In this document: piece by piece, positions 1 through 33,536 of the stretch
Layout: the number at the start of each line of letters is the position of its first letter
How positions within the stretch are numbered: the stretch's first letter is position 1
Source of the DNA: Candidatus Woesearchaeota archaeon
Lineage (GTDB): Archaea; Nanobdellota; Nanobdellia; Woesearchaeales; UBA11716
Direction: 5' to 3'
Length of the DNA: 33,536 nt
NCBI GenBank assembly: GCA_013329175.1
Contig: DUKR01000080.1
Span: forward strand, 1 to 33,536
Made by a program: the position numbers and the translations under genes
Notes under the pieces: model-generated
Told to the model about the DNA's origin: nothing
Databases searched by the model: none
The model's input: only the letters and a program-made list of their open reading frames with translations

Positions 1-72
1 CAGACTTTTGCAAAGTTCTCTAATGTTTTCTGCTAGTATTCATCCTAATCGTGATGCGTAGGATGAGGGTTA

Positions 73-1194
73 TTAAACCTTCCTCAGCACATGGACGCTG
101 ACTGTCCCGCCAGCCCCGCCTATGTTCTGCGCAAGAGCAGTCTTTGGGTTAGCAACCTGCCTGTCGCCTGCTTCGCCCCTGAGCTGCTTGGTGAGCTCAT
201 ATATCTGGGCAAGGCCCGTTGCTGAGATGGGATGGCCCTTAGCCTTGAGGCCGCCGGAGGGATTGATGGGCAGTTTTCCGTCAAGGCAAAACGCGCCATC
301 GTCTATCGCATTGCAGGCATGGCCTTTCTTCGCAAAGCCTAAATCCTCGCTGGCAATCAGCTCGACAATGGTGAAGGCGTCATGAAGCTCAGCGACATCA
401 ACGTCGCAAGGCTCGATGCCTGCCATGGCATAAGCGTTTTTTGCTGCCTCAACGGTCGCGTCCCACGACGTGTTGCTGTCGCGCTCAAAGGGGGAGATGT
501 AGTCGGTGCAGAGGTCTGAGCCTGCCACCCTGATGTCGGTCTTGTCTTTAGAGAGGACTGCCGCTGCTGCGCCGTCGACAGATACTGAGCAGTCAAACAT
601 CCGCAGGGGAGAGCAAACCATCGGAGAATCCCGTATCTGCTCAAGCGTTACTTTCTTCTGATAAAAGCGCGCCTTTGGGTTCAGAAATGCGTTATCGTGG
701 TTCTTGAGAGCAATTTTGGCAAGGTGCTCCGTGGTTGATTGCGGGTATGCGCTCATGTACTCCTGGGCAATCAGCGCGTTTTGGGCGGGAAAATTAAGGC
801 CTTCGTCCTGCTCCCATTTTGATTCCGCTGCCATCATGAACTCTTCAGTGATGCTTTCTGTCTTACAGGTCATGAGCTTCTCTGCTCCAATGACAAGGAC
901 GTGGTCAAACTCCTGCTGCTGAGCGAACCAGAACCCTGCGCCAGAGCTCCCGCAGGCAGCGGGCACCCTGATGATGGGCTTGTTGGTGCTGAAGACTGAT
1001 GCGAGCATGCTTGCAAAGTGGCGCTGCTTCTCTATGGAGAAGAACCACTCGATTGAGGAACAAACTATGGCATCTATCTGTGCAAACTTCAGGTCTGCGT
1101 CCTGCAGCGCTTCAAGGGCTGCCTCGTGGGCAAGCTGGTGGGAGAGCTTATCAGAAACTCCAAACTTAGTCATGCCAACGCCTTTGATGTACAT
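73..1194 (-). CDS. Thiolase-superfamily condensing enzyme (archaeal/SCP-x-type acetyl-CoA C-acyltransferase-like), paralog 1
   Basis: 373-aa ORF. It has an N-terminal GVGMTKFG motif, the nucleophile-Cys loop VPAACGSSGAGFW, and the C-terminal thiolase motifs NPSGGLKAKGHPISATG and NIGGAGGT. Only 9 nt separate it from the upstream gene. Confidence 0.85.
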   Translation of the reverse strand: MYIKGVGMTKFGVSDKLSHQLAHEAALEALQDADLKFAQIDAIVCSSIEWFFSIEKQRHFASMLASVFSTNKPIIRVPAACGSSGAGFWFAQQQEFDHVLVIGAEKLMTCKTESITEEFMMAAESKWEQDEGLNFPAQNALIAQEYMSAYPQSTTEHLAKIALKNHDNAFLNPKARFYQKKVTLEQIRDSPMVCSPLRMFDCSVSVDGAAAAVLSKDKTDIRVAGSDLCTDYISPFERDSNTSWDATVEAAKNAYAMAGIEPCDVDVAELHDAFTIVELIASEDLGFAKKGHACNAIDDGAFCLDGKLPINPSGGLKAKGHPISATGLAQIYELTKQLRGEAGDRQVANPKTALAQNIGGAGGTVSVHVLRKV

Positions 1195-1203
1195 GATGGC
1201 CGC

Positions 1204-2340
1204 CTACTCCTGTATCAGTTTTGAGCCTATGGGCTGCTTGATGTCCCTTCGAATCGCGTCAAGCTCGTTTCCTACAAACGAGATGTTCTCAATCTCATAC
1301 GTCCCGTAGCCAAGAGTGCCTGCAAGCTCAACATAAGGCAGCTTCTTTAGGCAGAGCGCCTCCTGTATCGCAGTATCATGGACTACGGGATTGCGGGCTG
1401 CAAAGATGAGGTTGAAAAACCCTGGCTCTCCGTTCATTGCCGGGCCGTTTCCCTGCATGCCGATGGATGCGTCGCCAACGGTAATGAATGGAGGGAACAC
1501 ATGGGGGAATGTTGCCAATGCCAATCCCGCTTTCAGGGGATTTTTGGCAAGCTCATCAAAGGCCTTCTTTGAGAGGAATCTGGTGAGATTCTCAAACGCC
1601 CCGTCAATCCCCAACACGGTGTCGGTCTTGATAACCGGGAGGTTGATGAGAAGGCCAGTTTCGTAGACAGCTTTTGCTATCTCGAAGGTGAACTCGCGCT
1701 CTTTCTTTACAATGAATCCGCCCTTCGCAAGGTCAGCATAGTTCACGCCAAATTCAGTGATGATTTCGGCGATGCCTGATTTCTCAACTGCCTTCTCCAG
1801 AGGCATGAAGAAGCTCTGCTCGGCAATGGTGATGTTCTTTGGCTCTGCCCCTTTTCGTACGAGATAGCTGATGACTGCCCTGATGACTTGGGGATTGGTG
1901 CATATGCCCAAATAGGGGTAGCCAGGGATGCTGAGGTTGGGCTTGAGGAGGATTTTTTGCTTTTTGCTGACTGCAAGACCGCCGATGAGTTCCAGCGCTT
2001 CATCAACAGCCTCGCCAACGTCATATTTTATCCTGACTGCCGCTATGGCATTGTCGCCTGCGTTGGGAATGTCTTCGTAAACGTCACCTAGGCAATAGTC
2101 TTTGATGGTCTTCTTGGGCATGCGGTGGCCGTGCTCATCTTCTAAGATGAGGACATTGTAGGGGACAATGGGGTGGAGGGGATTTGGGATGTGGACCTTT
2201 GTTATGCCGATGACTTTTGTCTTTGTCCCGATGACTTTCTTTATATTCCCGCCGTCATGGATGCATCTCTCAATGGGATGGATATACTTCTTTCCTGAAC
2301 TCTCTCCTACCCAGCGTATGACTCGCACCATTACATTCAC
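1204..2340 (-). CDS. Fusion protein: N-terminal DUF35-like OB fold (acyl-CoA-associated, no zinc ribbon) plus C-terminal DUF362 domain
   Basis: 378-aa ORF. Residues ~35-75 (GTKTKVIGITKVHIPNPLHPIVPYNVLILEDEHGHRM) match the DUF35 OB-fold pattern G-x-G-x-[LV]...T-x-V...PY-x-[LV]-x-[LI]-x-E-[LD]-E-x-G-x-R. The rest carries DUF362-like motifs (ILLKPNLS..., TNPQVIRAVISYLVRKGA, GMQGNGPAMNGEP). It lies between the two thiolase genes with 9-nt gaps on both sides. Confidence 0.6.
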   Translation of the reverse strand: MNVMVRVIRWVGESSGKKYIHPIERCIHDGGNIKKVIGTKTKVIGITKVHIPNPLHPIVPYNVLILEDEHGHRMPKKTIKDYCLGDVYEDIPNAGDNAIAAVRIKYDVGEAVDEALELIGGLAVSKKQKILLKPNLSIPGYPYLGICTNPQVIRAVISYLVRKGAEPKNITIAEQSFFMPLEKAVEKSGIAEIITEFGVNYADLAKGGFIVKKEREFTFEIAKAVYETGLLINLPVIKTDTVLGIDGAFENLTRFLSKKAFDELAKNPLKAGLALATFPHVFPPFITVGDASIGMQGNGPAMNGEPGFFNLIFAARNPVVHDTAIQEALCLKKLPYVELAGTLGYGTYEIENISFVGNELDAIRRDIKQPIGSKLIQE

Positions 2341-2349
2341 CTTTCCTTA

Positions 2350-3492
2350 TCAGCCTGCCACTTTCCTGAAGATGTGGACGATTGAGGTTCCGCCTGCTCC
2401 GCCGACGTTATGGGCAAGGCCAAGCGCTGCACCCTTCACCTGGCGCTCGCCGCACCTGCCCCTGAGCTGGTCAACAATCTCGACTATCTGGGCAACGCCA
2501 GTTGGCGAGATGGGATGGCCTCTTGCCTTGAGGCCGCCAGAAGTATTGGTTGGCATCCTGCCGCCAAGGTTTATTACGCCGCTTCTGACAAAGTCTTTGC
2601 CTTCTCCTTTTTTGCAAAAACCTAAATCTTCATAGGCTATAAGCTCGACGATACTGAAGGCATCGTGAATCTCAGCGACGCTGATGTCACCTTGCTTCAC
2701 TTTGGCCTGCGCAAAGGCTTCTTTTCCTGCCTCAATGGTTGAGCTCCAGACACACATATCCTCCCGCTCAAAGGGAGCGATGTGGTCTGTTGCAAGGCCG
2801 CTTCCAATGACTTCTACTTCCGAAGGTGCGGTTGATATGACTGCTGCTGCTGCTCCGTTGACAGTGAGGGAGCAGTCGTAGAGGGTGAATGGCTCGGCAA
2901 TCATGGGGCCGTTCTTGATTTTTTCCATGGAGACTGGCTTTTTGTAGAAAGGAGCTTTGGGGTTCAATGCGCCGTTGCCATGGTTCTTGAATGCTATCAG
3001 CTCAAGGTCTTCATGGGTAGTGCCAAAGCGGGTGAAGTGCTGCTGGGCAACAAGGGCATTGGCCGCAGGAAATATCAATCCTTCGTCCTGCTCCCATGCA
3101 TTCTCAGACGCGTTCATGATCTCCCTGGTCACCAGTGGCGTGGTTGATGAAGCAACCTTGTCAACGCCGACTATCAGCACAGTCTTGTACCTGAGGCGAA
3201 GGCCTGACCAGAAGGCCGCTCCGCCCCCGCCGCAGACCGCAGGGACGCGGATGATGGGCATCTTTCTCTTGAGCACTGATGACAGGACTGAAGGGAAGTG
3301 GCGCTGGCGGTCATCGTTCATTTTGGTGTCGGAATTGGAAACAACGATTGCGTCAATCTCATCCATGCTTTTCTTTGCGTCTTTCAGGGCAAGTGCGATT
3401 GCCTCATGGGCCATGACTGCCATGGGGATGGAGTCCAGGCTGAACTTAGTCATGCCTACGCCATGCACGAATCGTTTTGGACAGCCTGCCAT
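2350..3492 (-). CDS. Thiolase-superfamily condensing enzyme, paralog 2
   Basis: 380-aa ORF with GVGMTKFS, the Cys loop VPAVCGGGGAAFW, and the motifs TSGGLKARGHPISPTG and NVGGAGGT. It is collinear with the 73-1194 product and shares short stretches of roughly 80% nucleotide identity with it (e.g. 215-260 vs 2497-2545). Confidence 0.85.
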   Translation of the reverse strand: MAGCPKRFVHGVGMTKFSLDSIPMAVMAHEAIALALKDAKKSMDEIDAIVVSNSDTKMNDDRQRHFPSVLSSVLKRKMPIIRVPAVCGGGGAAFWSGLRLRYKTVLIVGVDKVASSTTPLVTREIMNASENAWEQDEGLIFPAANALVAQQHFTRFGTTHEDLELIAFKNHGNGALNPKAPFYKKPVSMEKIKNGPMIAEPFTLYDCSLTVNGAAAAVISTAPSEVEVIGSGLATDHIAPFEREDMCVWSSTIEAGKEAFAQAKVKQGDISVAEIHDAFSIVELIAYEDLGFCKKGEGKDFVRSGVINLGGRMPTNTSGGLKARGHPISPTGVAQIVEIVDQLRGRCGERQVKGAALGLAHNVGGAGGTSIVHIFRKVAG

Positions 3493-3524
3493 TGCACATC
3501 ACTGCTGATTTATTATCACTTCTG

Positions 3525-4022
3525 CTACTTAGCTTTTGAGAACTTTGACCTGAATTCCTGCCTATCCACAATTGCAAGCATGATGGTCGCTTCGGCAGCC
3601 CTGATGCCGCTATGGGAGGCTGATGCGTTGAGCATTGCTCCCTTCTCGTCCATCCCAACAAGCTCTATTTCGAAGGTGAGCTTTGCGCCAGGGAAAGTAG
3701 GAGCCTTGAACCTGGCATCTTTGATCTTGTGTGCAAGGACGTCTTTTGTCTCGTGGTTGTCGAGATTGTACCTGACAAGAAGGGTAGCTGCCTGGCCCAT
3801 GCCTTCCACAATCAATGCCCCTGGCATGATGGGAAATCCCCTGAAGTGGCCTTTGAAGTATGACTCGTTGGGGCTTACCGTTTTTTCTGCCACCAGCTTT
3901 TTCTTGTCAAGCATGGTGACTCTGTCAATGAAGAGGAAAGGCTCATCGTAAGGGATTATCTTCCTAATCGCTTCCTTGTCAAGGCTTCCGTCACTTTTTT
4001 TGAGGTTGTCAATGGATTGCAT
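3525..4022 (-). CDS. FabZ/FabA-like hotdog-fold beta-hydroxyacyl dehydratase
   Basis: 165-aa ORF with the FabZ signature YFKGHFRGFPIMPGALIVEGMGQ (catalytic His and Glu in their usual context). A GAGG sits 7 nt upstream of the ATG on the minus strand. It is the first gene of the minus-strand operon. Confidence 0.75.
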   Translation of the reverse strand: MQSIDNLKKSDGSLDKEAIRKIIPYDEPFLFIDRVTMLDKKKLVAEKTVSPNESYFKGHFRGFPIMPGALIVEGMGQAATLLVRYNLDNHETKDVLAHKIKDARFKAPTFPGAKLTFEIELVGMDEKGAMLNASASHSGIRAAEATIMLAIVDRQEFRSKFSKAK

Positions 4023-4093
4023 AGTGCTGCCTCTGATGGGGGTTTTATCGTCGGTGCTTAACGATAGTTTCTTTTTAAATCATTCGGTTGGCG

Positions 4094-4165
4094 GTAATAG
4101 TTCACCTTTATGACGTTGCCTACCTCTTTCCTCCCGCAGGGCAGTTCAGGCTGGTGAACTATTAC
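4094..4165. promoter_or_regulatory. Perfect 13-bp inverted repeat (GTAATAGTTCACC / GGTGAACTATTAC) with a 46-nt spacer in a divergent intergenic region
   Basis: Read directly: 4094-4106 is the exact reverse complement of 4153-4165. The repeat lies between A/T-rich TATA-like elements at 4072-4080 (minus direction) and 4180-4187 (plus direction). Confidence 0.55.
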
Positions 4166-4179
4166 ACAAAACCATAATA

Positions 4180-4187
4180 ATTAAATA
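4180..4187 (+). promoter_or_regulatory. TATA-box-like element (ATTAAATA) about 30 nt upstream of the ATG at 4213
   Basis: The spacing from the element centre to the ATG is about 29.5 nt, the same as at the other candidate promoters in this window. Confidence 0.4.
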
Positions 4188-4212
4188 GAAAACGGGGAAA
4201 TTCCACCAATAT

Positions 4213-4620
4213 ATGGTGGAGGTAGTCCATATGCCTAATGAAAAAGTAATCAAGATAAAGCCTGCATTCGAGGATGGAAGGGGAAAAATCTCCAACATCA
4301 TTGAGGATAGCTCTATCTCTCACGTTGCGATAATTACTTCAAAGAAAGGAAGCATCAGGGCAAATCACTACCATCCTGAGCAGATCCAGTATGAGTTTCT
4401 CATCAGTGGAAGGTATGAGAGCAGCTCAAAGGACCTAAAGAAAGAGGGCGCAAAAATAGAGAAAATTGTTGTTGAGCCAGGGGATTTAGTTATTACCCCC
4501 CCTATGATAGCACATGCCATGAGGTTTACTGAGGACTCTGTGATGCTGAACATAACGACAGGCAGCAGGGACCCAGAAAAATTCAAAGAGCACACCATCA
4601 AATACGAACTCATAAAGTGA
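4213..4620 (+). CDS. Small cupin-fold protein (sugar ketoisomerase/epimerase-like, WxcM/FdtA-like)
   Basis: 135-aa ORF with cupin motifs (GSIRANHYHPEQIQYEFLISG ... PGDLVITPPMIAHAM). An alternative start at ATG 4231 is preceded by GGTGGAGG 7 nt upstream. The stop codon overlaps the next gene's start (GTGA). Confidence 0.6.
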   Translation: MVEVVHMPNEKVIKIKPAFEDGRGKISNIIEDSSISHVAIITSKKGSIRANHYHPEQIQYEFLISGRYESSSKDLKKEGAKIEKIVVEPGDLVITPPMIAHAMRFTEDSVMLNITTGSRDPEKFKEHTIKYELIK

Positions 4621-5708
4621 AGCCAATGGATGCAATATTCTACGATGACGTAGAGACGATAGCAAAGGCAATTGCTGAGGATGCGCTGGCTCTTGAGGCA
4701 AAGACGCTCCTCATCTCAGGCGGCGCAGGATTTCTTGGCAACTATTTCATTGGGGTAATTGAGTATCTCAACAGCCACGTCCTGAAAACTCCCTGCCATA
4801 TTATCTCCATTGATAACTTCACAAGCGGCGTTTCCTACGCAACAGGAGAAAACAAAGATCTCACCACCATAAGGCACGACATCAAGAATCCACTCTCCAT
4901 TGGCAGGGACGTCCACTTCATTATCCATGCGGCAGGGCTTGCATCCCCAAAATTCTATCGCCAGCACAAGATAGAGACTATTGACGTCGCAACCCTTGGG
5001 ACAAAGAACCTTCTGGAGTTAGCAAGAAAACCCTACGTTGAAAGCATGCTCTATTTCAGCTCAAGTGAGGTGTATGGCGATCCTCATCCTGCATTTATTC
5101 CAACCCCTGAAACCTACTGGGGCAATGTCTCTTTCACCGGCCCACGCTCAAATTACGATGAGTCCAAGAGGCTCGGTGAAGCCATGTGTGTCGCATATTA
5201 CCAGACTTATAACCTCCCCGTCAAGGCAGTGCGCCCATTCAACGTCTACGGCCCAGGCATGAGAATAGATGATTATCGCGTCATCCCCAACTTTGTCAGC
5301 AACCTCTTCAGAGGCAAGCCGCTCCCTGTCTACGGAGGCGGAAACAGGACAAGGACATTCTGCTACGTCACCGACGCGATGACGGGCTTTTTTAAGGTGC
5401 TCTTCTCAACGCACAACGGCGAGGCATTCAATGTGGGCAATGATGACGAGGAAATCAGCATCGTTGAGCTTGCCCACGTGATGAACAGCCTGTTTTCCCC
5501 TGAAAACGGGGTGCAAAAGACCAAAGGGATCAATGACGCCTATGCTGAAGGTGACCCCAGCAGGAGGCTGCCTGACCTTACGAAAATCAGAACGCTGCTG
5601 TCCTACAGCCCTGAGATTGGCCTTAAAACGGGATTGAAGCGGTTCTATGCGTGGGCTAAAGAGAAGTATGGCAACTCGGATTTGCCTGCAACAATCAACT
5701 GCCCGTAG
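4617..5708 (+). CDS. UDP-glucuronate decarboxylase-like extended SDR (UXS / ArnA C-terminal domain family)
   Basis: 363-aa ORF with GGAGFLGNYF Rossmann motif, SSSEVYGDP, and YDESKRLGEAMC (YxxxK). It is collinear with UXS-type enzymes over most of its length (ETYWGNVSFTGPRSNYDESKR, RPFNVYGPGM, PVYGGGNRTRTFCYV). The start is either GTG 4617 or ATG 4626. Confidence 0.75.
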   Translation: MKPMDAIFYDDVETIAKAIAEDALALEAKTLLISGGAGFLGNYFIGVIEYLNSHVLKTPCHIISIDNFTSGVSYATGENKDLTTIRHDIKNPLSIGRDVHFIIHAAGLASPKFYRQHKIETIDVATLGTKNLLELARKPYVESMLYFSSSEVYGDPHPAFIPTPETYWGNVSFTGPRSNYDESKRLGEAMCVAYYQTYNLPVKAVRPFNVYGPGMRIDDYRVIPNFVSNLFRGKPLPVYGGGNRTRTFCYVTDAMTGFFKVLFSTHNGEAFNVGNDDEEISIVELAHVMNSLFSPENGVQKTKGINDAYAEGDPSRRLPDLTKIRTLLSYSPEIGLKTGLKRFYAWAKEKYGNSDLPATINCP

Positions 5709-6048
5709 TTCTTTTTCTGTAAACAAGGAATATCCCAATCCCATAGAGAGCAACAGACAGCACCGCAATCGAGAGATAGATATTGTGAAACAGCCTGTCA
5801 ATAGTCCACAGCAATTGCGAATACACGACAAGACCTATGAACAGCGAAAAAAAGAGCGTTTCATCCCTTTCAATGGGCAAATGCGAGAAAAGCAGAAAAA
5901 AAGGGAGCAGGAAAAAAAGAAAAATGGCAATAAACGCCTTTGCCCCTGTCAAACCAAAGAAGAAAGAGGGAACAAGCAGGAAAAAAAAGATTCCAGCAAT
6001 AATGCTGATTCGGTTCATCTTCAGCTGCGAGATAAGATTGTCAGCCAT
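5695..6048 (-). CDS. Small Phe-rich integral membrane protein with about 4 TM segments
   Basis: Four hydrophobic segments of about 20 residues each (IIAGIFFFLLVPSFFFGLTG, FIAIFLFFLLPFFLLFSHL, LFFSLFIGLVVYSQLLWTI, IYLSIAVLSVALYGIGIFLVY). The ATG at 6048 overlaps the stop of the upstream GT-C gene by 8 nt (ATGGCTGA). Alternative ATGs are at 6093 and 6018. Confidence 0.55.
   Translation of the reverse strand: MADNLISQLKMNRISIIAGIFFFLLVPSFFFGLTGAKAFIAIFLFFLLPFFLLFSHLPIERDETLFFSLFIGLVVYSQLLWTIDRLFHNIYLSIAVLSVALYGIGIFLVYRKRTTGS
5709..5720 (+). terminator. Oligo-T tract (TTCTTTTTCTGT) directly after the UXS-like stop codon
   Basis: A T-rich run starts 1 nt after the TAG at 5706-5708. This resembles an archaeal-type oligo-T terminator. 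It lies inside the 3' end of the convergent small ORF. Confidence 0.3.
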
Positions 6049-7660
6049 AGCGATACACCCTGATAAGTTGAGTCTGGTAAACAATGCTTGCATTCTGCGC
6101 CGCCTGGCTTTCCAACTGCTGCAATTGCTGTATCTGATCAGCCCTTCCCATTGCGGCTAAATCCGAATAGTCAAAAGCGACATGGGTAAAGGTTGAGTTG
6201 ATAGGCTCCCACCCTTTAACCTCAGCAACCGTCTCATACCTGCCGATATGCTCGTACGACTGGGTTGCATAGTGCCTGCTCAATATCTGAATCCACCTCC
6301 ACTTGGGATAGGATATGGTGCCAAGGATATTCACTCCCTCAGCGGCTGGAACGTTTGATTCTATCCATGAAGCAAGCTCCATCTGCGCAGGAGTGATTCT
6401 GCTGATGCCGTCATAGGACTGCTCAAGTGTAGCATATGCCTGCATGCCCTGGGTTGAGATCACGACTGCAAGGAAAGCTATGGCAAGGGCATATGAGGCA
6501 ACCTGTTGGCCTCGCTTTGCAAGAGGGATGAATCTGGGAAGCGATGCAATGGCAACGCCCATGATGGCGTAAAAGAAGTACGGCTCTATCATCATGAACC
6601 GTGCAATCCTGTAATTGTCTGGAGTGGATAATCCAAAAAAAGGAAAGTGATACACAAGATACAGGGCAACCATTCCGCTCAACAGAAAATATTTCTTTGT
6701 TCCCTTGCTGAACAAAAGGAGGGCAATCCCCACCATAAGCAGTCCAATAGTCCAGTATCCAGGGTAACTCGTTGCATACTCGCTAAATGCCGGATTCAGG
6801 CCAAAGTTGTTTGCTGGCCTGTCAATCCAGGTGAACAGCGTAGCGACTGCCATAACCGATGGATTCTCTCCTGAGTCACCACCCAGGCCTGAAAAGTAGA
6901 TGGGATACATCATCCATGTGAGGAAAAAAAAGACGCCAAGCATAGCAAGATACTGCTTCCACAGGCTTGGCAATGCCGGCAGCTTCCTGTATGCAATGAA
7001 GAAGAATGCGATTACGATAAGGGAGTAGATGACAAGAAAGGCGGTCGCTGAGAAATGGGCAAGTGAAGAAGATGCAAGCAGGAGCATATACAGCCAGAGA
7101 TAGGCAAGGTGCTTTTTCTTCTCATCTCCATAGAATGCTGCCAGAGCCATGTACAGGGAATATGCAGTCAGGGGGATGAACACAAACGCAAAGGTGTTGT
7201 GCCTCTGCCCCCACAGGTAGGACATGATTTCCCTGAATGAGAACATAAGAGGGATAGCAGTAAGAATCGCTGGAAGAAACCCAAACAGCTTTCGCATGAC
7301 AACATACATAGAAATGCAGCCAAGAATGGACGTGAATGCTATGAACAGGAATACAGGAACTATCCGCTCACCACCAAAAATCTGCATCAGAGAATAATCA
7401 ATGTTGTACGCCGGAGGATACACAATCCCCCTCGGCCCAAGAAGTATGTTGTAGCCAGCATACCACCCTCCAAGCGATGGAGGGGTATCCCCTATGAGGT
7501 TCATGGTCCTGCCCAGGTAGGTGATGTGATCCCCATACGAGAATATGTAGGCACCGTCATGCTCTGAAAACGGCAGGTGATTGTCCTGCAGGGGGAGTGT
7601 CCAGAAAAAGAAGGAAACGGCAAACAAAATTCCAATGACAATCCAATCGCGATTATCCAT
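6041..7660 (-). CDS. Large polytopic membrane protein, GT-C-like glycosyltransferase (module A)
   Basis: 539-aa ORF with many hydrophobic segments over about 400 aa, followed by a C-terminal soluble domain of about 140 aa. An acidic first loop (SEHDGAY) follows TM1. I did not see the WWDYG oligosaccharyltransferase motif. Confidence 0.6.
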   Translation of the reverse strand: MDNRDWIVIGILFAVSFFFWTLPLQDNHLPFSEHDGAYIFSYGDHITYLGRTMNLIGDTPPSLGGWYAGYNILLGPRGIVYPPAYNIDYSLMQIFGGERIVPVFLFIAFTSILGCISMYVVMRKLFGFLPAILTAIPLMFSFREIMSYLWGQRHNTFAFVFIPLTAYSLYMALAAFYGDEKKKHLAYLWLYMLLLASSSLAHFSATAFLVIYSLIVIAFFFIAYRKLPALPSLWKQYLAMLGVFFFLTWMMYPIYFSGLGGDSGENPSVMAVATLFTWIDRPANNFGLNPAFSEYATSYPGYWTIGLLMVGIALLLFSKGTKKYFLLSGMVALYLVYHFPFFGLSTPDNYRIARFMMIEPYFFYAIMGVAIASLPRFIPLAKRGQQVASYALAIAFLAVVISTQGMQAYATLEQSYDGISRITPAQMELASWIESNVPAAEGVNILGTISYPKWRWIQILSRHYATQSYEHIGRYETVAEVKGWEPINSTFTHVAFDYSDLAAMGRADQIQQLQQLESQAAQNASIVYQTQLIRVYRYG

Positions 7661-8294
7661 TTTTCCTCAGGGAATAGACACGGTCAAGCCCGTAAAATCC
7701 CCAGTAAACAGCCGCAACCCGTAATCCTGCACCGTCTGCAGCCTTTTTAATGCTTTTCCTCCATGAATGGAAGTGCCAGAAAGCAGGAGCCATCTTAAGA
7801 TGCAGCAACTCAAGCCAACGTATGATAGGATAAGCAAGCATGTTTGGCGTGCTGATGATGATACTGCCCTGTGGCCTGAGCACCGACGAGACATTGCGAA
7901 GCACAGCGCATGGATTGTCAAAATACTCCCAATTCCCGACAAAAAGGGCATAATCATAAGGGCCATTCAGCGTGACTCCCTTCTCAACGTCGCAGAGAGC
8001 AAACCCACACGCCGCATGAGCAGACTGCGCATTCTTTGCTGCTATCTCTATCATTTTCCTGCTGTAGTCAACGCCATCACATGGCCTTCCATGCTTCGCA
8101 AGCCCAATGGAGTATTGTCCTGTTCCGCATCCGACGTCAAGCACGCGTGAACCCTCAGGAATGAGTGAGAGAAAAAAGGAGAATGTCTTTTTGAAGTAGT
8201 GCTTCACCCGCTGCTTGTCATAGTTTGTACTCTGGCTTTCGATGATATCCTTGTATCCCTCATTGCCCATGTGCTTAGGAAGCAGCAAAAGCAT
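7653..8294 (-). CDS. Class I SAM-dependent methyltransferase
   Basis: Motif I is VLDVGCGTGQYS. The 3' end overlaps the GT-C gene start by 8 nt. The internal ATG at 8270 (Met9) fits the TATA spacing better than the ATG at 8294. Confidence 0.8.
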   Translation of the reverse strand: MLLLLPKHMGNEGYKDIIESQSTNYDKQRVKHYFKKTFSFFLSLIPEGSRVLDVGCGTGQYSIGLAKHGRPCDGVDYSRKMIEIAAKNAQSAHAACGFALCDVEKGVTLNGPYDYALFVGNWEYFDNPCAVLRNVSSVLRPQGSIIISTPNMLAYPIIRWLELLHLKMAPAFWHFHSWRKSIKKAADGAGLRVAAVYWGFYGLDRVYSLRKNG

Positions 8295-8301
8295 TTAAAT
8301 A
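8294..8301. promoter_or_regulatory. Consensus-like archaeal TATA box TTTAAATA shared by divergent methyltransferase genes
   Basis: The element centre is 26.5 nt from the ATG at 8324 (plus strand) and 27.5 nt from the ATG at 8270 (minus strand). Confidence 0.5.
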
Positions 8302-8323
8302 CATTGCCAATGGAAAGTGTGCT

Positions 8324-9025
8324 ATGAATCATCTTAAAGGCATTAAGGGAGACAAAGAATTTGAGCATTCTGTAAAGGCAGCCTACAAGGAGTTTGCAGA
8401 AGAGCCTATGGATGAGAACTACAGGCATCCTGTTATAGGACTCATCTCAGGAGGGCGTGTGAGGCGGCTTCTGAGGGAAGCAGGTAACCTCAAAGGAAAA
8501 AGCCTGCTTGAAGTCGGCTGTGAAGCAGGATATGTATCCATCCAGTTCAAAAAAAAAGGCGCTACAGTCACTGCCTTTGACGTCTGCGAGCCCGCACTTG
8601 AGCGGTTCAGGCAGAAAAAAGAAAGCGCAGGGATTACTATTTTTGCTGCCGCTGCACAGAAGATTCCCCTGAAGGATAATTCCTTTGACGTTGTTGTCTG
8701 CACTGAGGTCATTGAGCACATGCCTAAGGTTGAGCAATGCATCGGGGAGATGGCAAGGGTGCTTAAGCAGGGGGGAAAGCTCTACATTACATTCCCGAAT
8801 GAAAAGCTGAGAAAGCCATTTTATCCCCTTGCACAGGCAATGGGCATCAACACAAGCATTGAAGATGAAGTGACGCTGTATGACTATAAATTCTCTTATA
8901 TTCTTAGCCTGTGCAGAAAGCACTTAAGGGTTGAAAAGAAGTTCTCCTGGCCGTTTTTTCTTCCGCTGACACGGTTTATTGTGGCAAAGAAAGAGGCCAT
9001 GACAGTAATCACTGCGCCTTCTTGA
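8324..9025 (+). CDS. Class I SAM-dependent methyltransferase (Methyltransf_11-like)
   Basis: Motif I is LLEVGCEAGYVS, followed by FDVVVCTEVIEHMP and LKQGGKLYITFPN. The 3' end overlaps the convergent reductase gene by 17 nt. Confidence 0.8.
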   Translation: MNHLKGIKGDKEFEHSVKAAYKEFAEEPMDENYRHPVIGLISGGRVRRLLREAGNLKGKSLLEVGCEAGYVSIQFKKKGATVTAFDVCEPALERFRQKKESAGITIFAAAAQKIPLKDNSFDVVVCTEVIEHMPKVEQCIGEMARVLKQGGKLYITFPNEKLRKPFYPLAQAMGINTSIEDEVTLYDYKFSYILSLCRKHLRVEKKFSWPFFLPLTRFIVAKKEAMTVITAPS

Positions 9026-9980
9026 TCTCCCCTCTCCAGTACTCAAGGAGGTCCTTAAGCGTATCCTTAAAGGCGATGGCAGGCTTCCACCCAGTCAGAT
9101 TCCTGAACTTTGAGTCATCTAGCTTTGGCCTTTCTGCATCAACGGGCCTAAACAGCTTAGGGTCAACTTCCACCTTGACTTTCACCTTGAGCGTTGAAAG
9201 CGAAAGCAGCGTGTCAAGCAGCTCATGGATACTCAGGGTTGCTTCGCCGCAGATGTTGTAGGCTTCTCCAGGCTCTCCTTTCTTTACAAGAAGACAGTAG
9301 GCCTTCACTGCATCCCTGATGTCAAGAAACGTCCGGATGGATGCAAGGTTTCCTACACGCATCACAGGCTCCTGAATGCCTGCTTCAATCTCAGCTATCT
9401 GCTTGGCAAAGGATGACTCCACAAAATGCTCATTGCGGCGAGGGCCTGTATGGGTGAGAATGCGCGTAGTTACGCTATGGATATGATAAGTATGGAAATA
9501 CTGGCGGATAAGAGCCTCACCTGCAATTTTACTTGCTGCATACATGGTGAGCGGGTCAGGCAGGGTTTCCTCGGTTATGATTTCAGAGGTGGGATGGCCA
9601 TAGACATCAGCTGACGACGCAAAATGGATTATTGGGTGAAGATTAGCAAGCCTGACTGACTCAAGCAGGTTCAGCGTTCCAAGGGCATTGACATTGAAGG
9701 TCTGCAATGGCTGCATAGTTCCTGCTGGAACAAAGGACTGCGCCGCAAGATGGAAGATGATATCAGGCTTTGCCTCTTCTATCGCCCTTCGGACTGAAAG
9801 AAAATCGCACAGCTCGCAGTCAACAAATGCAATTCCTTTCTTGATGTGCCTGATGTTATCCATAGGGCTGCGCCACCTTTTTGCCCCATAGATAGCAATA
9901 TCCCTTTCCTTAAGGAGAAGCTCAACAAGATGGCTTGCGACAAAGCCAGTGACGCCGGTGATGAATATCCGTTGTCCCAT
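9009..9980 (-). CDS. Extended SDR, GDP-4-dehydro-6-deoxy-D-mannose reductase (Rmd)-like
   Basis: 323-aa ORF with the N-terminus MGQRIFITGVTGFVASHL, YAASKIAGE (YxxxK), and the GDP-sugar SDR-like HTGPRR. It is the last gene of the gmd operon. Confidence 0.6.
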   Translation of the reverse strand: MGQRIFITGVTGFVASHLVELLLKERDIAIYGAKRWRSPMDNIRHIKKGIAFVDCELCDFLSVRRAIEEAKPDIIFHLAAQSFVPAGTMQPLQTFNVNALGTLNLLESVRLANLHPIIHFASSADVYGHPTSEIITEETLPDPLTMYAASKIAGEALIRQYFHTYHIHSVTTRILTHTGPRRNEHFVESSFAKQIAEIEAGIQEPVMRVGNLASIRTFLDIRDAVKAYCLLVKKGEPGEAYNICGEATLSIHELLDTLLSLSTLKVKVKVEVDPKLFRPVDAERPKLDDSKFRNLTGWKPAIAFKDTLKDLLEYWRGEIKKAQ

Positions 9981-9986
9981 TGGCTG

Positions 9987-11099
9987 CTACCCCTTAAACT
10001 GCCTGATGACTTTGATGACATGGTTGACTTCCTCTTCACTGCACCCTCCAAGGGGAAGCTCTATTGATTTGTTTCCAACCTCGTCTGCGCCAGGCAGCGA
10101 GACATCCCTGAACAGCGTGCGGTGATACGGCTGCCGGTGGGCAGGAAGCCAGCATATCCTGATGTCAATGTCATGCTTTATAAGAAATTTTGCAAGGCTG
10201 TCTCTATTTGTATCCTGTACCATAATGCCAAAGAACAGATAGGGGTGCATGGAGACATATGAGGGAACTTCCTGAAAGCCATAGTCGCCTCCAAGTGCTT
10301 CTTTGTAAAGGGCAACGAGCCTGTTGCGGTGGGCCACCTGAGAGTCTACTTTTTTCAGCTGCGCAAGACCAATTGCTGACTGGATGTCAGTGATGCGAAA
10401 GTTCAGCCCATAGCGGGCATAGTCGTAGTGCAGGTTCTCTTTTGAGTTATAAGGGGCACTCATTCCGTGGTTTCGGATTGATTTGCACCTTTTTGCAATC
10501 TCTGCTGAGGGGGTAAGCACGCATCCTCCTTCAATGGTTTGCAGTGATTTTGCAATGTGAAAGCTAAATGTGCTGGTATGGTCAAAGTAGCCCATAGGCT
10601 TTCCCTTATACGCTCCGCCTATGGCAGCAGCAGCATCCTCTATGAGCGCCAAGTCATGCTCCTGCGCAAAACGCTCAAAGGAGTCAACGTCAACAGGCAT
10701 CCCTGCAACATCAACAGGCATGATTGCTTTTGTAGCATCACTCAGATGCTCTTGCATAAGTTCAGGTGTGGTGTTCCACATACCTGGATCAGAATCAACA
10801 AGTATGGGGGTAGCTCCGACAGAGAACACAGAGTTGATGGAGGCGATGAAGGTCAGGGACGGGACAAGAACCTCGTCTCCTGCCCCTATGCCATGCGCAA
10901 GAAGCGCAGTAGTTAATGCAGCAGTTCCTGTTGAGACACAGACAACGTGCTTTGCGCCGGTATACTCTGAAAGCCCTTTTTCAAACTCTTCGGTGACTTT
11001 TCCCTGCGTCACCCAGCCGCTTTTGATGACTTCGATTGCAGCCTGTTTTTCCGCATTTCCAAAATCAGGTCGTGCCCATGGAACTCTCATGAGGGTCAT
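9987..11099 (-). CDS. DegT/DnrJ/EryC1/StrS-family PLP sugar aminotransferase (GDP-perosamine synthase-like or ArnB-like)
   Basis: 370-aa ORF with FEKGLSEYTGAKHVVCVSTGTAAL and the PLP-lysine context FSFHIAKSLQTIEGG. An ATGA overlap links it to the upstream GT2 gene. Confidence 0.8.
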   Translation of the reverse strand: MTLMRVPWARPDFGNAEKQAAIEVIKSGWVTQGKVTEEFEKGLSEYTGAKHVVCVSTGTAALTTALLAHGIGAGDEVLVPSLTFIASINSVFSVGATPILVDSDPGMWNTTPELMQEHLSDATKAIMPVDVAGMPVDVDSFERFAQEHDLALIEDAAAAIGGAYKGKPMGYFDHTSTFSFHIAKSLQTIEGGCVLTPSAEIAKRCKSIRNHGMSAPYNSKENLHYDYARYGLNFRITDIQSAIGLAQLKKVDSQVAHRNRLVALYKEALGGDYGFQEVPSYVSMHPYLFFGIMVQDTNRDSLAKFLIKHDIDIRICWLPAHRQPYHRTLFRDVSLPGADEVGNKSIELPLGGCSEEEVNHVIKVIRQFKG

Positions 11100-11878
11100 G
11101 CTCTCCCAGTAACTCTCAGGCGTAGTGCCCTTATCCCATAGGCAAAGGCAAGCCTGCGCATCGAAAGCGATTTTGAGTCGCCTTCAGTCCTGTAGATATA
11201 AACAAAAGGGACCTCCTTAAATGTGTACCCTTTTTTATGCACGTAATAGAGCAGGTCAAGGTCAAATGCGCCTCCTACCGAGTCGCTCTTTGGGAGAATG
11301 GAGAGGAGAACATCTTTCTTGATTGCATGAAAGACACCGGTGTAGTCTGTTGCAGGAACGCCCATGATAATCCTGATCACCCTGTTGAACAGGTTGGTGG
11401 AAAGATAATGAATAAGGGGCATCCTGCGTATGCCTCCGCCGCTTATGAATCTCGATGCAGAGACAAAATCATACATTGGAATATGAGCAAGCATGGAGGG
11501 GATAACCTTGGGAGGGTGAGAGAGGTCAGCGTCCATAAATACAATCGTTTTGCCCCTGCTGAAAATGATGCCATCGTATTGTGCTGACCAGATACCGCGC
11601 ACTCCTTTGCGGAAAACCGCAACCAGACGGGAATCTGCCTTCGCACGCAGTGCCAAAAGCTCCTGCGTCCTGTCTTTTGAGGCATCATCAACCACGACAA
11701 TCTCAAAATTCCTGCCTTTCAGAGCTGATGATATTGCGTCAATGAGCCTGATAATGTTCCCTTCCTCGTTGTAGCTGGGGATGACTACGCTGACTTCTGT
11801 TGTGCCTGGCAACCTGGATGGAGCCTCCATCACCTGCCTGCGTGTGTTTGCATAGATGATGTATTCCCTGACCATCAC
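11096..11878 (-). CDS. GT2 polyprenyl/dolichyl-phosphate sugar synthase, Dpm1-like (soluble type, no C-terminal TM)
   Basis: Motifs VSVVIPSYNEEGNI, EIVVVDDASKDRT and FMDADLSHPP (a Dpm1-type motif). The likely start is ATG 11875, with GAGGG 7 nt upstream; the ORF track begins at GTG 11878. Confidence 0.7.
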   Translation of the reverse strand: MMVREYIIYANTRRQVMEAPSRLPGTTEVSVVIPSYNEEGNIIRLIDAISSALKGRNFEIVVVDDASKDRTQELLALRAKADSRLVAVFRKGVRGIWSAQYDGIIFSRGKTIVFMDADLSHPPKVIPSMLAHIPMYDFVSASRFISGGGIRRMPLIHYLSTNLFNRVIRIIMGVPATDYTGVFHAIKKDVLLSILPKSDSVGGAFDLDLLYYVHKKGYTFKEVPFVYIYRTEGDSKSLSMRRLAFAYGIRALRLRVTGRA

Positions 11879-11914
11879 ATATCCCTCATCAAACGAAAAG
11901 CCCCCTGAATTGGC

Positions 11915-12883
11915 CTAACTTATTCTTTCCCCCTTATGCCTTTCCATGTCAGCATCTACCATCATGGTAACAAGCGCATTAAACGGTACCTTTGGCTTCC
12001 AGCCAAGCATTTTGCGTGCTTTTCCTGCGTCTCCTATGAGAGCATCCACTTCGGCAGGCCTGAAGAATCTCCTGTCCGTAACAACGTATTTCCTGTAATC
12101 AAGGCCGACATGGGAAAAAGCAATCTCGCAGAATTCCCTTACTGAGTGAGCCTCACCCGTTGCAACTACAAAATCATCGGGTGCATCCCGTTGCATCATA
12201 AGCCACATTGCCTCAACGTAGTCGCCGGCAAATCCCCAGTCCCGCCTGGCATCAAGATTCCCAAGATGCAGAACCTCCTGCAGCCCTAGCTTGATTTTCG
12301 CCACTGAGTCAGTTATTTTCCTCGTGACAAACTGCTTACCCCTTCTGGGAGATTCATGATTGAAAAGAATGCCATTGGCGCAGAACATGCCGTAGCTTTC
12401 CCTGTAGTTCTTAGCTATCCAGTACGCATAGACCTTAGCAACTCCGTACGGGCTTCTGGGGTAAAACGGGGTCGTTTCCTTTTGCGGGACCTCTACCGCC
12501 TTTCCAAACATCTCACTTGACGATGCCTGATATACTTTGATACCCTTATCAACATGGCGTACGGCCTCAAGCACCTGCAATGCACCAAGAGCGGTAACGT
12601 CGCCGGTCAGGAATGGCTGCTCAAATGATGCAGGGACAAAACTCTGGGCTGCGAGGTTATACACTTCGTCGGGCCGTATGGAGCTAAGCGCCCGAAGCAG
12701 CGATGCCTCATCTGTGAGGTCAGCACAGACCAGATGCAACCTGTCCCTGATGTGTTCAATGCGCTCAAAGGTCTCAACGCTAGACCTGCGGTAGATTCCA
12801 TGGACATCATATCCTTTAGAGAGAAGCAGTTCCGCAAGATACGAGCCATCCTGGCCCGTGATTCCTGTGATGAGTGCTTTCAT
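11915..12883 (-). CDS. gmd: GDP-mannose 4,6-dehydratase
   Basis: 322-aa ORF with [45 protein letters not shown] and [11 protein letters not shown], all typical Gmd motifs. Confidence 0.9.
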
Positions 12884-12905
12884 GTTTTTGCAGGTTAGCG
12901 TGAAC

Positions 12906-12915
12906 TTTATAAATA
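12906..12915. promoter_or_regulatory. TATA-like element TTTATAAATA shared by divergent gmd and GT4 genes
   Basis: The centre is about 27.5 nt from the gmd ATG (12883) and about 29.5 nt from the GT4 ATG (12940). The intergenic region is 56 bp. Confidence 0.5.
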
Positions 12916-12939
12916 TTCTCTGGCTCTTATAGCCAAATC

Positions 12940-13977
12940 ATGCAAAAAGTAAATGTGAAAAAGGTGGCTATCCTCACTCCTACCTTCTTCAGGTTCTCAG
13001 GGATTGATAGGGTGGTAGAGCTTCAGGCAGAAGAGTACGCAAAAAAGGGGTGGGAGGTTACCATTTTCTGCCTGAAGGGTGACATAAGCACAAGATACGC
13101 TACCGTTGAGAAGATAGGGTGCCCGGAGTCGCCTTCTCTTGAGAGGCTCTATCGCCTGCTATTTTTTCTTGACATCGCTACAGTGAGGAAATATTCCAGA
13201 CGGATGAAAGATTTCGACATGATCATCAGTCATCTCTATCCTATGAATGTCATCGCTCATCAGGCAAGAAAGCGCTACCCCTTAACTTATATCTACCACA
13301 ACGCAGGAATTGCATACCCCCATCTCTTCCATGGGCTTGAGCGGCTCTACATGGAGGCGTTCAGATTGCTCACAAGGCTCACTATAAGGAATGCAGATGA
13401 GATAATCTCCATTTCTCATTTTCTAAAAAGAGAACTACAAAAAGAAGGGCTTGATTCCAGAGTTGAGCATTGCAAAATTGATGCAAAGCGGTTCACCATG
13501 GAAGCTGACCCGGAATCAGTACGCAGAAAGCATAGTATCAGCGACTCTCCCCTGTTCCTGTATGTAGGGAGGGTCTCCCCGCATAAGGGCATTCATCTCC
13601 TGCTGAAGGCTTTTGCTAAAGTCAGGGAAGAGCTGCCTGATGCAAAGCTGCTCATTGTCGGCAAAAAGACCTTTGATAGATATGGTAAGCAGCTTGACAG
13701 GATTGCCTGCAAAGGTGTTCTCTTCACGGGATTTGTTCCTGATGAAGAACTGCCTGCATACTATGCAGCTGCAGATGTCTATGTAACAGCCTCTCTATGG
13801 GAAGGGTATGATCTTCCTATCAAGGAGGCAGAAGCTGTAGGGACACCCTCGGTAGCATTCGCCATAGGCGCTCACCCTGAGGTACTCACCAAAGGCGCGA
13901 TGGTCACTGAAAATGATATTGAGGGATTTGCAATTGCAATGGTTAGTGAGCACAGAAAGAGGGTGAAGGGAAAGTGA
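12940..13977 (+). CDS. GT4-family (GT-B, group 1) glycosyltransferase
   Basis: 345-aa ORF with the C-terminal domain sequence FLYVGRVSPHKGI and the EX7E-type motif SLWEGYDLPIKEAEAVGTPSV. Confidence 0.8.
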   Translation: MQKVNVKKVAILTPTFFRFSGIDRVVELQAEEYAKKGWEVTIFCLKGDISTRYATVEKIGCPESPSLERLYRLLFFLDIATVRKYSRRMKDFDMIISHLYPMNVIAHQARKRYPLTYIYHNAGIAYPHLFHGLERLYMEAFRLLTRLTIRNADEIISISHFLKRELQKEGLDSRVEHCKIDAKRFTMEADPESVRRKHSISDSPLFLYVGRVSPHKGIHLLLKAFAKVREELPDAKLLIVGKKTFDRYGKQLDRIACKGVLFTGFVPDEELPAYYAAADVYVTASLWEGYDLPIKEAEAVGTPSVAFAIGAHPEVLTKGAMVTENDIEGFAIAMVSEHRKRVKGK

Positions 13978-15011
13978 ACATAGGGCTCCTTAGTCCCTTT
14001 CCTCCAGAAAAGGACGGAATTGCACTCTACTCGCAGGGACTGCTTTCTGCGTTACAGGAGCATGGGGTCAGAGTCACAAGCATAGGCAGGAAGCAAAGTG
14101 AGGCTGACTACCACCTTGACTTTAGGTCACTTCTCCTTGCAAAAAGTATTAAGGGTATTGCGAAGAAGGAAGGCATGGACATCCTTCACATTCAGTATAA
14201 CCCGACTTACTTCTCCAAATTTCTGCTGAACAGTAACATGATTGCATGTCTTAGGGGAAAGGCAAAGGCAGTCGTTACTATGCACGAGGTCAGGTATGGA
14301 GTAAAAGGGATGAAGGAAAGGATTATTGATGGAATTGATAAAAGCATAATCCGGAATGCCAAAGCAGTCATTGTTCATACGCCAAGACAAAAGCAAATGC
14401 TGGAGAAGAGGCACGGGGCAGGCAATGTCCATGTGATATACCATGGTCTCTGCATAAAGAGACCCCCTAAACCCCAAGGAGGCAAAAATCTCCTGGTGTT
14501 TGGGATGATCAGCAGGGGTAAGGGGGTTCCCTATGCAATAAGGGCAATGGAGCACCTGTCAGGATTCTCCTTAACCGTTGCAGGACGGTTCATTGACAGG
14601 CGCGCTGAAGAAGAGGTGAAAGAAGCGCTCTCTACAGCAGAAGGCAACGTTAGGACGGACTTTGGCTGGATCAGCGAAGAGAAAAAGGAGCAGTACTACC
14701 TCAACGCAGACATCGTTATTCTCCCACACCTCTGGGCCCCATACCAGTCAGGCATACTCCATAATGCAGTATCTTATGGAATTCCGGTCGTGGCAACGAA
14801 GGCAGGAGCTCTTGCAGAGATGGCAGAGGCATTTGGATTTGGGGAGATTGTCAGGCAGGGTGACCCAAAGGCTATTGCAGATGGTGTGAGAAGAATCTGT
14901 GACGGGTACAGCACGTATGCGAAAGGCATCATTGGCTATCAGAAAGAGGCTGAATGGAGCCATGTTGCAAGGAAGCATATCAGTGTATTTGAAAATGTTG
15001 CCAAGGAATGA
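13974..15011 (+). CDS. GT4-family glycosyltransferase
   Basis: 345-aa ORF starting at a GTG that overlaps the upstream stop (GTGA). It has the N-terminus MNIGLLSPFPPEKDGIALYS and the C-terminal sequence PYQSGILHNAVSYGIPVVAT. Confidence 0.75.
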   Translation: MNIGLLSPFPPEKDGIALYSQGLLSALQEHGVRVTSIGRKQSEADYHLDFRSLLLAKSIKGIAKKEGMDILHIQYNPTYFSKFLLNSNMIACLRGKAKAVVTMHEVRYGVKGMKERIIDGIDKSIIRNAKAVIVHTPRQKQMLEKRHGAGNVHVIYHGLCIKRPPKPQGGKNLLVFGMISRGKGVPYAIRAMEHLSGFSLTVAGRFIDRRAEEEVKEALSTAEGNVRTDFGWISEEKKEQYYLNADIVILPHLWAPYQSGILHNAVSYGIPVVATKAGALAEMAEAFGFGEIVRQGDPKAIADGVRRICDGYSTYAKGIIGYQKEAEWSHVARKHISVFENVAKE

Positions 15012-15013
15012 AG

Positions 15014-16657
15014 TTAGTATATTCCAGGCAACCAGTTACATGGTGCAAGTATTTCTTTAGCGTTTATCGGCTCAGAAAGATTGTAAAGTATCCTGTTCCC
15101 CTGAATGGTAGCAACGCCGTAAGAGATTGAATTGTTAGCCATAAATTTCTCCAGCCCGTCAGCTATATGCATAGTATAAGGGTCAAAGATGTATGCTGTA
15201 TGCTCATCGTTAGTCATAAGGGATTCTATGGGCCCATACCAGTTAGGGCAGGGGCAAAGGTCACATGAAGCGATGACCTTTTTCTGGGTATAAAACAGTA
15301 TTTTCCATTTAAGGGGATGGGAGGAGTACACTGAATGGATGGAATTATTTTCCAAAAAGTCGATAACGCCAGCAATGGACTCTTTGTCCTTTTCTGCGTA
15401 GGATTGTGCCAGTGGCGGGACTGTTCCAATCAACAGAAGTATAAGGATGCCCATCCCGAGAAAGACTCCCTGCCTGCTATGCTGCACAATAAGTGCGATG
15501 GCATAGGAGATAAGGAGAATAAAAAAAGGGAAGACTGGCGAAAAATGCTTCACGTCTGTCCATCCAGAAAGCATAAATATCATGGCCCAGAAGTATACAA
15601 ACAGGACAAGGATGAGCTCTTTTCTTGCTGTAGGAAACGCAATGGCACTTTCTGAAAAAGGGTTAAGCGAGGAAATAAACGGGAGGAAGTACCTTAGGTT
15701 CAGGATAGAAATGAGCCCAAAAAGCAGGAGAGCCAGGAAATAATACGTCCACGAGTTAAATAGGAGATGGAGGGTGACGGTAAAAAAAGAGGTTATGCTA
15801 AACTGGTTTCGAAGGTTCTTCTCAAAGATGTGGCAGGGGTCAATAATCCGGTCCCCATAGGCCATCTGGCCAGGCAAAAGGTTGTGTTCGCATGCAAATC
15901 TATGGATGGCGTTTCCAGCCATAAAATGCTTAATGTTTGAAAAATTGTGGGTTGCATTGTAATATATCAAGGGGCTGATGGAGACAAGCAGCAGCAGGAC
16001 AAACACCCTAAAGGTTTTCCTTGTATAAAACCGTTTGTCAGAAAGATACCAAATAAACACAAAAAACAGCAAATAAGCAAGAGCATACTCCAGATTCCAC
16101 CATGCTATGCCTACGGTCAGCCCCATAAGGCCTGCTTTAAGCATTGTTCCTTTACTTTTGACAAAAATGTCGTAAGTAAAGATGCCCATCAGCAGAAAGA
16201 AAAAAAGGGTTTCAGGATAGCCTGAAAGGCCCATTACTGAAAGCCTGGTCATGAAGGGGGAGGAAAATGTAAAGAGGGTAAGGGCAAATACTGCAGTGAG
16301 CTTCCCGAAGTGTCTGCTTGCAAAATAATACAGCAAAAAAAAAGTGGCACATGATACCATTACACTTACTAATTTAAAAGATATATCTGATATGCCGAAG
16401 AGTAAAAAGGTAAGAACCGCAAGGTAAGATTCGATGGCTGCTCCGCCAATGTAAGGCTCTCCGTAGATGAAATAGTGAAGTTTTCCCTCTTTAAACGTAT
16501 CCATGGCCATCACCGCAATGGATGCAGGGTCCCCTGCCAGATGCTGCTGTGATGTAAAGAGGAGAGCTAATCTTGTTACTAAAAAAATACCAAAGAGGAA
16601 AGCCACAGCAGCATGAAATCCCGTCGCCCGATGGCCTGGTCGCTTAGCGTGAGGCAT
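15014..16657 (-). CDS. GT-C-fold membrane glycosyltransferase, ArnT/PMT (GT39/GT83)-like (module B)
   Basis: 547-aa polytopic ORF. The first loop has acidic residues (HLAGDPASIAVMAMDTFKEG), followed by a PMT_2-like segment (KLVSVMVSCATFFLLYYFASRHFGKLTAVFALTLFTFSSPFM). The C-terminal soluble domain is about 130 aa. Confidence 0.7.
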   Translation of the reverse strand: MPHAKRPGHRATGFHAAVAFLFGIFLVTRLALLFTSQQHLAGDPASIAVMAMDTFKEGKLHYFIYGEPYIGGAAIESYLAVLTFLLFGISDISFKLVSVMVSCATFFLLYYFASRHFGKLTAVFALTLFTFSSPFMTRLSVMGLSGYPETLFFFLLMGIFTYDIFVKSKGTMLKAGLMGLTVGIAWWNLEYALAYLLFFVFIWYLSDKRFYTRKTFRVFVLLLLVSISPLIYYNATHNFSNIKHFMAGNAIHRFACEHNLLPGQMAYGDRIIDPCHIFEKNLRNQFSITSFFTVTLHLLFNSWTYYFLALLLFGLISILNLRYFLPFISSLNPFSESAIAFPTARKELILVLFVYFWAMIFMLSGWTDVKHFSPVFPFFILLISYAIALIVQHSRQGVFLGMGILILLLIGTVPPLAQSYAEKDKESIAGVIDFLENNSIHSVYSSHPLKWKILFYTQKKVIASCDLCPCPNWYGPIESLMTNDEHTAYIFDPYTMHIADGLEKFMANNSISYGVATIQGNRILYNLSEPINAKEILAPCNWLPGIY

Positions 16658-17402
16658 GGTGAAGTCTCTTTTGAGATATACAAATGAGGCTTATCCCGAA
16701 AGGAAGGAAACATCCTTTGGCAAGAAGGGCATTCTCTATTGACATCAGGTATTTTAATAAGCCATTTGCAAACATTGGAGTGAAGGTTAGTGAGTTTTTA
16801 TGGCCCCCGCCTGAAAAGCGAAGTAGTTTCTGCATAAGGAAGACAGCCATCGCAGGGATACTGAGAAACACATACCTGTAGCTTAGGAAGCGTATGCGAA
16901 AGGGGGAACTCAGCAGCGTTGTAAGCTGTTTTTTTGTATATCTCCTGAAATGATGGGCAAGGTCATCATCACTTGACCAAAGAAAAGGATGTGCCGGGAC
17001 AGTGGCAAGGAAGATGCCCCCTGGCCTGAGGATACGATGCACCTCCCTTATGCAGTCAATGTCTTTTTCAAGATGCTCAAGCAGTTCTATTGCCACGACG
17101 GCATCAAAAGAGCAGTCTGAAAACCGGGATAGGTTTTGAGCATCTCCCTTATACAGTCTGGGGATTTCTTTTTTTTTGCAGGAGGCAAGAGCACGCTCAT
17201 TGATGTCAACGCTCCATACTTTGCCTAATGGATGCAGCGCCAGATAGTTGAACCCAGTTCCACATCCAAGGTCGAGGATGCGAGCCGAGGTTATTGATTT
17301 GAGGTATGGCTTCAGGACTTTTGATAACATGCCCCTTCTTGAATGAATATACCAAAACCCCTCAGAAAATTCGTTATAGGTATCAAAATTGCTTGCTTCC
17401 AT
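16644..17402 (-). CDS. Class I SAM-dependent methyltransferase
   Basis: Motif I is ILDLGCGTGFNY, followed by FDAVVAIELLEHL and LRPGGIFLATVP. The 3' end overlaps the GT-C start by 14 nt. Confidence 0.8.
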   Translation of the reverse strand: MEASNFDTYNEFSEGFWYIHSRRGMLSKVLKPYLKSITSARILDLGCGTGFNYLALHPLGKVWSVDINERALASCKKKEIPRLYKGDAQNLSRFSDCSFDAVVAIELLEHLEKDIDCIREVHRILRPGGIFLATVPAHPFLWSSDDDLAHHFRRYTKKQLTTLLSSPFRIRFLSYRYVFLSIPAMAVFLMQKLLRFSGGGHKNSLTFTPMFANGLLKYLMSIENALLAKGCFLPFGISLICISQKRLHHASR

Positions 17403-17427
17403 TGCAGCGGGATGTAGTTGGCTTGCG

Positions 17428-17435
17428 TTTAAAAA
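17428..17435 (-). promoter_or_regulatory. TATA-like element (TTTTTAAA on the minus strand) overlapping the CE4 stop codon
   Basis: The centre is about 29.5 nt upstream of the methyltransferase ATG at 17402. Confidence 0.35.
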
Positions 17436-18247
17436 GCATTCTCATGTTTCTGCTTTGCAACCGAAATCGCTTCAATGCATGTGGAAAAGGAGTATCCCTC
17501 CGCTTTCAGATGCCTAAGAAGCAGGGAAAGGGTTGAAGCGGCAACACCTGCTTTGTGAGAGTACCATATCTTTTTGGCTATTCCAGCTTTATAGGGCTGC
17601 TTCCTTTGAAGCAGATCAAAAGGATGCAGGTACAAAACCAGAAAAGGCTGCAAAGGGAACAACGAAACTGCTGTTCTAAATAAGGGGATTCCCATAGCAT
17701 TAATCCAGAGCAGCCCAAACGGTAGCTTGAAAGGTGTAAACGTTGAAACGGGAATCTCGCTGAAATTGTCATGGATGGCAAAAGGTTTTTTTGGAATGGA
17801 TGGAGTGTGATACCTCCCAGGGAACAATCCTGAAATAAGCGAGGAATCGTACCTGAAACCCGCTTTTTTTATTACCGTGATGTACCCTTTTGGCAGAATG
17901 TACTGAGGGGCGCGAAAGCCCTGGGGCAACATGCCAAGGCAGGACAAGAAAAGTGAGCGTGCTTCCCTGAGGCTGTGGAGGAATTCCCGTGATGAAAGTT
18001 TGCTCACTGCGACATGGGTCAGGCCATGGCATCCAATTTCATGGCCACTGTCAATAATCTGCCTCATCTCATCCGAATACCTCGGAAGAAGATTGGCACA
18101 CACAAAAAACGTTCCTTTAATGTCCTCCTGCGAGAGTAAAGAAAGAATAGCAGGCAATCCTGCGGTGATGCCTTTATTCTCGCCTTCGACTGATATTCTC
18201 CCTCCCCAGTCTGTCTCAACGTCAACAGTGATAATGGCAGTCTTCAT
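17429..18247 (-). CDS. CE4 (NodB-type) polysaccharide deacetylase, cytoplasmic, ArnD/NaxD-like by context
   Basis: 272-aa ORF with the CE4 motifs TVDVETD (motif 1), GCHGLTH (motif 2) and FRAPQY (motif 3). It has no N-terminal signal peptide or TM segment. Confidence 0.75.
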   Translation of the reverse strand: MKTAIITVDVETDWGGRISVEGENKGITAGLPAILSLLSQEDIKGTFFVCANLLPRYSDEMRQIIDSGHEIGCHGLTHVAVSKLSSREFLHSLREARSLFLSCLGMLPQGFRAPQYILPKGYITVIKKAGFRYDSSLISGLFPGRYHTPSIPKKPFAIHDNFSEIPVSTFTPFKLPFGLLWINAMGIPLFRTAVSLFPLQPFLVLYLHPFDLLQRKQPYKAGIAKKIWYSHKAGVAASTLSLLLRHLKAEGYSFSTCIEAISVAKQKHENAF

Positions 18248-18256
18248 GTCACTACC

Positions 18257-19105
18257 TCACTTTCTTACCAGAAGAGCAATCTGGTCAGCAACAAGGCCGA
18301 ATAGAAATGTCAGCATGCCTGCGATGACAAGAAGAAGGGCACTCTCGCTGGTCTGCAGGGAACTGATGATCCTGTAAAGCAAAAGCGGTATCCCTATGGC
18401 AAAAAGGAGCATGCTGGCAGGAAGAAATACTTTGAGAGGGTTAAATAGCATGGTCATTCTGATCATCAGCATGACAAACCTAAATCCGTCCCTGAAAGGC
18501 CGTATGGAGCTTTTGCCGCTTTTTCTTTCCCTGATAGTGATGGGGACGTAAGTGACGGTATATCCTGCCTTAAAGAGGGCCATGGTAATGGTGGTAGTAA
18601 AGGAGAAAGTGTCGGGAAGCAAATGCATGTATTTGATGACCAGATTTCGTCGTATGAGCCTGAACCCTGAATTGAGGTCAGGGATGGGCCTCTCAAGAAG
18701 GTAATGCGCAAAATGATGAAGAAATACTTTTCCCAGCCCCCGTAGCGCTGAGGCCTGCCTGGAGCGCGCGCCGACAATCATGTCATAGGTACCAAGGGAA
18801 GAGAGAAAAAGGGCAATATCTGCAGGAGCATGCTGCCCATCGCCGTCCATGTACAGGAGGTACTCTCCCTTTGCGGCAATTGCACCAGTCTTCAGCGCAG
18901 CGCCATAGCCCTTGTTATAAGGGTGCCTCATGATATGTATTCCTGAATGCTGTGCTGCAAGGGAGAGAGGAGGGCTTGAACCGTCATCAACGACCATGAT
19001 TTCGTATTTCAGGCCTGACGCCACCAAAATTTCACTGGCAGAAGAAACTACGCTGGGTATCTGTGCAATATCATTATAGCAAGGGATGACAAGCGATAGG
19101 TCCAT
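18257..19105 (-). CDS. GT2 polyprenyl-phosphate sugar transferase, ArnC/GtrB-like, with two C-terminal TM helices
   Basis: Motifs LSLVIPCYND, MVVDDGSSPP, YNKGYGAALKTG and YMDGDGQH. The C-terminal hydrophobic helices are VFLPASMLLFAIGIPLLLY and LLLVIAGMLTFLFGLVADQIALLV. Confidence 0.75.
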   Translation of the reverse strand: MDLSLVIPCYNDIAQIPSVVSSASEILVASGLKYEIMVVDDGSSPPLSLAAQHSGIHIMRHPYNKGYGAALKTGAIAAKGEYLLYMDGDGQHAPADIALFLSSLGTYDMIVGARSRQASALRGLGKVFLHHFAHYLLERPIPDLNSGFRLIRRNLVIKYMHLLPDTFSFTTTITMALFKAGYTVTYVPITIRERKSGKSSIRPFRDGFRFVMLMIRMTMLFNPLKVFLPASMLLFAIGIPLLLYRIISSLQTSESALLLVIAGMLTFLFGLVADQIALLVRK

Positions 19106-19112
19106 GTTCTTG

Positions 19113-20390
19113 TTATAGGCTCAGATAAATGAACCCTTGTTTATTGGCTTCAACAGGCGAATACAAAGATTTGATGTCATACAGGATTGGGGGGGTTGTC
19201 TGGACCTTTTTAATTGCTTCCAATGGCGTGGATGAGAACTGCCTGTGCGGGCTGAAAATGACTATTGCATCAACCTTTTCTCTCGGGGGAAACGATGAGG
19301 GCGCTACCCCAAAATGGGCAGAAATGTGGGAATCAGAAACCAGGGGGTCATGGGCAGTAACCTCACAACCCATGTTTTGCAGCGCTTCAATCATGTCTTT
19401 TGCCTTGCTGTTGCGAAGGTCAGGGACATTCTCCTTGAACGTAATACCCATGAAAAGGACTTTTCTTCCAGAGGGGCTCTTTTTTGCTAACTCATGGTGC
19501 AGCCGTTTGGCTGCGTGGAGTGGCATGTAGTTATTGATGCCTCTTCCAGACAGGATTAATTTAGGGTCATAGCCAATCTTCTGCGCTTTATAGGTAAGGT
19601 AGTAAGGGTCAACGCCGATGCAATGCCCGCCTACCATTCCAGGAGAAAATCTGCAGAAGTTCCATTTTGTTCCTGCTGCTTCAAGCACATCTCTGGTTGA
19701 TATCCCCATTCTTTCAAAAATCAGGGACAATTCGTTCATGAGCGCTATGTTCAGGTCCCGCTGGATATTCTCTATGACTTTTGCTGCTTCGGCAACCTTG
19801 ATGCATGGTGCCTTATGAATGCCTGCCCTGATGGTTGTTCCATAGACTGCTTCCATTTCGCGAAGAGTAGCTTTGTGGTCTGAGGAAATAACTTTTGTGA
19901 TTTTCTCCACGCTGTGCTCTTTATCTCCAGGATTTATTCTCTCTGGAGAATACCCCACAAAAAAGTCAGAGTTCGACATCATTCCTGAATGCTTTTCCAG
20001 CTCAGGGATGCAGATCTCTTCTGTGGCTCCTGGGTATACCGTGCTTTCATACACTATGATGCTGCCTTTCTGCAGTTTTTTCCCAATAAGCCCTGATGCG
20101 GAAATAAGGGCAGTGAAATCAGGCTCGTTATTGATGGTAATGGGGGTGGGGACGCAGACCACAATAAAGGTTGAGGATGAAATGACGCCTTCGTTATTGC
20201 TGTACCTCAGAGATGATGCTTTCAGCTCTTCTGAAGAAACTTCACCTGTTGAATCATGATACTCCTTAAGCTCGCTGATCCTCAGGGCATTAATGTCAAA
20301 ACCAACGGTCTCAAAGTGCCTGGCAAAAGCCAAAGCAAGAGGGAGCCCTACATACCCCAGGCCAACAACGCAAAGCTTATGACGTGGCAT
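19113..20390 (-). CDS. Nucleotide-sugar 6-dehydrogenase, TviB/WbpO/WecC-type (probably UDP-N-acetylhexosamine dehydrogenase)
   Basis: 425-aa ORF with the N-terminal sequence VVGLGYVGLPLALAFA and the catalytic Cys context MVGGHCIGVDPYYLT. That context is typical of the UDP-HexNAc dehydrogenase branch rather than the GGSCFPKD of UDP-glucose dehydrogenases. Confidence 0.75.
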   Translation of the reverse strand: MPRHKLCVVGLGYVGLPLALAFARHFETVGFDINALRISELKEYHDSTGEVSSEELKASSLRYSNNEGVISSSTFIVVCVPTPITINNEPDFTALISASGLIGKKLQKGSIIVYESTVYPGATEEICIPELEKHSGMMSNSDFFVGYSPERINPGDKEHSVEKITKVISSDHKATLREMEAVYGTTIRAGIHKAPCIKVAEAAKVIENIQRDLNIALMNELSLIFERMGISTRDVLEAAGTKWNFCRFSPGMVGGHCIGVDPYYLTYKAQKIGYDPKLILSGRGINNYMPLHAAKRLHHELAKKSPSGRKVLFMGITFKENVPDLRNSKAKDMIEALQNMGCEVTAHDPLVSDSHISAHFGVAPSSFPPREKVDAIVIFSPHRQFSSTPLEAIKKVQTTPPILYDIKSLYSPVEANKQGFIYLSL

Positions 20391-21333
20391 TGTACCATTT
20401 CAGCGTGAGTTGTAACCCCTTCCTTACGTCAACTTTCGGGGAAAAACCGAGAAGATTTCTTGCTAATGATATGTCCGCAGGGTTCGCCGCAACTTCTCCT
20501 GGGAGGGGATCAAGATAAGATACTTTGGCTTTCCTGCCCATGGCCTCCTCAAGCATTCCAATGACATCGTTGATAGCCACGTCTTCTTCGCTGGACACGT
20601 TGAGCGTGAGGCCATTTGCGCTGTCAGCCAATGCTGCACGAATAGTGCAGTCCACTACGTCTGAAACGAAGGTAAAGTTGCGCCGCTGCGACCCATCACC
20701 GTAAACTTCAACTGGCTCTTCCCTGCTTATTCTGGACATAAACTTCGGAATCACTGCAGCATAAGGTATTACTCCAAGCTGGCGTGGGCCATAGACTGAA
20801 AAATACCTCAGAGAGACTGTAGGCAGCCCATAGAGCTCGTAGTAAATGCGGGCATATTGCTCACCACTCAGCTTTGCTGCACCATAGGGATGGGTTGGCC
20901 TGACAGGGTCGCTTTCCCTTCTCGGGAGCAGGCTGGATGAGCCATACACTGATGAGCTTGAGATATTGACTACTTTCTTTACGTTTGACTTTCTGGAAGC
21001 TTCCAGAACGTGGAGGGTGCCTGTTGAGGTTATGGCATGGGACAAAAGGGGATCATTGACAGACTTCATTGCCCTGTTCATTGCAGCGAGGTGGAATACG
21101 AGGTCTTTGGATTTGCAGGCAGCAAGAACAACTGGAAAATCGGTGACAGAGCCTTTTAGGATGTGGACTCCCTTCTTTTCCAGAGGTTTTGCATGGGCTG
21201 TTGTTATGCTAAAGTCATCAAGAACCGTAACGTCATTTCCCATTCCTGCAAGTGATTCGCTTAAATGGCTCCCGATAAATCCTGCCCCTCCGGTAACAAG
21301 GATTTTTTTATTGCAACATGAGGAAGTGCTCAT
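20377..21333 (-). CDS. NAD-dependent nucleotide-sugar epimerase (extended SDR; TviC/WbpP-like by context)
   Basis: 318-aa ORF with KKILVTGGAGFIGSHL and YGAAKLSGE (YxxxK). The 3' end overlaps the dehydrogenase start by 14 nt. Confidence 0.7.
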   Translation of the reverse strand: MSTSSCCNKKILVTGGAGFIGSHLSESLAGMGNDVTVLDDFSITTAHAKPLEKKGVHILKGSVTDFPVVLAACKSKDLVFHLAAMNRAMKSVNDPLLSHAITSTGTLHVLEASRKSNVKKVVNISSSSVYGSSSLLPRRESDPVRPTHPYGAAKLSGEQYARIYYELYGLPTVSLRYFSVYGPRQLGVIPYAAVIPKFMSRISREEPVEVYGDGSQRRNFTFVSDVVDCTIRAALADSANGLTLNVSSEEDVAINDVIGMLEEAMGRKAKVSYLDPLPGEVAANPADISLARNLLGFSPKVDVRKGLQLTLKWYNATS

Positions 21334-21358
21334 AGCAATCTATCGTGCATGGAGTCCG

Positions 21359-21366
21359 TTTATATA
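21359..21366 (-). promoter_or_regulatory. TATA-like element (TATATAAA on the minus strand)
   Basis: The centre is about 29.5 nt upstream of the epimerase ATG at 21333, within the 72-nt gap downstream of the AsnB-like gene. Confidence 0.4.
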
Positions 21367-21405
21367 GTTTTCCAGCCATTATTTGGCAAGCGATGCGCAA
21401 GGCAG

Positions 21406-23316
21406 CTACAGAAGGGAGATGTTCTTGTAGTCCTTTTTCTCAATAAAAATGGAGTGCCACAGCTCAAAAGTAAGCACATTCCAGAGCTGCCTGCTGTAAA
21501 ATAGTGGGGCGTTAGCGTATCTCTCAAGCATGTGAGTTATTGCCTTATGGCTGATATAGCCTGACGTAAAATGTGCAGGATCAGAAAGATATGGCTGAAG
21601 ATCCTTTTGCATCCAGTCATCCATGGGCACATAAAAGCGCTGCTTTTTTCTCTTTGCAGTGGCTGGAGGCACATAAGGCCTGAGGGCTTCCCGCAGCACA
21701 TATTTTTCCTTCCTTCCCGCAAGCTTATAGTGGGCAGGCATCCTGAACGCAAGTTCTGCTATCCGGTGGTCAAGATACGGGACCCTTGCTTCTATGCCAT
21801 GGGCCATAGTCATTTTATCAGTTTTTAGCAGGTATCCCTCAGGGAGGAGCGTCTCACACTCAAGGCGCTGTAACTGGTGAAGGTACGGCTCTTTTCGTGA
21901 AAAATAAGGCGCTATCTTTCCGGGGAGATCATGCCTGCCAGCAAGGTGCGGAGTAAGAATATTCTCTGCCTCCCCGTCGCTGACAAGGCTGGAAAAGAAA
22001 AGGTAGGATGAAGTCTTATCAGGCAGGGAGCTTAGGATGGAAGCGACGCGGTTCTTTCCCTCGCACCCTAAACCGGCAGCATACTTGAAAAAAGGAGTAA
22101 GCAGCGGGGATGGGACCGCTGAAAGCAGCCTTCCTGCAGCGTTTCTCACAGGTGAAGGAAAAAAAGACAGCCGATGGAGCATGGGGAGGAATGCATACTG
22201 CTCGTATCCAGCGAATAATTCATCTGCTCCATCACCGGTAAGGACAACTGCTACTTTCCCTGCTGCCTTCCCTGAAAGAAATTTTACGGGCAGCAATGCC
22301 GGATCGCCTAAAGGCTCATCAGCATGCCATACTGCAGAAGGGAGCGTATTGACGAGTGAGGTATCCATGGAAAAAGTGGCATGGTCTGCCTCAAAATGCG
22401 CTGCAACCTCTTCAGCAAGCAAAGATTCATTATCAGCATGGCTAAACCCCGCAGAATACGTACGGATGGGCCCGGAAAAAATCCCTTTTTCTCTCAGGCG
22501 GGATGCCATGCCTAATATCCCTCCTGAGTCTATCCCTCCTGATAAATAGATGCCAACGGGCCTGTCAGCAACCAGCCGCTTTGCTACAGAGTCCTCCAGA
22601 AGTTTCAGCAATTCCTCTTTTGCAGATGCAAATGTTCTCTTTTCGATAGAAGTCGGCAAAGAAAAGTATCTTTCCAATTCTGCTTTCTTTGTGGACAGGC
22701 TATAGGACAGGCAGTATCCTGCGGGAAGCTTGAGGATTCCATCAATTAGCGTCTGAGAGAAAGGAGTATAGCCTAAGCAGAAAAAGTGCCTGAATGCCTC
22801 ATGGTGGACAGATGGTGAAAAGCCATCATCAGCAAGCAGGGCCTTCATCTCTGAGGAGAAAGAAAGCATCCCCGCATTCAGCCGGTAGTATAGGGGCTTA
22901 ATCCCCAGCCTGTCTCTTGCCAGAATTACCTTCCTGTTTGTTTGGTCATAGATGGCAAACGAAAAGCATCCATTCAGATAAGATACTATCCCTGCTCCGT
23001 ATTCTTCATACCCGTGCACAAGAACTTCAGTGTCGGTTTCGCTGGAAAACCTGTGGCCCTTTGTAATAAGGCCTGAACGTAATTCTCTGTAATTGTAGAT
23101 TTCTCCGTTGAAAATGACGCAGACATCCCCTGTTTCATTAAACATTGGCTGCCTGCCTCTCTCAGACAGGTCAATGATGGAAAGCCTTCGGTGGCCAAGG
23201 GTCATGTGGCCATCACAGAATGTCCCAGACTGGTCAGGCCCCCGATGGGAAATAAGCCCTAGACCCTTCTTCAGGTAAGATGCATCATCCCATGAAAACC
23301 CAAAAATGCCGCACAT
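21406..23316 (-). CDS. Asparagine synthetase B-like glutamine-dependent amidotransferase
   Basis: 636-aa ORF with an N-terminal MCGIFGF (Ntn Cys2 nucleophile), a GATase class II domain, and the PP-loop motif YLSGGIDSG. Confidence 0.85.
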   Translation of the reverse strand: MCGIFGFSWDDASYLKKGLGLISHRGPDQSGTFCDGHMTLGHRRLSIIDLSERGRQPMFNETGDVCVIFNGEIYNYRELRSGLITKGHRFSSETDTEVLVHGYEEYGAGIVSYLNGCFSFAIYDQTNRKVILARDRLGIKPLYYRLNAGMLSFSSEMKALLADDGFSPSVHHEAFRHFFCLGYTPFSQTLIDGILKLPAGYCLSYSLSTKKAELERYFSLPTSIEKRTFASAKEELLKLLEDSVAKRLVADRPVGIYLSGGIDSGGILGMASRLREKGIFSGPIRTYSAGFSHADNESLLAEEVAAHFEADHATFSMDTSLVNTLPSAVWHADEPLGDPALLPVKFLSGKAAGKVAVVLTGDGADELFAGYEQYAFLPMLHRLSFFPSPVRNAAGRLLSAVPSPLLTPFFKYAAGLGCEGKNRVASILSSLPDKTSSYLFFSSLVSDGEAENILTPHLAGRHDLPGKIAPYFSRKEPYLHQLQRLECETLLPEGYLLKTDKMTMAHGIEARVPYLDHRIAELAFRMPAHYKLAGRKEKYVLREALRPYVPPATAKRKKQRFYVPMDDWMQKDLQPYLSDPAHFTSGYISHKAITHMLERYANAPLFYSRQLWNVLTFELWHSIFIEKKDYKNISLL

Positions 23317-23340
23317 GCCTGCAGTATGTTGTCTTTGCAG

Positions 23341-23348
23341 TTATAAAT
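23341..23348. promoter_or_regulatory. TATA-like element TTATAAAT between the divergent AsnB-like and GT2 genes
   Basis: The centre is about 28.5 nt from the AsnB-like ATG (23316) and about 35.5 nt from the GT2 ATG (23380). Confidence 0.4.
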
Positions 23349-23379
23349 TTCACGATAGATTCGACCGAGGGCGAATCCC

Positions 23380-24147
23380 ATGACTAAAAAAAAATTTAAA
23401 CAGGGGCTTTTTTTCATACCGCACATGCACAAGGGCAAGAGCGTATCAGTTGTTTTCCCTGCATTTAACGAGCAGGAAGGGATTGGTGCAGCAGTCAGGG
23501 AGTTCTTTGCAACAGGCATTGTGGATGAGATTGTAGTCGTTGATAACAATTCAAAAGATAACACCTCCAACAAGGCAACAGAGGCAGGCGCAAGGGTTGT
23601 TCTTGAAAAGAGGCAGGGCTACGGATGGGCCAGCAGGAGAGCCCTGCACGAAGCAAAAGGAGACATCATCATTATCGCTGAGCCAGACGGCACATTTGCA
23701 GGGAAAGATATCTTCAAGCTTCTTGCCTACGCCCAAGACTTTGATATTATCTTTGGGACAAGGACATCAAAGGAAAGCATATGGGATGGAGCCAACATGA
23801 ACCTGTTCCTCAGGTATGGCAACGTCTTTGTCGCAAAGCTTATGGAATACCTCTTCAACGGCCCCTGCCTCACTGACGTAGGATGCACTATGAAATTATT
23901 CAGGAGGGAAGCAATCGAAAGGATAAAGCCAAAATTTACTGTTGGGGGATCACACTTCTCCCCAGAGCTGATGATATTGGCGATAACAAGCAAAGCTAAG
24001 TGCATAGAGATTCCTCTGAATTATCGCAAAAGGGTTGGAGCCTCAAAGATAACAGGGGATCTCTCAAAAGCTATCAGGCTTGGGTTCGTCATGATTGGCC
24101 TTATCCTTGCATACAGGCTTGGATTCAAAAAGGCCGCTGGAAAATGA
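23380..24147 (+). CDS. GT2 polyprenyl-phosphate sugar synthase-like glycosyltransferase with a C-terminal TM helix (module C)
   Basis: Motifs VSVVFPAFNEQEGI, IVVVDNNSKDNT and IIIIAEPDGTF. The C-terminal helix is IRLGFVMIGLILAYRLGF. The stop overlaps the start of the next gene (ATGA at 24144-24147). Confidence 0.7.
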   Translation: MTKKKFKQGLFFIPHMHKGKSVSVVFPAFNEQEGIGAAVREFFATGIVDEIVVVDNNSKDNTSNKATEAGARVVLEKRQGYGWASRRALHEAKGDIIIIAEPDGTFAGKDIFKLLAYAQDFDIIFGTRTSKESIWDGANMNLFLRYGNVFVAKLMEYLFNGPCLTDVGCTMKLFRREAIERIKPKFTVGGSHFSPELMILAITSKAKCIEIPLNYRKRVGASKITGDLSKAIRLGFVMIGLILAYRLGFKKAAGK

Positions 24148-25817
24148 AAAGGCAAGCCTACCTTGCAATAAGCCTAATTCTTCTTGGGATTCTATTGCGT
24201 GTATCATCTCTGGATAATGTTCCCTATCTTGATGAAGCAGCCTGGGCATATACTGCAACTGACACCAGCATGCAGACTTATGCCTCAACTATCCCACACC
24301 CCCCCCTTGCAATTCTGTTGTTCAAGGCTCCCATGCTCATTGCTCCCTACAGCGATGTCATGCTGAGGATGGTGCCGCTTTTCCTTGGGTTAGCTACTCT
24401 TGCTGTAGTGTTCCTGATAGCAAATATACTGTATGGAAAAAGCGCTGCATACTGGTCACTGGTGATAATGAGCCTCTCGTTTTGGCACGTTCTTGCCTCA
24501 GTGCAGGTTGACGTTGACGGCGCTATTCTTGCTTTCCTGTTTTCCTGCGCGGTTTATTGCTATCTTCTCTTCGAAAAAACAACAAAAAAGCAATTCCTTT
24601 ATGCCACTGGGGTATTTCTCGGTCTCTGCATCTTTGCTAAGCTGCCAGGGATTCTTGGCTCTGTGACTATCGGGCTGTATGTCATAGCAAAGAAAAGAAA
24701 GCTGCGAAGCATTATCATTGAGGGAGGGGTTCTGCTGTCAATTGTTGCTGCAATGTTTGCCCCCTATGTTCTCTACCTTAAGGCAACTAATCCAGAGGCA
24801 TTCCAGTTCGTGTTTGCCCATAATGCCGGCTATTACACAGGGGGAGTATCTCTCCTTCCCCTTGCTTATCTGCTGTTGTGGGGTACGCCTCTTCTGGCAG
24901 GGTTATCCATGCTCGCTACACTAAGGCTTGCCAAGAATGACATGCTTCCTCTGCTCTGGATTTTCGTGTGTGTCGCATTTTACTTAGTGATGGGTGTTCC
25001 CGGACTTTCTCCGTTTGACAGGTACCTGATGGTTATCATCCCTCCCCTTGCAATGCTCTCCGGAAAGTTTCTTTCATCACTACAGCCAGCAAAGAGGCAC
25101 CTGCCGCATATCATTACTTCATTTTTGATTGGATTGGCTATTCTTACCGCTTTCCAGTTTCAGTCAACTATCGTCAGGCATTCTCTGGAAGATTACGCCA
25201 AGCGGCTGCTTTCCCCTGACTGGATGTTCTACCTCCCGATTACAGGTTCAAGCGGCCCGACAATGCTTATTGGAATAGGGGGGATTATCGTTGTCAGCGC
25301 GCTTGCATACCTATTCATGCTTTTTTCCCTCTTCTCAAAAAAGAAGGGGTTGAAAACAGGCCTTATTGCAGTAAGCCTTGGAATGGCTCTTGCAATCAAC
25401 TTGTTCCTTGCAGGAGAGCTTGCATTCCCGCTTTTATCGCCGGATATATCGGCAATGACCAATGACGCAATAAGCACAGTGAAAAGCAGCAGCCTGAGCC
25501 TTCCACTCTATACCAATGCCCTTGGCATCTCATGGCATGCAAGGCTTAATGACCCCTATTTTGCAAGGGGGGGCATCATAACAGTATTGCCTGACGCTCG
25601 CAGATACGAGACAGAAAGCAGCGATGAGAGCATCAGGTCAATAGCTGAAGGAATGCTGGCAGAAGGCGGGACATTAATTCACATAGATTACCCGCCGTCA
25701 CATACAGCTATTGCCTTGTGGGATGCCCTTGCTGACTGCAATGTGATGAAGGAGTACACCTATAAGGAAAGGCGCATGGGGTATGTTATCACTTGCCCTG
25801 AGCAGGACAACATTTAA
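24144..25817 (+). CDS. GT-C-fold membrane glycosyltransferase, ArnT/PMT-like (module C)
   Basis: The start is placed at ATG 24144 (MKRQAYLAISLILLGILL), which overlaps the GT2 stop. The first loop contains PYLDEAAWAY (DE motif), followed by a PMT_2-like segment (LRMVPLFLGLATLAVVFLIANILYGKSAAYW). The protein is polytopic and has a C-terminal soluble domain. Confidence 0.7.
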   Translation: MKRQAYLAISLILLGILLRVSSLDNVPYLDEAAWAYTATDTSMQTYASTIPHPPLAILLFKAPMLIAPYSDVMLRMVPLFLGLATLAVVFLIANILYGKSAAYWSLVIMSLSFWHVLASVQVDVDGAILAFLFSCAVYCYLLFEKTTKKQFLYATGVFLGLCIFAKLPGILGSVTIGLYVIAKKRKLRSIIIEGGVLLSIVAAMFAPYVLYLKATNPEAFQFVFAHNAGYYTGGVSLLPLAYLLLWGTPLLAGLSMLATLRLAKNDMLPLLWIFVCVAFYLVMGVPGLSPFDRYLMVIIPPLAMLSGKFLSSLQPAKRHLPHIITSFLIGLAILTAFQFQSTIVRHSLEDYAKRLLSPDWMFYLPITGSSGPTMLIGIGGIIVVSALAYLFMLFSLFSKKKGLKTGLIAVSLGMALAINLFLAGELAFPLLSPDISAMTNDAISTVKSSSLSLPLYTNALGISWHARLNDPYFARGGIITVLPDARRYETESSDESIRSIAEGMLAEGGTLIHIDYPPSHTAIALWDALADCNVMKEYTYKERRMGYVITCPEQDNI

Positions 25818-25820
25818 AAA
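25813..25820 (+). promoter_or_regulatory. TATA-like element TTTAAAAA overlapping the GT-C stop codon
   Basis: The centre is about 28.5 nt upstream of the ATG at 25845. Confidence 0.35.
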
Positions 25821-25844
25821 ACACCAGAAGCCCATAGAGTCACC

Positions 25845-26957
25845 ATGAAGATTCTTGTTACAGGAGGAGCGGGGTTTGTTGGCTCATTCATTGTCGATGA
25901 GCTTCTCAAAAAAGGCCATCAGGTAACCATTCTTGACAACATTGAGCCTCAGGTTCATCCTGAGGGGAAAAAGCCAGGCTACCTGAATCCCCTCGCCACG
26001 CTTATAACTGGGGATGTCAATGACGCGAATCTGCTAAATCTGGCAGTGGCTGATGCGGATGTTATCTTCCATAAGGCCGCGATGGTAGGCGTTGGCCAGA
26101 GCATGTACCAGATAGCCCGCTATACAAAAGCCAATGTCATGGGAACAGCAACGCTTCTTGACCTCCTTGCTAATACAAAGCACTCAGTAAAAAAAGTGAT
26201 TGTCGCAAGCTCCATGAGTACCTATGGTGAAGGGGCATACCTCAACACCTCAGGCGAGAGGGTAAGGCCAGCACTTAGGGGAGAAGGGCAGATGCAGCGC
26301 GGGGAATGGGAGCTTAGGGATGAAAAGACTGGCGGGGAGCTTACGCCTGTAGGCATGACAGAAGAAGATGTCCAGTACTGCAACTCAGTCTATGCCATCA
26401 CCAAAAAAAGCCAGGAAGAGATGGTCATGAATGTTTGCGGGGCATATGGAATCAACGCTACAGCCTTTCGCTATTTTAACATCTACGGTCCAAGGCAGTC
26501 GTTGTCAAATCCATATACCGGAGTAGCTGCCATTTTCATGAGCAGGATAAAGAACGACGCTCCTCCACTGGTATTTGAGGATGGCCTGCAGAGCAGGGAT
26601 TTTATTTCTGTGCATGACATTGTGCAGGCGAACATGCTTGCGATGGAAAGCAAGAGTGCTGAAGGAGAAATCTTCAATGTCGGGACGGGAAGGCAGACAA
26701 CAATAAAAAAAGTAGCTGAAGTCCTTGCGGACCTTTATGGAAAGGACATACAGCCTGATATCGTCGGCAAGTTCAGGAAGGGCGACGTCAGGCACTGTTT
26801 TGCTGATATCTCCAAAATAAAGAGGAAGCTGGGGTTTGAGCCCCCCGTAAGGTTTGCAGATGGAATGAAGGAGCTCACTGCATGGGCTCAAGGAGAAACC
26901 GCAAAAGACGGAGTGGATGGGGCTGTAGAAGAGCTGAAGCAAAAAAAGCTTATCTGA
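25845..26957 (+). CDS. Extended SDR nucleotide-sugar epimerase/dehydratase with an internal insertion of about 35-40 aa
   Basis: 370-aa ORF with MKILVTGGAGFVGSF and YAITKKSQE (YxxxK). About 60 residues separate the SSMS serine from the catalytic Tyr, where about 25 is usual. Confidence 0.7.
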   Translation: MKILVTGGAGFVGSFIVDELLKKGHQVTILDNIEPQVHPEGKKPGYLNPLATLITGDVNDANLLNLAVADADVIFHKAAMVGVGQSMYQIARYTKANVMGTATLLDLLANTKHSVKKVIVASSMSTYGEGAYLNTSGERVRPALRGEGQMQRGEWELRDEKTGGELTPVGMTEEDVQYCNSVYAITKKSQEEMVMNVCGAYGINATAFRYFNIYGPRQSLSNPYTGVAAIFMSRIKNDAPPLVFEDGLQSRDFISVHDIVQANMLAMESKSAEGEIFNVGTGRQTTIKKVAEVLADLYGKDIQPDIVGKFRKGDVRHCFADISKIKRKLGFEPPVRFADGMKELTAWAQGETAKDGVDGAVEELKQKKLI

Positions 26958-26975
26958 AAGCCAGAAAAAAATGCC

Positions 26976-27512
26976 ATGAAAAAAAAAGAAAGCGCCATGC
27001 CAAGAAAGCTTAATATCGGCTGCGGGTTTGACCTGCGAGCTGGCTTTGTGAATGCGGACATCAGAGAGCCATGCGATGTAAAATTGGACATGTCAAAAAA
27101 GCCATACCCATTTAAGGATAACAGCTTTGATTACATCCTTATGAACAATGTCCTTGAGCACATTGAAACGCCCCTCATGGTGATTGAAGAGATTCACAGG
27201 ATTTGCTCGCCTGCAGGGACAATTGAGATTATTGTTCCATTTTATAACAGCCCCAATGCGTACAATGACATAACCCATGTCCGCTTCTTTCACAGGGACA
27301 CGCTGAAAGATTTTGATATCAACACGAAAGGAAAGCGGTACGAGGCATCACCAGTGAAGTTCCGGATAAAGACTGTGCTGCATCCTTCACTCTTCGGAAG
27401 GCTCATTCCTAAGCCGCTGCTCAATGTATGCGCAGTTACCATCGGAAATCTTGTTGCTGCAGTAACCTACAAGCTTACCCCTGTCAAGGATGAAAATTCT
27501 CCTAATGAATGA
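26976..27512 (+). CDS. Small class I SAM-dependent methyltransferase (Methyltransf_11-like)
   Basis: 178-aa ORF with LNIGCGFDLRAGFVNADI and FDYILMNNVLEHI. An alternative start is ATG 26997. The 3' end overlaps the next gene by 23 nt. Confidence 0.7.
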   Translation: MKKKESAMPRKLNIGCGFDLRAGFVNADIREPCDVKLDMSKKPYPFKDNSFDYILMNNVLEHIETPLMVIEEIHRICSPAGTIEIIVPFYNSPNAYNDITHVRFFHRDTLKDFDINTKGKRYEASPVKFRIKTVLHPSLFGRLIPKPLLNVCAVTIGNLVAAVTYKLTPVKDENSPNE

Positions 27513-28644
27513 TTGTGAAGAGAAAGCAGGAGGTGCTGAAGTATACCTCTATCACCTTATTGAGCTTCTCAAAAGCAGAGGTCATGGTATAAGCACATAC
27601 TTCTCCCAGAAAAAATCGGGGATAAGGCCGATAGAAAGCATCTTTAGCTTCAGGAATCTTTTCAGCATCCTGAAAAAGATAAAACAGGAGAATCCCGACA
27701 TCATTCACATCCAGAAATACAACCTTTCATTGTCTCTCTCGCCGCTTGTTGCCGCAAAAATAGCAGGGAAAAAAACAGTAGTGACGCTGCAGGATTTTGG
27801 GCTAATCAGCGCTAACAGCTGGTGTGTTGATGATAAGGGTATAGCCTGCGAGAAGCCATCATCAATCAGGTGGGTATTCAAAAAAAGCAAAAGTGAAAAA
27901 AAGCTGCTCAATAAGCTCTATGACTATGGCAAGAACGTAATTCACCTGCGGATGCTTGGAATGTTTGCTGATGTATGCGTCGTACCAGGGACGCCCCTGC
28001 AGGAGTACCTTAAGGAGATATTACCCTATAAGGAGGTAACCACCATCCCCCATTTTATTCCTGAGACATATAGCTTTAAGAAAAAGGCAAAAAAAGGATT
28101 CAAGCTTGCGTTCATCGGGAGGCTTGAAAAGGAAAAAGGAGTGATGGAATTAGTAAAGGCGATGACCTTGTGCGATAAGAAGTGGAAGCTCTCAATAATT
28201 GGTGATGGGTCATTATATTCCTATGCTAGAGGTTACATTCTGAAAAATAAGTTGCAGGCTAGAGTATCGCTGAGGGGGAGGCTTAGGAAGGAGAAAATAG
28301 AAAAAGAATATCACGATGCCGACGCAGTGATTATGCCGTGTGCATGGCTTGAACTGCAGGGAATGGTTGGTGCAGAAGCATTCAGCACAGGAACACCTGT
28401 GGTTGCGCCGTACATGGGGGGGATTGCTGACTGGCTGAAGGATGGTTACAATGGCGCGGAAATCAAAAAGATAATCCCTGAAGAAATAAAAAAGGCGATT
28501 GAAAGGTTTGATGGCATGGATATCACCAGGCTGTCTGCAAATGCAAGAGCATCCTATCTGAAAATATTCACACCTGATGCACACTACAGAAAGCTGATGG
28601 GAGCATATAGCCTAGCTAGAGGTGCTAAAGGAGGAGCGGTATAG
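27490..28644 (+). CDS. GT4-family glycosyltransferase
   Basis: 384-aa ORF with MKILLMND...AGGAEVYLYHLIELL, FIGRLEKEKGV, and the E...E motif region ELQGMVGAEAFSTGTPVVA. Confidence 0.8.
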   Translation: MKILLMNDCEEKAGGAEVYLYHLIELLKSRGHGISTYFSQKKSGIRPIESIFSFRNLFSILKKIKQENPDIIHIQKYNLSLSLSPLVAAKIAGKKTVVTLQDFGLISANSWCVDDKGIACEKPSSIRWVFKKSKSEKKLLNKLYDYGKNVIHLRMLGMFADVCVVPGTPLQEYLKEILPYKEVTTIPHFIPETYSFKKKAKKGFKLAFIGRLEKEKGVMELVKAMTLCDKKWKLSIIGDGSLYSYARGYILKNKLQARVSLRGRLRKEKIEKEYHDADAVIMPCAWLELQGMVGAEAFSTGTPVVAPYMGGIADWLKDGYNGAEIKKIIPEEIKKAIERFDGMDITRLSANARASYLKIFTPDAHYRKLMGAYSLARGAKGGAV

Positions 28645-28645
28645 G

Positions 28646-29776
28646 GTGGCAACAATAGGACTCATACGGGGGAATTTCCTGAATCTGTGGGAATGGCAGC
28701 TTTTTGAGATGGCTAAAAAACATAATATCATACCCATCTGCACAATAGACAATAAGTTCTCGACTGCAGGGATCCCTCACATCAGGAGGACGGACAATGT
28801 CAGAAGGTTCAATAAGGTTCCCCTGCTCTCAACGCTTCTTCAGGGGGTGCTTCCTGTCAATGACTATATGTTCGGGTTAAAGGAAAAAGTGAAGGACTGC
28901 AGCATCCTCCATACCGCAGACCCTCATTATCCCTTTTCATATCAGGCAGCAGCGCTTGCAAAGCCCTGCGTGTTCACGGTATGGGAAAACCTATCGGGAA
29001 ATAACGAGCGCTCGCTCTATCGGCTCTTTAAGCGCCAGTCCTATAAAAGGGGTGCTCTCTTCCTTCCTGTGACCAAAAAATCAAGAGACGCTCTCATTGC
29101 TGAGGGGGTGCCAGAAAACAAGATACGCGTATTCTCTCCAGGAATAGACACCATGAGGTTTGCTCCTTCGCCAAAAGATAAAGCCCTGTGCCAAAAGTAC
29201 GAGATTAGCAGCAAAAGCAAATGCATCCTGTTCACCGCAAGGGTTTGCAGGGAGAAAGGGATAGAGTACCTTCTTGCTGCCTTGCGTGGTCTTATGCAAA
29301 AAGACAAAGACATTGTCCTTCTCATAGCAGGGTCAGGGCCGCTGAGGTCAAGAGTCGAAGATGCAAAGAGAGAGGGGCTCAACATCGTGTATCTTGATTT
29401 CTGCCCCTATGAGGATATGCCAAAGATATACGGTCTGGCTGACATTGTCTGCATACCAAGCATAAGGACAAGGCAATGGGAGGAGCAGTGGGGATACGCA
29501 TTCGTTGAGGCAATGGCATGTGGCAAGCCCGTCATCTCAACCAAAACAGGGTCAATCGAAGAGGTTGTTGAAGATGGGAAAACAGGGATTCTTGTTGAGC
29601 AAAAAAGCGCACAGGAGCTGCAAAAGGCAATAACGTTGCTCCTTACTGACAAAAAGGCATATCGGGACATGGCTTACCATGCAAGGAAAAGGGCGATGGC
29701 CTGCTTTGATGCAGAGAAGCAGATGAAAAAGCTTGAGTCAATATATGACTCTGTGCTGAGGGGAAATAATGCCTGA
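28646..29776 (+). CDS. GT4-family glycosyltransferase
   Basis: The start is placed at GTG 28646, because GGAGGAG (28630-28636) lies 9 nt upstream and the upstream gene stops at 28644; the ORF track begins at GTG 28622. Motifs are ILFTARVCREKGI and EEQWGYAFVEAMACGKPVIST. Confidence 0.8.
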   Translation: MATIGLIRGNFLNLWEWQLFEMAKKHNIIPICTIDNKFSTAGIPHIRRTDNVRRFNKVPLLSTLLQGVLPVNDYMFGLKEKVKDCSILHTADPHYPFSYQAAALAKPCVFTVWENLSGNNERSLYRLFKRQSYKRGALFLPVTKKSRDALIAEGVPENKIRVFSPGIDTMRFAPSPKDKALCQKYEISSKSKCILFTARVCREKGIEYLLAALRGLMQKDKDIVLLIAGSGPLRSRVEDAKREGLNIVYLDFCPYEDMPKIYGLADIVCIPSIRTRQWEEQWGYAFVEAMACGKPVISTKTGSIEEVVEDGKTGILVEQKSAQELQKAITLLLTDKKAYRDMAYHARKRAMACFDAEKQMKKLESIYDSVLRGNNA

Positions 29777-29827
29777 AGACAGTACTTAATAGCGTGCCTA
29801 TCAAACCATCTATCCTATCATGTGAGT

Positions 29828-29833
29828 AAAAAA
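29828..29833 (-). terminator. T6 tract on the minus strand, 11 nt after the Fe-ADH stop codon
   Basis: The minus strand reads TAA-GATTGGGGGATTTTTTAC. An oligo-T run is the usual archaeal termination signal, and it lies in a 67-nt convergent gap. Confidence 0.4.
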
Positions 29834-29843
29834 TCCCCCAATC

Positions 29844-30980
29844 TTAAAATATCTCCTGAAGGATGGACTTTACATTTTCTGTCACAATCTTTCTTGGATT
29901 ATTTCTCACCCTTTCTTGGTCAAATCCCATTTCAGCGATGACAGGAACATTAGCTTCAGTTATCCCAAGCGCAGAAAGGCTAGTTGCAAGCCCTATCTCC
30001 CGCATAAGTGAGGAAAGGGTGTTTGCTGCTTCCTGCGGCGTCTTTGCGTGCAACATTCCTACAAGCTCCTGCACCCTCTGCTTTACAAATTCAACTCCTC
30101 TAGCATCCTGAATAGTTGAAGCATCAACATTTGCATTGAGGATAAAAAAATTTCCGATGCTCAAGCCGACAGCATGGCCGTGAGGAATGTTAAAGTAAGA
30201 AGTTAGCGGGTAAGACAGTGCATGCGCTGCAGTCGTTTTAGCGATATTAATCGCTCTTCCTGCAAAGTTGCTTCCCATCAGCATCTTTTCCCTGTTCTTC
30301 TTGTCTGGGTGCAGGACGCTTTCTGATAGGCTGGAAAAGACAAGTTCAATGGCTTTCCTGCTGTATCTGCGGGATTCTTCCGTAGATTTGACTGACCAGT
30401 AGGATTCTATCCCCTGACACAATGCGTCCATTCCGCAACAGGCAGAAATATACGGAGGGCAGGATAGGGCGAATGTTGGGTCAAGGATGACATAGTCAGG
30501 AAGCATGGAAGGGTGTGCAAGAGAGTATTTTGTCTTGGTTATGTAGACCACTGAGAAGTGGGTTGATTCTGAGCCTGTTCCTGCGGTTGTGGGGATGACC
30601 GCAAGAGGTATCCTTCGTTTGATTCTTATGCCGTTCTTTTCGATGATGTTTTTGGCTTCATCATCCTGCGAGTGAAGAATGGCAATGGCTTTTGCAATGT
30701 CAATGGCTGTTCCGCCGCCAACACCTATTACACAGTCACACCTCTCGTTTCTGAATATCCGCAATCCTCTCTCAATATCCTCAAGTTTAGGATTAACGTC
30801 AAAATCACAGAAACGGCAAAACTTGGAATTTTGAAACAATGGCTCAATGGCCCCCTTAGCACCGCAGGAAGCATAGGATGCTTTTCCTGTCACCAGAAAT
30901 ATTTTTTGAGGGTGATGTTCCGAGAGTACTGTTTTTAGTTCCTGTATGCTCCCATAGCCGCGATGAAATTGCTGATTCAT
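29844..30980 (-). CDS. Iron-containing (group III) alcohol dehydrogenase, phosphonoacetaldehyde reductase-like (PhpC/FomC/Pdh-like by context)
   Basis: 378-aa ORF with GVGGGTAIDIAKAIA and the metal-His region HALSYPL...HGHAVG. An ATGA overlap links it to the ppd gene. Confidence 0.75.
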   Translation of the reverse strand: MNQQFHRGYGSIQELKTVLSEHHPQKIFLVTGKASYASCGAKGAIEPLFQNSKFCRFCDFDVNPKLEDIERGLRIFRNERCDCVIGVGGGTAIDIAKAIAILHSQDDEAKNIIEKNGIRIKRRIPLAVIPTTAGTGSESTHFSVVYITKTKYSLAHPSMLPDYVILDPTFALSCPPYISACCGMDALCQGIESYWSVKSTEESRRYSRKAIELVFSSLSESVLHPDKKNREKMLMGSNFAGRAINIAKTTAAHALSYPLTSYFNIPHGHAVGLSIGNFFILNANVDASTIQDARGVEFVKQRVQELVGMLHAKTPQEAANTLSSLMREIGLATSLSALGITEANVPVIAEMGFDQERVRNNPRKIVTENVKSILQEIF

Positions 30981-32104
30981 TGTATGAACTTCATGAACGC
31001 TTGTTTATTCTGGATTGGTGTGGTTGTCGGCCTTCCAAGATCTTTGCGGGCTCCCTTGTTCACCCGTATTTCCAGAAGTACAGGCCCTTGCTCATCCCGC
31101 AAGGTTGCCATTGCCTGCTGTATCTCCTCTCTTGTCTTGGCAGCATGTGCATCCCTGTACCCGTTTGCTTTTGCAATTACTGGAAGGTCTATGCCAAACC
31201 CTGTAGTAGGCTGGCCGCCTACTGAATCGTGAGAGCCGTTGTTGAAGACGATATGCTTAAAATTTTTTGGAGCAAGCTGACCTGATATTGCAAGCGAGCC
31301 CATGTGCATGATGACTGCGCCGTCCCCATCAAAGCAGAACACCTGCCTATCTGGCTTCTGCAACGCTATGCCAAGGGCAATTGATGACGAGTGTCCCATG
31401 CTCCCTACTGTCAAAAAATCACGGGAATGATTTTGCCTGAGCTCTTCACGGTATTCAAAAAGCTCTCTGGACGTCTTGCCTGTCGTTGAGACGACGATAT
31501 CGGTATCATTGAGTGCATCAACCACAAGCTTCAGTGCATCTTCCCTACTGAGTTCATAGCTAGTCTTTGCCTTACTCTGGAGCTTGTATTCGGCAAAGGT
31601 ATTCTTTTTTACCACAAGGGCATAGGGAGCACTTCTTTTTTTCATCCCATCTACGGCCTTCTCAACGCTTACTTTTGCAGTATCACTGTCTTCAGGAAGT
31701 ATTTCATAGGGTATTCCAAGGGTTTCCAGAAGTTCAAGGGTTATTTTCCCCTGCTTGACATGCTGTGGCTCATCCTTTACCCCTGGCTCCCCCCTCCATC
31801 CGATTATCAGCAACACGGGGATACTGTAGACGTCAGGGTCAACCAGAGACATCAGCGGGTTCACTGCATTGCCCTCTCCTGAATTCTGCATGTACACAAC
31901 CCCTATCTTTCCTGTTGCAAGATAGTAGCCTGCGGCAAGGGCTATTGCGTTACCTTCATTTGCCGTGATGATGTTGTCCTTTTTGTCGGCATTGTCTGCT
32001 ATGTAGGCGCAAAAATCCTTAAGCAATGAGTCAGGGACTCCAGCAAAGAAGGTGAGGTTGTGGCTTTTCAGAACAGCATAGAAAACATCGCAGGGTATCA
32101 TCAT
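30977..32104 (-). CDS. ppd: Phosphonopyruvate decarboxylase (ThDP-dependent)
   Basis: 375-aa ORF with the ThDP motif [18 protein letters not shown]...[11 protein letters not shown]. Its size and single-chain architecture are typical of Ppd. ATGA overlaps occur at both ends. Confidence 0.8.
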
Positions 32105-33399
32105 TTCCCACCAGGAATCAGTTCAAGAATCTCCTTGATTGGCATGCACTGCGCATCAGCCTCATAGCTCCTTCCATGCTCAAGGATTGACCTTGCTGTC
32201 GTAACCATTGCCGGATACGCGCTCCTAAGCATGTGATTAGCATAGATGACAACAGAGACGCCTGCATCCGCAAGCTCCTTTTCTGTGATGATGTTGTAGG
32301 TGCTGGGGACAGCAACAAGCGGCACCTTCTGATCAAAAGAAGCATATGCCTTGCAGAATTCAAGGACTTCGTCAGGCGTTTTTTCCTTGCTGTGGATCAT
32401 GACGCCATCGGCCCCAGCGGCAATGTAGGCCTTCGCACGCTTGAGCGCATCAGCAACACCTGCCTTTAGGATGAGGCTCTCTATCCTAGCTATGATCATG
32501 AACTGCTCGGTGACTTGAGCCTGCTTACCTGCATGTATCTTCTCGGAAAATCCTTCAATAGTATCCTGCTGCTGCGCTACATCAGTCCCAAAAAGAGAGT
32601 TCTTCTTCAGTCCCACTTTATCTTCTATGATGATAGCAGAAACGCCTATGCGCTCAAGTGTCCTTACCGTAAATGGGAAATGCTCAATAAGGCCGCCTGT
32701 ATCTCCATCAACGATGATGGGCTTGGTGGTCACGTCAAGAATTTCATGGATAGTGTTCAGGCGAGAGGTGAGATCAACGTATTCTATGTCTGGCTTCCCT
32801 TTTGCCGTTGAATCTGTCAGGCTGCTTACCCACATGCCGTCAAATTCCTCGACGCTCCTTTCTTTGGTATTGGAAGTATGCTCAGCTATCAGGCCTGTCA
32901 GTCCATTGTGCACTTCAAGGACGCGGACAATCTGCTTTGCATCAAGCAGCCGTCGCAATCGCTTCATTCGTATATCCGGAGTTGTTCCCACTTCCTTCAG
33001 CGCCTTGTTTAGAATGGTAGAGGATATTCCGACAGTGTATTCCGTCTCAACGAGCTTTCCGCCCCATTCACTAAGGGCATCTATAACCCGTTGCCTGACT
33101 TCCCTTTGGACGCCTGCTTTCCAGTCATTGCCATGCACAACAAAATCAGGTTTTAATATTCTAAGATTCAGGACATAATCAAGAGTCTCTTGGGGGACTA
33201 CCTTTGATACACCCTTTATGTTCTCCATGATGATCTTTCGCTGCTCATAAGTGAGTGCAGGAAGCCTCTTGTAAGATGCAATTGCCTTGTCAGTGAGGAG
33301 CCCTACAGTGACCTCTCCTAGTTTTCGTGCCTCATTGATGATGTTCAGGTGTCCAGGGTGAATGAGGTCAGCGCTCATTCCAACATAAACTTTCTTCAT
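32101..33399 (-). CDS. pepM: Bifunctional cytidylyltransferase / phosphoenolpyruvate mutase (Fom1-like fusion)
   Basis: 432-aa ORF. Residues 1-135 carry cytidylyltransferase motifs: [13 protein letters not shown] (HxGH) and TVGISST. Residues ~150-432 are PEP mutase/isocitrate-lyase fold and carry the PEP-mutase-diagnostic [10 protein letters not shown] (EDKx5NS) at 32596-32625. Confidence 0.85.
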
Positions 33400-33422
33400 T
33401 TTAGCTGTTGATACCTCAGCGG

Positions 33423-33430
33423 TTTAAAAT
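33423..33430 (-). promoter_or_regulatory. TATA-like element (ATTTTAAA on the minus strand) upstream of the phosphonate operon
   Basis: The centre is about 27.5 nt upstream of the pepM ATG at 33399. Confidence 0.4.
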
Positions 33431-33536
33431 GTTTGCTGGTCGCATGGTAACTTTTCTAGGCTGAAGACGCTGCGTTTTTCCATCATCAGAAATCCGCATT
33501 AGAGCAAGCTCATCAACCTGACTTTCTGAACTGAGA

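Follow-up and report, generated by a model that had tools for sequence, protein, structure and literature searches.

The window analysed here, a stretch of 33,536 nucleotides, comes from a tiny groundwater DPANN archaeon of the Woesearchaeota. It carries four co-directional minus-strand genes encoding a FabZ-type dehydratase, a thiolase (ThlA), a DUF35-like/DUF362 fusion protein, and a second thiolase (ThlB) (Table 1). In order of ascending coordinate, the open reading frames (373, 378, 380, and 165 aa, that of the fusion gene spanning 1204–2340) are separated by 9, 9, and 32 nt. The initial annotation of the locus, which gave the same four genes and gaps, held except for the gap between the fusion gene and ThlA: the likeliest start of the fusion gene is the ATG at 2331, not 2340, which widens this gap to 18 nt. 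GGAAAGGTGA stands before that ATG, and the 375-aa protein read from it is identical to the database protein P0001. An A/T-rich TTTAAAAA box precedes the FabZ ATG by ~50 nt in the divergent intergenic region, which, from its sequence, is presumed to be the promoter region of the operon. Past the window, downstream of ThlB, lie opposite-strand genes (EamA, SecDF).

Table 1. Coordinates of the operon features within the window
Feature	Position	Strand	Basis
FabZ-type hotdog (R)-3-hydroxyacyl-thioester dehydratase, 165 aa, first operon gene	3525..4022	-	PF07977, FabZ structures
Thiolase A (ThlA), archaeal/SCP2-type ketothiolase, 380 aa	2350..3492	-	profile matches, conserved nucleophilic Cys and GHP
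Fusion protein, N-terminal DUF35-like domain (~aa 1-100), degenerate zinc ribbon and OB fold	2032..2331	-	hhalign, Foldseek
Fusion protein, DUF362 domain (LarA-clan fold; ~aa 105-375 plus stop codon)	1204..2019	-	PF04015, Foldseek
Thiolase B (ThlB), 373 aa, last operon gene	73..1194	-	paralog of thiolase A, Cys/GHP intact
Divergent intergenic region, FabZ-like gene/plus-strand cupin gene	4023..4212	.	read from sequence

Both thiolases matched Thiolase_N and Thiolase_C_1 (the latter with E values of 1e-46 and 1e-48), and the top NCBIfam family for each was PRK06064, of archaeal SCP-x type. They share 50% identity, as expected of the paralogs they had been taken for, and the nucleophilic Cys, GHP, and N-I/V-G-G-A-G-G motifs are present in both and conserved across ~70 orthologs. 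Both have HDAF in place of HDCF and are thus without the HDCF acid/base cysteine. The best PDB matches of ThlA were 7YVY, 4YZO, and the 6ESQ thiolase. The initial annotation had allowed that one of the pair might prove to be an HMG-CoA synthase (HMGCS); this was ruled out, as profile searches gave no HMGCS match for either thiolase and relatives encode a genuine HMGCS separately (a representative scored 511 bits on PRK04262, cutoff 244).

The dehydratase matched PF07977 (E = 6.6e-25), and its best PDB matches were FabZ structures, with whose catalytic His and Glu its His59 and Glu73 aligned. It had 651 homologs, the top matches all coming from Woesearchaeota/Nanoarchaeota. Like FabZ of bacterial type II fatty acid synthesis, it belongs to the hotdog family, keeps the catalytic residues, and scores just below the NCBIfam FabZ cutoff (111.9 bits versus 113); unlike it, the protein comes from an archaeon and its gene is linked to thiolases, with no ACP, KAS, or FabD nearby. 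Because the gene stands with thiolases in an archaeon, the substrate is presumed to be a CoA thioester. The protein nevertheless scores as an ACP-type FabZ, which counts against a CoA-dependent reading.

Pfam and PDB HMM searches did not recover DUF35 in the N-terminus of the fusion protein. Despite this, an hhalign comparison with bona fide DUF35 proteins from this lineage gave a probability of 94% (E = 1.4e-7), with the zinc ribbon and the OB fold both aligned, and Foldseek with the AlphaFold model (pLDDT 92.9) matched every solved DUF35, namely ChsH2-DUF35, BbsA, 6ESQ DUF35, PhlB, and MucB (6OK1, 7PXP, 6ESQ, 5M3K, 9VBT, 6HTJ; target-normalised TM ~0.4–0.53). The zinc-ribbon pattern is GSCD in the window copy, with three of four cysteines lost, versus CCCC in 65 of 87 homologs. 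The domain is presumed to be a thiolase-docking scaffold. The C-terminal part passes the DUF362 gathering threshold (PF04015, E = 9e-28), and its model has a LarA-like fold, superposing on LarA and malate racemase (E = 3.7e-7). Both domain assignments thus agree with those first made. Compared with bacterial DUF362 proteins, this domain is divergent: the His of KTH, the Lys of LKN, K..H, and the Glu of EG.GP are replaced, and there is no C-terminal Cys-cluster domain. From these residues it is apparently degenerate; versions that look ancestral occur at loci L051 and L052. To our knowledge, DUF362 has no known function in any organism. DUF362 and the LarA lactate-racemase superfamily share Pfam clan CL0471 (PMC11770544).

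Gene neighborhoods, whose survey the initial annotation had suggested, were scanned at 48 related loci. The order FabZ-Thl-fusion-Thl was kept at all 35 species-level loci with contigs long enough; ten others were cut by contig ends and three were distant outliers. With 35/35 informative loci, the arrangement is conserved far beyond chance. The most constant neighbors were an accC-type biotin carboxylase gene divergent from FabZ (31 of 48 loci), a FabG-like SDR gene, mostly directly after ThlB (also 31), and BirA (27). Carboxyltransferase and BCCP genes occurred at 14 loci each, as did a YbgC/FadM-type thioesterase gene; GpsA was found at 15, PlsC-like acyltransferases at 11 (subsets of relatives having two such genes near the operon), and BioY at three. 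In one clade with a 488-aa protein, the fusion gene and ThlB are separated by a FabG gene, and at L041 and on two more contigs there is a natural 726–727-aa DUF35-like/DUF362/FabG-like SDR fusion. Adjoining the module at L086 are genes for a MaoC dehydratase, an MDR reductase, and a PlsC-like acyltransferase, the enzyme types of Sulfolobus. Neither the window nor the ~8–10 kb checked around each of the Woesearchaeal loci contained an ACP-like sequence, and no KAS was found in the window or the relatives' neighborhoods. The window also has no FabG, FabI, or HMGCS, in line with the first reading of the sequence. In related genomes, the operon stands among genes for bacterial-style membrane lipids.

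In the window itself, the operon adjoins a large glycan island (DegT aminotransferase, sugar-nucleotide SDRs, glycosyltransferases, methyltransferases), which had led to the suggestion that aminosugars or glycans made by these neighbors carry a short hydroxyacyl or enoyl group supplied by the operon. This adjacency is peculiar to the window's own species (L001–L006), whereas ~40 other species have an ACC/FabG/lipid context; already in the closest relative (L085, 70% identity), thioesterase, BirA, and biotin carboxylase genes lie upstream. Moreover, no gene product of the window was recognised as an acyl-CoA N- or O-acyltransferase acting on sugars, and the G+C content of the operon (0.52–0.54) is unlike that of the island (0.43–0.50). 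We therefore regard glycan decoration as very improbable, and the aminosugar proposal as not supported.

The operon is best read as a Woesearchaeal version of the ACP-independent fatty acid synthase, scaffolded by DUF35, of Sulfolobus acidocaldarius. That system comprises the ketothiolase Saci_1121, the DUF35 protein Saci_1120, the SDR reductase Saci_1104, the MaoC dehydratase Saci_1085, and the MDR enoyl-CoA reductase Saci_1115; its ketothiolase/DUF35 complex binds the SDR reductase and hotdog dehydratase and yields fatty acyl-CoA without ACP (Schmerling et al., bioRxiv 10.1101/2024.07.05.601840). On balance, the four genes probably supply the core, condensation and dehydration, of a fatty acid synthesis (chain-elongation) module that depends on CoA instead of ACP and is specific to Woesearchaeota/Nanoarchaeota, and conserved synteny and the Sulfolobus analogue both favor the CoA-level elongation first proposed. 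ThlA and ThlB, both catalytically intact by their residues, would perform Claisen condensation on acyl-CoA as the likely substrate. The DUF35-like domain would dock onto them to form a physical complex, as in every solved thiolase-superfamily/DUF35 complex, and the fused, apparently degenerate DUF362 domain may be a platform recruiting the next enzymes. A FabG-like ketoacyl-CoA reductase—presumably encoded elsewhere in this genome, directly downstream in relatives—would give (R)-3-hydroxyacyl-CoA, which the FabZ-like hotdog enzyme would dehydrate to enoyl-CoA. Enoyl reduction may fall, as the relatives suggest, to a Bcd/AcrC-type acyl-CoA dehydrogenase (ACAD) with ETF or to an MDR enzyme. The product would then be released by a YbgC-type thioesterase or transferred to PlsC-like acyltransferases acting on GpsA-made glycerol 3-phosphate. 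Because no reductase, ACC, or acyltransferase gene adjoins the operon in the window, the full pathway is assumed from relatives only. The general view of Woesearchaeota as lipid-auxotrophic symbionts counts against a lipid-synthesis reading.

The same chemistry could serve fermentative reverse β-oxidation (of the butyrate or short-chain-acid type) or β-oxidation, with the thiolases interconverting acetyl-CoA and acetoacetyl-CoA and the module conserving energy or balancing redox. The literature describes Woesearchaeota as fermenting anaerobes (PMC5994134), and in subsets of relatives AcrC/Bcd-like ACAD and EtfAB genes adjoin or interrupt the operon, as do genes for crotonase, family III CoA-transferase, and 2-oxoacid:ferredoxin oxidoreductase. 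ACAD/ETF, crotonase, and CoA-transferase neighbors fit degradation or fermentation equally well. ACAD/ETF genes are, however, confined to eight of the 48 loci (ETF beta five, ETF alpha four), FabZ and FabG are (R)-specific, synthesis-type enzymes, and the recurrence of ACC/BirA, FabG-like reductase, PlsC-like, and GpsA genes points to the biosynthetic direction; a fermentative or β-oxidative role thus seems unlikely.

Acetoacetyl-CoA supply for mevalonate is another option, with ThlA, ThlB, and the fusion protein standing in for the catalytic thiolase of the archaeal thiolase/HMGCS/DUF35 complex. Genuine HMGCS, thiolase-like, and DUF35 genes directly follow ThlB at L012 and L086 and lie further downstream at L042 and L050. 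At all four loci, both the nucleophilic Cys and the cysteine of HDCF are absent from this trio's thiolase; the enzyme is presumably inactive, so acetoacetyl-CoA must come from elsewhere. Yet HMGCS adjacency was seen at only four of 48 genome-scan loci, plus L086, and mevalonate supply leaves the strictly linked FabZ-like/FabG-like genes, ACC, thioesterase, PlsC, and GpsA unexplained. It is quite unlikely as the main role, and could be an extra one. The operon resembles the archaeal 6ESQ complex in thiolase subfamily (E = 1e-50 to 1e-56), DUF35 fold, and the three-gene logic of a DUF35 protein between two thiolase-superfamily enzymes; it differs in having a thiolase paralog instead of HMGCS as its second enzyme, in having HDAF for HDCF in both thiolases, and in that relatives carry the canonical trio separately.

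The fatty acid synthesis module we favor shares with the S. acidocaldarius system an archaeal-type thiolase genetically coupled to a DUF35 module, FabG-family SDR reductase and hotdog dehydratase partners, and no ACP, with CoA probably the carrier of intermediates here too. It is unlike that system in that two active-site-intact thiolase paralogs without the HDCF cysteine flank the DUF35 gene; the DUF35 domain, too divergent for Pfam models, is fused to a degenerate DUF362; in relatives, the operon is closely linked to ACC and BirA; and the enoyl reductase, where seen, is mostly a Bcd/AcrC-type ACAD with ETF. The dehydratase is FabZ-type here and MaoC there, and the Sulfolobus study, which does not mention the DPANN lineage, states FabZ-type dehydratases to be absent from archaea (bioRxiv 10.1101/2024.07.05.601840). 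An archaeal fatty acid synthase built on thiolase and DUF35 and working without ACP is already published as a concept, and an ACP-independent archaeal fatty acid synthase had been proposed before (PMC3533463). The exact architecture (two thiolases, DUF35-like/DUF362, FabZ) does look undescribed, as the initial annotation supposed, since we found no paper on it in the literature searched.

The remaining solved DUF35/thiolase-superfamily complexes, all among our structural and sequence matches, raise the prospect of a specialised C–C bond enzyme like PhlABC/MucABC or Ltp2/BbsAB (acyltransferase, aldolase, or aromatic-acid thiolase). Such a role is highly unlikely: the KAS III-like PhlA/MucA partner is missing, the thiolases score 141–161 bits on BbsB (cutoff 750), aromatic or steroid pathway genes are absent nearby, and the nucleophilic Cys is kept, unlike in the Ltp2 and Sal aldolases (PMC12329534). 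BbsAB, Ltp2-ChsH2(DUF35), and Sal-Shy do share the pairing of DUF35 with an SCP2-type thiolase-fold enzyme, but their substrates are aromatic or steroid CoA esters, and paired thiolase paralogs, DUF362, and FabZ are absent from all of them. Hotdog hydratases also accompany the Ltp2 and Sal enzymes.

The initial annotation had described a four-gene minus-strand operon and proposed a survey of its gene order in relatives; the operon is real and strongly conserved. When one genome per species was scanned, relatives of the DUF35-like/DUF362 fusion protein (32–66% identity) were found at 48 loci, and 35 of these carry FabZ-like, thiolase, fusion and thiolase genes in that order, all on the same strand. 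Of the other 13 loci, ten are truncated where the contig stops, and the last three are remote outliers that have a single thiolase or none next to the DUF362 gene. The loci are labelled Woesearchaeota, Nanoarchaeota, Nanoarchaeia or generic Methanosarcinales (the last a doubtful label), plus one Iainarchaeum and one unclassified archaeon. Almost all named homologs come from Candidatus Woesearchaeota or Nanoarchaeota, bacterial matches to the fusion protein cover its DUF362 part only, and the contigs of the window organism come from groundwater metagenomes. The four open reading frames (ORFs) are spaced by 9, 9 and 32 nt, and on longer contigs of the same organism the operon ends with thiolase B (ThlB), the next genes, EamA and SecDF, lying on the opposite strand. 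For the fusion gene, the ATG at 2331 is a more likely start than the GTG of the listed ORF. As read from the sequence, a ribosome-binding-like motif, GGAAAGGTGA, precedes this ATG; the resulting 375-aa product is an exact database protein on 22 contigs, and an exact-sequence look-up returned none for the 378-aa GTG version.

Features of the window and of related loci, with positions in the sequence named in the second column
Feature	Sequence	Position	Strand	Size (aa)	Remark
ThlB (thiolase B)	window	73–1194	-	373	ORF call
DUF35-like/DUF362 fusion	window	1204–2340	-		ORF call; ATG start more probable at 2331
N-terminus of fusion, zinc-ligand pattern	window	2260–2331			GSCD
ThlA (thiolase A)	window	2350–3492	-	380	ORF call
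FabZ-like dehydratase	window	3525–4022	-	165	ORF call
Proteins resembling polytopic membrane proteins	window	6041–7660 and 15014–16657	-	539 and 547	
GT2 gene	window	23380–24147			
PMT_2-type GT-C ORF	window	24000–25817			GTG start
Methyltransferase-like ORF	window	26976–27512		178	
PEP mutase fused to cytidylyltransferase domain	window	within 29844–33399	-	432	
TPP-dependent phosphonopyruvate-decarboxylase-like	window	within 29844–33399	-	375	
Fe-alcohol dehydrogenase	window	within 29844–33399	-	378	
DUF35-like/DUF362/C-terminal extension/FabG-like SDR	L041	7989–10172		727	one ORF
Distant DUF35-DUF362 fusion	L051	7998–9401		465–467	beside single thiolase
Distant DUF35-DUF362 fusion	L052	858–2255		465–467	beside single thiolase
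Catalytic-Cys-less thiolase-like protein	L012	4634–5755			
Catalytic-Cys-less thiolase-like protein	L042	12436–13590			
Catalytic-Cys-less thiolase-like protein	L050	13676–14842			
Catalytic-Cys-less thiolase-like protein	L086	13324–14445			

ThlA and ThlB are thiolases of the archaeal/SCP-x type. Both match Thiolase_C_1 (E = 1e-46 and 1e-48), PRK06064 is the best NCBIfam family for both, and the closest solved structures are 7YVY, 4YZO, the 6ESQ thiolase, SCP2-thiolases and BbsB. 6ESQ is the complex of thiolase, HMG-CoA synthase and DUF35 from M. thermolithotrophicus. The claim of two paralogous thiolases with intact motifs was borne out: the proteins are 50% identical, form two separate lineages within the window's clade, and in practically every species retain GHP, the glycine motif near the C-terminus and the nucleophilic Cys. 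Their genes both adjoin the DUF35-like gene. The SCP2-type catalytic set is nevertheless incomplete: Cys and GHP are there, but both paralogs, like 68 of 69 flanking orthologs, read HDAF instead of HDCF; HDCF is present in 6ESQ, in the SCP2-type 6HSJ and in the canonical thiolase of an outlier locus, L053. In HDCF, the cysteine serves as acid/base toward the enolate of acetyl-CoA (PMC12329534). The literature, including that on PDB entry 7YVY, yielded no information on the activity of HDAF thiolases.

That one thiolase might prove to be an HMG-CoA synthase (HMGCS) had been raised as a check. Family scans with Pfam and NCBIfam gave no HMGCS signal for either protein, and the true HMGCS of relatives (PRK04262, 511 bits) is a separate gene, so this identification was rejected. 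Unlike the archaeal thiolase/HMGCS/DUF35 mevalonate-entry complex, moreover, the window operon has no HMGCS partner. A different link to mevalonate is a rival explanation, namely that the operon supplies acetoacetyl-CoA to HMGCS. In its favor, the thiolase-like protein that pairs with a genuine archaeal HMGCS and DUF35 in L012, L042, L050 and L086 lacks both the catalytic Cys (loops such as GGTDIAG and GGEDAAG) and the HDCF cysteine, and so apparently takes part in the mevalonate-entry complex as a 'dead' thiolase.

The first operon gene encodes a FabZ-like hotdog dehydratase with an intact His/Glu pair, as claimed. The protein matches the FabZ/FabA-type family PF07977, and in alignment its His59 and Glu73 fall on the catalytic positions of FabZ, but its family scores stay below the cutoffs, at 111.9 bits against NCBIfam FabZ (cutoff 113) and 111.1 bits against TIGR01750 (cutoff 155). 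The MaoC model matches at E = 0.007 only.

The middle protein is most probably a DUF35-DUF362 fusion, as profile alignment and the structure matches of both domains of its AlphaFold model (pLDDT 92.9, pTM 0.91) indicate. The DUF35 assignment made in the initial annotation is supported by hhalign and Foldseek, although the Pfam models named there, PF12172 and PF01796, gave no match even at E ≤ 10. Nor did DUF35 emerge in the N-terminus (about the first 100 residues) from Pfam or PDB-HMM searches with the single sequence, the family consensus or the family profile; only profile-profile and structure comparison recovered it. An hhalign comparison with genuine DUF35 proteins of the same lineage reached 94% probability and aligned ribbon to ribbon and OB fold to OB fold. 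Foldseek matched the N-terminal domain to ChsH2-DUF35, BbsA, the 6ESQ DUF35, PhlB, MucB and Trf, and the C-terminal domain to LarA and malate racemases. The N-terminal region of most homologs contains a zinc ribbon of the form CxxC...CxxC, with the sequence RWVCxKCNKKWIYPIEKCIYC, and after it an OB-like segment. The window's copy has kept only one of the four zinc ligands and reads GSCD versus CCCC in 65 of 87 homologs; partial or complete loss of the ribbon cysteines occurs in the other 22. The model of this GSCD copy is still confident (pLDDT above 90).

A specialized enzyme of the Phl/Bbs/Ltp2 type is a further rival, to which the Foldseek matches are relevant. Unlike the PhlABC/MucABC acyltransferases, the operon has no KAS III/HMGCS-like subunit (PhlA/MucA).

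The fusion passes the PF04015 cutoff (E = 9e-28, 98.1 bits versus 24, model positions 1–198 of 200). Unlike bacterial DUF362 proteins, it has replaced invariant residues and has no Cys cluster. Twenty-nine bacterial DUF362 proteins share invariant KTH, LKN.KG, K...H and EG.GP motifs and a C-terminal Cys cluster; in the FabZ-operon family K247 has become E, K258 and H262 are lost, E293 has become Q, and H237 is variable (Asp in the window). The cluster cysteines are lost in the fusion forms of ~488 aa, and the window's 375-aa clade has lost the whole C-terminal domain. The DUF362 domain of this family looks degenerate. Within the FabZ-operon family it is nonetheless well conserved (52% mean column identity), and it may have exchanged the ancestral enzymatic role for one in structure or docking. 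Two distant fusions, at L051 and L052, one of which belongs to an Iainarchaeum, retain all the bacterial residues together with a CSGC...C...C cluster at the C-terminus, and appear to represent the fusion in its ancestral form. A role for DUF362 as the missing enoyl reductase, by LarA-like hydride chemistry, was rated unlikely given the loss of the invariant residues and Cys cluster and the deletion of the C-terminal part in the window's clade. The clustered neighborhoods of 30 bacterial DUF362 genes were heterogeneous and gave no functional clue.

To compare neighborhoods, all flanking ORFs were clustered and representatives scanned against Pfam and NCBIfam. The operon's context in relatives is very different from the glycan genes of the window. 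At 31 loci the gene upstream of FabZ, in divergent orientation, encodes an accC-type biotin carboxylase, and genes near the operon encode BirA (27 loci), carboxyltransferase and BCCP (14 each), a YbgC/FadM-type thioesterase (14) and BioY (3). A FabG-like SDR occurs at 31 of the 48 loci, directly after the second thiolase in most; the window contains no SDR ketoacyl-CoA reductase. GpsA is found near the operon at 15 loci and two tandem PlsC-like acyltransferases at 11. At L086, which is without FabZ, a MaoC dehydratase, an MDR reductase and a PlsC-like gene adjoin the module. Smaller subsets carry an AcrC/Bcd-like acyl-CoA dehydrogenase (8 loci), accompanied by ETF subunits at 4–5, and crotonase or CoA-transferase (4 loci each); fermentative reverse beta-oxidation, or degradation, is a rival reading of the operon. 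A three-subunit 2-oxoacid:ferredoxin oxidoreductase (alpha, beta, gamma) lies inside the operon in 8–9 loci or species, sometimes accompanied by extra genes; it is inserted between the fusion gene and the second thiolase in L021-L024, L027, L041 and L048, and is found in L011 and L013 as well.

The scaffold and reductase genes are also linked. In the clade of ~488-aa fusions, a FabG-like gene separates the fusion gene from the second thiolase; at L041 a single ORF joins scaffold and SDR, and a 726-aa database protein, P0241, is the same DUF35-like/DUF362/SDR fusion on two further contigs. This single-lineage fusion would fit recruitment of a ketoreductase by the scaffold, and hints at it faintly. 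Rare as it is, it is also the one indirect sign of a possible stable complex of thiolase and DUF35 with reductase and dehydratase.

The absence of ACP and KAS genes from the window, claimed from the start, was confirmed and extends to the neighborhoods searched in relatives. Neither an ACP-like nor a ketoacyl-synthase gene was found in the window or in the ~8-kb flanks of the related Woesearchaeal loci, and tblastn and motif searches for ACP returned nothing credible there; the sole weak match (E = 0.11) is in outlier L053. Over these regions the system differs from bacterial type II FAS, which has ACP and KAS (FabH/FabB/FabF).

We favor, with some reserve, a CoA-based fatty-acid synthase or chain-elongation module, of which the operon would encode the core that carries out condensation and dehydration. 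The DUF35-like domain would dock the thiolases, and the fused DUF362 domain would help assemble the FabG-like and FabZ-like enzymes for channeling. The CoA-level elongation organized by DUF35 that the initial annotation proposed seems largely right, given the conserved order, the acetyl-CoA carboxylase (ACC) and FabG context in relatives, and the ACP searches. A more specific version is rather improbable: that ThlA and ThlB gave up the acid/base Cys and condense acyl-CoA with malonyl-CoA decarboxylatively, in a hitherto unknown ACP-free synthase for DPANN ester lipids. Malonyl-CoA would come from the ACC encoded divergently from the operon in most relatives; the scaffold, FabZ and FabG would complete the cycle, and bacterial-type ester lipids (PlsC, GpsA) would be the end use. 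Such chemistry is permitted because HDAF coincides with a tightly linked ACC and with no malonyl-CoA consumer near the operon other than the thiolases. An argument against it is 7YVY, which shares HDAF and was deposited as an acetyl-CoA acetyltransferase.

An ACP-independent, thiolase-built archaeal fatty-acid pathway was proposed by Lombard and colleagues (PMC3533463). In the reconstituted Sulfolobus acidocaldarius pathway, a FabG-family reductase and a MaoC dehydratase associate with a KT/DUF35 pair, the cycle is closed by an MDR enoyl-CoA reductase, and malonyl-CoA use is considered unlikely (bioRxiv 10.1101/2024.07.05.601840). According to the same work, archaea have no FabZ/FabA hotdog dehydratases; beyond that, FabZ-containing systems, DPANN and DUF362 go unmentioned. 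Common to both systems is a nucleophilic-Cys archaeal/SCP2-type ketothiolase, encoded beside a DUF35 gene in S. acidocaldarius and beside the DUF35-like gene in the window. In the window, by contrast, the DUF35-like domain is fused to DUF362 rather than stand-alone, the dehydratase is of the FabZ/FabA type and not MaoC (as at L086), and the partner SDR is absent, though near the operon in relatives. GpsA in Woesearchaeota and PlsC in DPANN were noted earlier (PMC6431249). Our search of the literature on DUF362, Woesearchaeota/DPANN fatty-acid, thiolase and ACC genes found no description of a FabZ/thiolase/DUF35-DUF362/thiolase operon. The system would be a variant of the recently established kind of ACP-free archaeal FAS, not a new category.

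DPANN archaea are usually assumed to scavenge lipids. To our knowledge, the experimental answer on ACP-free fatty-acid synthesis in archaea is recent and concerns Sulfolobus only. The operon, which dozens of Woesearchaeal species conserve, would represent a second solution with an architecture of its own; in relatives it is physically linked to ACC and, in a good number of them, to genes for bacterial-type glycerol-3-phosphate acyl lipids. Its DPANN host, these links and the testable malonyl-CoA question are what make it matter. If functional, it could allow some DPANN archaea to make their own fatty acids, perhaps ester phospholipids, which bears on the 'lipid divide' debate, and would give DUF362 its first functional context. 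With only four to five proteins (Thl, Thl, scaffold, FabZ, FabG), it would also offer a compact means of testing whether a thiolase fold can support malonyl-CoA-driven elongation, a question relevant to engineered reverse beta-oxidation too.

The rest of the window is a glycan island, whose G+C content (0.43–0.50 over 4001–33536, versus 0.515–0.54 over 1–4000) is consistent with its being a variable or acquired part. The adjacency of operon and island appears to be a recent rearrangement, because the closest relative (70% identity) already has thioesterase, BirA and biotin carboxylase genes upstream of the operon. The same context argues against acylation of glycans by the operon's products, suggested earlier for the neighboring aminosugars and here rated unlikely. 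Within the island, the GTG start of the PMT_2-type ORF is probably too early, because the ORF as listed overlaps the GT2 gene by 148 nt. The methyltransferase-like ORF aligns with methyltransferase models over their C-terminal part only, and could be truncated. Two proteins with no Pfam match or a sub-threshold one (PMT_2, E = 5.5e-4) seem from their sequence to be polytopic membrane proteins, perhaps GT-C glycosyltransferases or polymerases that have diverged. A phosphonate biosynthesis trio of PEP mutase, decarboxylase and dehydrogenase genes lies at the far end of the island, and suggests that glycans may be decorated with phosphonate in a DPANN archaeon.

What the first reader, a model, noticed from the sequence alone, without database searches (positions are those of the whole stretch)
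15014..21333. ArnC/ArnD/ArnT-like (FlmF2/NaxD/FlmK-like) operon that would edit a sugar on its lipid carrier, with an inserted methyltransferase, in an archaeal-looking genome
Seen in the sequence: six same-strand genes are packed with gaps of -14 to +26 nt.
- SDR epimerase, 20377-21333.
- TviB/WbpO-type dehydrogenase with GGHCIGVDPYY, 19113-20390.
- GT2 with two C-terminal TM helices, 18257-19105.
- CE4 deacetylase with intact motifs and no signal peptide, 17429-18247.
- Class I SAM methyltransferase, 16644-17402.
- 547-aa GT-C membrane transferase, 15014-16657.

Established knowledge: two bacterial systems use this enzyme order. These are the enterobacterial Arn (L-Ara4N) pathway and the Francisella FlmF2/NaxD/FlmK (GalN) pathway. 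In both, a GT2 loads an N-acylated aminosugar onto undecaprenyl phosphate. A cytoplasmic CE4 enzyme then removes the acyl group from the lipid-linked sugar. A GT-C enzyme finally transfers the sugar to lipid A on the outer face of the membrane.

Inference: the same GT2 / CE4 / GT-C order here suggests the same logic, with three differences.
- The upstream dehydrogenase and epimerase suggest that the sugar is an N-acetylhexosaminuronic acid.
- A methyltransferase sits between the deacetylase and the GT-C gene, so the freed amine or the carboxylate may be methylated on the carrier.
- If the host is an archaeon there is no lipid A, so the acceptor would be something else (S-layer glycoprotein, glycolipid or a polymer).

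I am not aware of such a system being characterised in archaea.
Basis: partly seen in the sequence, partly recalled or inferred. Interest (0 to 1): 0.8.

Follow-up and report, generated by a model that had tools for sequence, protein, structure and literature searches.

The report
Archaeal lipid-linked aminosugar editing operon
A groundwater DPANN archaeon carries a compact operon that probably builds an acidic amino sugar, loads it onto a membrane lipid carrier, removes its acetyl group there and attaches it to the cell surface. This is the logic bacteria use to modify lipid A, here with different enzyme lineages, and it is predicted only from sequence.

Summary
The six genes are real, at the stated coordinates and tightly packed. 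Domain calls hold:
- The GT2 is an ArnC/DPMS/GtrB-type polyprenyl-phosphate sugar synthase with two C-terminal TM helices.
- The CE4 model is confident, with no hydrophobic N-terminus. It falls among the structures reported as ArnD's nearest neighbours but is not an ArnD ortholog.
- The 547-aa protein has a GT-C fold; ArnT is its best structural match.

The host is a Woesearchaeota-lineage archaeon, so lipid A is not the acceptor.

GT2-CE4 linkage recurs in about 17 of 20 assessable independent loci. A Woesearchaeota reference MAG carries nearly the whole module.

- NaxD is a YdjC-family enzyme, not CE4.
- A conserved AsnB-type amidotransferase (21406-23316) belongs to the module, so the sugar is probably a HexNAc-uronamide.
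- The methyltransferase is not conserved.
- The two closest GT-C homologs sit in GT2-AsnB-MTase-GT-C modules without a CE4, so deacetylation is optional for that GT-C clade.
- Haloferax AglD/AglR/AglS/AglP already show lipid-carried sugar transfer plus methylation in archaea.

Verdict: plausible new variant of a known kind. Deacetylation on the carrier is inferred, not shown.

The parts
21406..23316 (-). AsnB-type glutamine amidotransferase (636 aa). Proposed WbpS-like amidation of the uronic acid carboxylate.
   Evidence: PF00733 287 bits and GATase_7 151 bits. TIGR01536 446 bits, above its cutoff of 267. Orthologs next to the GT2a type in L008, L009, L011, L022, and L042 and L043. WbpS precedent: PMC6025236.
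21334..21405 (-). 72-nt intergenic region upstream of the SDR gene, with a TATA-like box (ctatataaac) and the 11-mer CACGATAGATT (21337-21347). Possible archaeal promoter.
   Evidence: Sequence read. The same exact 11-mer lies upstream of the divergent GT2b gene at 23351-23361. The sigma-70 and terminator scan is not above shuffles.
20377..21333 (-). SDR. Probable UDP-HexNAc(A) 4-epimerase (WbpP/WbgU/TviC-like).
   Evidence: PF01370 183 bits. Best solved relatives are 6dnt, 6wjb/6wj9, WbgU and WbpP, at 160-190 bits. TviC model 153 bits, below its cutoff.
19113..20390 (-). Nucleotide-sugar 6-dehydrogenase, TviB/WbpO-like (probable UDP-HexNAc to UDP-HexNAcA).
   Evidence: Three UDPG_MGDP_dh domains. 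TIGR03026 359.5 bits, above its cutoff of 189.8. TviB model 412 bits (cutoff 592), versus 188 bits for the archaeal UDP-ManNAc dehydrogenase model.
18257..19105 (-). GT2 polyprenyl/dolichyl-phosphate sugar synthase (ArnC/DPMS/GtrB/AglJ class) with two C-terminal TM helices.
   Evidence: PF00535 77 bits. Best solved relatives are ArnC 9hwj (56 bits, residues 3-268), DPMS 5mlz and GtrB 5ekp. NCBIfam: AglJ 100, PpgS 62, ArnC 48 bits, all below their cutoffs. TM segments at 226-244 and 255-273.
17429..18247 (-). CE4/NodB-fold de-N-acetylase with no hydrophobic N-terminus or TM segment. Proposed to deacetylate the carrier-linked HexNAcA(N).
   Evidence: PF01522 65 bits. AF2 pLDDT 91.8. Foldseek: 3qbu, 3rxz, 3cl6, 1z7a; ArnD 8t0j at rank 16 with TM 0.60. 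Invariant D9/E11/D13/H74/H78/R112/P114/H208. Hydropathy scan finds no hydrophobic segment. Linked to the GT2a type in about 17 of 20 assessable loci.
16644..17402 (-). Class I SAM methyltransferase with hydrophobic C-terminal segments. Overlaps the GT-C gene by 14 nt. Target unknown (freed amine or a hydroxyl proposed).
   Evidence: PF08241 74 bits. Only generic methyltransferase hits in NCBIfam and PDB. Hydrophobic segment at 225-243. Not conserved in L011, L008 or L009. An unrelated methyltransferase precedes the GTC1 ortholog in L043.
15014..16657 (-). GT-C fold membrane glycosyltransferase (ArnT-like architecture, PMT_2-type family) with a C-terminal soluble alpha/beta domain. Proposed to transfer the edited sugar to an extracellular acceptor.
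   Evidence: PMT_2 20.6 bits, below the gathering score. AF2 pLDDT 77.9. Foldseek top hits are ArnT 5f15/5ezm, then AglB, ALG9 and PglB. Family size: 1146 representatives at E<=1e-3, 26 at <=1e-30. 34 of 40 members match PMT_2. The family profile reaches ArnT marginally, with GDEA (D43) aligned to ArnT PDEG. Some gene callers use a later start, giving 530 aa.

Best explanation
This is a seven-gene archaeal module (21406-23316 plus the six reported genes). It most likely makes a surface-glycan decoration by a 'lipid-carried single sugar' route.

Proposed steps:
1. In the cytoplasm, a TviB/WbpO-like dehydrogenase and a WbpP-like 4-epimerase convert UDP-HexNAc to UDP-HexNAcA. An AsnB/WbpS-like amidotransferase probably converts the carboxylate to the amide (HexNAcAN).
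2. The ArnC/DPMS-type GT2 transfers this sugar to dolichyl phosphate at the inner face of the membrane.
3. The CE4 removes the N-acetyl group from the carrier-linked sugar, exposing a free amine.
4. The class I methyltransferase, whose gene overlaps the GT-C gene, may then methylate the sugar, most plausibly at the freed amine or a hydroxyl.
5. The carrier-sugar is flipped across the membrane. Candidates are two ArnE/ArnF-like small EamA proteins encoded just outside the window.
6. The ArnT-like GT-C transfers the sugar on the outer face to a non-lipid-A acceptor, such as a protein-bound glycan, an S-layer glycoprotein or another envelope polymer.

Shown here: gene presence, fold and family assignments, archaeal host, and conserved GT2-CE4, GT2-AsnB-GT-C and whole-module linkage.

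Inferred: sugar identity, the stage at which the CE4 and the methyltransferase act, the flippase and the acceptor.
For: - GT2 class: best solved relatives by sequence are ArnC, DPMS and GtrB. It has two C-terminal TM helices. Top NCBIfam hits are AglJ, PpgS and ArnC.
- CE4: confident NodB-fold model. No hydrophobic N-terminus or TM segment, and the N-terminus matches the family consensus. It shares ArnD's reported structural neighbourhood.
- GT-C: ArnT is the top structural hit and the only solved structure reached by the family profile, marginally, with the conserved Asp aligned to ArnT's PDEG. 34 of 40 family members match PMT_2.
- Linkage: a GT2a-type gene is adjacent to the CE4 in L007, L008, L009, L011, L014, L020, L022, L024, L026, L033, L034 and L037. 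It is within 1-3 kb in L012, L016, L023, L027 and L028.
- A PMT/PMT_2-type GT-C lies near the CE4 in L008, L009, L011, L014, L017 and L020.
- The Woesearchaeota contig L011 carries AsnB-SDR-DH-GT2-CE4, about 1.9 kb of other genes, then the GTC1 ortholog (496 bits).
- Sugar: the SDR's best solved relatives include WbgU and WbpP. The dehydrogenase scores best against TviB. The WbpO/WbpP/WbpS route to UDP-GalNAcAN is the precedent (PMC6025236).
- Archaeal host.
- ArnE/ArnF are the best NCBIfam hits for the two small EamA proteins next to the window.
- Precedents for the logic: Arn; Francisella and Acinetobacter NaxD (PMC11279074); mycobacterial PpgS/Rv3779 (PMC9671496); Haloferax AglD/AglR/AglS/AglP (PMC3871713).
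Against: - No biochemical data exist. Nothing here distinguishes deacetylation of a carrier-linked sugar from deacetylation of a nucleotide sugar.
- The CE4 is not an ArnD ortholog (18.5 bits against a cutoff of 382; 32 bits with the family profile). Its nearest named family, the XrtA/PEP-CTERM polysaccharide deacetylases (92 bits, below cutoff), has no known substrate.
- The two closest GTC1 homologs sit in GT2-AsnB-(MTase)-GT-C modules with no CE4. The GT-C clade therefore does not require a deacetylated donor.
- The methyltransferase is not conserved, and its target cannot be read from sequence.
- WOR-3 loci have the CE4 without a GT2a-type gene.
- The ArnE/F-like hits are below their cutoffs, lie about 15 kb from the module, and are absent from the other loci.
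- The top NCBIfam hit of the GT2 is AglJ, which initiates a Dol-P-linked oligosaccharide rather than making a single-sugar donor.
Confidence: 0.5

Rival explanations
1. Nucleotide-level editing. The CE4 (and possibly the methyltransferase) acts on the soluble UDP-HexNAcA(N) precursor. The GT2 then loads the already de-N-acetylated or methylated sugar onto the carrier, or onto another acceptor.
For: The CE4 has no hydrophobic N-terminus or TM segment, which fits a soluble substrate equally well. It is encoded next to the nucleotide-sugar enzymes. Its nearest named relatives have no established lipid substrate.
Against: In all the characterised analogues I found, deacylation follows transfer to the carrier: ArnD and NaxD (PMC11279074), and the model proposed for mycobacterial GalN (PMC9671496). 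The CE4 is linked most tightly to the membrane GT2, not to the dehydrogenase or epimerase, which are absent from most loci. From my own knowledge, known nucleotide-sugar or soluble de-N-acetylases usually belong to other families, such as LpxC and PIG-L/LmbE.
Confidence: 0.2
2. AglJ-like initiation. The GT2 puts the first sugar of an oligosaccharide on dolichyl phosphate. The island's four GT4 enzymes extend it, the CE4 and methyltransferase edit the growing lipid-linked oligosaccharide, and an AglB-type oligosaccharyltransferase encoded elsewhere delivers it. GTC1 would add a separate branch or use another donor.
For: AglJ is the best NCBIfam hit of the GT2 (100 bits). Four GT4 genes flank the module at 12940-15011 and 27490-29776. 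In Haloferax the Agl enzymes, including the methyltransferase AglP, contribute to assembling a Dol-P-linked glycan (PMC3871713). GTC1 homologs occur without a CE4.
Against: The AglJ score is far below its cutoff of 325. The GT2 is linked to a PMT_2-type GT-C in seven lineages including the window, which is the signature of a single-sugar-donor system. The GT4 genes are not conserved next to the module in L008, L009 or L011.
Confidence: 0.2
3. Polymer synthase plus polymer deacetylase, like PgaC/PgaB, IcaA/IcaB or NodC/NodB. The GT2 polymerises a HexNAc-type polysaccharide and the CE4 partially deacetylates it.
For: GT2-CE4 adjacency is also typical of those systems. Weak NCBIfam hits to PgaC (39 bits) and NodB (39.5 bits).
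Against: The GT2 is only 282 aa with two C-terminal TM helices, and it aligns along its length with ArnC, DPMS and GtrB. Reading the translation, I see no QxxRW motif. The CE4 has no export signal by hydropathy, so it could not reach an extracellular polymer. Classical secreted CE4 enzymes are not its nearest structural relatives.
Confidence: 0.03

Closest known systems
Enterobacterial Arn (PmrF/ArnC - ArnD - ArnE/F - ArnT) L-Ara4N lipid A modification pathway
   Same: The enzyme logic and fold classes match. There is a GT2 polyprenyl-phosphate sugar synthase with C-terminal TM helices, and ArnC is its best solved relative by sequence. There is a NodB-fold deacylase without an export signal that shares ArnD's structural neighbourhood. 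There is a GT-C whose best structural match is ArnT. A pair of small EamA proteins nearby has ArnE and ArnF as best hits.
   Different: None of the proteins is an ortholog: ArnC 48 bits (cutoff 529), ArnD 18.5 bits (cutoff 382), no ArnT model hit. The sugar precursor genes are WbpO/WbpP/WbpS-like rather than ArnA/ArnB. The group removed would be acetyl rather than formyl. A methyltransferase is present. The host is an archaeon without lipid A, and the carrier is presumably dolichyl phosphate.
Francisella/Acinetobacter FlmF2 - NaxD - FlmK (GalN) pathway. The Bordetella LgmA/B/C (GlcN) lipid A pathway is recalled from memory and was not checked here.
   Same: Und-P-HexNAc is deacetylated on the carrier before transfer (PMC11279074).
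   Different: NaxD is a YdjC-superfamily deacetylase, not CE4. The acceptor is lipid A. There is no uronic acid or amide chemistry and no methyltransferase.
Mycobacterial/corynebacterial PpgS - Rv3632 - Rv3779 galactosamine modification of arabinogalactan
   Same: A GT2 makes polyprenyl-P-GalNAc. The sugar is deacetylated and flipped, and a membrane transferase adds GalN to a non-lipid-A envelope polymer (PMC9671496). PpgS is the second-best NCBIfam hit of the window's GT2 (62 bits).
   Different: The flippase and deacetylase of that system are still unidentified. The host is bacterial and there are no uronic acid or amide genes. The PpgS score is far below its cutoff of 370.
Haloferax volcanii AglD / AglR / AglS (Dol-P-mannose branch) and AglP methyltransferase
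   Same: It is archaeal. A GT2 charges dolichyl phosphate with one sugar, the sugar is moved across the membrane, and it is transferred outside the cell to a protein-bound glycan. A SAM methyltransferase (AglP) contributes, and the glycan carries a methyl ester of a hexuronic acid (PMC3871713).
   Different: No deacetylase step is known there. The sugar is mannose, not an amino-uronic acid. The AglJ model scores 100 bits against a cutoff of 325. No AglS model was available to test.
XrtA/PEP-CTERM exopolysaccharide loci (TIGR03006 deacetylase, TIGR03108 AsnB-type amidotransferase, FemAB-like protein)
   Same: TIGR03006 is the best NCBIfam hit for the CE4 and TIGR03108 is a high-scoring hit for the amidotransferase. 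A FemAB-like gene accompanies this CE4 family in about 11 loci.
   Different: Both scores are well below their cutoffs (92 against 276; 418 against 817). The window has no FemAB-like gene and no exosortase context. The substrates of those bacterial enzymes are unknown, so the comparison gives no mechanism.

Membership tests
Arn pathway (ArnC/ArnD/ArnT orthologs) | ArnC equivalog (NF007986, cutoff 529 bits) | tested here: not met
   48.3 bits. ArnC is nevertheless the best solved relative by sequence, at 56 bits.
Arn pathway (ArnC/ArnD/ArnT orthologs) | ArnD equivalog (NF011923, cutoff 382 bits) | tested here: not met
   18.5 bits. The family profile scores 32 bits against 8t0j, versus 86 bits against 3qbu. 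ArnD ranks 16th in Foldseek with TM 0.60.
Arn pathway (ArnC/ArnD/ArnT orthologs) | ArnT ortholog that transfers to lipid A | tested here: not met
   No NCBIfam family hit. The fold is ArnT-like, but the sequence relation is marginal (E 0.011). The host is an archaeon, so lipid A is not expected.
Arn pathway (ArnC/ArnD/ArnT orthologs) | ArnA/ArnB genes for UDP-Ara4FN synthesis | tested here: not met
   The module's precursor genes are TviB/WbpO-like, WbpP-like and AsnB-like. The only ArnB-like aminotransferase (248 bits, cutoff 631) belongs to a different module at 9987-11099.
Arn pathway (ArnC/ArnD/ArnT orthologs) | ArnE/ArnF heterodimeric flippase | tested here: inconclusive
   Two adjacent small EamA proteins (116 and 124 aa) lie just outside the window (L038 11543-12264). 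Their best hits are ArnE (42 and 39.5 bits) and ArnF (37.7 and 22.7 bits), below the cutoffs of 92 and 99. They were not found in the other loci.
Polyprenyl-phosphate glycosyltransferases (GT2; DPMS/GtrB/ArnC/AglJ class) | GT-A GT2 domain, C-terminal TM helices, and collinear similarity to solved members | tested here: met
   PF00535 77 bits, above its gathering score of 23.3. Aligned to ArnC over residues 3-268, and to DPMS and GtrB. TM segments at 226-244 and 255-273. A DGD motif (YMDGDGQH) is visible in the translation.
CE4 / NodB-fold metal-dependent deacetylases | NodB domain above the Pfam threshold, with conserved Asp, His-His, Arg-Pro and His catalytic positions | tested here: met
   PF01522 65.2 bits, above its gathering score of 23.1. 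Invariant D9/E11/D13, H74/H78, R112/P114 and H208. AF2 pLDDT 91.8, with NodB-fold Foldseek hits. The assignment of these residues to motifs MT1-MT5 is by inspection.
XrtA/PEP-CTERM polysaccharide deacetylase (TIGR03006) | Equivalog score of at least 276 bits | tested here: not met
   91.8 bits. It is the best NCBIfam hit but is below the cutoff.
GT-C glycosyltransferases (PMT_2 / ArnT-like) | Polytopic GT-C fold with a conserved acidic residue in the first extracytoplasmic loop, and a PMT_2 match | tested here: met
   The protein's own PMT_2 score is below threshold (20.6 against 26.1). However, 34 of 40 family members match PMT_2. The top Foldseek hits are ArnT, AglB, ALG9 and PglB. D43 is conserved in at least 90% of members and aligns with ArnT's PDEG.
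WbpO/WbpP/WbpS-type UDP-HexNAcA(N) synthesis | UDP-HexNAc 6-dehydrogenase, HexNAc(A) 4-epimerase and AsnB-type amidotransferase encoded together | tested here: inconclusive
   All three gene types are present and contiguous. The dehydrogenase passes the TIGR03026 subfamily cutoff, but scores 412 bits against TviB's cutoff of 592. TviC scores 153 bits against a cutoff of 760. WbpP and WbgU are among the SDR's best solved relatives. No WbpS model was available. The precedent comes from PMC6025236.
Haloferax Agl system (AglJ/AglD, AglS, AglP) | AglJ equivalog (TIGR04182, cutoff 325); AglS and AglP orthology | tested here: not met
   AglJ scores 99.7 bits. AglS and AglP could not be tested because no models or sequences were available in these tools.

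The most novel reading that the evidence does not exclude
The CE4 family represented here (TVDVETDWG N-terminus, no export signal, same structural neighbourhood as ArnD) is a widespread and so far unrecognised functional equivalent of ArnD and NaxD. It would de-N-acetylate polyprenyl- or dolichyl-phosphate-linked HexNAc-uronic acid or uronamide sugars made by a dedicated ArnC-type GT2, in DPANN and Altiarchaeota archaea and in several uncultured bacterial lineages.

The freed amine would then be diversified in different ways: by a class I methyltransferase here, and by FemAB-like acyltransferases or B12-radical SAM enzymes elsewhere. A GT-C would then place the resulting cationic sugar on the cell surface. 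In an episymbiotic DPANN archaeon, such a charged surface decoration could matter for contact with the host.
Probability: 0.35. Interest if true: 0.7.

Novelty: new variant of a known kind. Interest (0 to 1): 0.55.

Why it matters
If correct, this would be the first archaeal example of editing a sugar (de-N-acetylation, perhaps followed by methylation) while it sits on its lipid carrier. It would extend a strategy known from bacterial lipid A and arabinogalactan modification to archaeal surface glycans.

It would also assign a role to a recurrent but uncharacterised CE4 clade and its GT2 partner. That clade occurs in both archaea and bacteria and is related to the unexplained deacetylase and amidotransferase genes of PEP-CTERM exopolysaccharide loci.

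It offers a candidate enzyme type for systems whose deacetylase is still unknown, such as mycobacterial GalN.

It also shows that a genome-reduced DPANN archaeon invests more than 30 kb in surface glycan chemistry. That includes at least two, possibly three, lipid-carrier sugar modules and a phosphonate pathway.

All of this is prediction from sequence. The practical value is a clearly testable hypothesis using three or four small soluble or membrane enzymes.

Tried and rejected
- **Source organism by accession.** A literature search for DUHB01 / GCA_013331045 found nothing. The exact-cluster look-up returned no names. The source MAG is not among the reference genomes scanned. Taxonomy came instead from SecD/SecF on the contig flank.
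- **tRNA genes as taxonomic markers.** None in the window or the flanks.
- **Bacterial promoter and terminator scan.** Counts are no higher than in shuffles, so it is uninformative, as expected for an archaeon.
- **ArnD orthology of the CE4.** Rejected.
- **Processive polysaccharide synthase reading of the GT2.** Rejected on size, topology and nearest relatives.
- **Lipid A as acceptor.** Rejected because the host is archaeal. The FabZ-like gene at 3525-4022 matches only the FabZ half of the LpxC/FabZ fusion model.
- **Relatedness of the window's three large membrane proteins.** BLASTP and hhalign are inconclusive.
- **ArnE/F-like or GtrA-like flippase genes in the other loci.** No ArnE/F-like pair was found. 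There is only a weak GtrA-like ORF in L011 (18.8 bits).
- **Methyltransferase function.** Only generic class I hits.
- **Shared 11-mer.** It is absent from loci of other organisms, so there is no evidence that it is a conserved regulatory site.

Full report
**Observation.** Pfam confirms the SDR epimerase, the three-domain nucleotide-sugar dehydrogenase, GT2, CE4 (PF01522, 65 bits) and the class I methyltransferase. The 547-aa protein scores only 20.6 bits on PMT_2, below the gathering score of 26.1, so the GT-C call needed independent support. The GGHCIGVDPYY motif, the two C-terminal TM helices of the GT2, and the absence of a hydrophobic N-terminus or TM segment in the CE4 are confirmed. 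The topology calls come from a hydropathy scan, not a dedicated predictor.

**What the three core proteins are.**

*GT2.* Its best solved relatives by sequence are ArnC (56 bits, residues 3-268), *Pyrococcus* DPMS and GtrB. Its best NCBIfam hits are AglJ (100 bits), PpgS (62) and ArnC (48), all far below their cutoffs. It therefore belongs to the polyprenyl-phosphate sugar synthase class but is not an ortholog of any named enzyme. Its size and topology exclude a processive synthase.

*CE4.* The model is confident (pLDDT 91.8). Foldseek ranks 3qbu, 3rxz, PuuE 3cl6, 1z7a and 3s6o first, and ArnD 8t0j comes 16th with a similar TM-score of 0.60. A published structural classification reports that ArnD's own closest relatives are 3RXZ, 3QBU, 1Z7A and 3S6O, the 'NodB1.2' group, and that these are distinct from the classical secreted CE4 enzymes (PMC10967932). 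So this CE4 shares ArnD's structural neighbourhood, but it is not an ArnD ortholog: the NCBIfam ArnD model gives 18.5 bits against a cutoff of 382, and the family profile gives 32 bits against ArnD versus 86 against 3qbu. Family-invariant residues D9, E11, D13, H74, H78, R112, P114 and H208 indicate an intact active site.

*GT-C.* The AF2 model (pLDDT 77.9) has *Cupriavidus* ArnT as its top Foldseek hit (E 6e-9, TM 0.55-0.59), followed by AglB, ALG9, PglB, OST, DPY19 and PMT. A sensitive search finds 1146 representatives at E<=1e-3 and 26 at <=1e-30. 34 of 40 sampled members match PMT_2. The family profile reaches ArnT as the only solved structure, marginally (E 0.011), and the conserved GDEA (D43) aligns with ArnT's PDEG.

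**Host.** Longer contigs carrying the same genes extend past the window. Their SecD and SecF match the PRK08343/PRK08578-type models and the haloarchaeal SecF model far better than the general models: SecD 362 against 144 bits, SecF 213 against 77 bits. I believe those PRK models are the archaeal type, but that is from memory. All named SecF homologs (54-57% identity) are from Woesearchaeota, Nanoarchaeota or Nanoarchaeia archaea. The contigs come from groundwater metagenomes. The host is therefore a DPANN archaeon, and lipid A cannot be the acceptor.

**Conservation.**

- Contigs carrying the identical CE4 (L001-L006) are the same population and were not counted.
- Among independent loci found through CE4 homologs (28-45% identity), a GT2a-type gene is directly adjacent in L007, L008, L009, L011, L014, L020, L022, L024, L026, L033, L034 and L037. 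It is within 1-3 kb in L012, L016, L023, L027 and L028.
- It is absent from the WOR-3 locus L010/L013 and from L015 and L021. The remaining contigs are too short to judge. That makes about 17 of 20 assessable loci.
- A PMT/PMT_2-type GT-C lies nearby in L008, L009 (weak), L011, L014, L017 (Altiarchaeota) and L020.
- The Woesearchaeota reference contig L011 carries AsnB-SDR-DH-GT2-CE4, then a B12-radical SAM gene and a pterin-binding-domain gene on the opposite strand, then the GTC1 ortholog (496 bits) and a weak GtrA-like ORF.
- An AsnB-type amidotransferase is linked to the GT2 in L008, L009, L011, L022, L042 and L043, so the window's gene at 21406-23316 belongs to the module.

**Qualification from the reciprocal test.** The two closest GTC1 homologs lie in modules that have a GT2a-type gene, AsnB and a methyltransferase but no CE4. 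L043 reads GT2-AsnB-MTase-GT-C. L042 reads GT2-AsnB-x-SDR-GT-C and also has orthologs of the window's second GT2/GT-C pair. Deacetylation is therefore an optional addition for this GT-C clade. The methyltransferase at 16644-17402 is not conserved either. Across the CE4 family, the recurrent accessory partners are a FemAB-like acyltransferase (about 11 loci) and a B12-radical SAM enzyme (about 7 loci). This pattern fits a model in which the amine freed by the CE4 is the site of further, lineage-specific derivatisation, but that is inference.

**Likely mechanism.**

1. The dehydrogenase scores best against TviB (412 bits, against 188 for the archaeal UDP-ManNAc dehydrogenase model).
2. The SDR's best solved relatives include WbgU and WbpP, which I recall as UDP-HexNAc 4-epimerases.
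3. With the amidotransferase these resemble the WbpO/WbpP/WbpS set, which is proposed to make UDP-GalNAcAN (PMC6025236).
4. I therefore propose: UDP-HexNAc, then UDP-HexNAcA, then the amide. The GT2 next transfers the sugar to dolichyl phosphate and the CE4 de-N-acetylates it on the carrier, with optional methylation. The sugar is then flipped and GTC1 transfers it outside the cell to a non-lipid-A acceptor.
5. If the carboxylate is amidated, the methyltransferase cannot be making a methyl ester. The freed amine or a hydroxyl is the more likely target.
6. The methyltransferase has hydrophobic C-terminal segments and its gene overlaps the GT-C gene by 14 nt. A second methyltransferase/polytopic-protein pair with an 8-nt overlap exists at 7653-8294 / 6041-7660. 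An unrelated methyltransferase directly precedes the GTC1 ortholog in L043.
7. Two small EamA proteins just beyond the window have ArnE and ArnF as their best hits, below the cutoffs. They are flippase candidates only.

**Comparison with known systems.**

- The logic matches Arn.
- It also matches the *Francisella*/*Acinetobacter* GalN route, but NaxD is a YdjC-superfamily enzyme, not CE4 (PMC11279074).
- A third bacterial analogue, mycobacterial PpgS/Rv3632/Rv3779, already shows a non-lipid-A acceptor, and its deacetylase and flippase are still unidentified (PMC9671496).
- In archaea, *Haloferax* AglD/AglR/AglS use a Dol-P-mannose donor that is transferred outside the cell. AglP is a methyltransferase in the same pathway, whose glycan carries a methyl ester of a hexuronic acid (PMC3871713).
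- What has no described archaeal counterpart, in my searches, is a de-N-acetylation step coupled to such a system.

**Verdict.** The locus is best described as a new variant of a known kind: a lipid-carried aminosugar editing and transfer module, built from non-orthologous enzymes, in a DPANN archaeon, with uronamide chemistry. The stage at which the CE4 acts, the methyltransferase's target, the flippase and the acceptor are not established. Confidence in the full mechanism is about 0.5. The GT2-to-GT-C donor relationship alone is more secure, at roughly 0.7.

Noticed in passing
window 23380-25817 (+): A second lipid-carrier module, divergent from the first. It has a GT2 (255 aa, one C-terminal TM; AglJ 90 bits and haloarchaeal Dol-P-hexose transferase 87 bits) followed by a PMT_2/PMT GT-C (48 and 31 bits). 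Orthologs of both sit beside the GTC1 ortholog in L042 (260 and 194 bits). The 605-aa GTG-start ORF overlaps the GT2 by 148 nt, while gene callers give 557 aa, so the true start is probably later.
   Followed up: partly
window 6041-12883 (-): A possible third module. It contains GDP-mannose 4,6-dehydratase (465 bits, above its cutoff), a GT2 without TM helices whose best hit is ArnC (69 bits), a DegT aminotransferase (PseC 283 and ArnB 248 bits), an SDR, a methyltransferase (7653-8294) overlapping by 8 nt a 539-aa protein with about 10 TM segments and no family hit (6041-7660). This suggests a 4-amino-6-deoxyhexose route, but the fold of the membrane protein is untested.
   Followed up: partly
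window 29844-33399 (-): A phosphonate biosynthesis cluster in a DPANN archaeon. It has a cytidylyltransferase-PEP mutase fusion (TIGR02320 407 bits, cutoff 320), phosphonopyruvate decarboxylase (TIGR03297 511 bits, cutoff 313) and an Fe-alcohol dehydrogenase (PsrA-like, 169 bits, below cutoff). It sits at the edge of the glycan island, suggesting a phosphonate (hydroxyethyl- or aminoethylphosphonate-type) decoration of the same surface glycan.
   Followed up: partly
window 21337-21347 (-) and 23351-23361 (+): The exact 11-mer CACGATAGATT occurs only twice in the window. Each copy follows a TATA-like box just upstream of the first gene of one of the two GT2/GT-C modules (the SDR and GT2b). By my rough estimate, sharing an 11-mer between these two specific ~70-nt regions has a chance of about 0.002 before correcting for the number of intergenic pairs. 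It is found only in contigs of the same population. It may be a shared regulator or promoter element.
   Followed up: partly
L038 11543-12264 (about 0.4-1.1 kb beyond the window's left edge): Two adjacent small EamA-family membrane proteins (116 and 124 aa) whose best NCBIfam hits are the ArnE and ArnF flippase subunits (42/39.5 and 37.7/22.7 bits; cutoffs 92 and 99). They are next to SecD and SecF. They are candidate flippases for the lipid-linked sugar. No such pair was seen in the other loci.
   Followed up: partly
L008, L009, L010/L013, L015, L016, L021, L023, L025, L027, L028, L036 (FemAB-like); L007, L009, L010, L011, L023, L033, L035 (B12-radical SAM): This CE4 family is recurrently accompanied by a FemAB-like (Acetyltransf_6) gene, often directly upstream. 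It is also accompanied by a B12-binding radical SAM gene, directly downstream in L023, L033 and L035. The window has neither and instead has a class I methyltransferase after the CE4. In L011 the radical SAM gene is paired with a PterinBD-DUF4346 gene.
   Followed up: partly
window 73-4022 (-): Thiolase, DUF362, thiolase and a FabZ-like dehydratase in a row. The thiolases' best hits are PRK06064 and a model whose name suggests the Methanothermococcus thiolase. FabZ scores 112 bits against a cutoff of 113. This is an unusual fatty-acid-like gene set for an archaeon. The FabZ match to the LpxC/FabZ fusion model covers only the FabZ half.
   Followed up: no
window 4213-5708 (+): A small cupin protein (135 aa; Polysacc_synt_C and Cupin_2 hits) overlapping by 4 nt an SDR (363 aa). 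This is probably another nucleotide-sugar modifying pair (isomerase/epimerase plus reductase) serving the island.
   Followed up: no
window 12940-15011 (+) and 27490-29776 (+): Two pairs of GT4 (GT-B) glycosyltransferases flank the modules, along with a truncated-looking methyltransferase (26976-27512, 178 aa, matching only the C-terminal half of the methyltransferase profiles). No oligosaccharyltransferase (AglB) or Wzx-type flippase is encoded in the window.
   Followed up: no

Follow-up and report, generated by a model that had tools for sequence, protein, structure and literature searches.

A predicted operon for CMP-activated 2-hydroxyethylphosphonate beside a glycosylation cluster in a DPANN archaeon

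In the fosfomycin pathway of Streptomyces wedmorensis, the enzyme Fom1 (PDB 5x3d) carries an N-terminal PF01467 domain fused to a PEP mutase, and it is this cytidylyltransferase (CyTase) domain that makes CMP-2-hydroxyethylphosphonate (CMP-HEP); PF01467-Ppm fusions are common, making up 23.6% of the Ppm enzymes as a whole (Rice et al., 2019; PMC6697681). The HEP branch, which includes the HEP-exopolysaccharide cluster of Stackebrandtia nassauensis, represents 8.5% of ppm neighbourhoods and is known for cell-surface conjugates, a HEP conjugate from the Stackebrandtia exopolysaccharide being on record (Li and Horsman, 2022; PMC8942020). Of the O-methylated HEP exopolysaccharides invoked in the initial annotation, the literature examined confirms this HEP conjugate only. 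In the Pnt pathway, PntC and a LicD-like transferase support decoration with AEP (Rice et al., 2019; PMC6697681), and the Group 1 ‘CDP-OH’ phosphonolipid clusters of Burkholderia and Nostoc make AEP or 1-hydroxy-AEP by way of AEPT and an oxygenase (PMC8942020; PMC5987646). Among archaea, Nitrosopumilus maritimus produces methylphosphonate through Ppm, Ppd, Pdh and MpnS, with the phosphonate bound to exopolysaccharide. The literature examined names no enzyme that transfers HEP.

The locus described here comprises three minus-strand ORFs (pepM, ppd and an Fe-alcohol dehydrogenase (ADH) gene; Table 1) within a stretch of 33,536 nucleotides (33.5 kb, hereafter the window) from an uncultured groundwater DPANN archaeon, Woesearchaeota-like. 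It is probably an ordinary archaeal CT-PepM/Ppd/PhpC cassette (CT, cytidylyltransferase), in which HEP would be made, activated as CMP-HEP and passed to a cell-envelope acceptor.

Table 1. Features of the operon and its immediate surroundings (positions in the window).
Feature	Position	Strand	Details
Fom1-type bifunctional cytidylyltransferase-PEP mutase (CT-PepM)	32101..33399	-	432 aa; PF01467 + PF13714; KEGG class fom1
Cytidylyltransferase domain (N-terminal)	aa 1-137, nt 32989-33399	-	PF01467
PEP mutase domain of the fusion	aa 145-432	-	PF13714
Ppd, ThDP-dependent phosphonopyruvate decarboxylase	30977..32104	-	375 aa; TPP_enzyme_N + TPP_enzyme_C
PhpC/FomC-type group III ADH	29844..30980	-	378 aa; PF00465 (E 4.5e-43) + PF25137
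TATA-like box TTTTAAA	33423..33429	-	-30..-24 from pepM ATG
T6 tract, archaeal-type oligo-T terminator candidate	29828..29833	-	10 nt past ADH stop
IS element end (DDE transposase), terminal 22 nt	33515..33536	.	115 nt upstream of pepM
Methyltransferase-like protein, small	26976-27512	+	Pfam; convergent to operon
GT4 glycosyltransferases, two	27490-28644, 28622-29776	+	Pfam; convergent to operon

The identity of the first protein is secured by domain, motif and equivalog evidence. The PF01467 match covers aa 9-130 (E 9e-13) and the PF13714 match aa 148-406 (E 1e-56); the HPGH form of the HxGH motif is found at aa 14-17, GISST at aa 124-128 and the PEP mutase motif EDKx5NS at aa 259-268, so that the fusion and the three motifs recognised in the initial annotation are all borne out. 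The protein scores 407.4 bits on the NCBIfam equivalog TIGR02320 (cut-off 319.55), with 36% identity between its mutase domain and a stand-alone PepM. Phosphonopyruvate hydrolase and methylisocitrate lyase were considered as identities and rejected, the corresponding models scoring below their own cut-offs. Against the crystallised Fom1 CyTase (5x3d_A), the CT domain aligns with an E value of 3.9e-60 and 94 of 134 identical residues (70%).

The second protein likewise passes an equivalog threshold, with 510.7 bits on TIGR03297 (cut-off 312.5), in support of its earlier assignment as a ThDP-dependent phosphonopyruvate decarboxylase, and the split Ppd 9iz3 is its closest match in the PDB; two adjacent ATGs allow a start that gives 375 or 374 aa, on which gene callers disagree. 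Sulfopyruvate decarboxylase was rejected as an identity, again with models below their own cut-offs. The third protein had been called a group III Fe-ADH, in agreement with its PF00465 match and its intact cofactor and metal motifs (GGGxxxD, D-x3-Q/H and two His ligands); the Gln at the first ligand position is common to 14 of 21 pepM-linked ADHs. Its best PDB match, 6jko, is the sulfoacetaldehyde reductase closest to PhpC (PMC13576164). The ADH passes no NCBIfam equivalog, its best phosphonate-related match being TIGR03405 (Phn_Fe-ADH/PsrA), on which it reaches 168.7 bits (cut-off 423.7). PhpC-type enzymes are, according to the literature, very divergent (mean identity 39%), and the ADH is only about 41% identical to that of the closest relative, compared with 78% for PepM. 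With its family match, its intact motifs and its conserved place next to PepM and Ppd in relatives, the ADH is a predicted phosphonoacetaldehyde reductase.

The three genes are joined by an ATGA overlap at each of the two junctions: the pepM/ppd junction reads CATCATTTCC on the plus strand at 32099-32108, with ppd overlapping pepM by 4 nt, and the ppd/ADH junction reads ATTCATTGTA at 30975-30984. These overlaps, the box before the first ATG and the T6 run after the last stop had all been noted previously and hold at the level of the sequence. The TATA reading of the pepM box is more than chance, since an A/T box also stands 24-39 nt before the ATG of about 11 other operon-leading genes of the window and was not found before its operon-internal genes; its position would fit archaeal leaderless transcripts. 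A scan for bacterial sigma-70 promoters and hairpin terminators gave nothing above the shuffled background. The predicted transcript is a leaderless operon mRNA that would start from its own TATA box and end at the oligo-T tract.

The cassette is not rare. Homologues of the CT-PepM fusion number more than 8000, many of them 73-78% identical and bacterial and archaeal alike, and 18 of the 26 genome loci sampled, from many phyla, carry the triad of fusion, Ppd and ADH. The triad extends to the nearest archaeal relatives (L048, L049 and L050), and a further locus (L052) has an ADH near CT-PepM. Such cassettes are widespread, and the literature already lists the HEP branch as well as this type of fusion.

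The surroundings of the operon are dominated by a glycosylation cluster of about 25 kb that adjoins it, the window as a whole encoding four GT4 and three GT2 glycosyltransferases, three GT-C-like membrane proteins, sugar-modifying enzymes (sugar dehydratase, aminotransferase and dehydrogenase genes and several SDRs) and four methyltransferases, with the methyltransferase, GT4 and SDR neighbours found as previously described. Genes resembling the convergent methyltransferase-like and GT4 neighbours follow the triad in archaeal relatives as well, with an orthology that is not clear. The reported absence of an AEP transaminase, MpnS/HepD, radical-SAM enzymes and an epoxidase from the window is confirmed by domain searches and ORF sizes: no PF00266 AEP transaminase was found, the sole aminotransferase being a DegT-type sugar aminotransferase (9987..11099); there is no orphan ORF of MpnS or HepD size, nor, as a candidate MpnS, a soluble ORF of about 440 aa left without assignment; and neither a radical-SAM enzyme nor an epoxidase is encoded, the sole cupin being a 135-aa sugar-isomerase-like protein (4213-4620). 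The window contains no tailoring genes of antibiotic type. A Streptomyces-type fosfomycin cluster was rejected as an identity for the locus, no Radical_SAM, B12-binding, cupin-epoxidase or DUF402-type protein being present among the window ORFs.

Compared with the Fom1 pathway, with which it has in common the PF01467-PEP mutase fusion and a FomC/PhpC-type ADH predicted to make HEP, the window lacks Fom3 (B12 radical-SAM methylase), Fom4 (epoxidase) and FomD (CMP hydrolase), and its host is a DPANN archaeon with a glycosylation context. Given these absences, cytidylylation here is probably not transient and is likely to serve group transfer to an envelope acceptor. The HEP-type ppm neighbourhoods (PMC8942020) provide the same Ppm-Ppd-PhpC core, the same polysaccharide gene context and the same predicted cell-surface conjugate; the window differs from them in its archaeal host and promoter architecture, in having no visible transferase and in that its product is predicted. 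The Pnt pathway follows the same logic of making a phosphonate, activating it with CMP and transferring it to a glycan or lipid of the surface, but its activating domain is PF12804 rather than the PF01467 of the window, which also lacks LicD; because the ADH replaces AEPT, the predicted substrate is HEP and not AEP. The N. maritimus pathway is also an archaeal Ppm-Ppd-ADH route to HEP, from which the window is distinguished by the lack of MpnS and by a host from another archaeal lineage.

According to the proposed pathway, the PEP mutase domain would convert PEP to phosphonopyruvate, which Ppd would decarboxylate to phosphonoacetaldehyde, pulling the unfavourable mutase equilibrium forward; the Fe-ADH-family reductase would then yield HEP, the N-terminal Fom1-type domain would couple HEP with CTP to give CMP-HEP, and a CMP-releasing phosphotransferase would place the HEP-phosphonyl group on an envelope acceptor, either a sugar of a glycan from the adjoining cluster or a membrane lipid. 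The (CMP-)HEP product and a non-antibiotic, envelope destination had been anticipated in the initial annotation, and both are supported, the chemistry by the equivalogs, the identity of the CT domain to Fom1 and the conserved ADH. Gene identity, family membership and the conservation of the cassette are established here, whereas the enzyme activities, the formation of CMP-HEP, the transferase and the acceptor are predictions.

The transferase required for the last of these steps is not visible in the window, as had been remarked earlier. Searches of the window and of the 9 kb left of it for LicD, TagF-like, CDP-OH, sulfatase-fold or other phosphotransferases were negative with Pfam and NCBIfam and by tblastn and motif scan, and custom HMMs returned only matches with E>0.3. 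In relatives, the triad is flanked by LicD (L027 and L032), a TagF-like enzyme (L021) or a CDP-OH phosphotransferase (L020); those from archaea have instead a family of small CDP-alcohol phosphotransferases, for which the usual place is immediately upstream of pepM. Proteins of the CDP-OH_P_transf family occur about 0.1-5 kb from CT-PepM in four archaeal relatives, and L049, L050, L051 and L052 encode members of a homologous CDP-OH-type family, marked by the LDxxDGxxAR motif. The description of the module as self-contained is, as a consequence, not supported: the triad of its relatives is directly flanked by a CMP-releasing phosphotransferase, and here an IS element occupies that upstream position. 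One sequence (L044) links the pepM 5' end to a transposase that matches DDE_Tnp_1, and the IS end of about 190 nt is found with at least four different flanks, as expected of a multi-copy element, which is why every assembly breaks upstream of pepM. With the insertion, some of the pathway may have been cut off or lost. The transferase of the operon is most likely to be, on this comparative analysis, a small membrane protein of the CDP-alcohol phosphotransferase family, encoded beyond the IS or elsewhere in the genome.

The same comparison bears on the nature of the acceptor, previously given as a surface glycan or lipid. The envelope assignment stands, but the lipid becomes a serious alternative to the glycan, since CDP-alcohol phosphotransferases such as those of the archaeal relatives normally act on lipid acceptors. 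It is possible, if on balance doubtful, that the same chemistry leads to CMP-HEP but that the acceptor is a membrane lipid (archaeol or diacylglycerol) or a lipid-linked carrier, resulting in a phosphonolipid to which the glycan genes would be only loosely related. Beyond the CDP-OH_P_transf-family proteins of the four relatives, this is suggested by the closest relative, L050, in which an HpnL-like LPG_synthase_TM protein accompanies the CDP-alcohol transferase gene, a pairing that matches the CDP-alcohol transferase and hpnL of the predicted Nostoc and Burkholderia phosphonolipid clusters (PMC5987646; ‘Burkholderiales_CDP-OH’ in PMC8942020). The closest archaeal relatives thus resemble the Group 1 clusters in pairing the cassette with a CDP-alcohol phosphotransferase, whereas the window has neither the transferase nor the HpnL-like gene, in its own sequence or, for the transferase, in the left extension. 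Furthermore, the operon sits within a glycan cluster, as it does in L048 and L050. CDP-alcohol phosphotransferases can in addition take non-lipid or lipid-linked glycan acceptors, archaeal DIPP synthase being an example.

The position of the IS element also raises the question of whether the cassette is a recently transferred, part-orphaned remnant whose transferase has been removed or displaced by the insertion, leaving free HEP or CMP-HEP, or nothing useful, as the outcome. The operon directly adjoins the end of an IS that is multi-copy and evidently active, and PepM shares 73-78% identity with homologues from bacteria and archaea alike, SecD reaching at most 62% with its nearest relatives, a difference that suggests lateral transfer. 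An open frame of 32 codons also begins at the IS boundary and ends at a stop 20 nt short of pepM; however, such a frame is expected by chance in about half of such stretches, and this one has no detectable homology. The improbability of this scenario is further indicated by the three ORFs, which are intact and full length, by the retention of the TATA box and 115 nt of native upstream sequence and by the recovery of the identical protein from many samples, indicating a stable population.

It appears quite improbable that the PF01467 domain acts on another phosphonate or alcohol, or is structural or regulatory, with HEP used without nucleotidyl activation, even though loci whose branch enzyme is AEPT or an aldehyde dehydrogenase also keep the fusion and the literature examined gives no specificity measurement for members from outside Streptomyces. 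The domain retains intact HxGH and GISST catalytic motifs and is closely similar to that of Fom1, for which CMP-HEP formation is demonstrated. Also significant is the observation that CT-PepM loci with other branch enzymes add a separate PF12804 nucleotidyltransferase (L019, with Aldedh, and L034, with AEPT), whereas among 111 proteins neighbouring the HEP-type loci NTP_transf_3 was found in 3 and NTP_transferase in 3. This scarcity fits a fused domain that serves HEP, and the domain is accordingly read, from its identity to Fom1 and its genomic context, as a predicted CTP:2-HEP cytidylyltransferase.

Very unlikely is a role for HEP as a mere intermediate that tailoring genes beyond the IS, or unlinked ones, would turn into methylphosphonate, a fosfomycin-like compound or another small molecule: HEP is common to the methylphosphonate, fosfomycin, phosphinothricin and dehydrophos pathways, the IS hides whatever genes lie right of the window and one relative (L051) has CT-PepM with three B12-radical-SAM enzymes, but no MpnS, HepD, Fom3, Fom4, FomD or radical-SAM gene is found in 33.5 kb plus 9 kb, and the closest relatives (L048, L049 and L050) have only glycan- or lipid-type neighbours.

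Taken alone, the operon adds little, as its enzymes, fusion architecture and HEP branch are already catalogued. Its interest lies in the attachment of HEP, for which it would, if the prediction holds, be a concrete case for study, and the question is narrowed by the finding that one and the same triad has LicD, TagF-like or CDP-alcohol-type transferases as alternative neighbours. Tentatively, the CMP-HEP:acceptor phosphonyl transferase of DPANN archaea (Woesearchaeota/Nanoarchaeota-type) may be a distinct, poorly conserved CDP-alcohol-phosphotransferase-like clade beside CT-PepM, represented by small membrane proteins of 220-270 aa with the LDxxDGxxAR motif and, in the present genome, by a gene that would lie beyond the IS. 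If this is true, these host-dependent archaea would carry a lipid with a HEP head group or a HEP-capped lipid-linked glycan, which as an envelope component would resist hydrolysis and be without a described precedent in archaea. If the prediction for the operon itself holds, a groundwater DPANN archaeon would spend phosphorus on an envelope C-P compound, and archaeal subsurface producers would join the phosphonate cycle.

The first gene of the minus-strand operon at 29844-33399 encodes a PEP mutase (PepM) domain that scores 407 bits against the PEP mutase equivalog TIGR02320 (cut-off 320), with related lyase and hydrolase models falling far under their own cut-offs, and the second product scores 511 bits against the phosphonopyruvate decarboxylase (Ppd) equivalog TIGR03297 (cut-off 312) and fails the cut-offs of the sulfopyruvate decarboxylase models. 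Against a solved Streptomyces PepM, the mutase domain reaches only 36% identity. The cytidylyltransferase (CT) domain fused to its N-terminus matches the crystallised Fom1 cytidylyltransferase domain (5x3d) with an E-value of 4e-60 and 94 of 134 residues identical, and this Fom1 domain is the enzyme shown to convert 2-hydroxyethylphosphonate (HEP) and CTP to CMP-HEP (PMC6697681). No curated equivalog was passed by the third protein, an alcohol dehydrogenase (ADH), whose best solved relative is 6jko, a sulfoacetaldehyde reductase that is structurally closest to PhpC-type phosphonoacetaldehyde reductases (2026 study, PMC13576164). The NAD and metal motifs of the ADH are intact, and in its motif CGMDALCQGIES a Gln stands where group III ADHs have their first His metal ligand. 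The same Gln is found in 14 of 21 aligned pepM-linked ADHs from other genomes, with His kept in 7, and may be the signature of a PhpC-type subgroup.

The features described in the initial annotation are all present: both ATGA start/stop junctions, a TATA-like box ahead of the first ATG, a T6 tract after the last stop, and, within the fusion protein, the HPGH (residues 14-17), GISST (124-128) and EDKx5NS-type (259-268) motifs; profile searches confirmed Pfam domains in all three proteins (Table). In addition, an A/T-rich TATA-like box lies 24-39 nt ahead of the ATG in about 11 other operon-leading genes of the window and is absent wherever a window gene overlaps or abuts the one upstream of it. 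The promoter reading of TTTTAAA is thus stronger than one isolated match, and the pattern is consistent with archaeal leaderless transcription. Scans for bacterial sigma-70 promoters and hairpin terminators gave background levels only, and no relevant feature emerged when the window or region was scanned for Rfam families, tRNAs and repeats. Elsewhere in the window, divergent gene pairs separated by very short spacers share one palindromic A/T box (also at 8295-8323): TTTATAAATATT lies in the 56-nt spacer at 12884-12939, at a distance of 23-34 nt from each ATG, and AAATTTATAA within the 63-nt spacer at 23317-23379. These shared boxes suggest bidirectional archaeal promoters, with leaderless mRNAs both ways.

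Table. Features of the phosphonate operon (window positions) and CDP-OH_P_transf-like proteins at the loci of archaeal relatives.
Feature	Position or arrangement	Strand	Basis or relation
CT-PepM fusion, 432 aa	33399..32101	minus	ORF; Pfam CTP_transf_like and PEP_mutase
Ppd, 375 aa	32104..30977	minus	ORF; Pfam TPP_enzyme_N and TPP_enzyme_C
ADH, 378 aa	30980..29844	minus	ORF; Pfam Fe-ADH and ADH_Fe_C
TTTTAAA box	33423-33429	minus	-30 to -24 relative to pepM ATG
T6 run	29828-29833	minus	10 nt past the last (ADH) stop
CDP-OH_P_transf-like, L049	1 copy, directly upstream of pepM	same as pepM	
CDP-OH_P_transf-like, L050	1 copy		paired with HpnL-like protein
CDP-OH_P_transf-like, L051	3 copies		
CDP-OH_P_transf-like, L052	2 copies		

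On the basis of family membership and conserved synteny, the PepM domain would convert PEP to phosphonopyruvate, Ppd would decarboxylate this to phosphonoacetaldehyde, and the ADH would reduce the aldehyde to HEP; the fused CT domain, judging by its 70% identity to the characterised enzyme and by its context, would then form CMP-HEP, from which the HEP-phosphonyl group may be passed to an envelope acceptor with release of CMP. Comparison with loci of other branches bears on the fourth step. Two loci with a CT-PepM fusion carry an extra PF12804 (PntC-type) nucleotidyltransferase, one together with an aldehyde dehydrogenase (L019) and the other with an AEP transaminase (L034). Among the 111 neighbours at HEP-type loci extra nucleotidyltransferases are uncommon (NTP_transf_3, n=3; NTP_transferase, n=3), and class-V aminotransferases are absent from the top of the neighbour-family list. 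The added PF12804 enzyme in these other-branch loci and the few extras in HEP loci support, without proving, the assignment of the fused domain to HEP. The CMP-HEP chemistry proposed initially is likewise supported, at the level of sequence, by the equivalog scores, the CT identity and the locus context. A Nanoarchaeota contig (L052) encodes two PEP mutases 8 kb apart (48-1706 and 10001-11299), fused to PF12804 and PF01467, respectively.

The cassette itself is common. More than 8000 homologues of the fusion protein were found at E<1e-20, the best 120 homologue clusters being 73-78% identical and drawn from Ignavibacteria, Bacteroidota, Woesearchaeota, Nanoarchaeota and others, and some sources already label homologues 'phosphoenolpyruvate phosphomutase / 2-hydroxyethylphosphonate cytidylyltransferase'. 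A survey limited to one genome per species gave 26 loci with the fusion. Ppd and an Fe-ADH come after it in 18 of these, including those of Cyclobacteriaceae, Paceibacterota, Micromonosporaceae, Akkermansiaceae, Prevotella and Pelagibacter, and 2 further loci are truncated past Ppd. One of the 18, from a Gastranaerophilales genome (L017:11266-13518), apparently encodes Ppd and ADH as a single 750-aa protein. The PF01467 fusion is recorded in 23.6% of all Ppm enzymes (PMC6697681) and 8.5% of ppm neighbourhoods are predicted to proceed through HEP, with only the Nitrosopumilus maritimus methylphosphonate adduct and the Stackebrandtia HEP-exopolysaccharide characterised (PMC8942020). As both the fusion and the HEP branch are already in the literature, the novelty implied by the initial annotation was overstated, and the operon is an ordinary though tidy copy of a cassette that is already catalogued, here in a lineage that has been little studied.

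The left extension of the contig reaches SecD and SecF, which match archaeal models best, with the nearest SecD relatives in Candidatus Woesearchaeota and Nanoarchaeota (53-62% identity); this indicates a DPANN host, in agreement with the promoter architecture. The operon proteins are very unevenly conserved. Relative to the closest relative (L050:10001-13566), PepM is 78%, Ppd about 70% and the ADH only about 41% identical, and PepM is equally similar to bacterial (Ignavibacteria, Bacteroidota) and archaeal homologues, with SecD at most 62% identical to any relative. These identities suggest cross-domain transfer, possibly with replacement of the ADH.

Groundwater metagenomes and one NCBI MAG supplied 17 contigs with an identical PepM protein, all of them ending 140-450 nt upstream of pepM. 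Five contigs matched when metagenomes were scanned with the pepM upstream sequence; one of them, L044, places a DDE transposase gene next to the pepM 5' end and stops inside the insertion sequence (IS). The transposase of this element reads as 396 + 136 aa with a stop between. The IS boundary is at 33515, 115 nt upstream of the pepM ATG, so that the TATA box of the operon is intact. Across samples, at least four different sequences flank the approximately 190-nt IS end (L043:165-1900; L044-L047), and the element therefore looks active in the population; its multiple copies account for the assembly break upstream of pepM in every contig. Contig L043, in which an IS copy is followed by a HAD hydrolase gene and a PntC-like fragment, was rejected as the continuation past pepM, since its other flank is unlike the pepM upstream region and it thus carries a different copy. 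A JGI contig with the same operon (L005:1-365) has unrelated GC-rich sequence that begins 86 nt ahead of pepM; this is more probably an assembly chimera than a real alternative context. An ancestral IS in common with L050 was also rejected (transposases 23% similar, position different). Within 33400-33514, a 32-codon open frame on the pepM strand starts at the IS boundary and closes with a TGA 20 nt short of the ATG. It could represent what is left, at the 3' end, of a gene that the IS interrupted, although chance alone is expected to give a frame this long and no homologue of it was detectable.

The stretch past the IS boundary is where relatives most often carry a transferase. The operon is self-contained as a transcription unit but not demonstrably so as a pathway, which corrects the initial proposal of a self-contained module. 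In agreement with the initial annotation, no LicD, TagF-like, CDP-alcohol, sulfatase-fold or other phosphotransferase is recognisable in the window, and a six-frame search of the window and 9 kb to its left (tblastn, a D..DG..AR motif scan, custom HMMs of pepM-linked CDP-OH and LicD proteins, and phmmer with a TagF-like protein) gave nothing better than E 0.3. The gene flanking the triad varies among bacterial loci, being LicD (L027, L032), a TagF-like glycerophosphotransferase homologue (L021) or a CDP-alcohol phosphotransferase (L020); LicD is the commonest neighbour family overall (8 of 111 neighbour proteins). In the archaeal relatives, about 0.1-5 kb from CT-PepM, lie genes for small membrane proteins of CDP-OH_P_transf-like type that are homologous to one another and have an LDxxDGxxAR motif (Table), and predicted phosphonolipid clusters contain a CDP-alcohol transferase paired with hpnL (PMC5987646, PMC8942020). 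Searched with the L050 protein, the databases yielded six weak homologues only, none from samples carrying the window organism. Small methyltransferase-like proteins beside the triad (window, L048/L050, L049) were rejected as a conserved fourth component, because only one pair is similar, and weakly so (window and L049, 23% over 109 aa, E 2e-4), and the L048 protein matches neither; the GT4 neighbours, whose similarity is partial and only 27-31% and which are not clear orthologues, were rejected as conserved partners. The CT-PepM/Ppd locus of another relative (L051:1-20912, GCA_053533695.1) also encodes three B12-binding radical-SAM enzymes, an AEP-type transaminase, sulfate adenylyltransferase, APS kinase and a truncated Fe-ADH beside its three CDP-alcohol phosphotransferases, and may be a route to methylated or sulfated phosphonate lipids.

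The adjoining 25 kb encode GT4 and GT2 transferases, three GT-C-like polytopic proteins, four methyltransferases, a GDP-mannose dehydratase, a DegT aminotransferase, a UDP-sugar dehydrogenase, an AsnB-type amidotransferase and a deacetylase. The polytopic membrane proteins (6041-7660, 15014-16657 and 24144-25817) have small C-terminal soluble domains; two of them resemble PMT_2 (GT-C), and the third matches no family. Together with three GT2 genes in the window and a small EamA protein pair just to its left (L039:11543-12264), they resemble an ArnC/ArnE-F/ArnT-like system for lipid-linked sugar transfer outside the membrane, and the gene set is consistent with a lipid-linked glycan built partly outside the membrane. 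Decoration of a glycan or glycoconjugate is judged somewhat more likely than a phosphonolipid, and either destination is more likely than a diffusible product. The initial preference for a surface glycan or lipid over an antibiotic is supported, with the correction that, given the CDP-alcohol-type proteins of the relatives, a lipid destination is no less live than the glycan. Beside the glycan genes, a minus-strand block at 73-4022 encodes two thiolase-like proteins, a DUF362 Fe-S protein and a FabA/ApeI/ApeP-like dehydratase, and could be an acyl-chain or polyene-type lipid module, which is unexpected in a DPANN genome. By analogy with the archaeal relatives, a DPANN-specific clade of CDP-alcohol-type proteins might fill the role of HEP transferase, and what interest the locus retains lies in the identity of the HEP transferase and in this possible role of such a clade.
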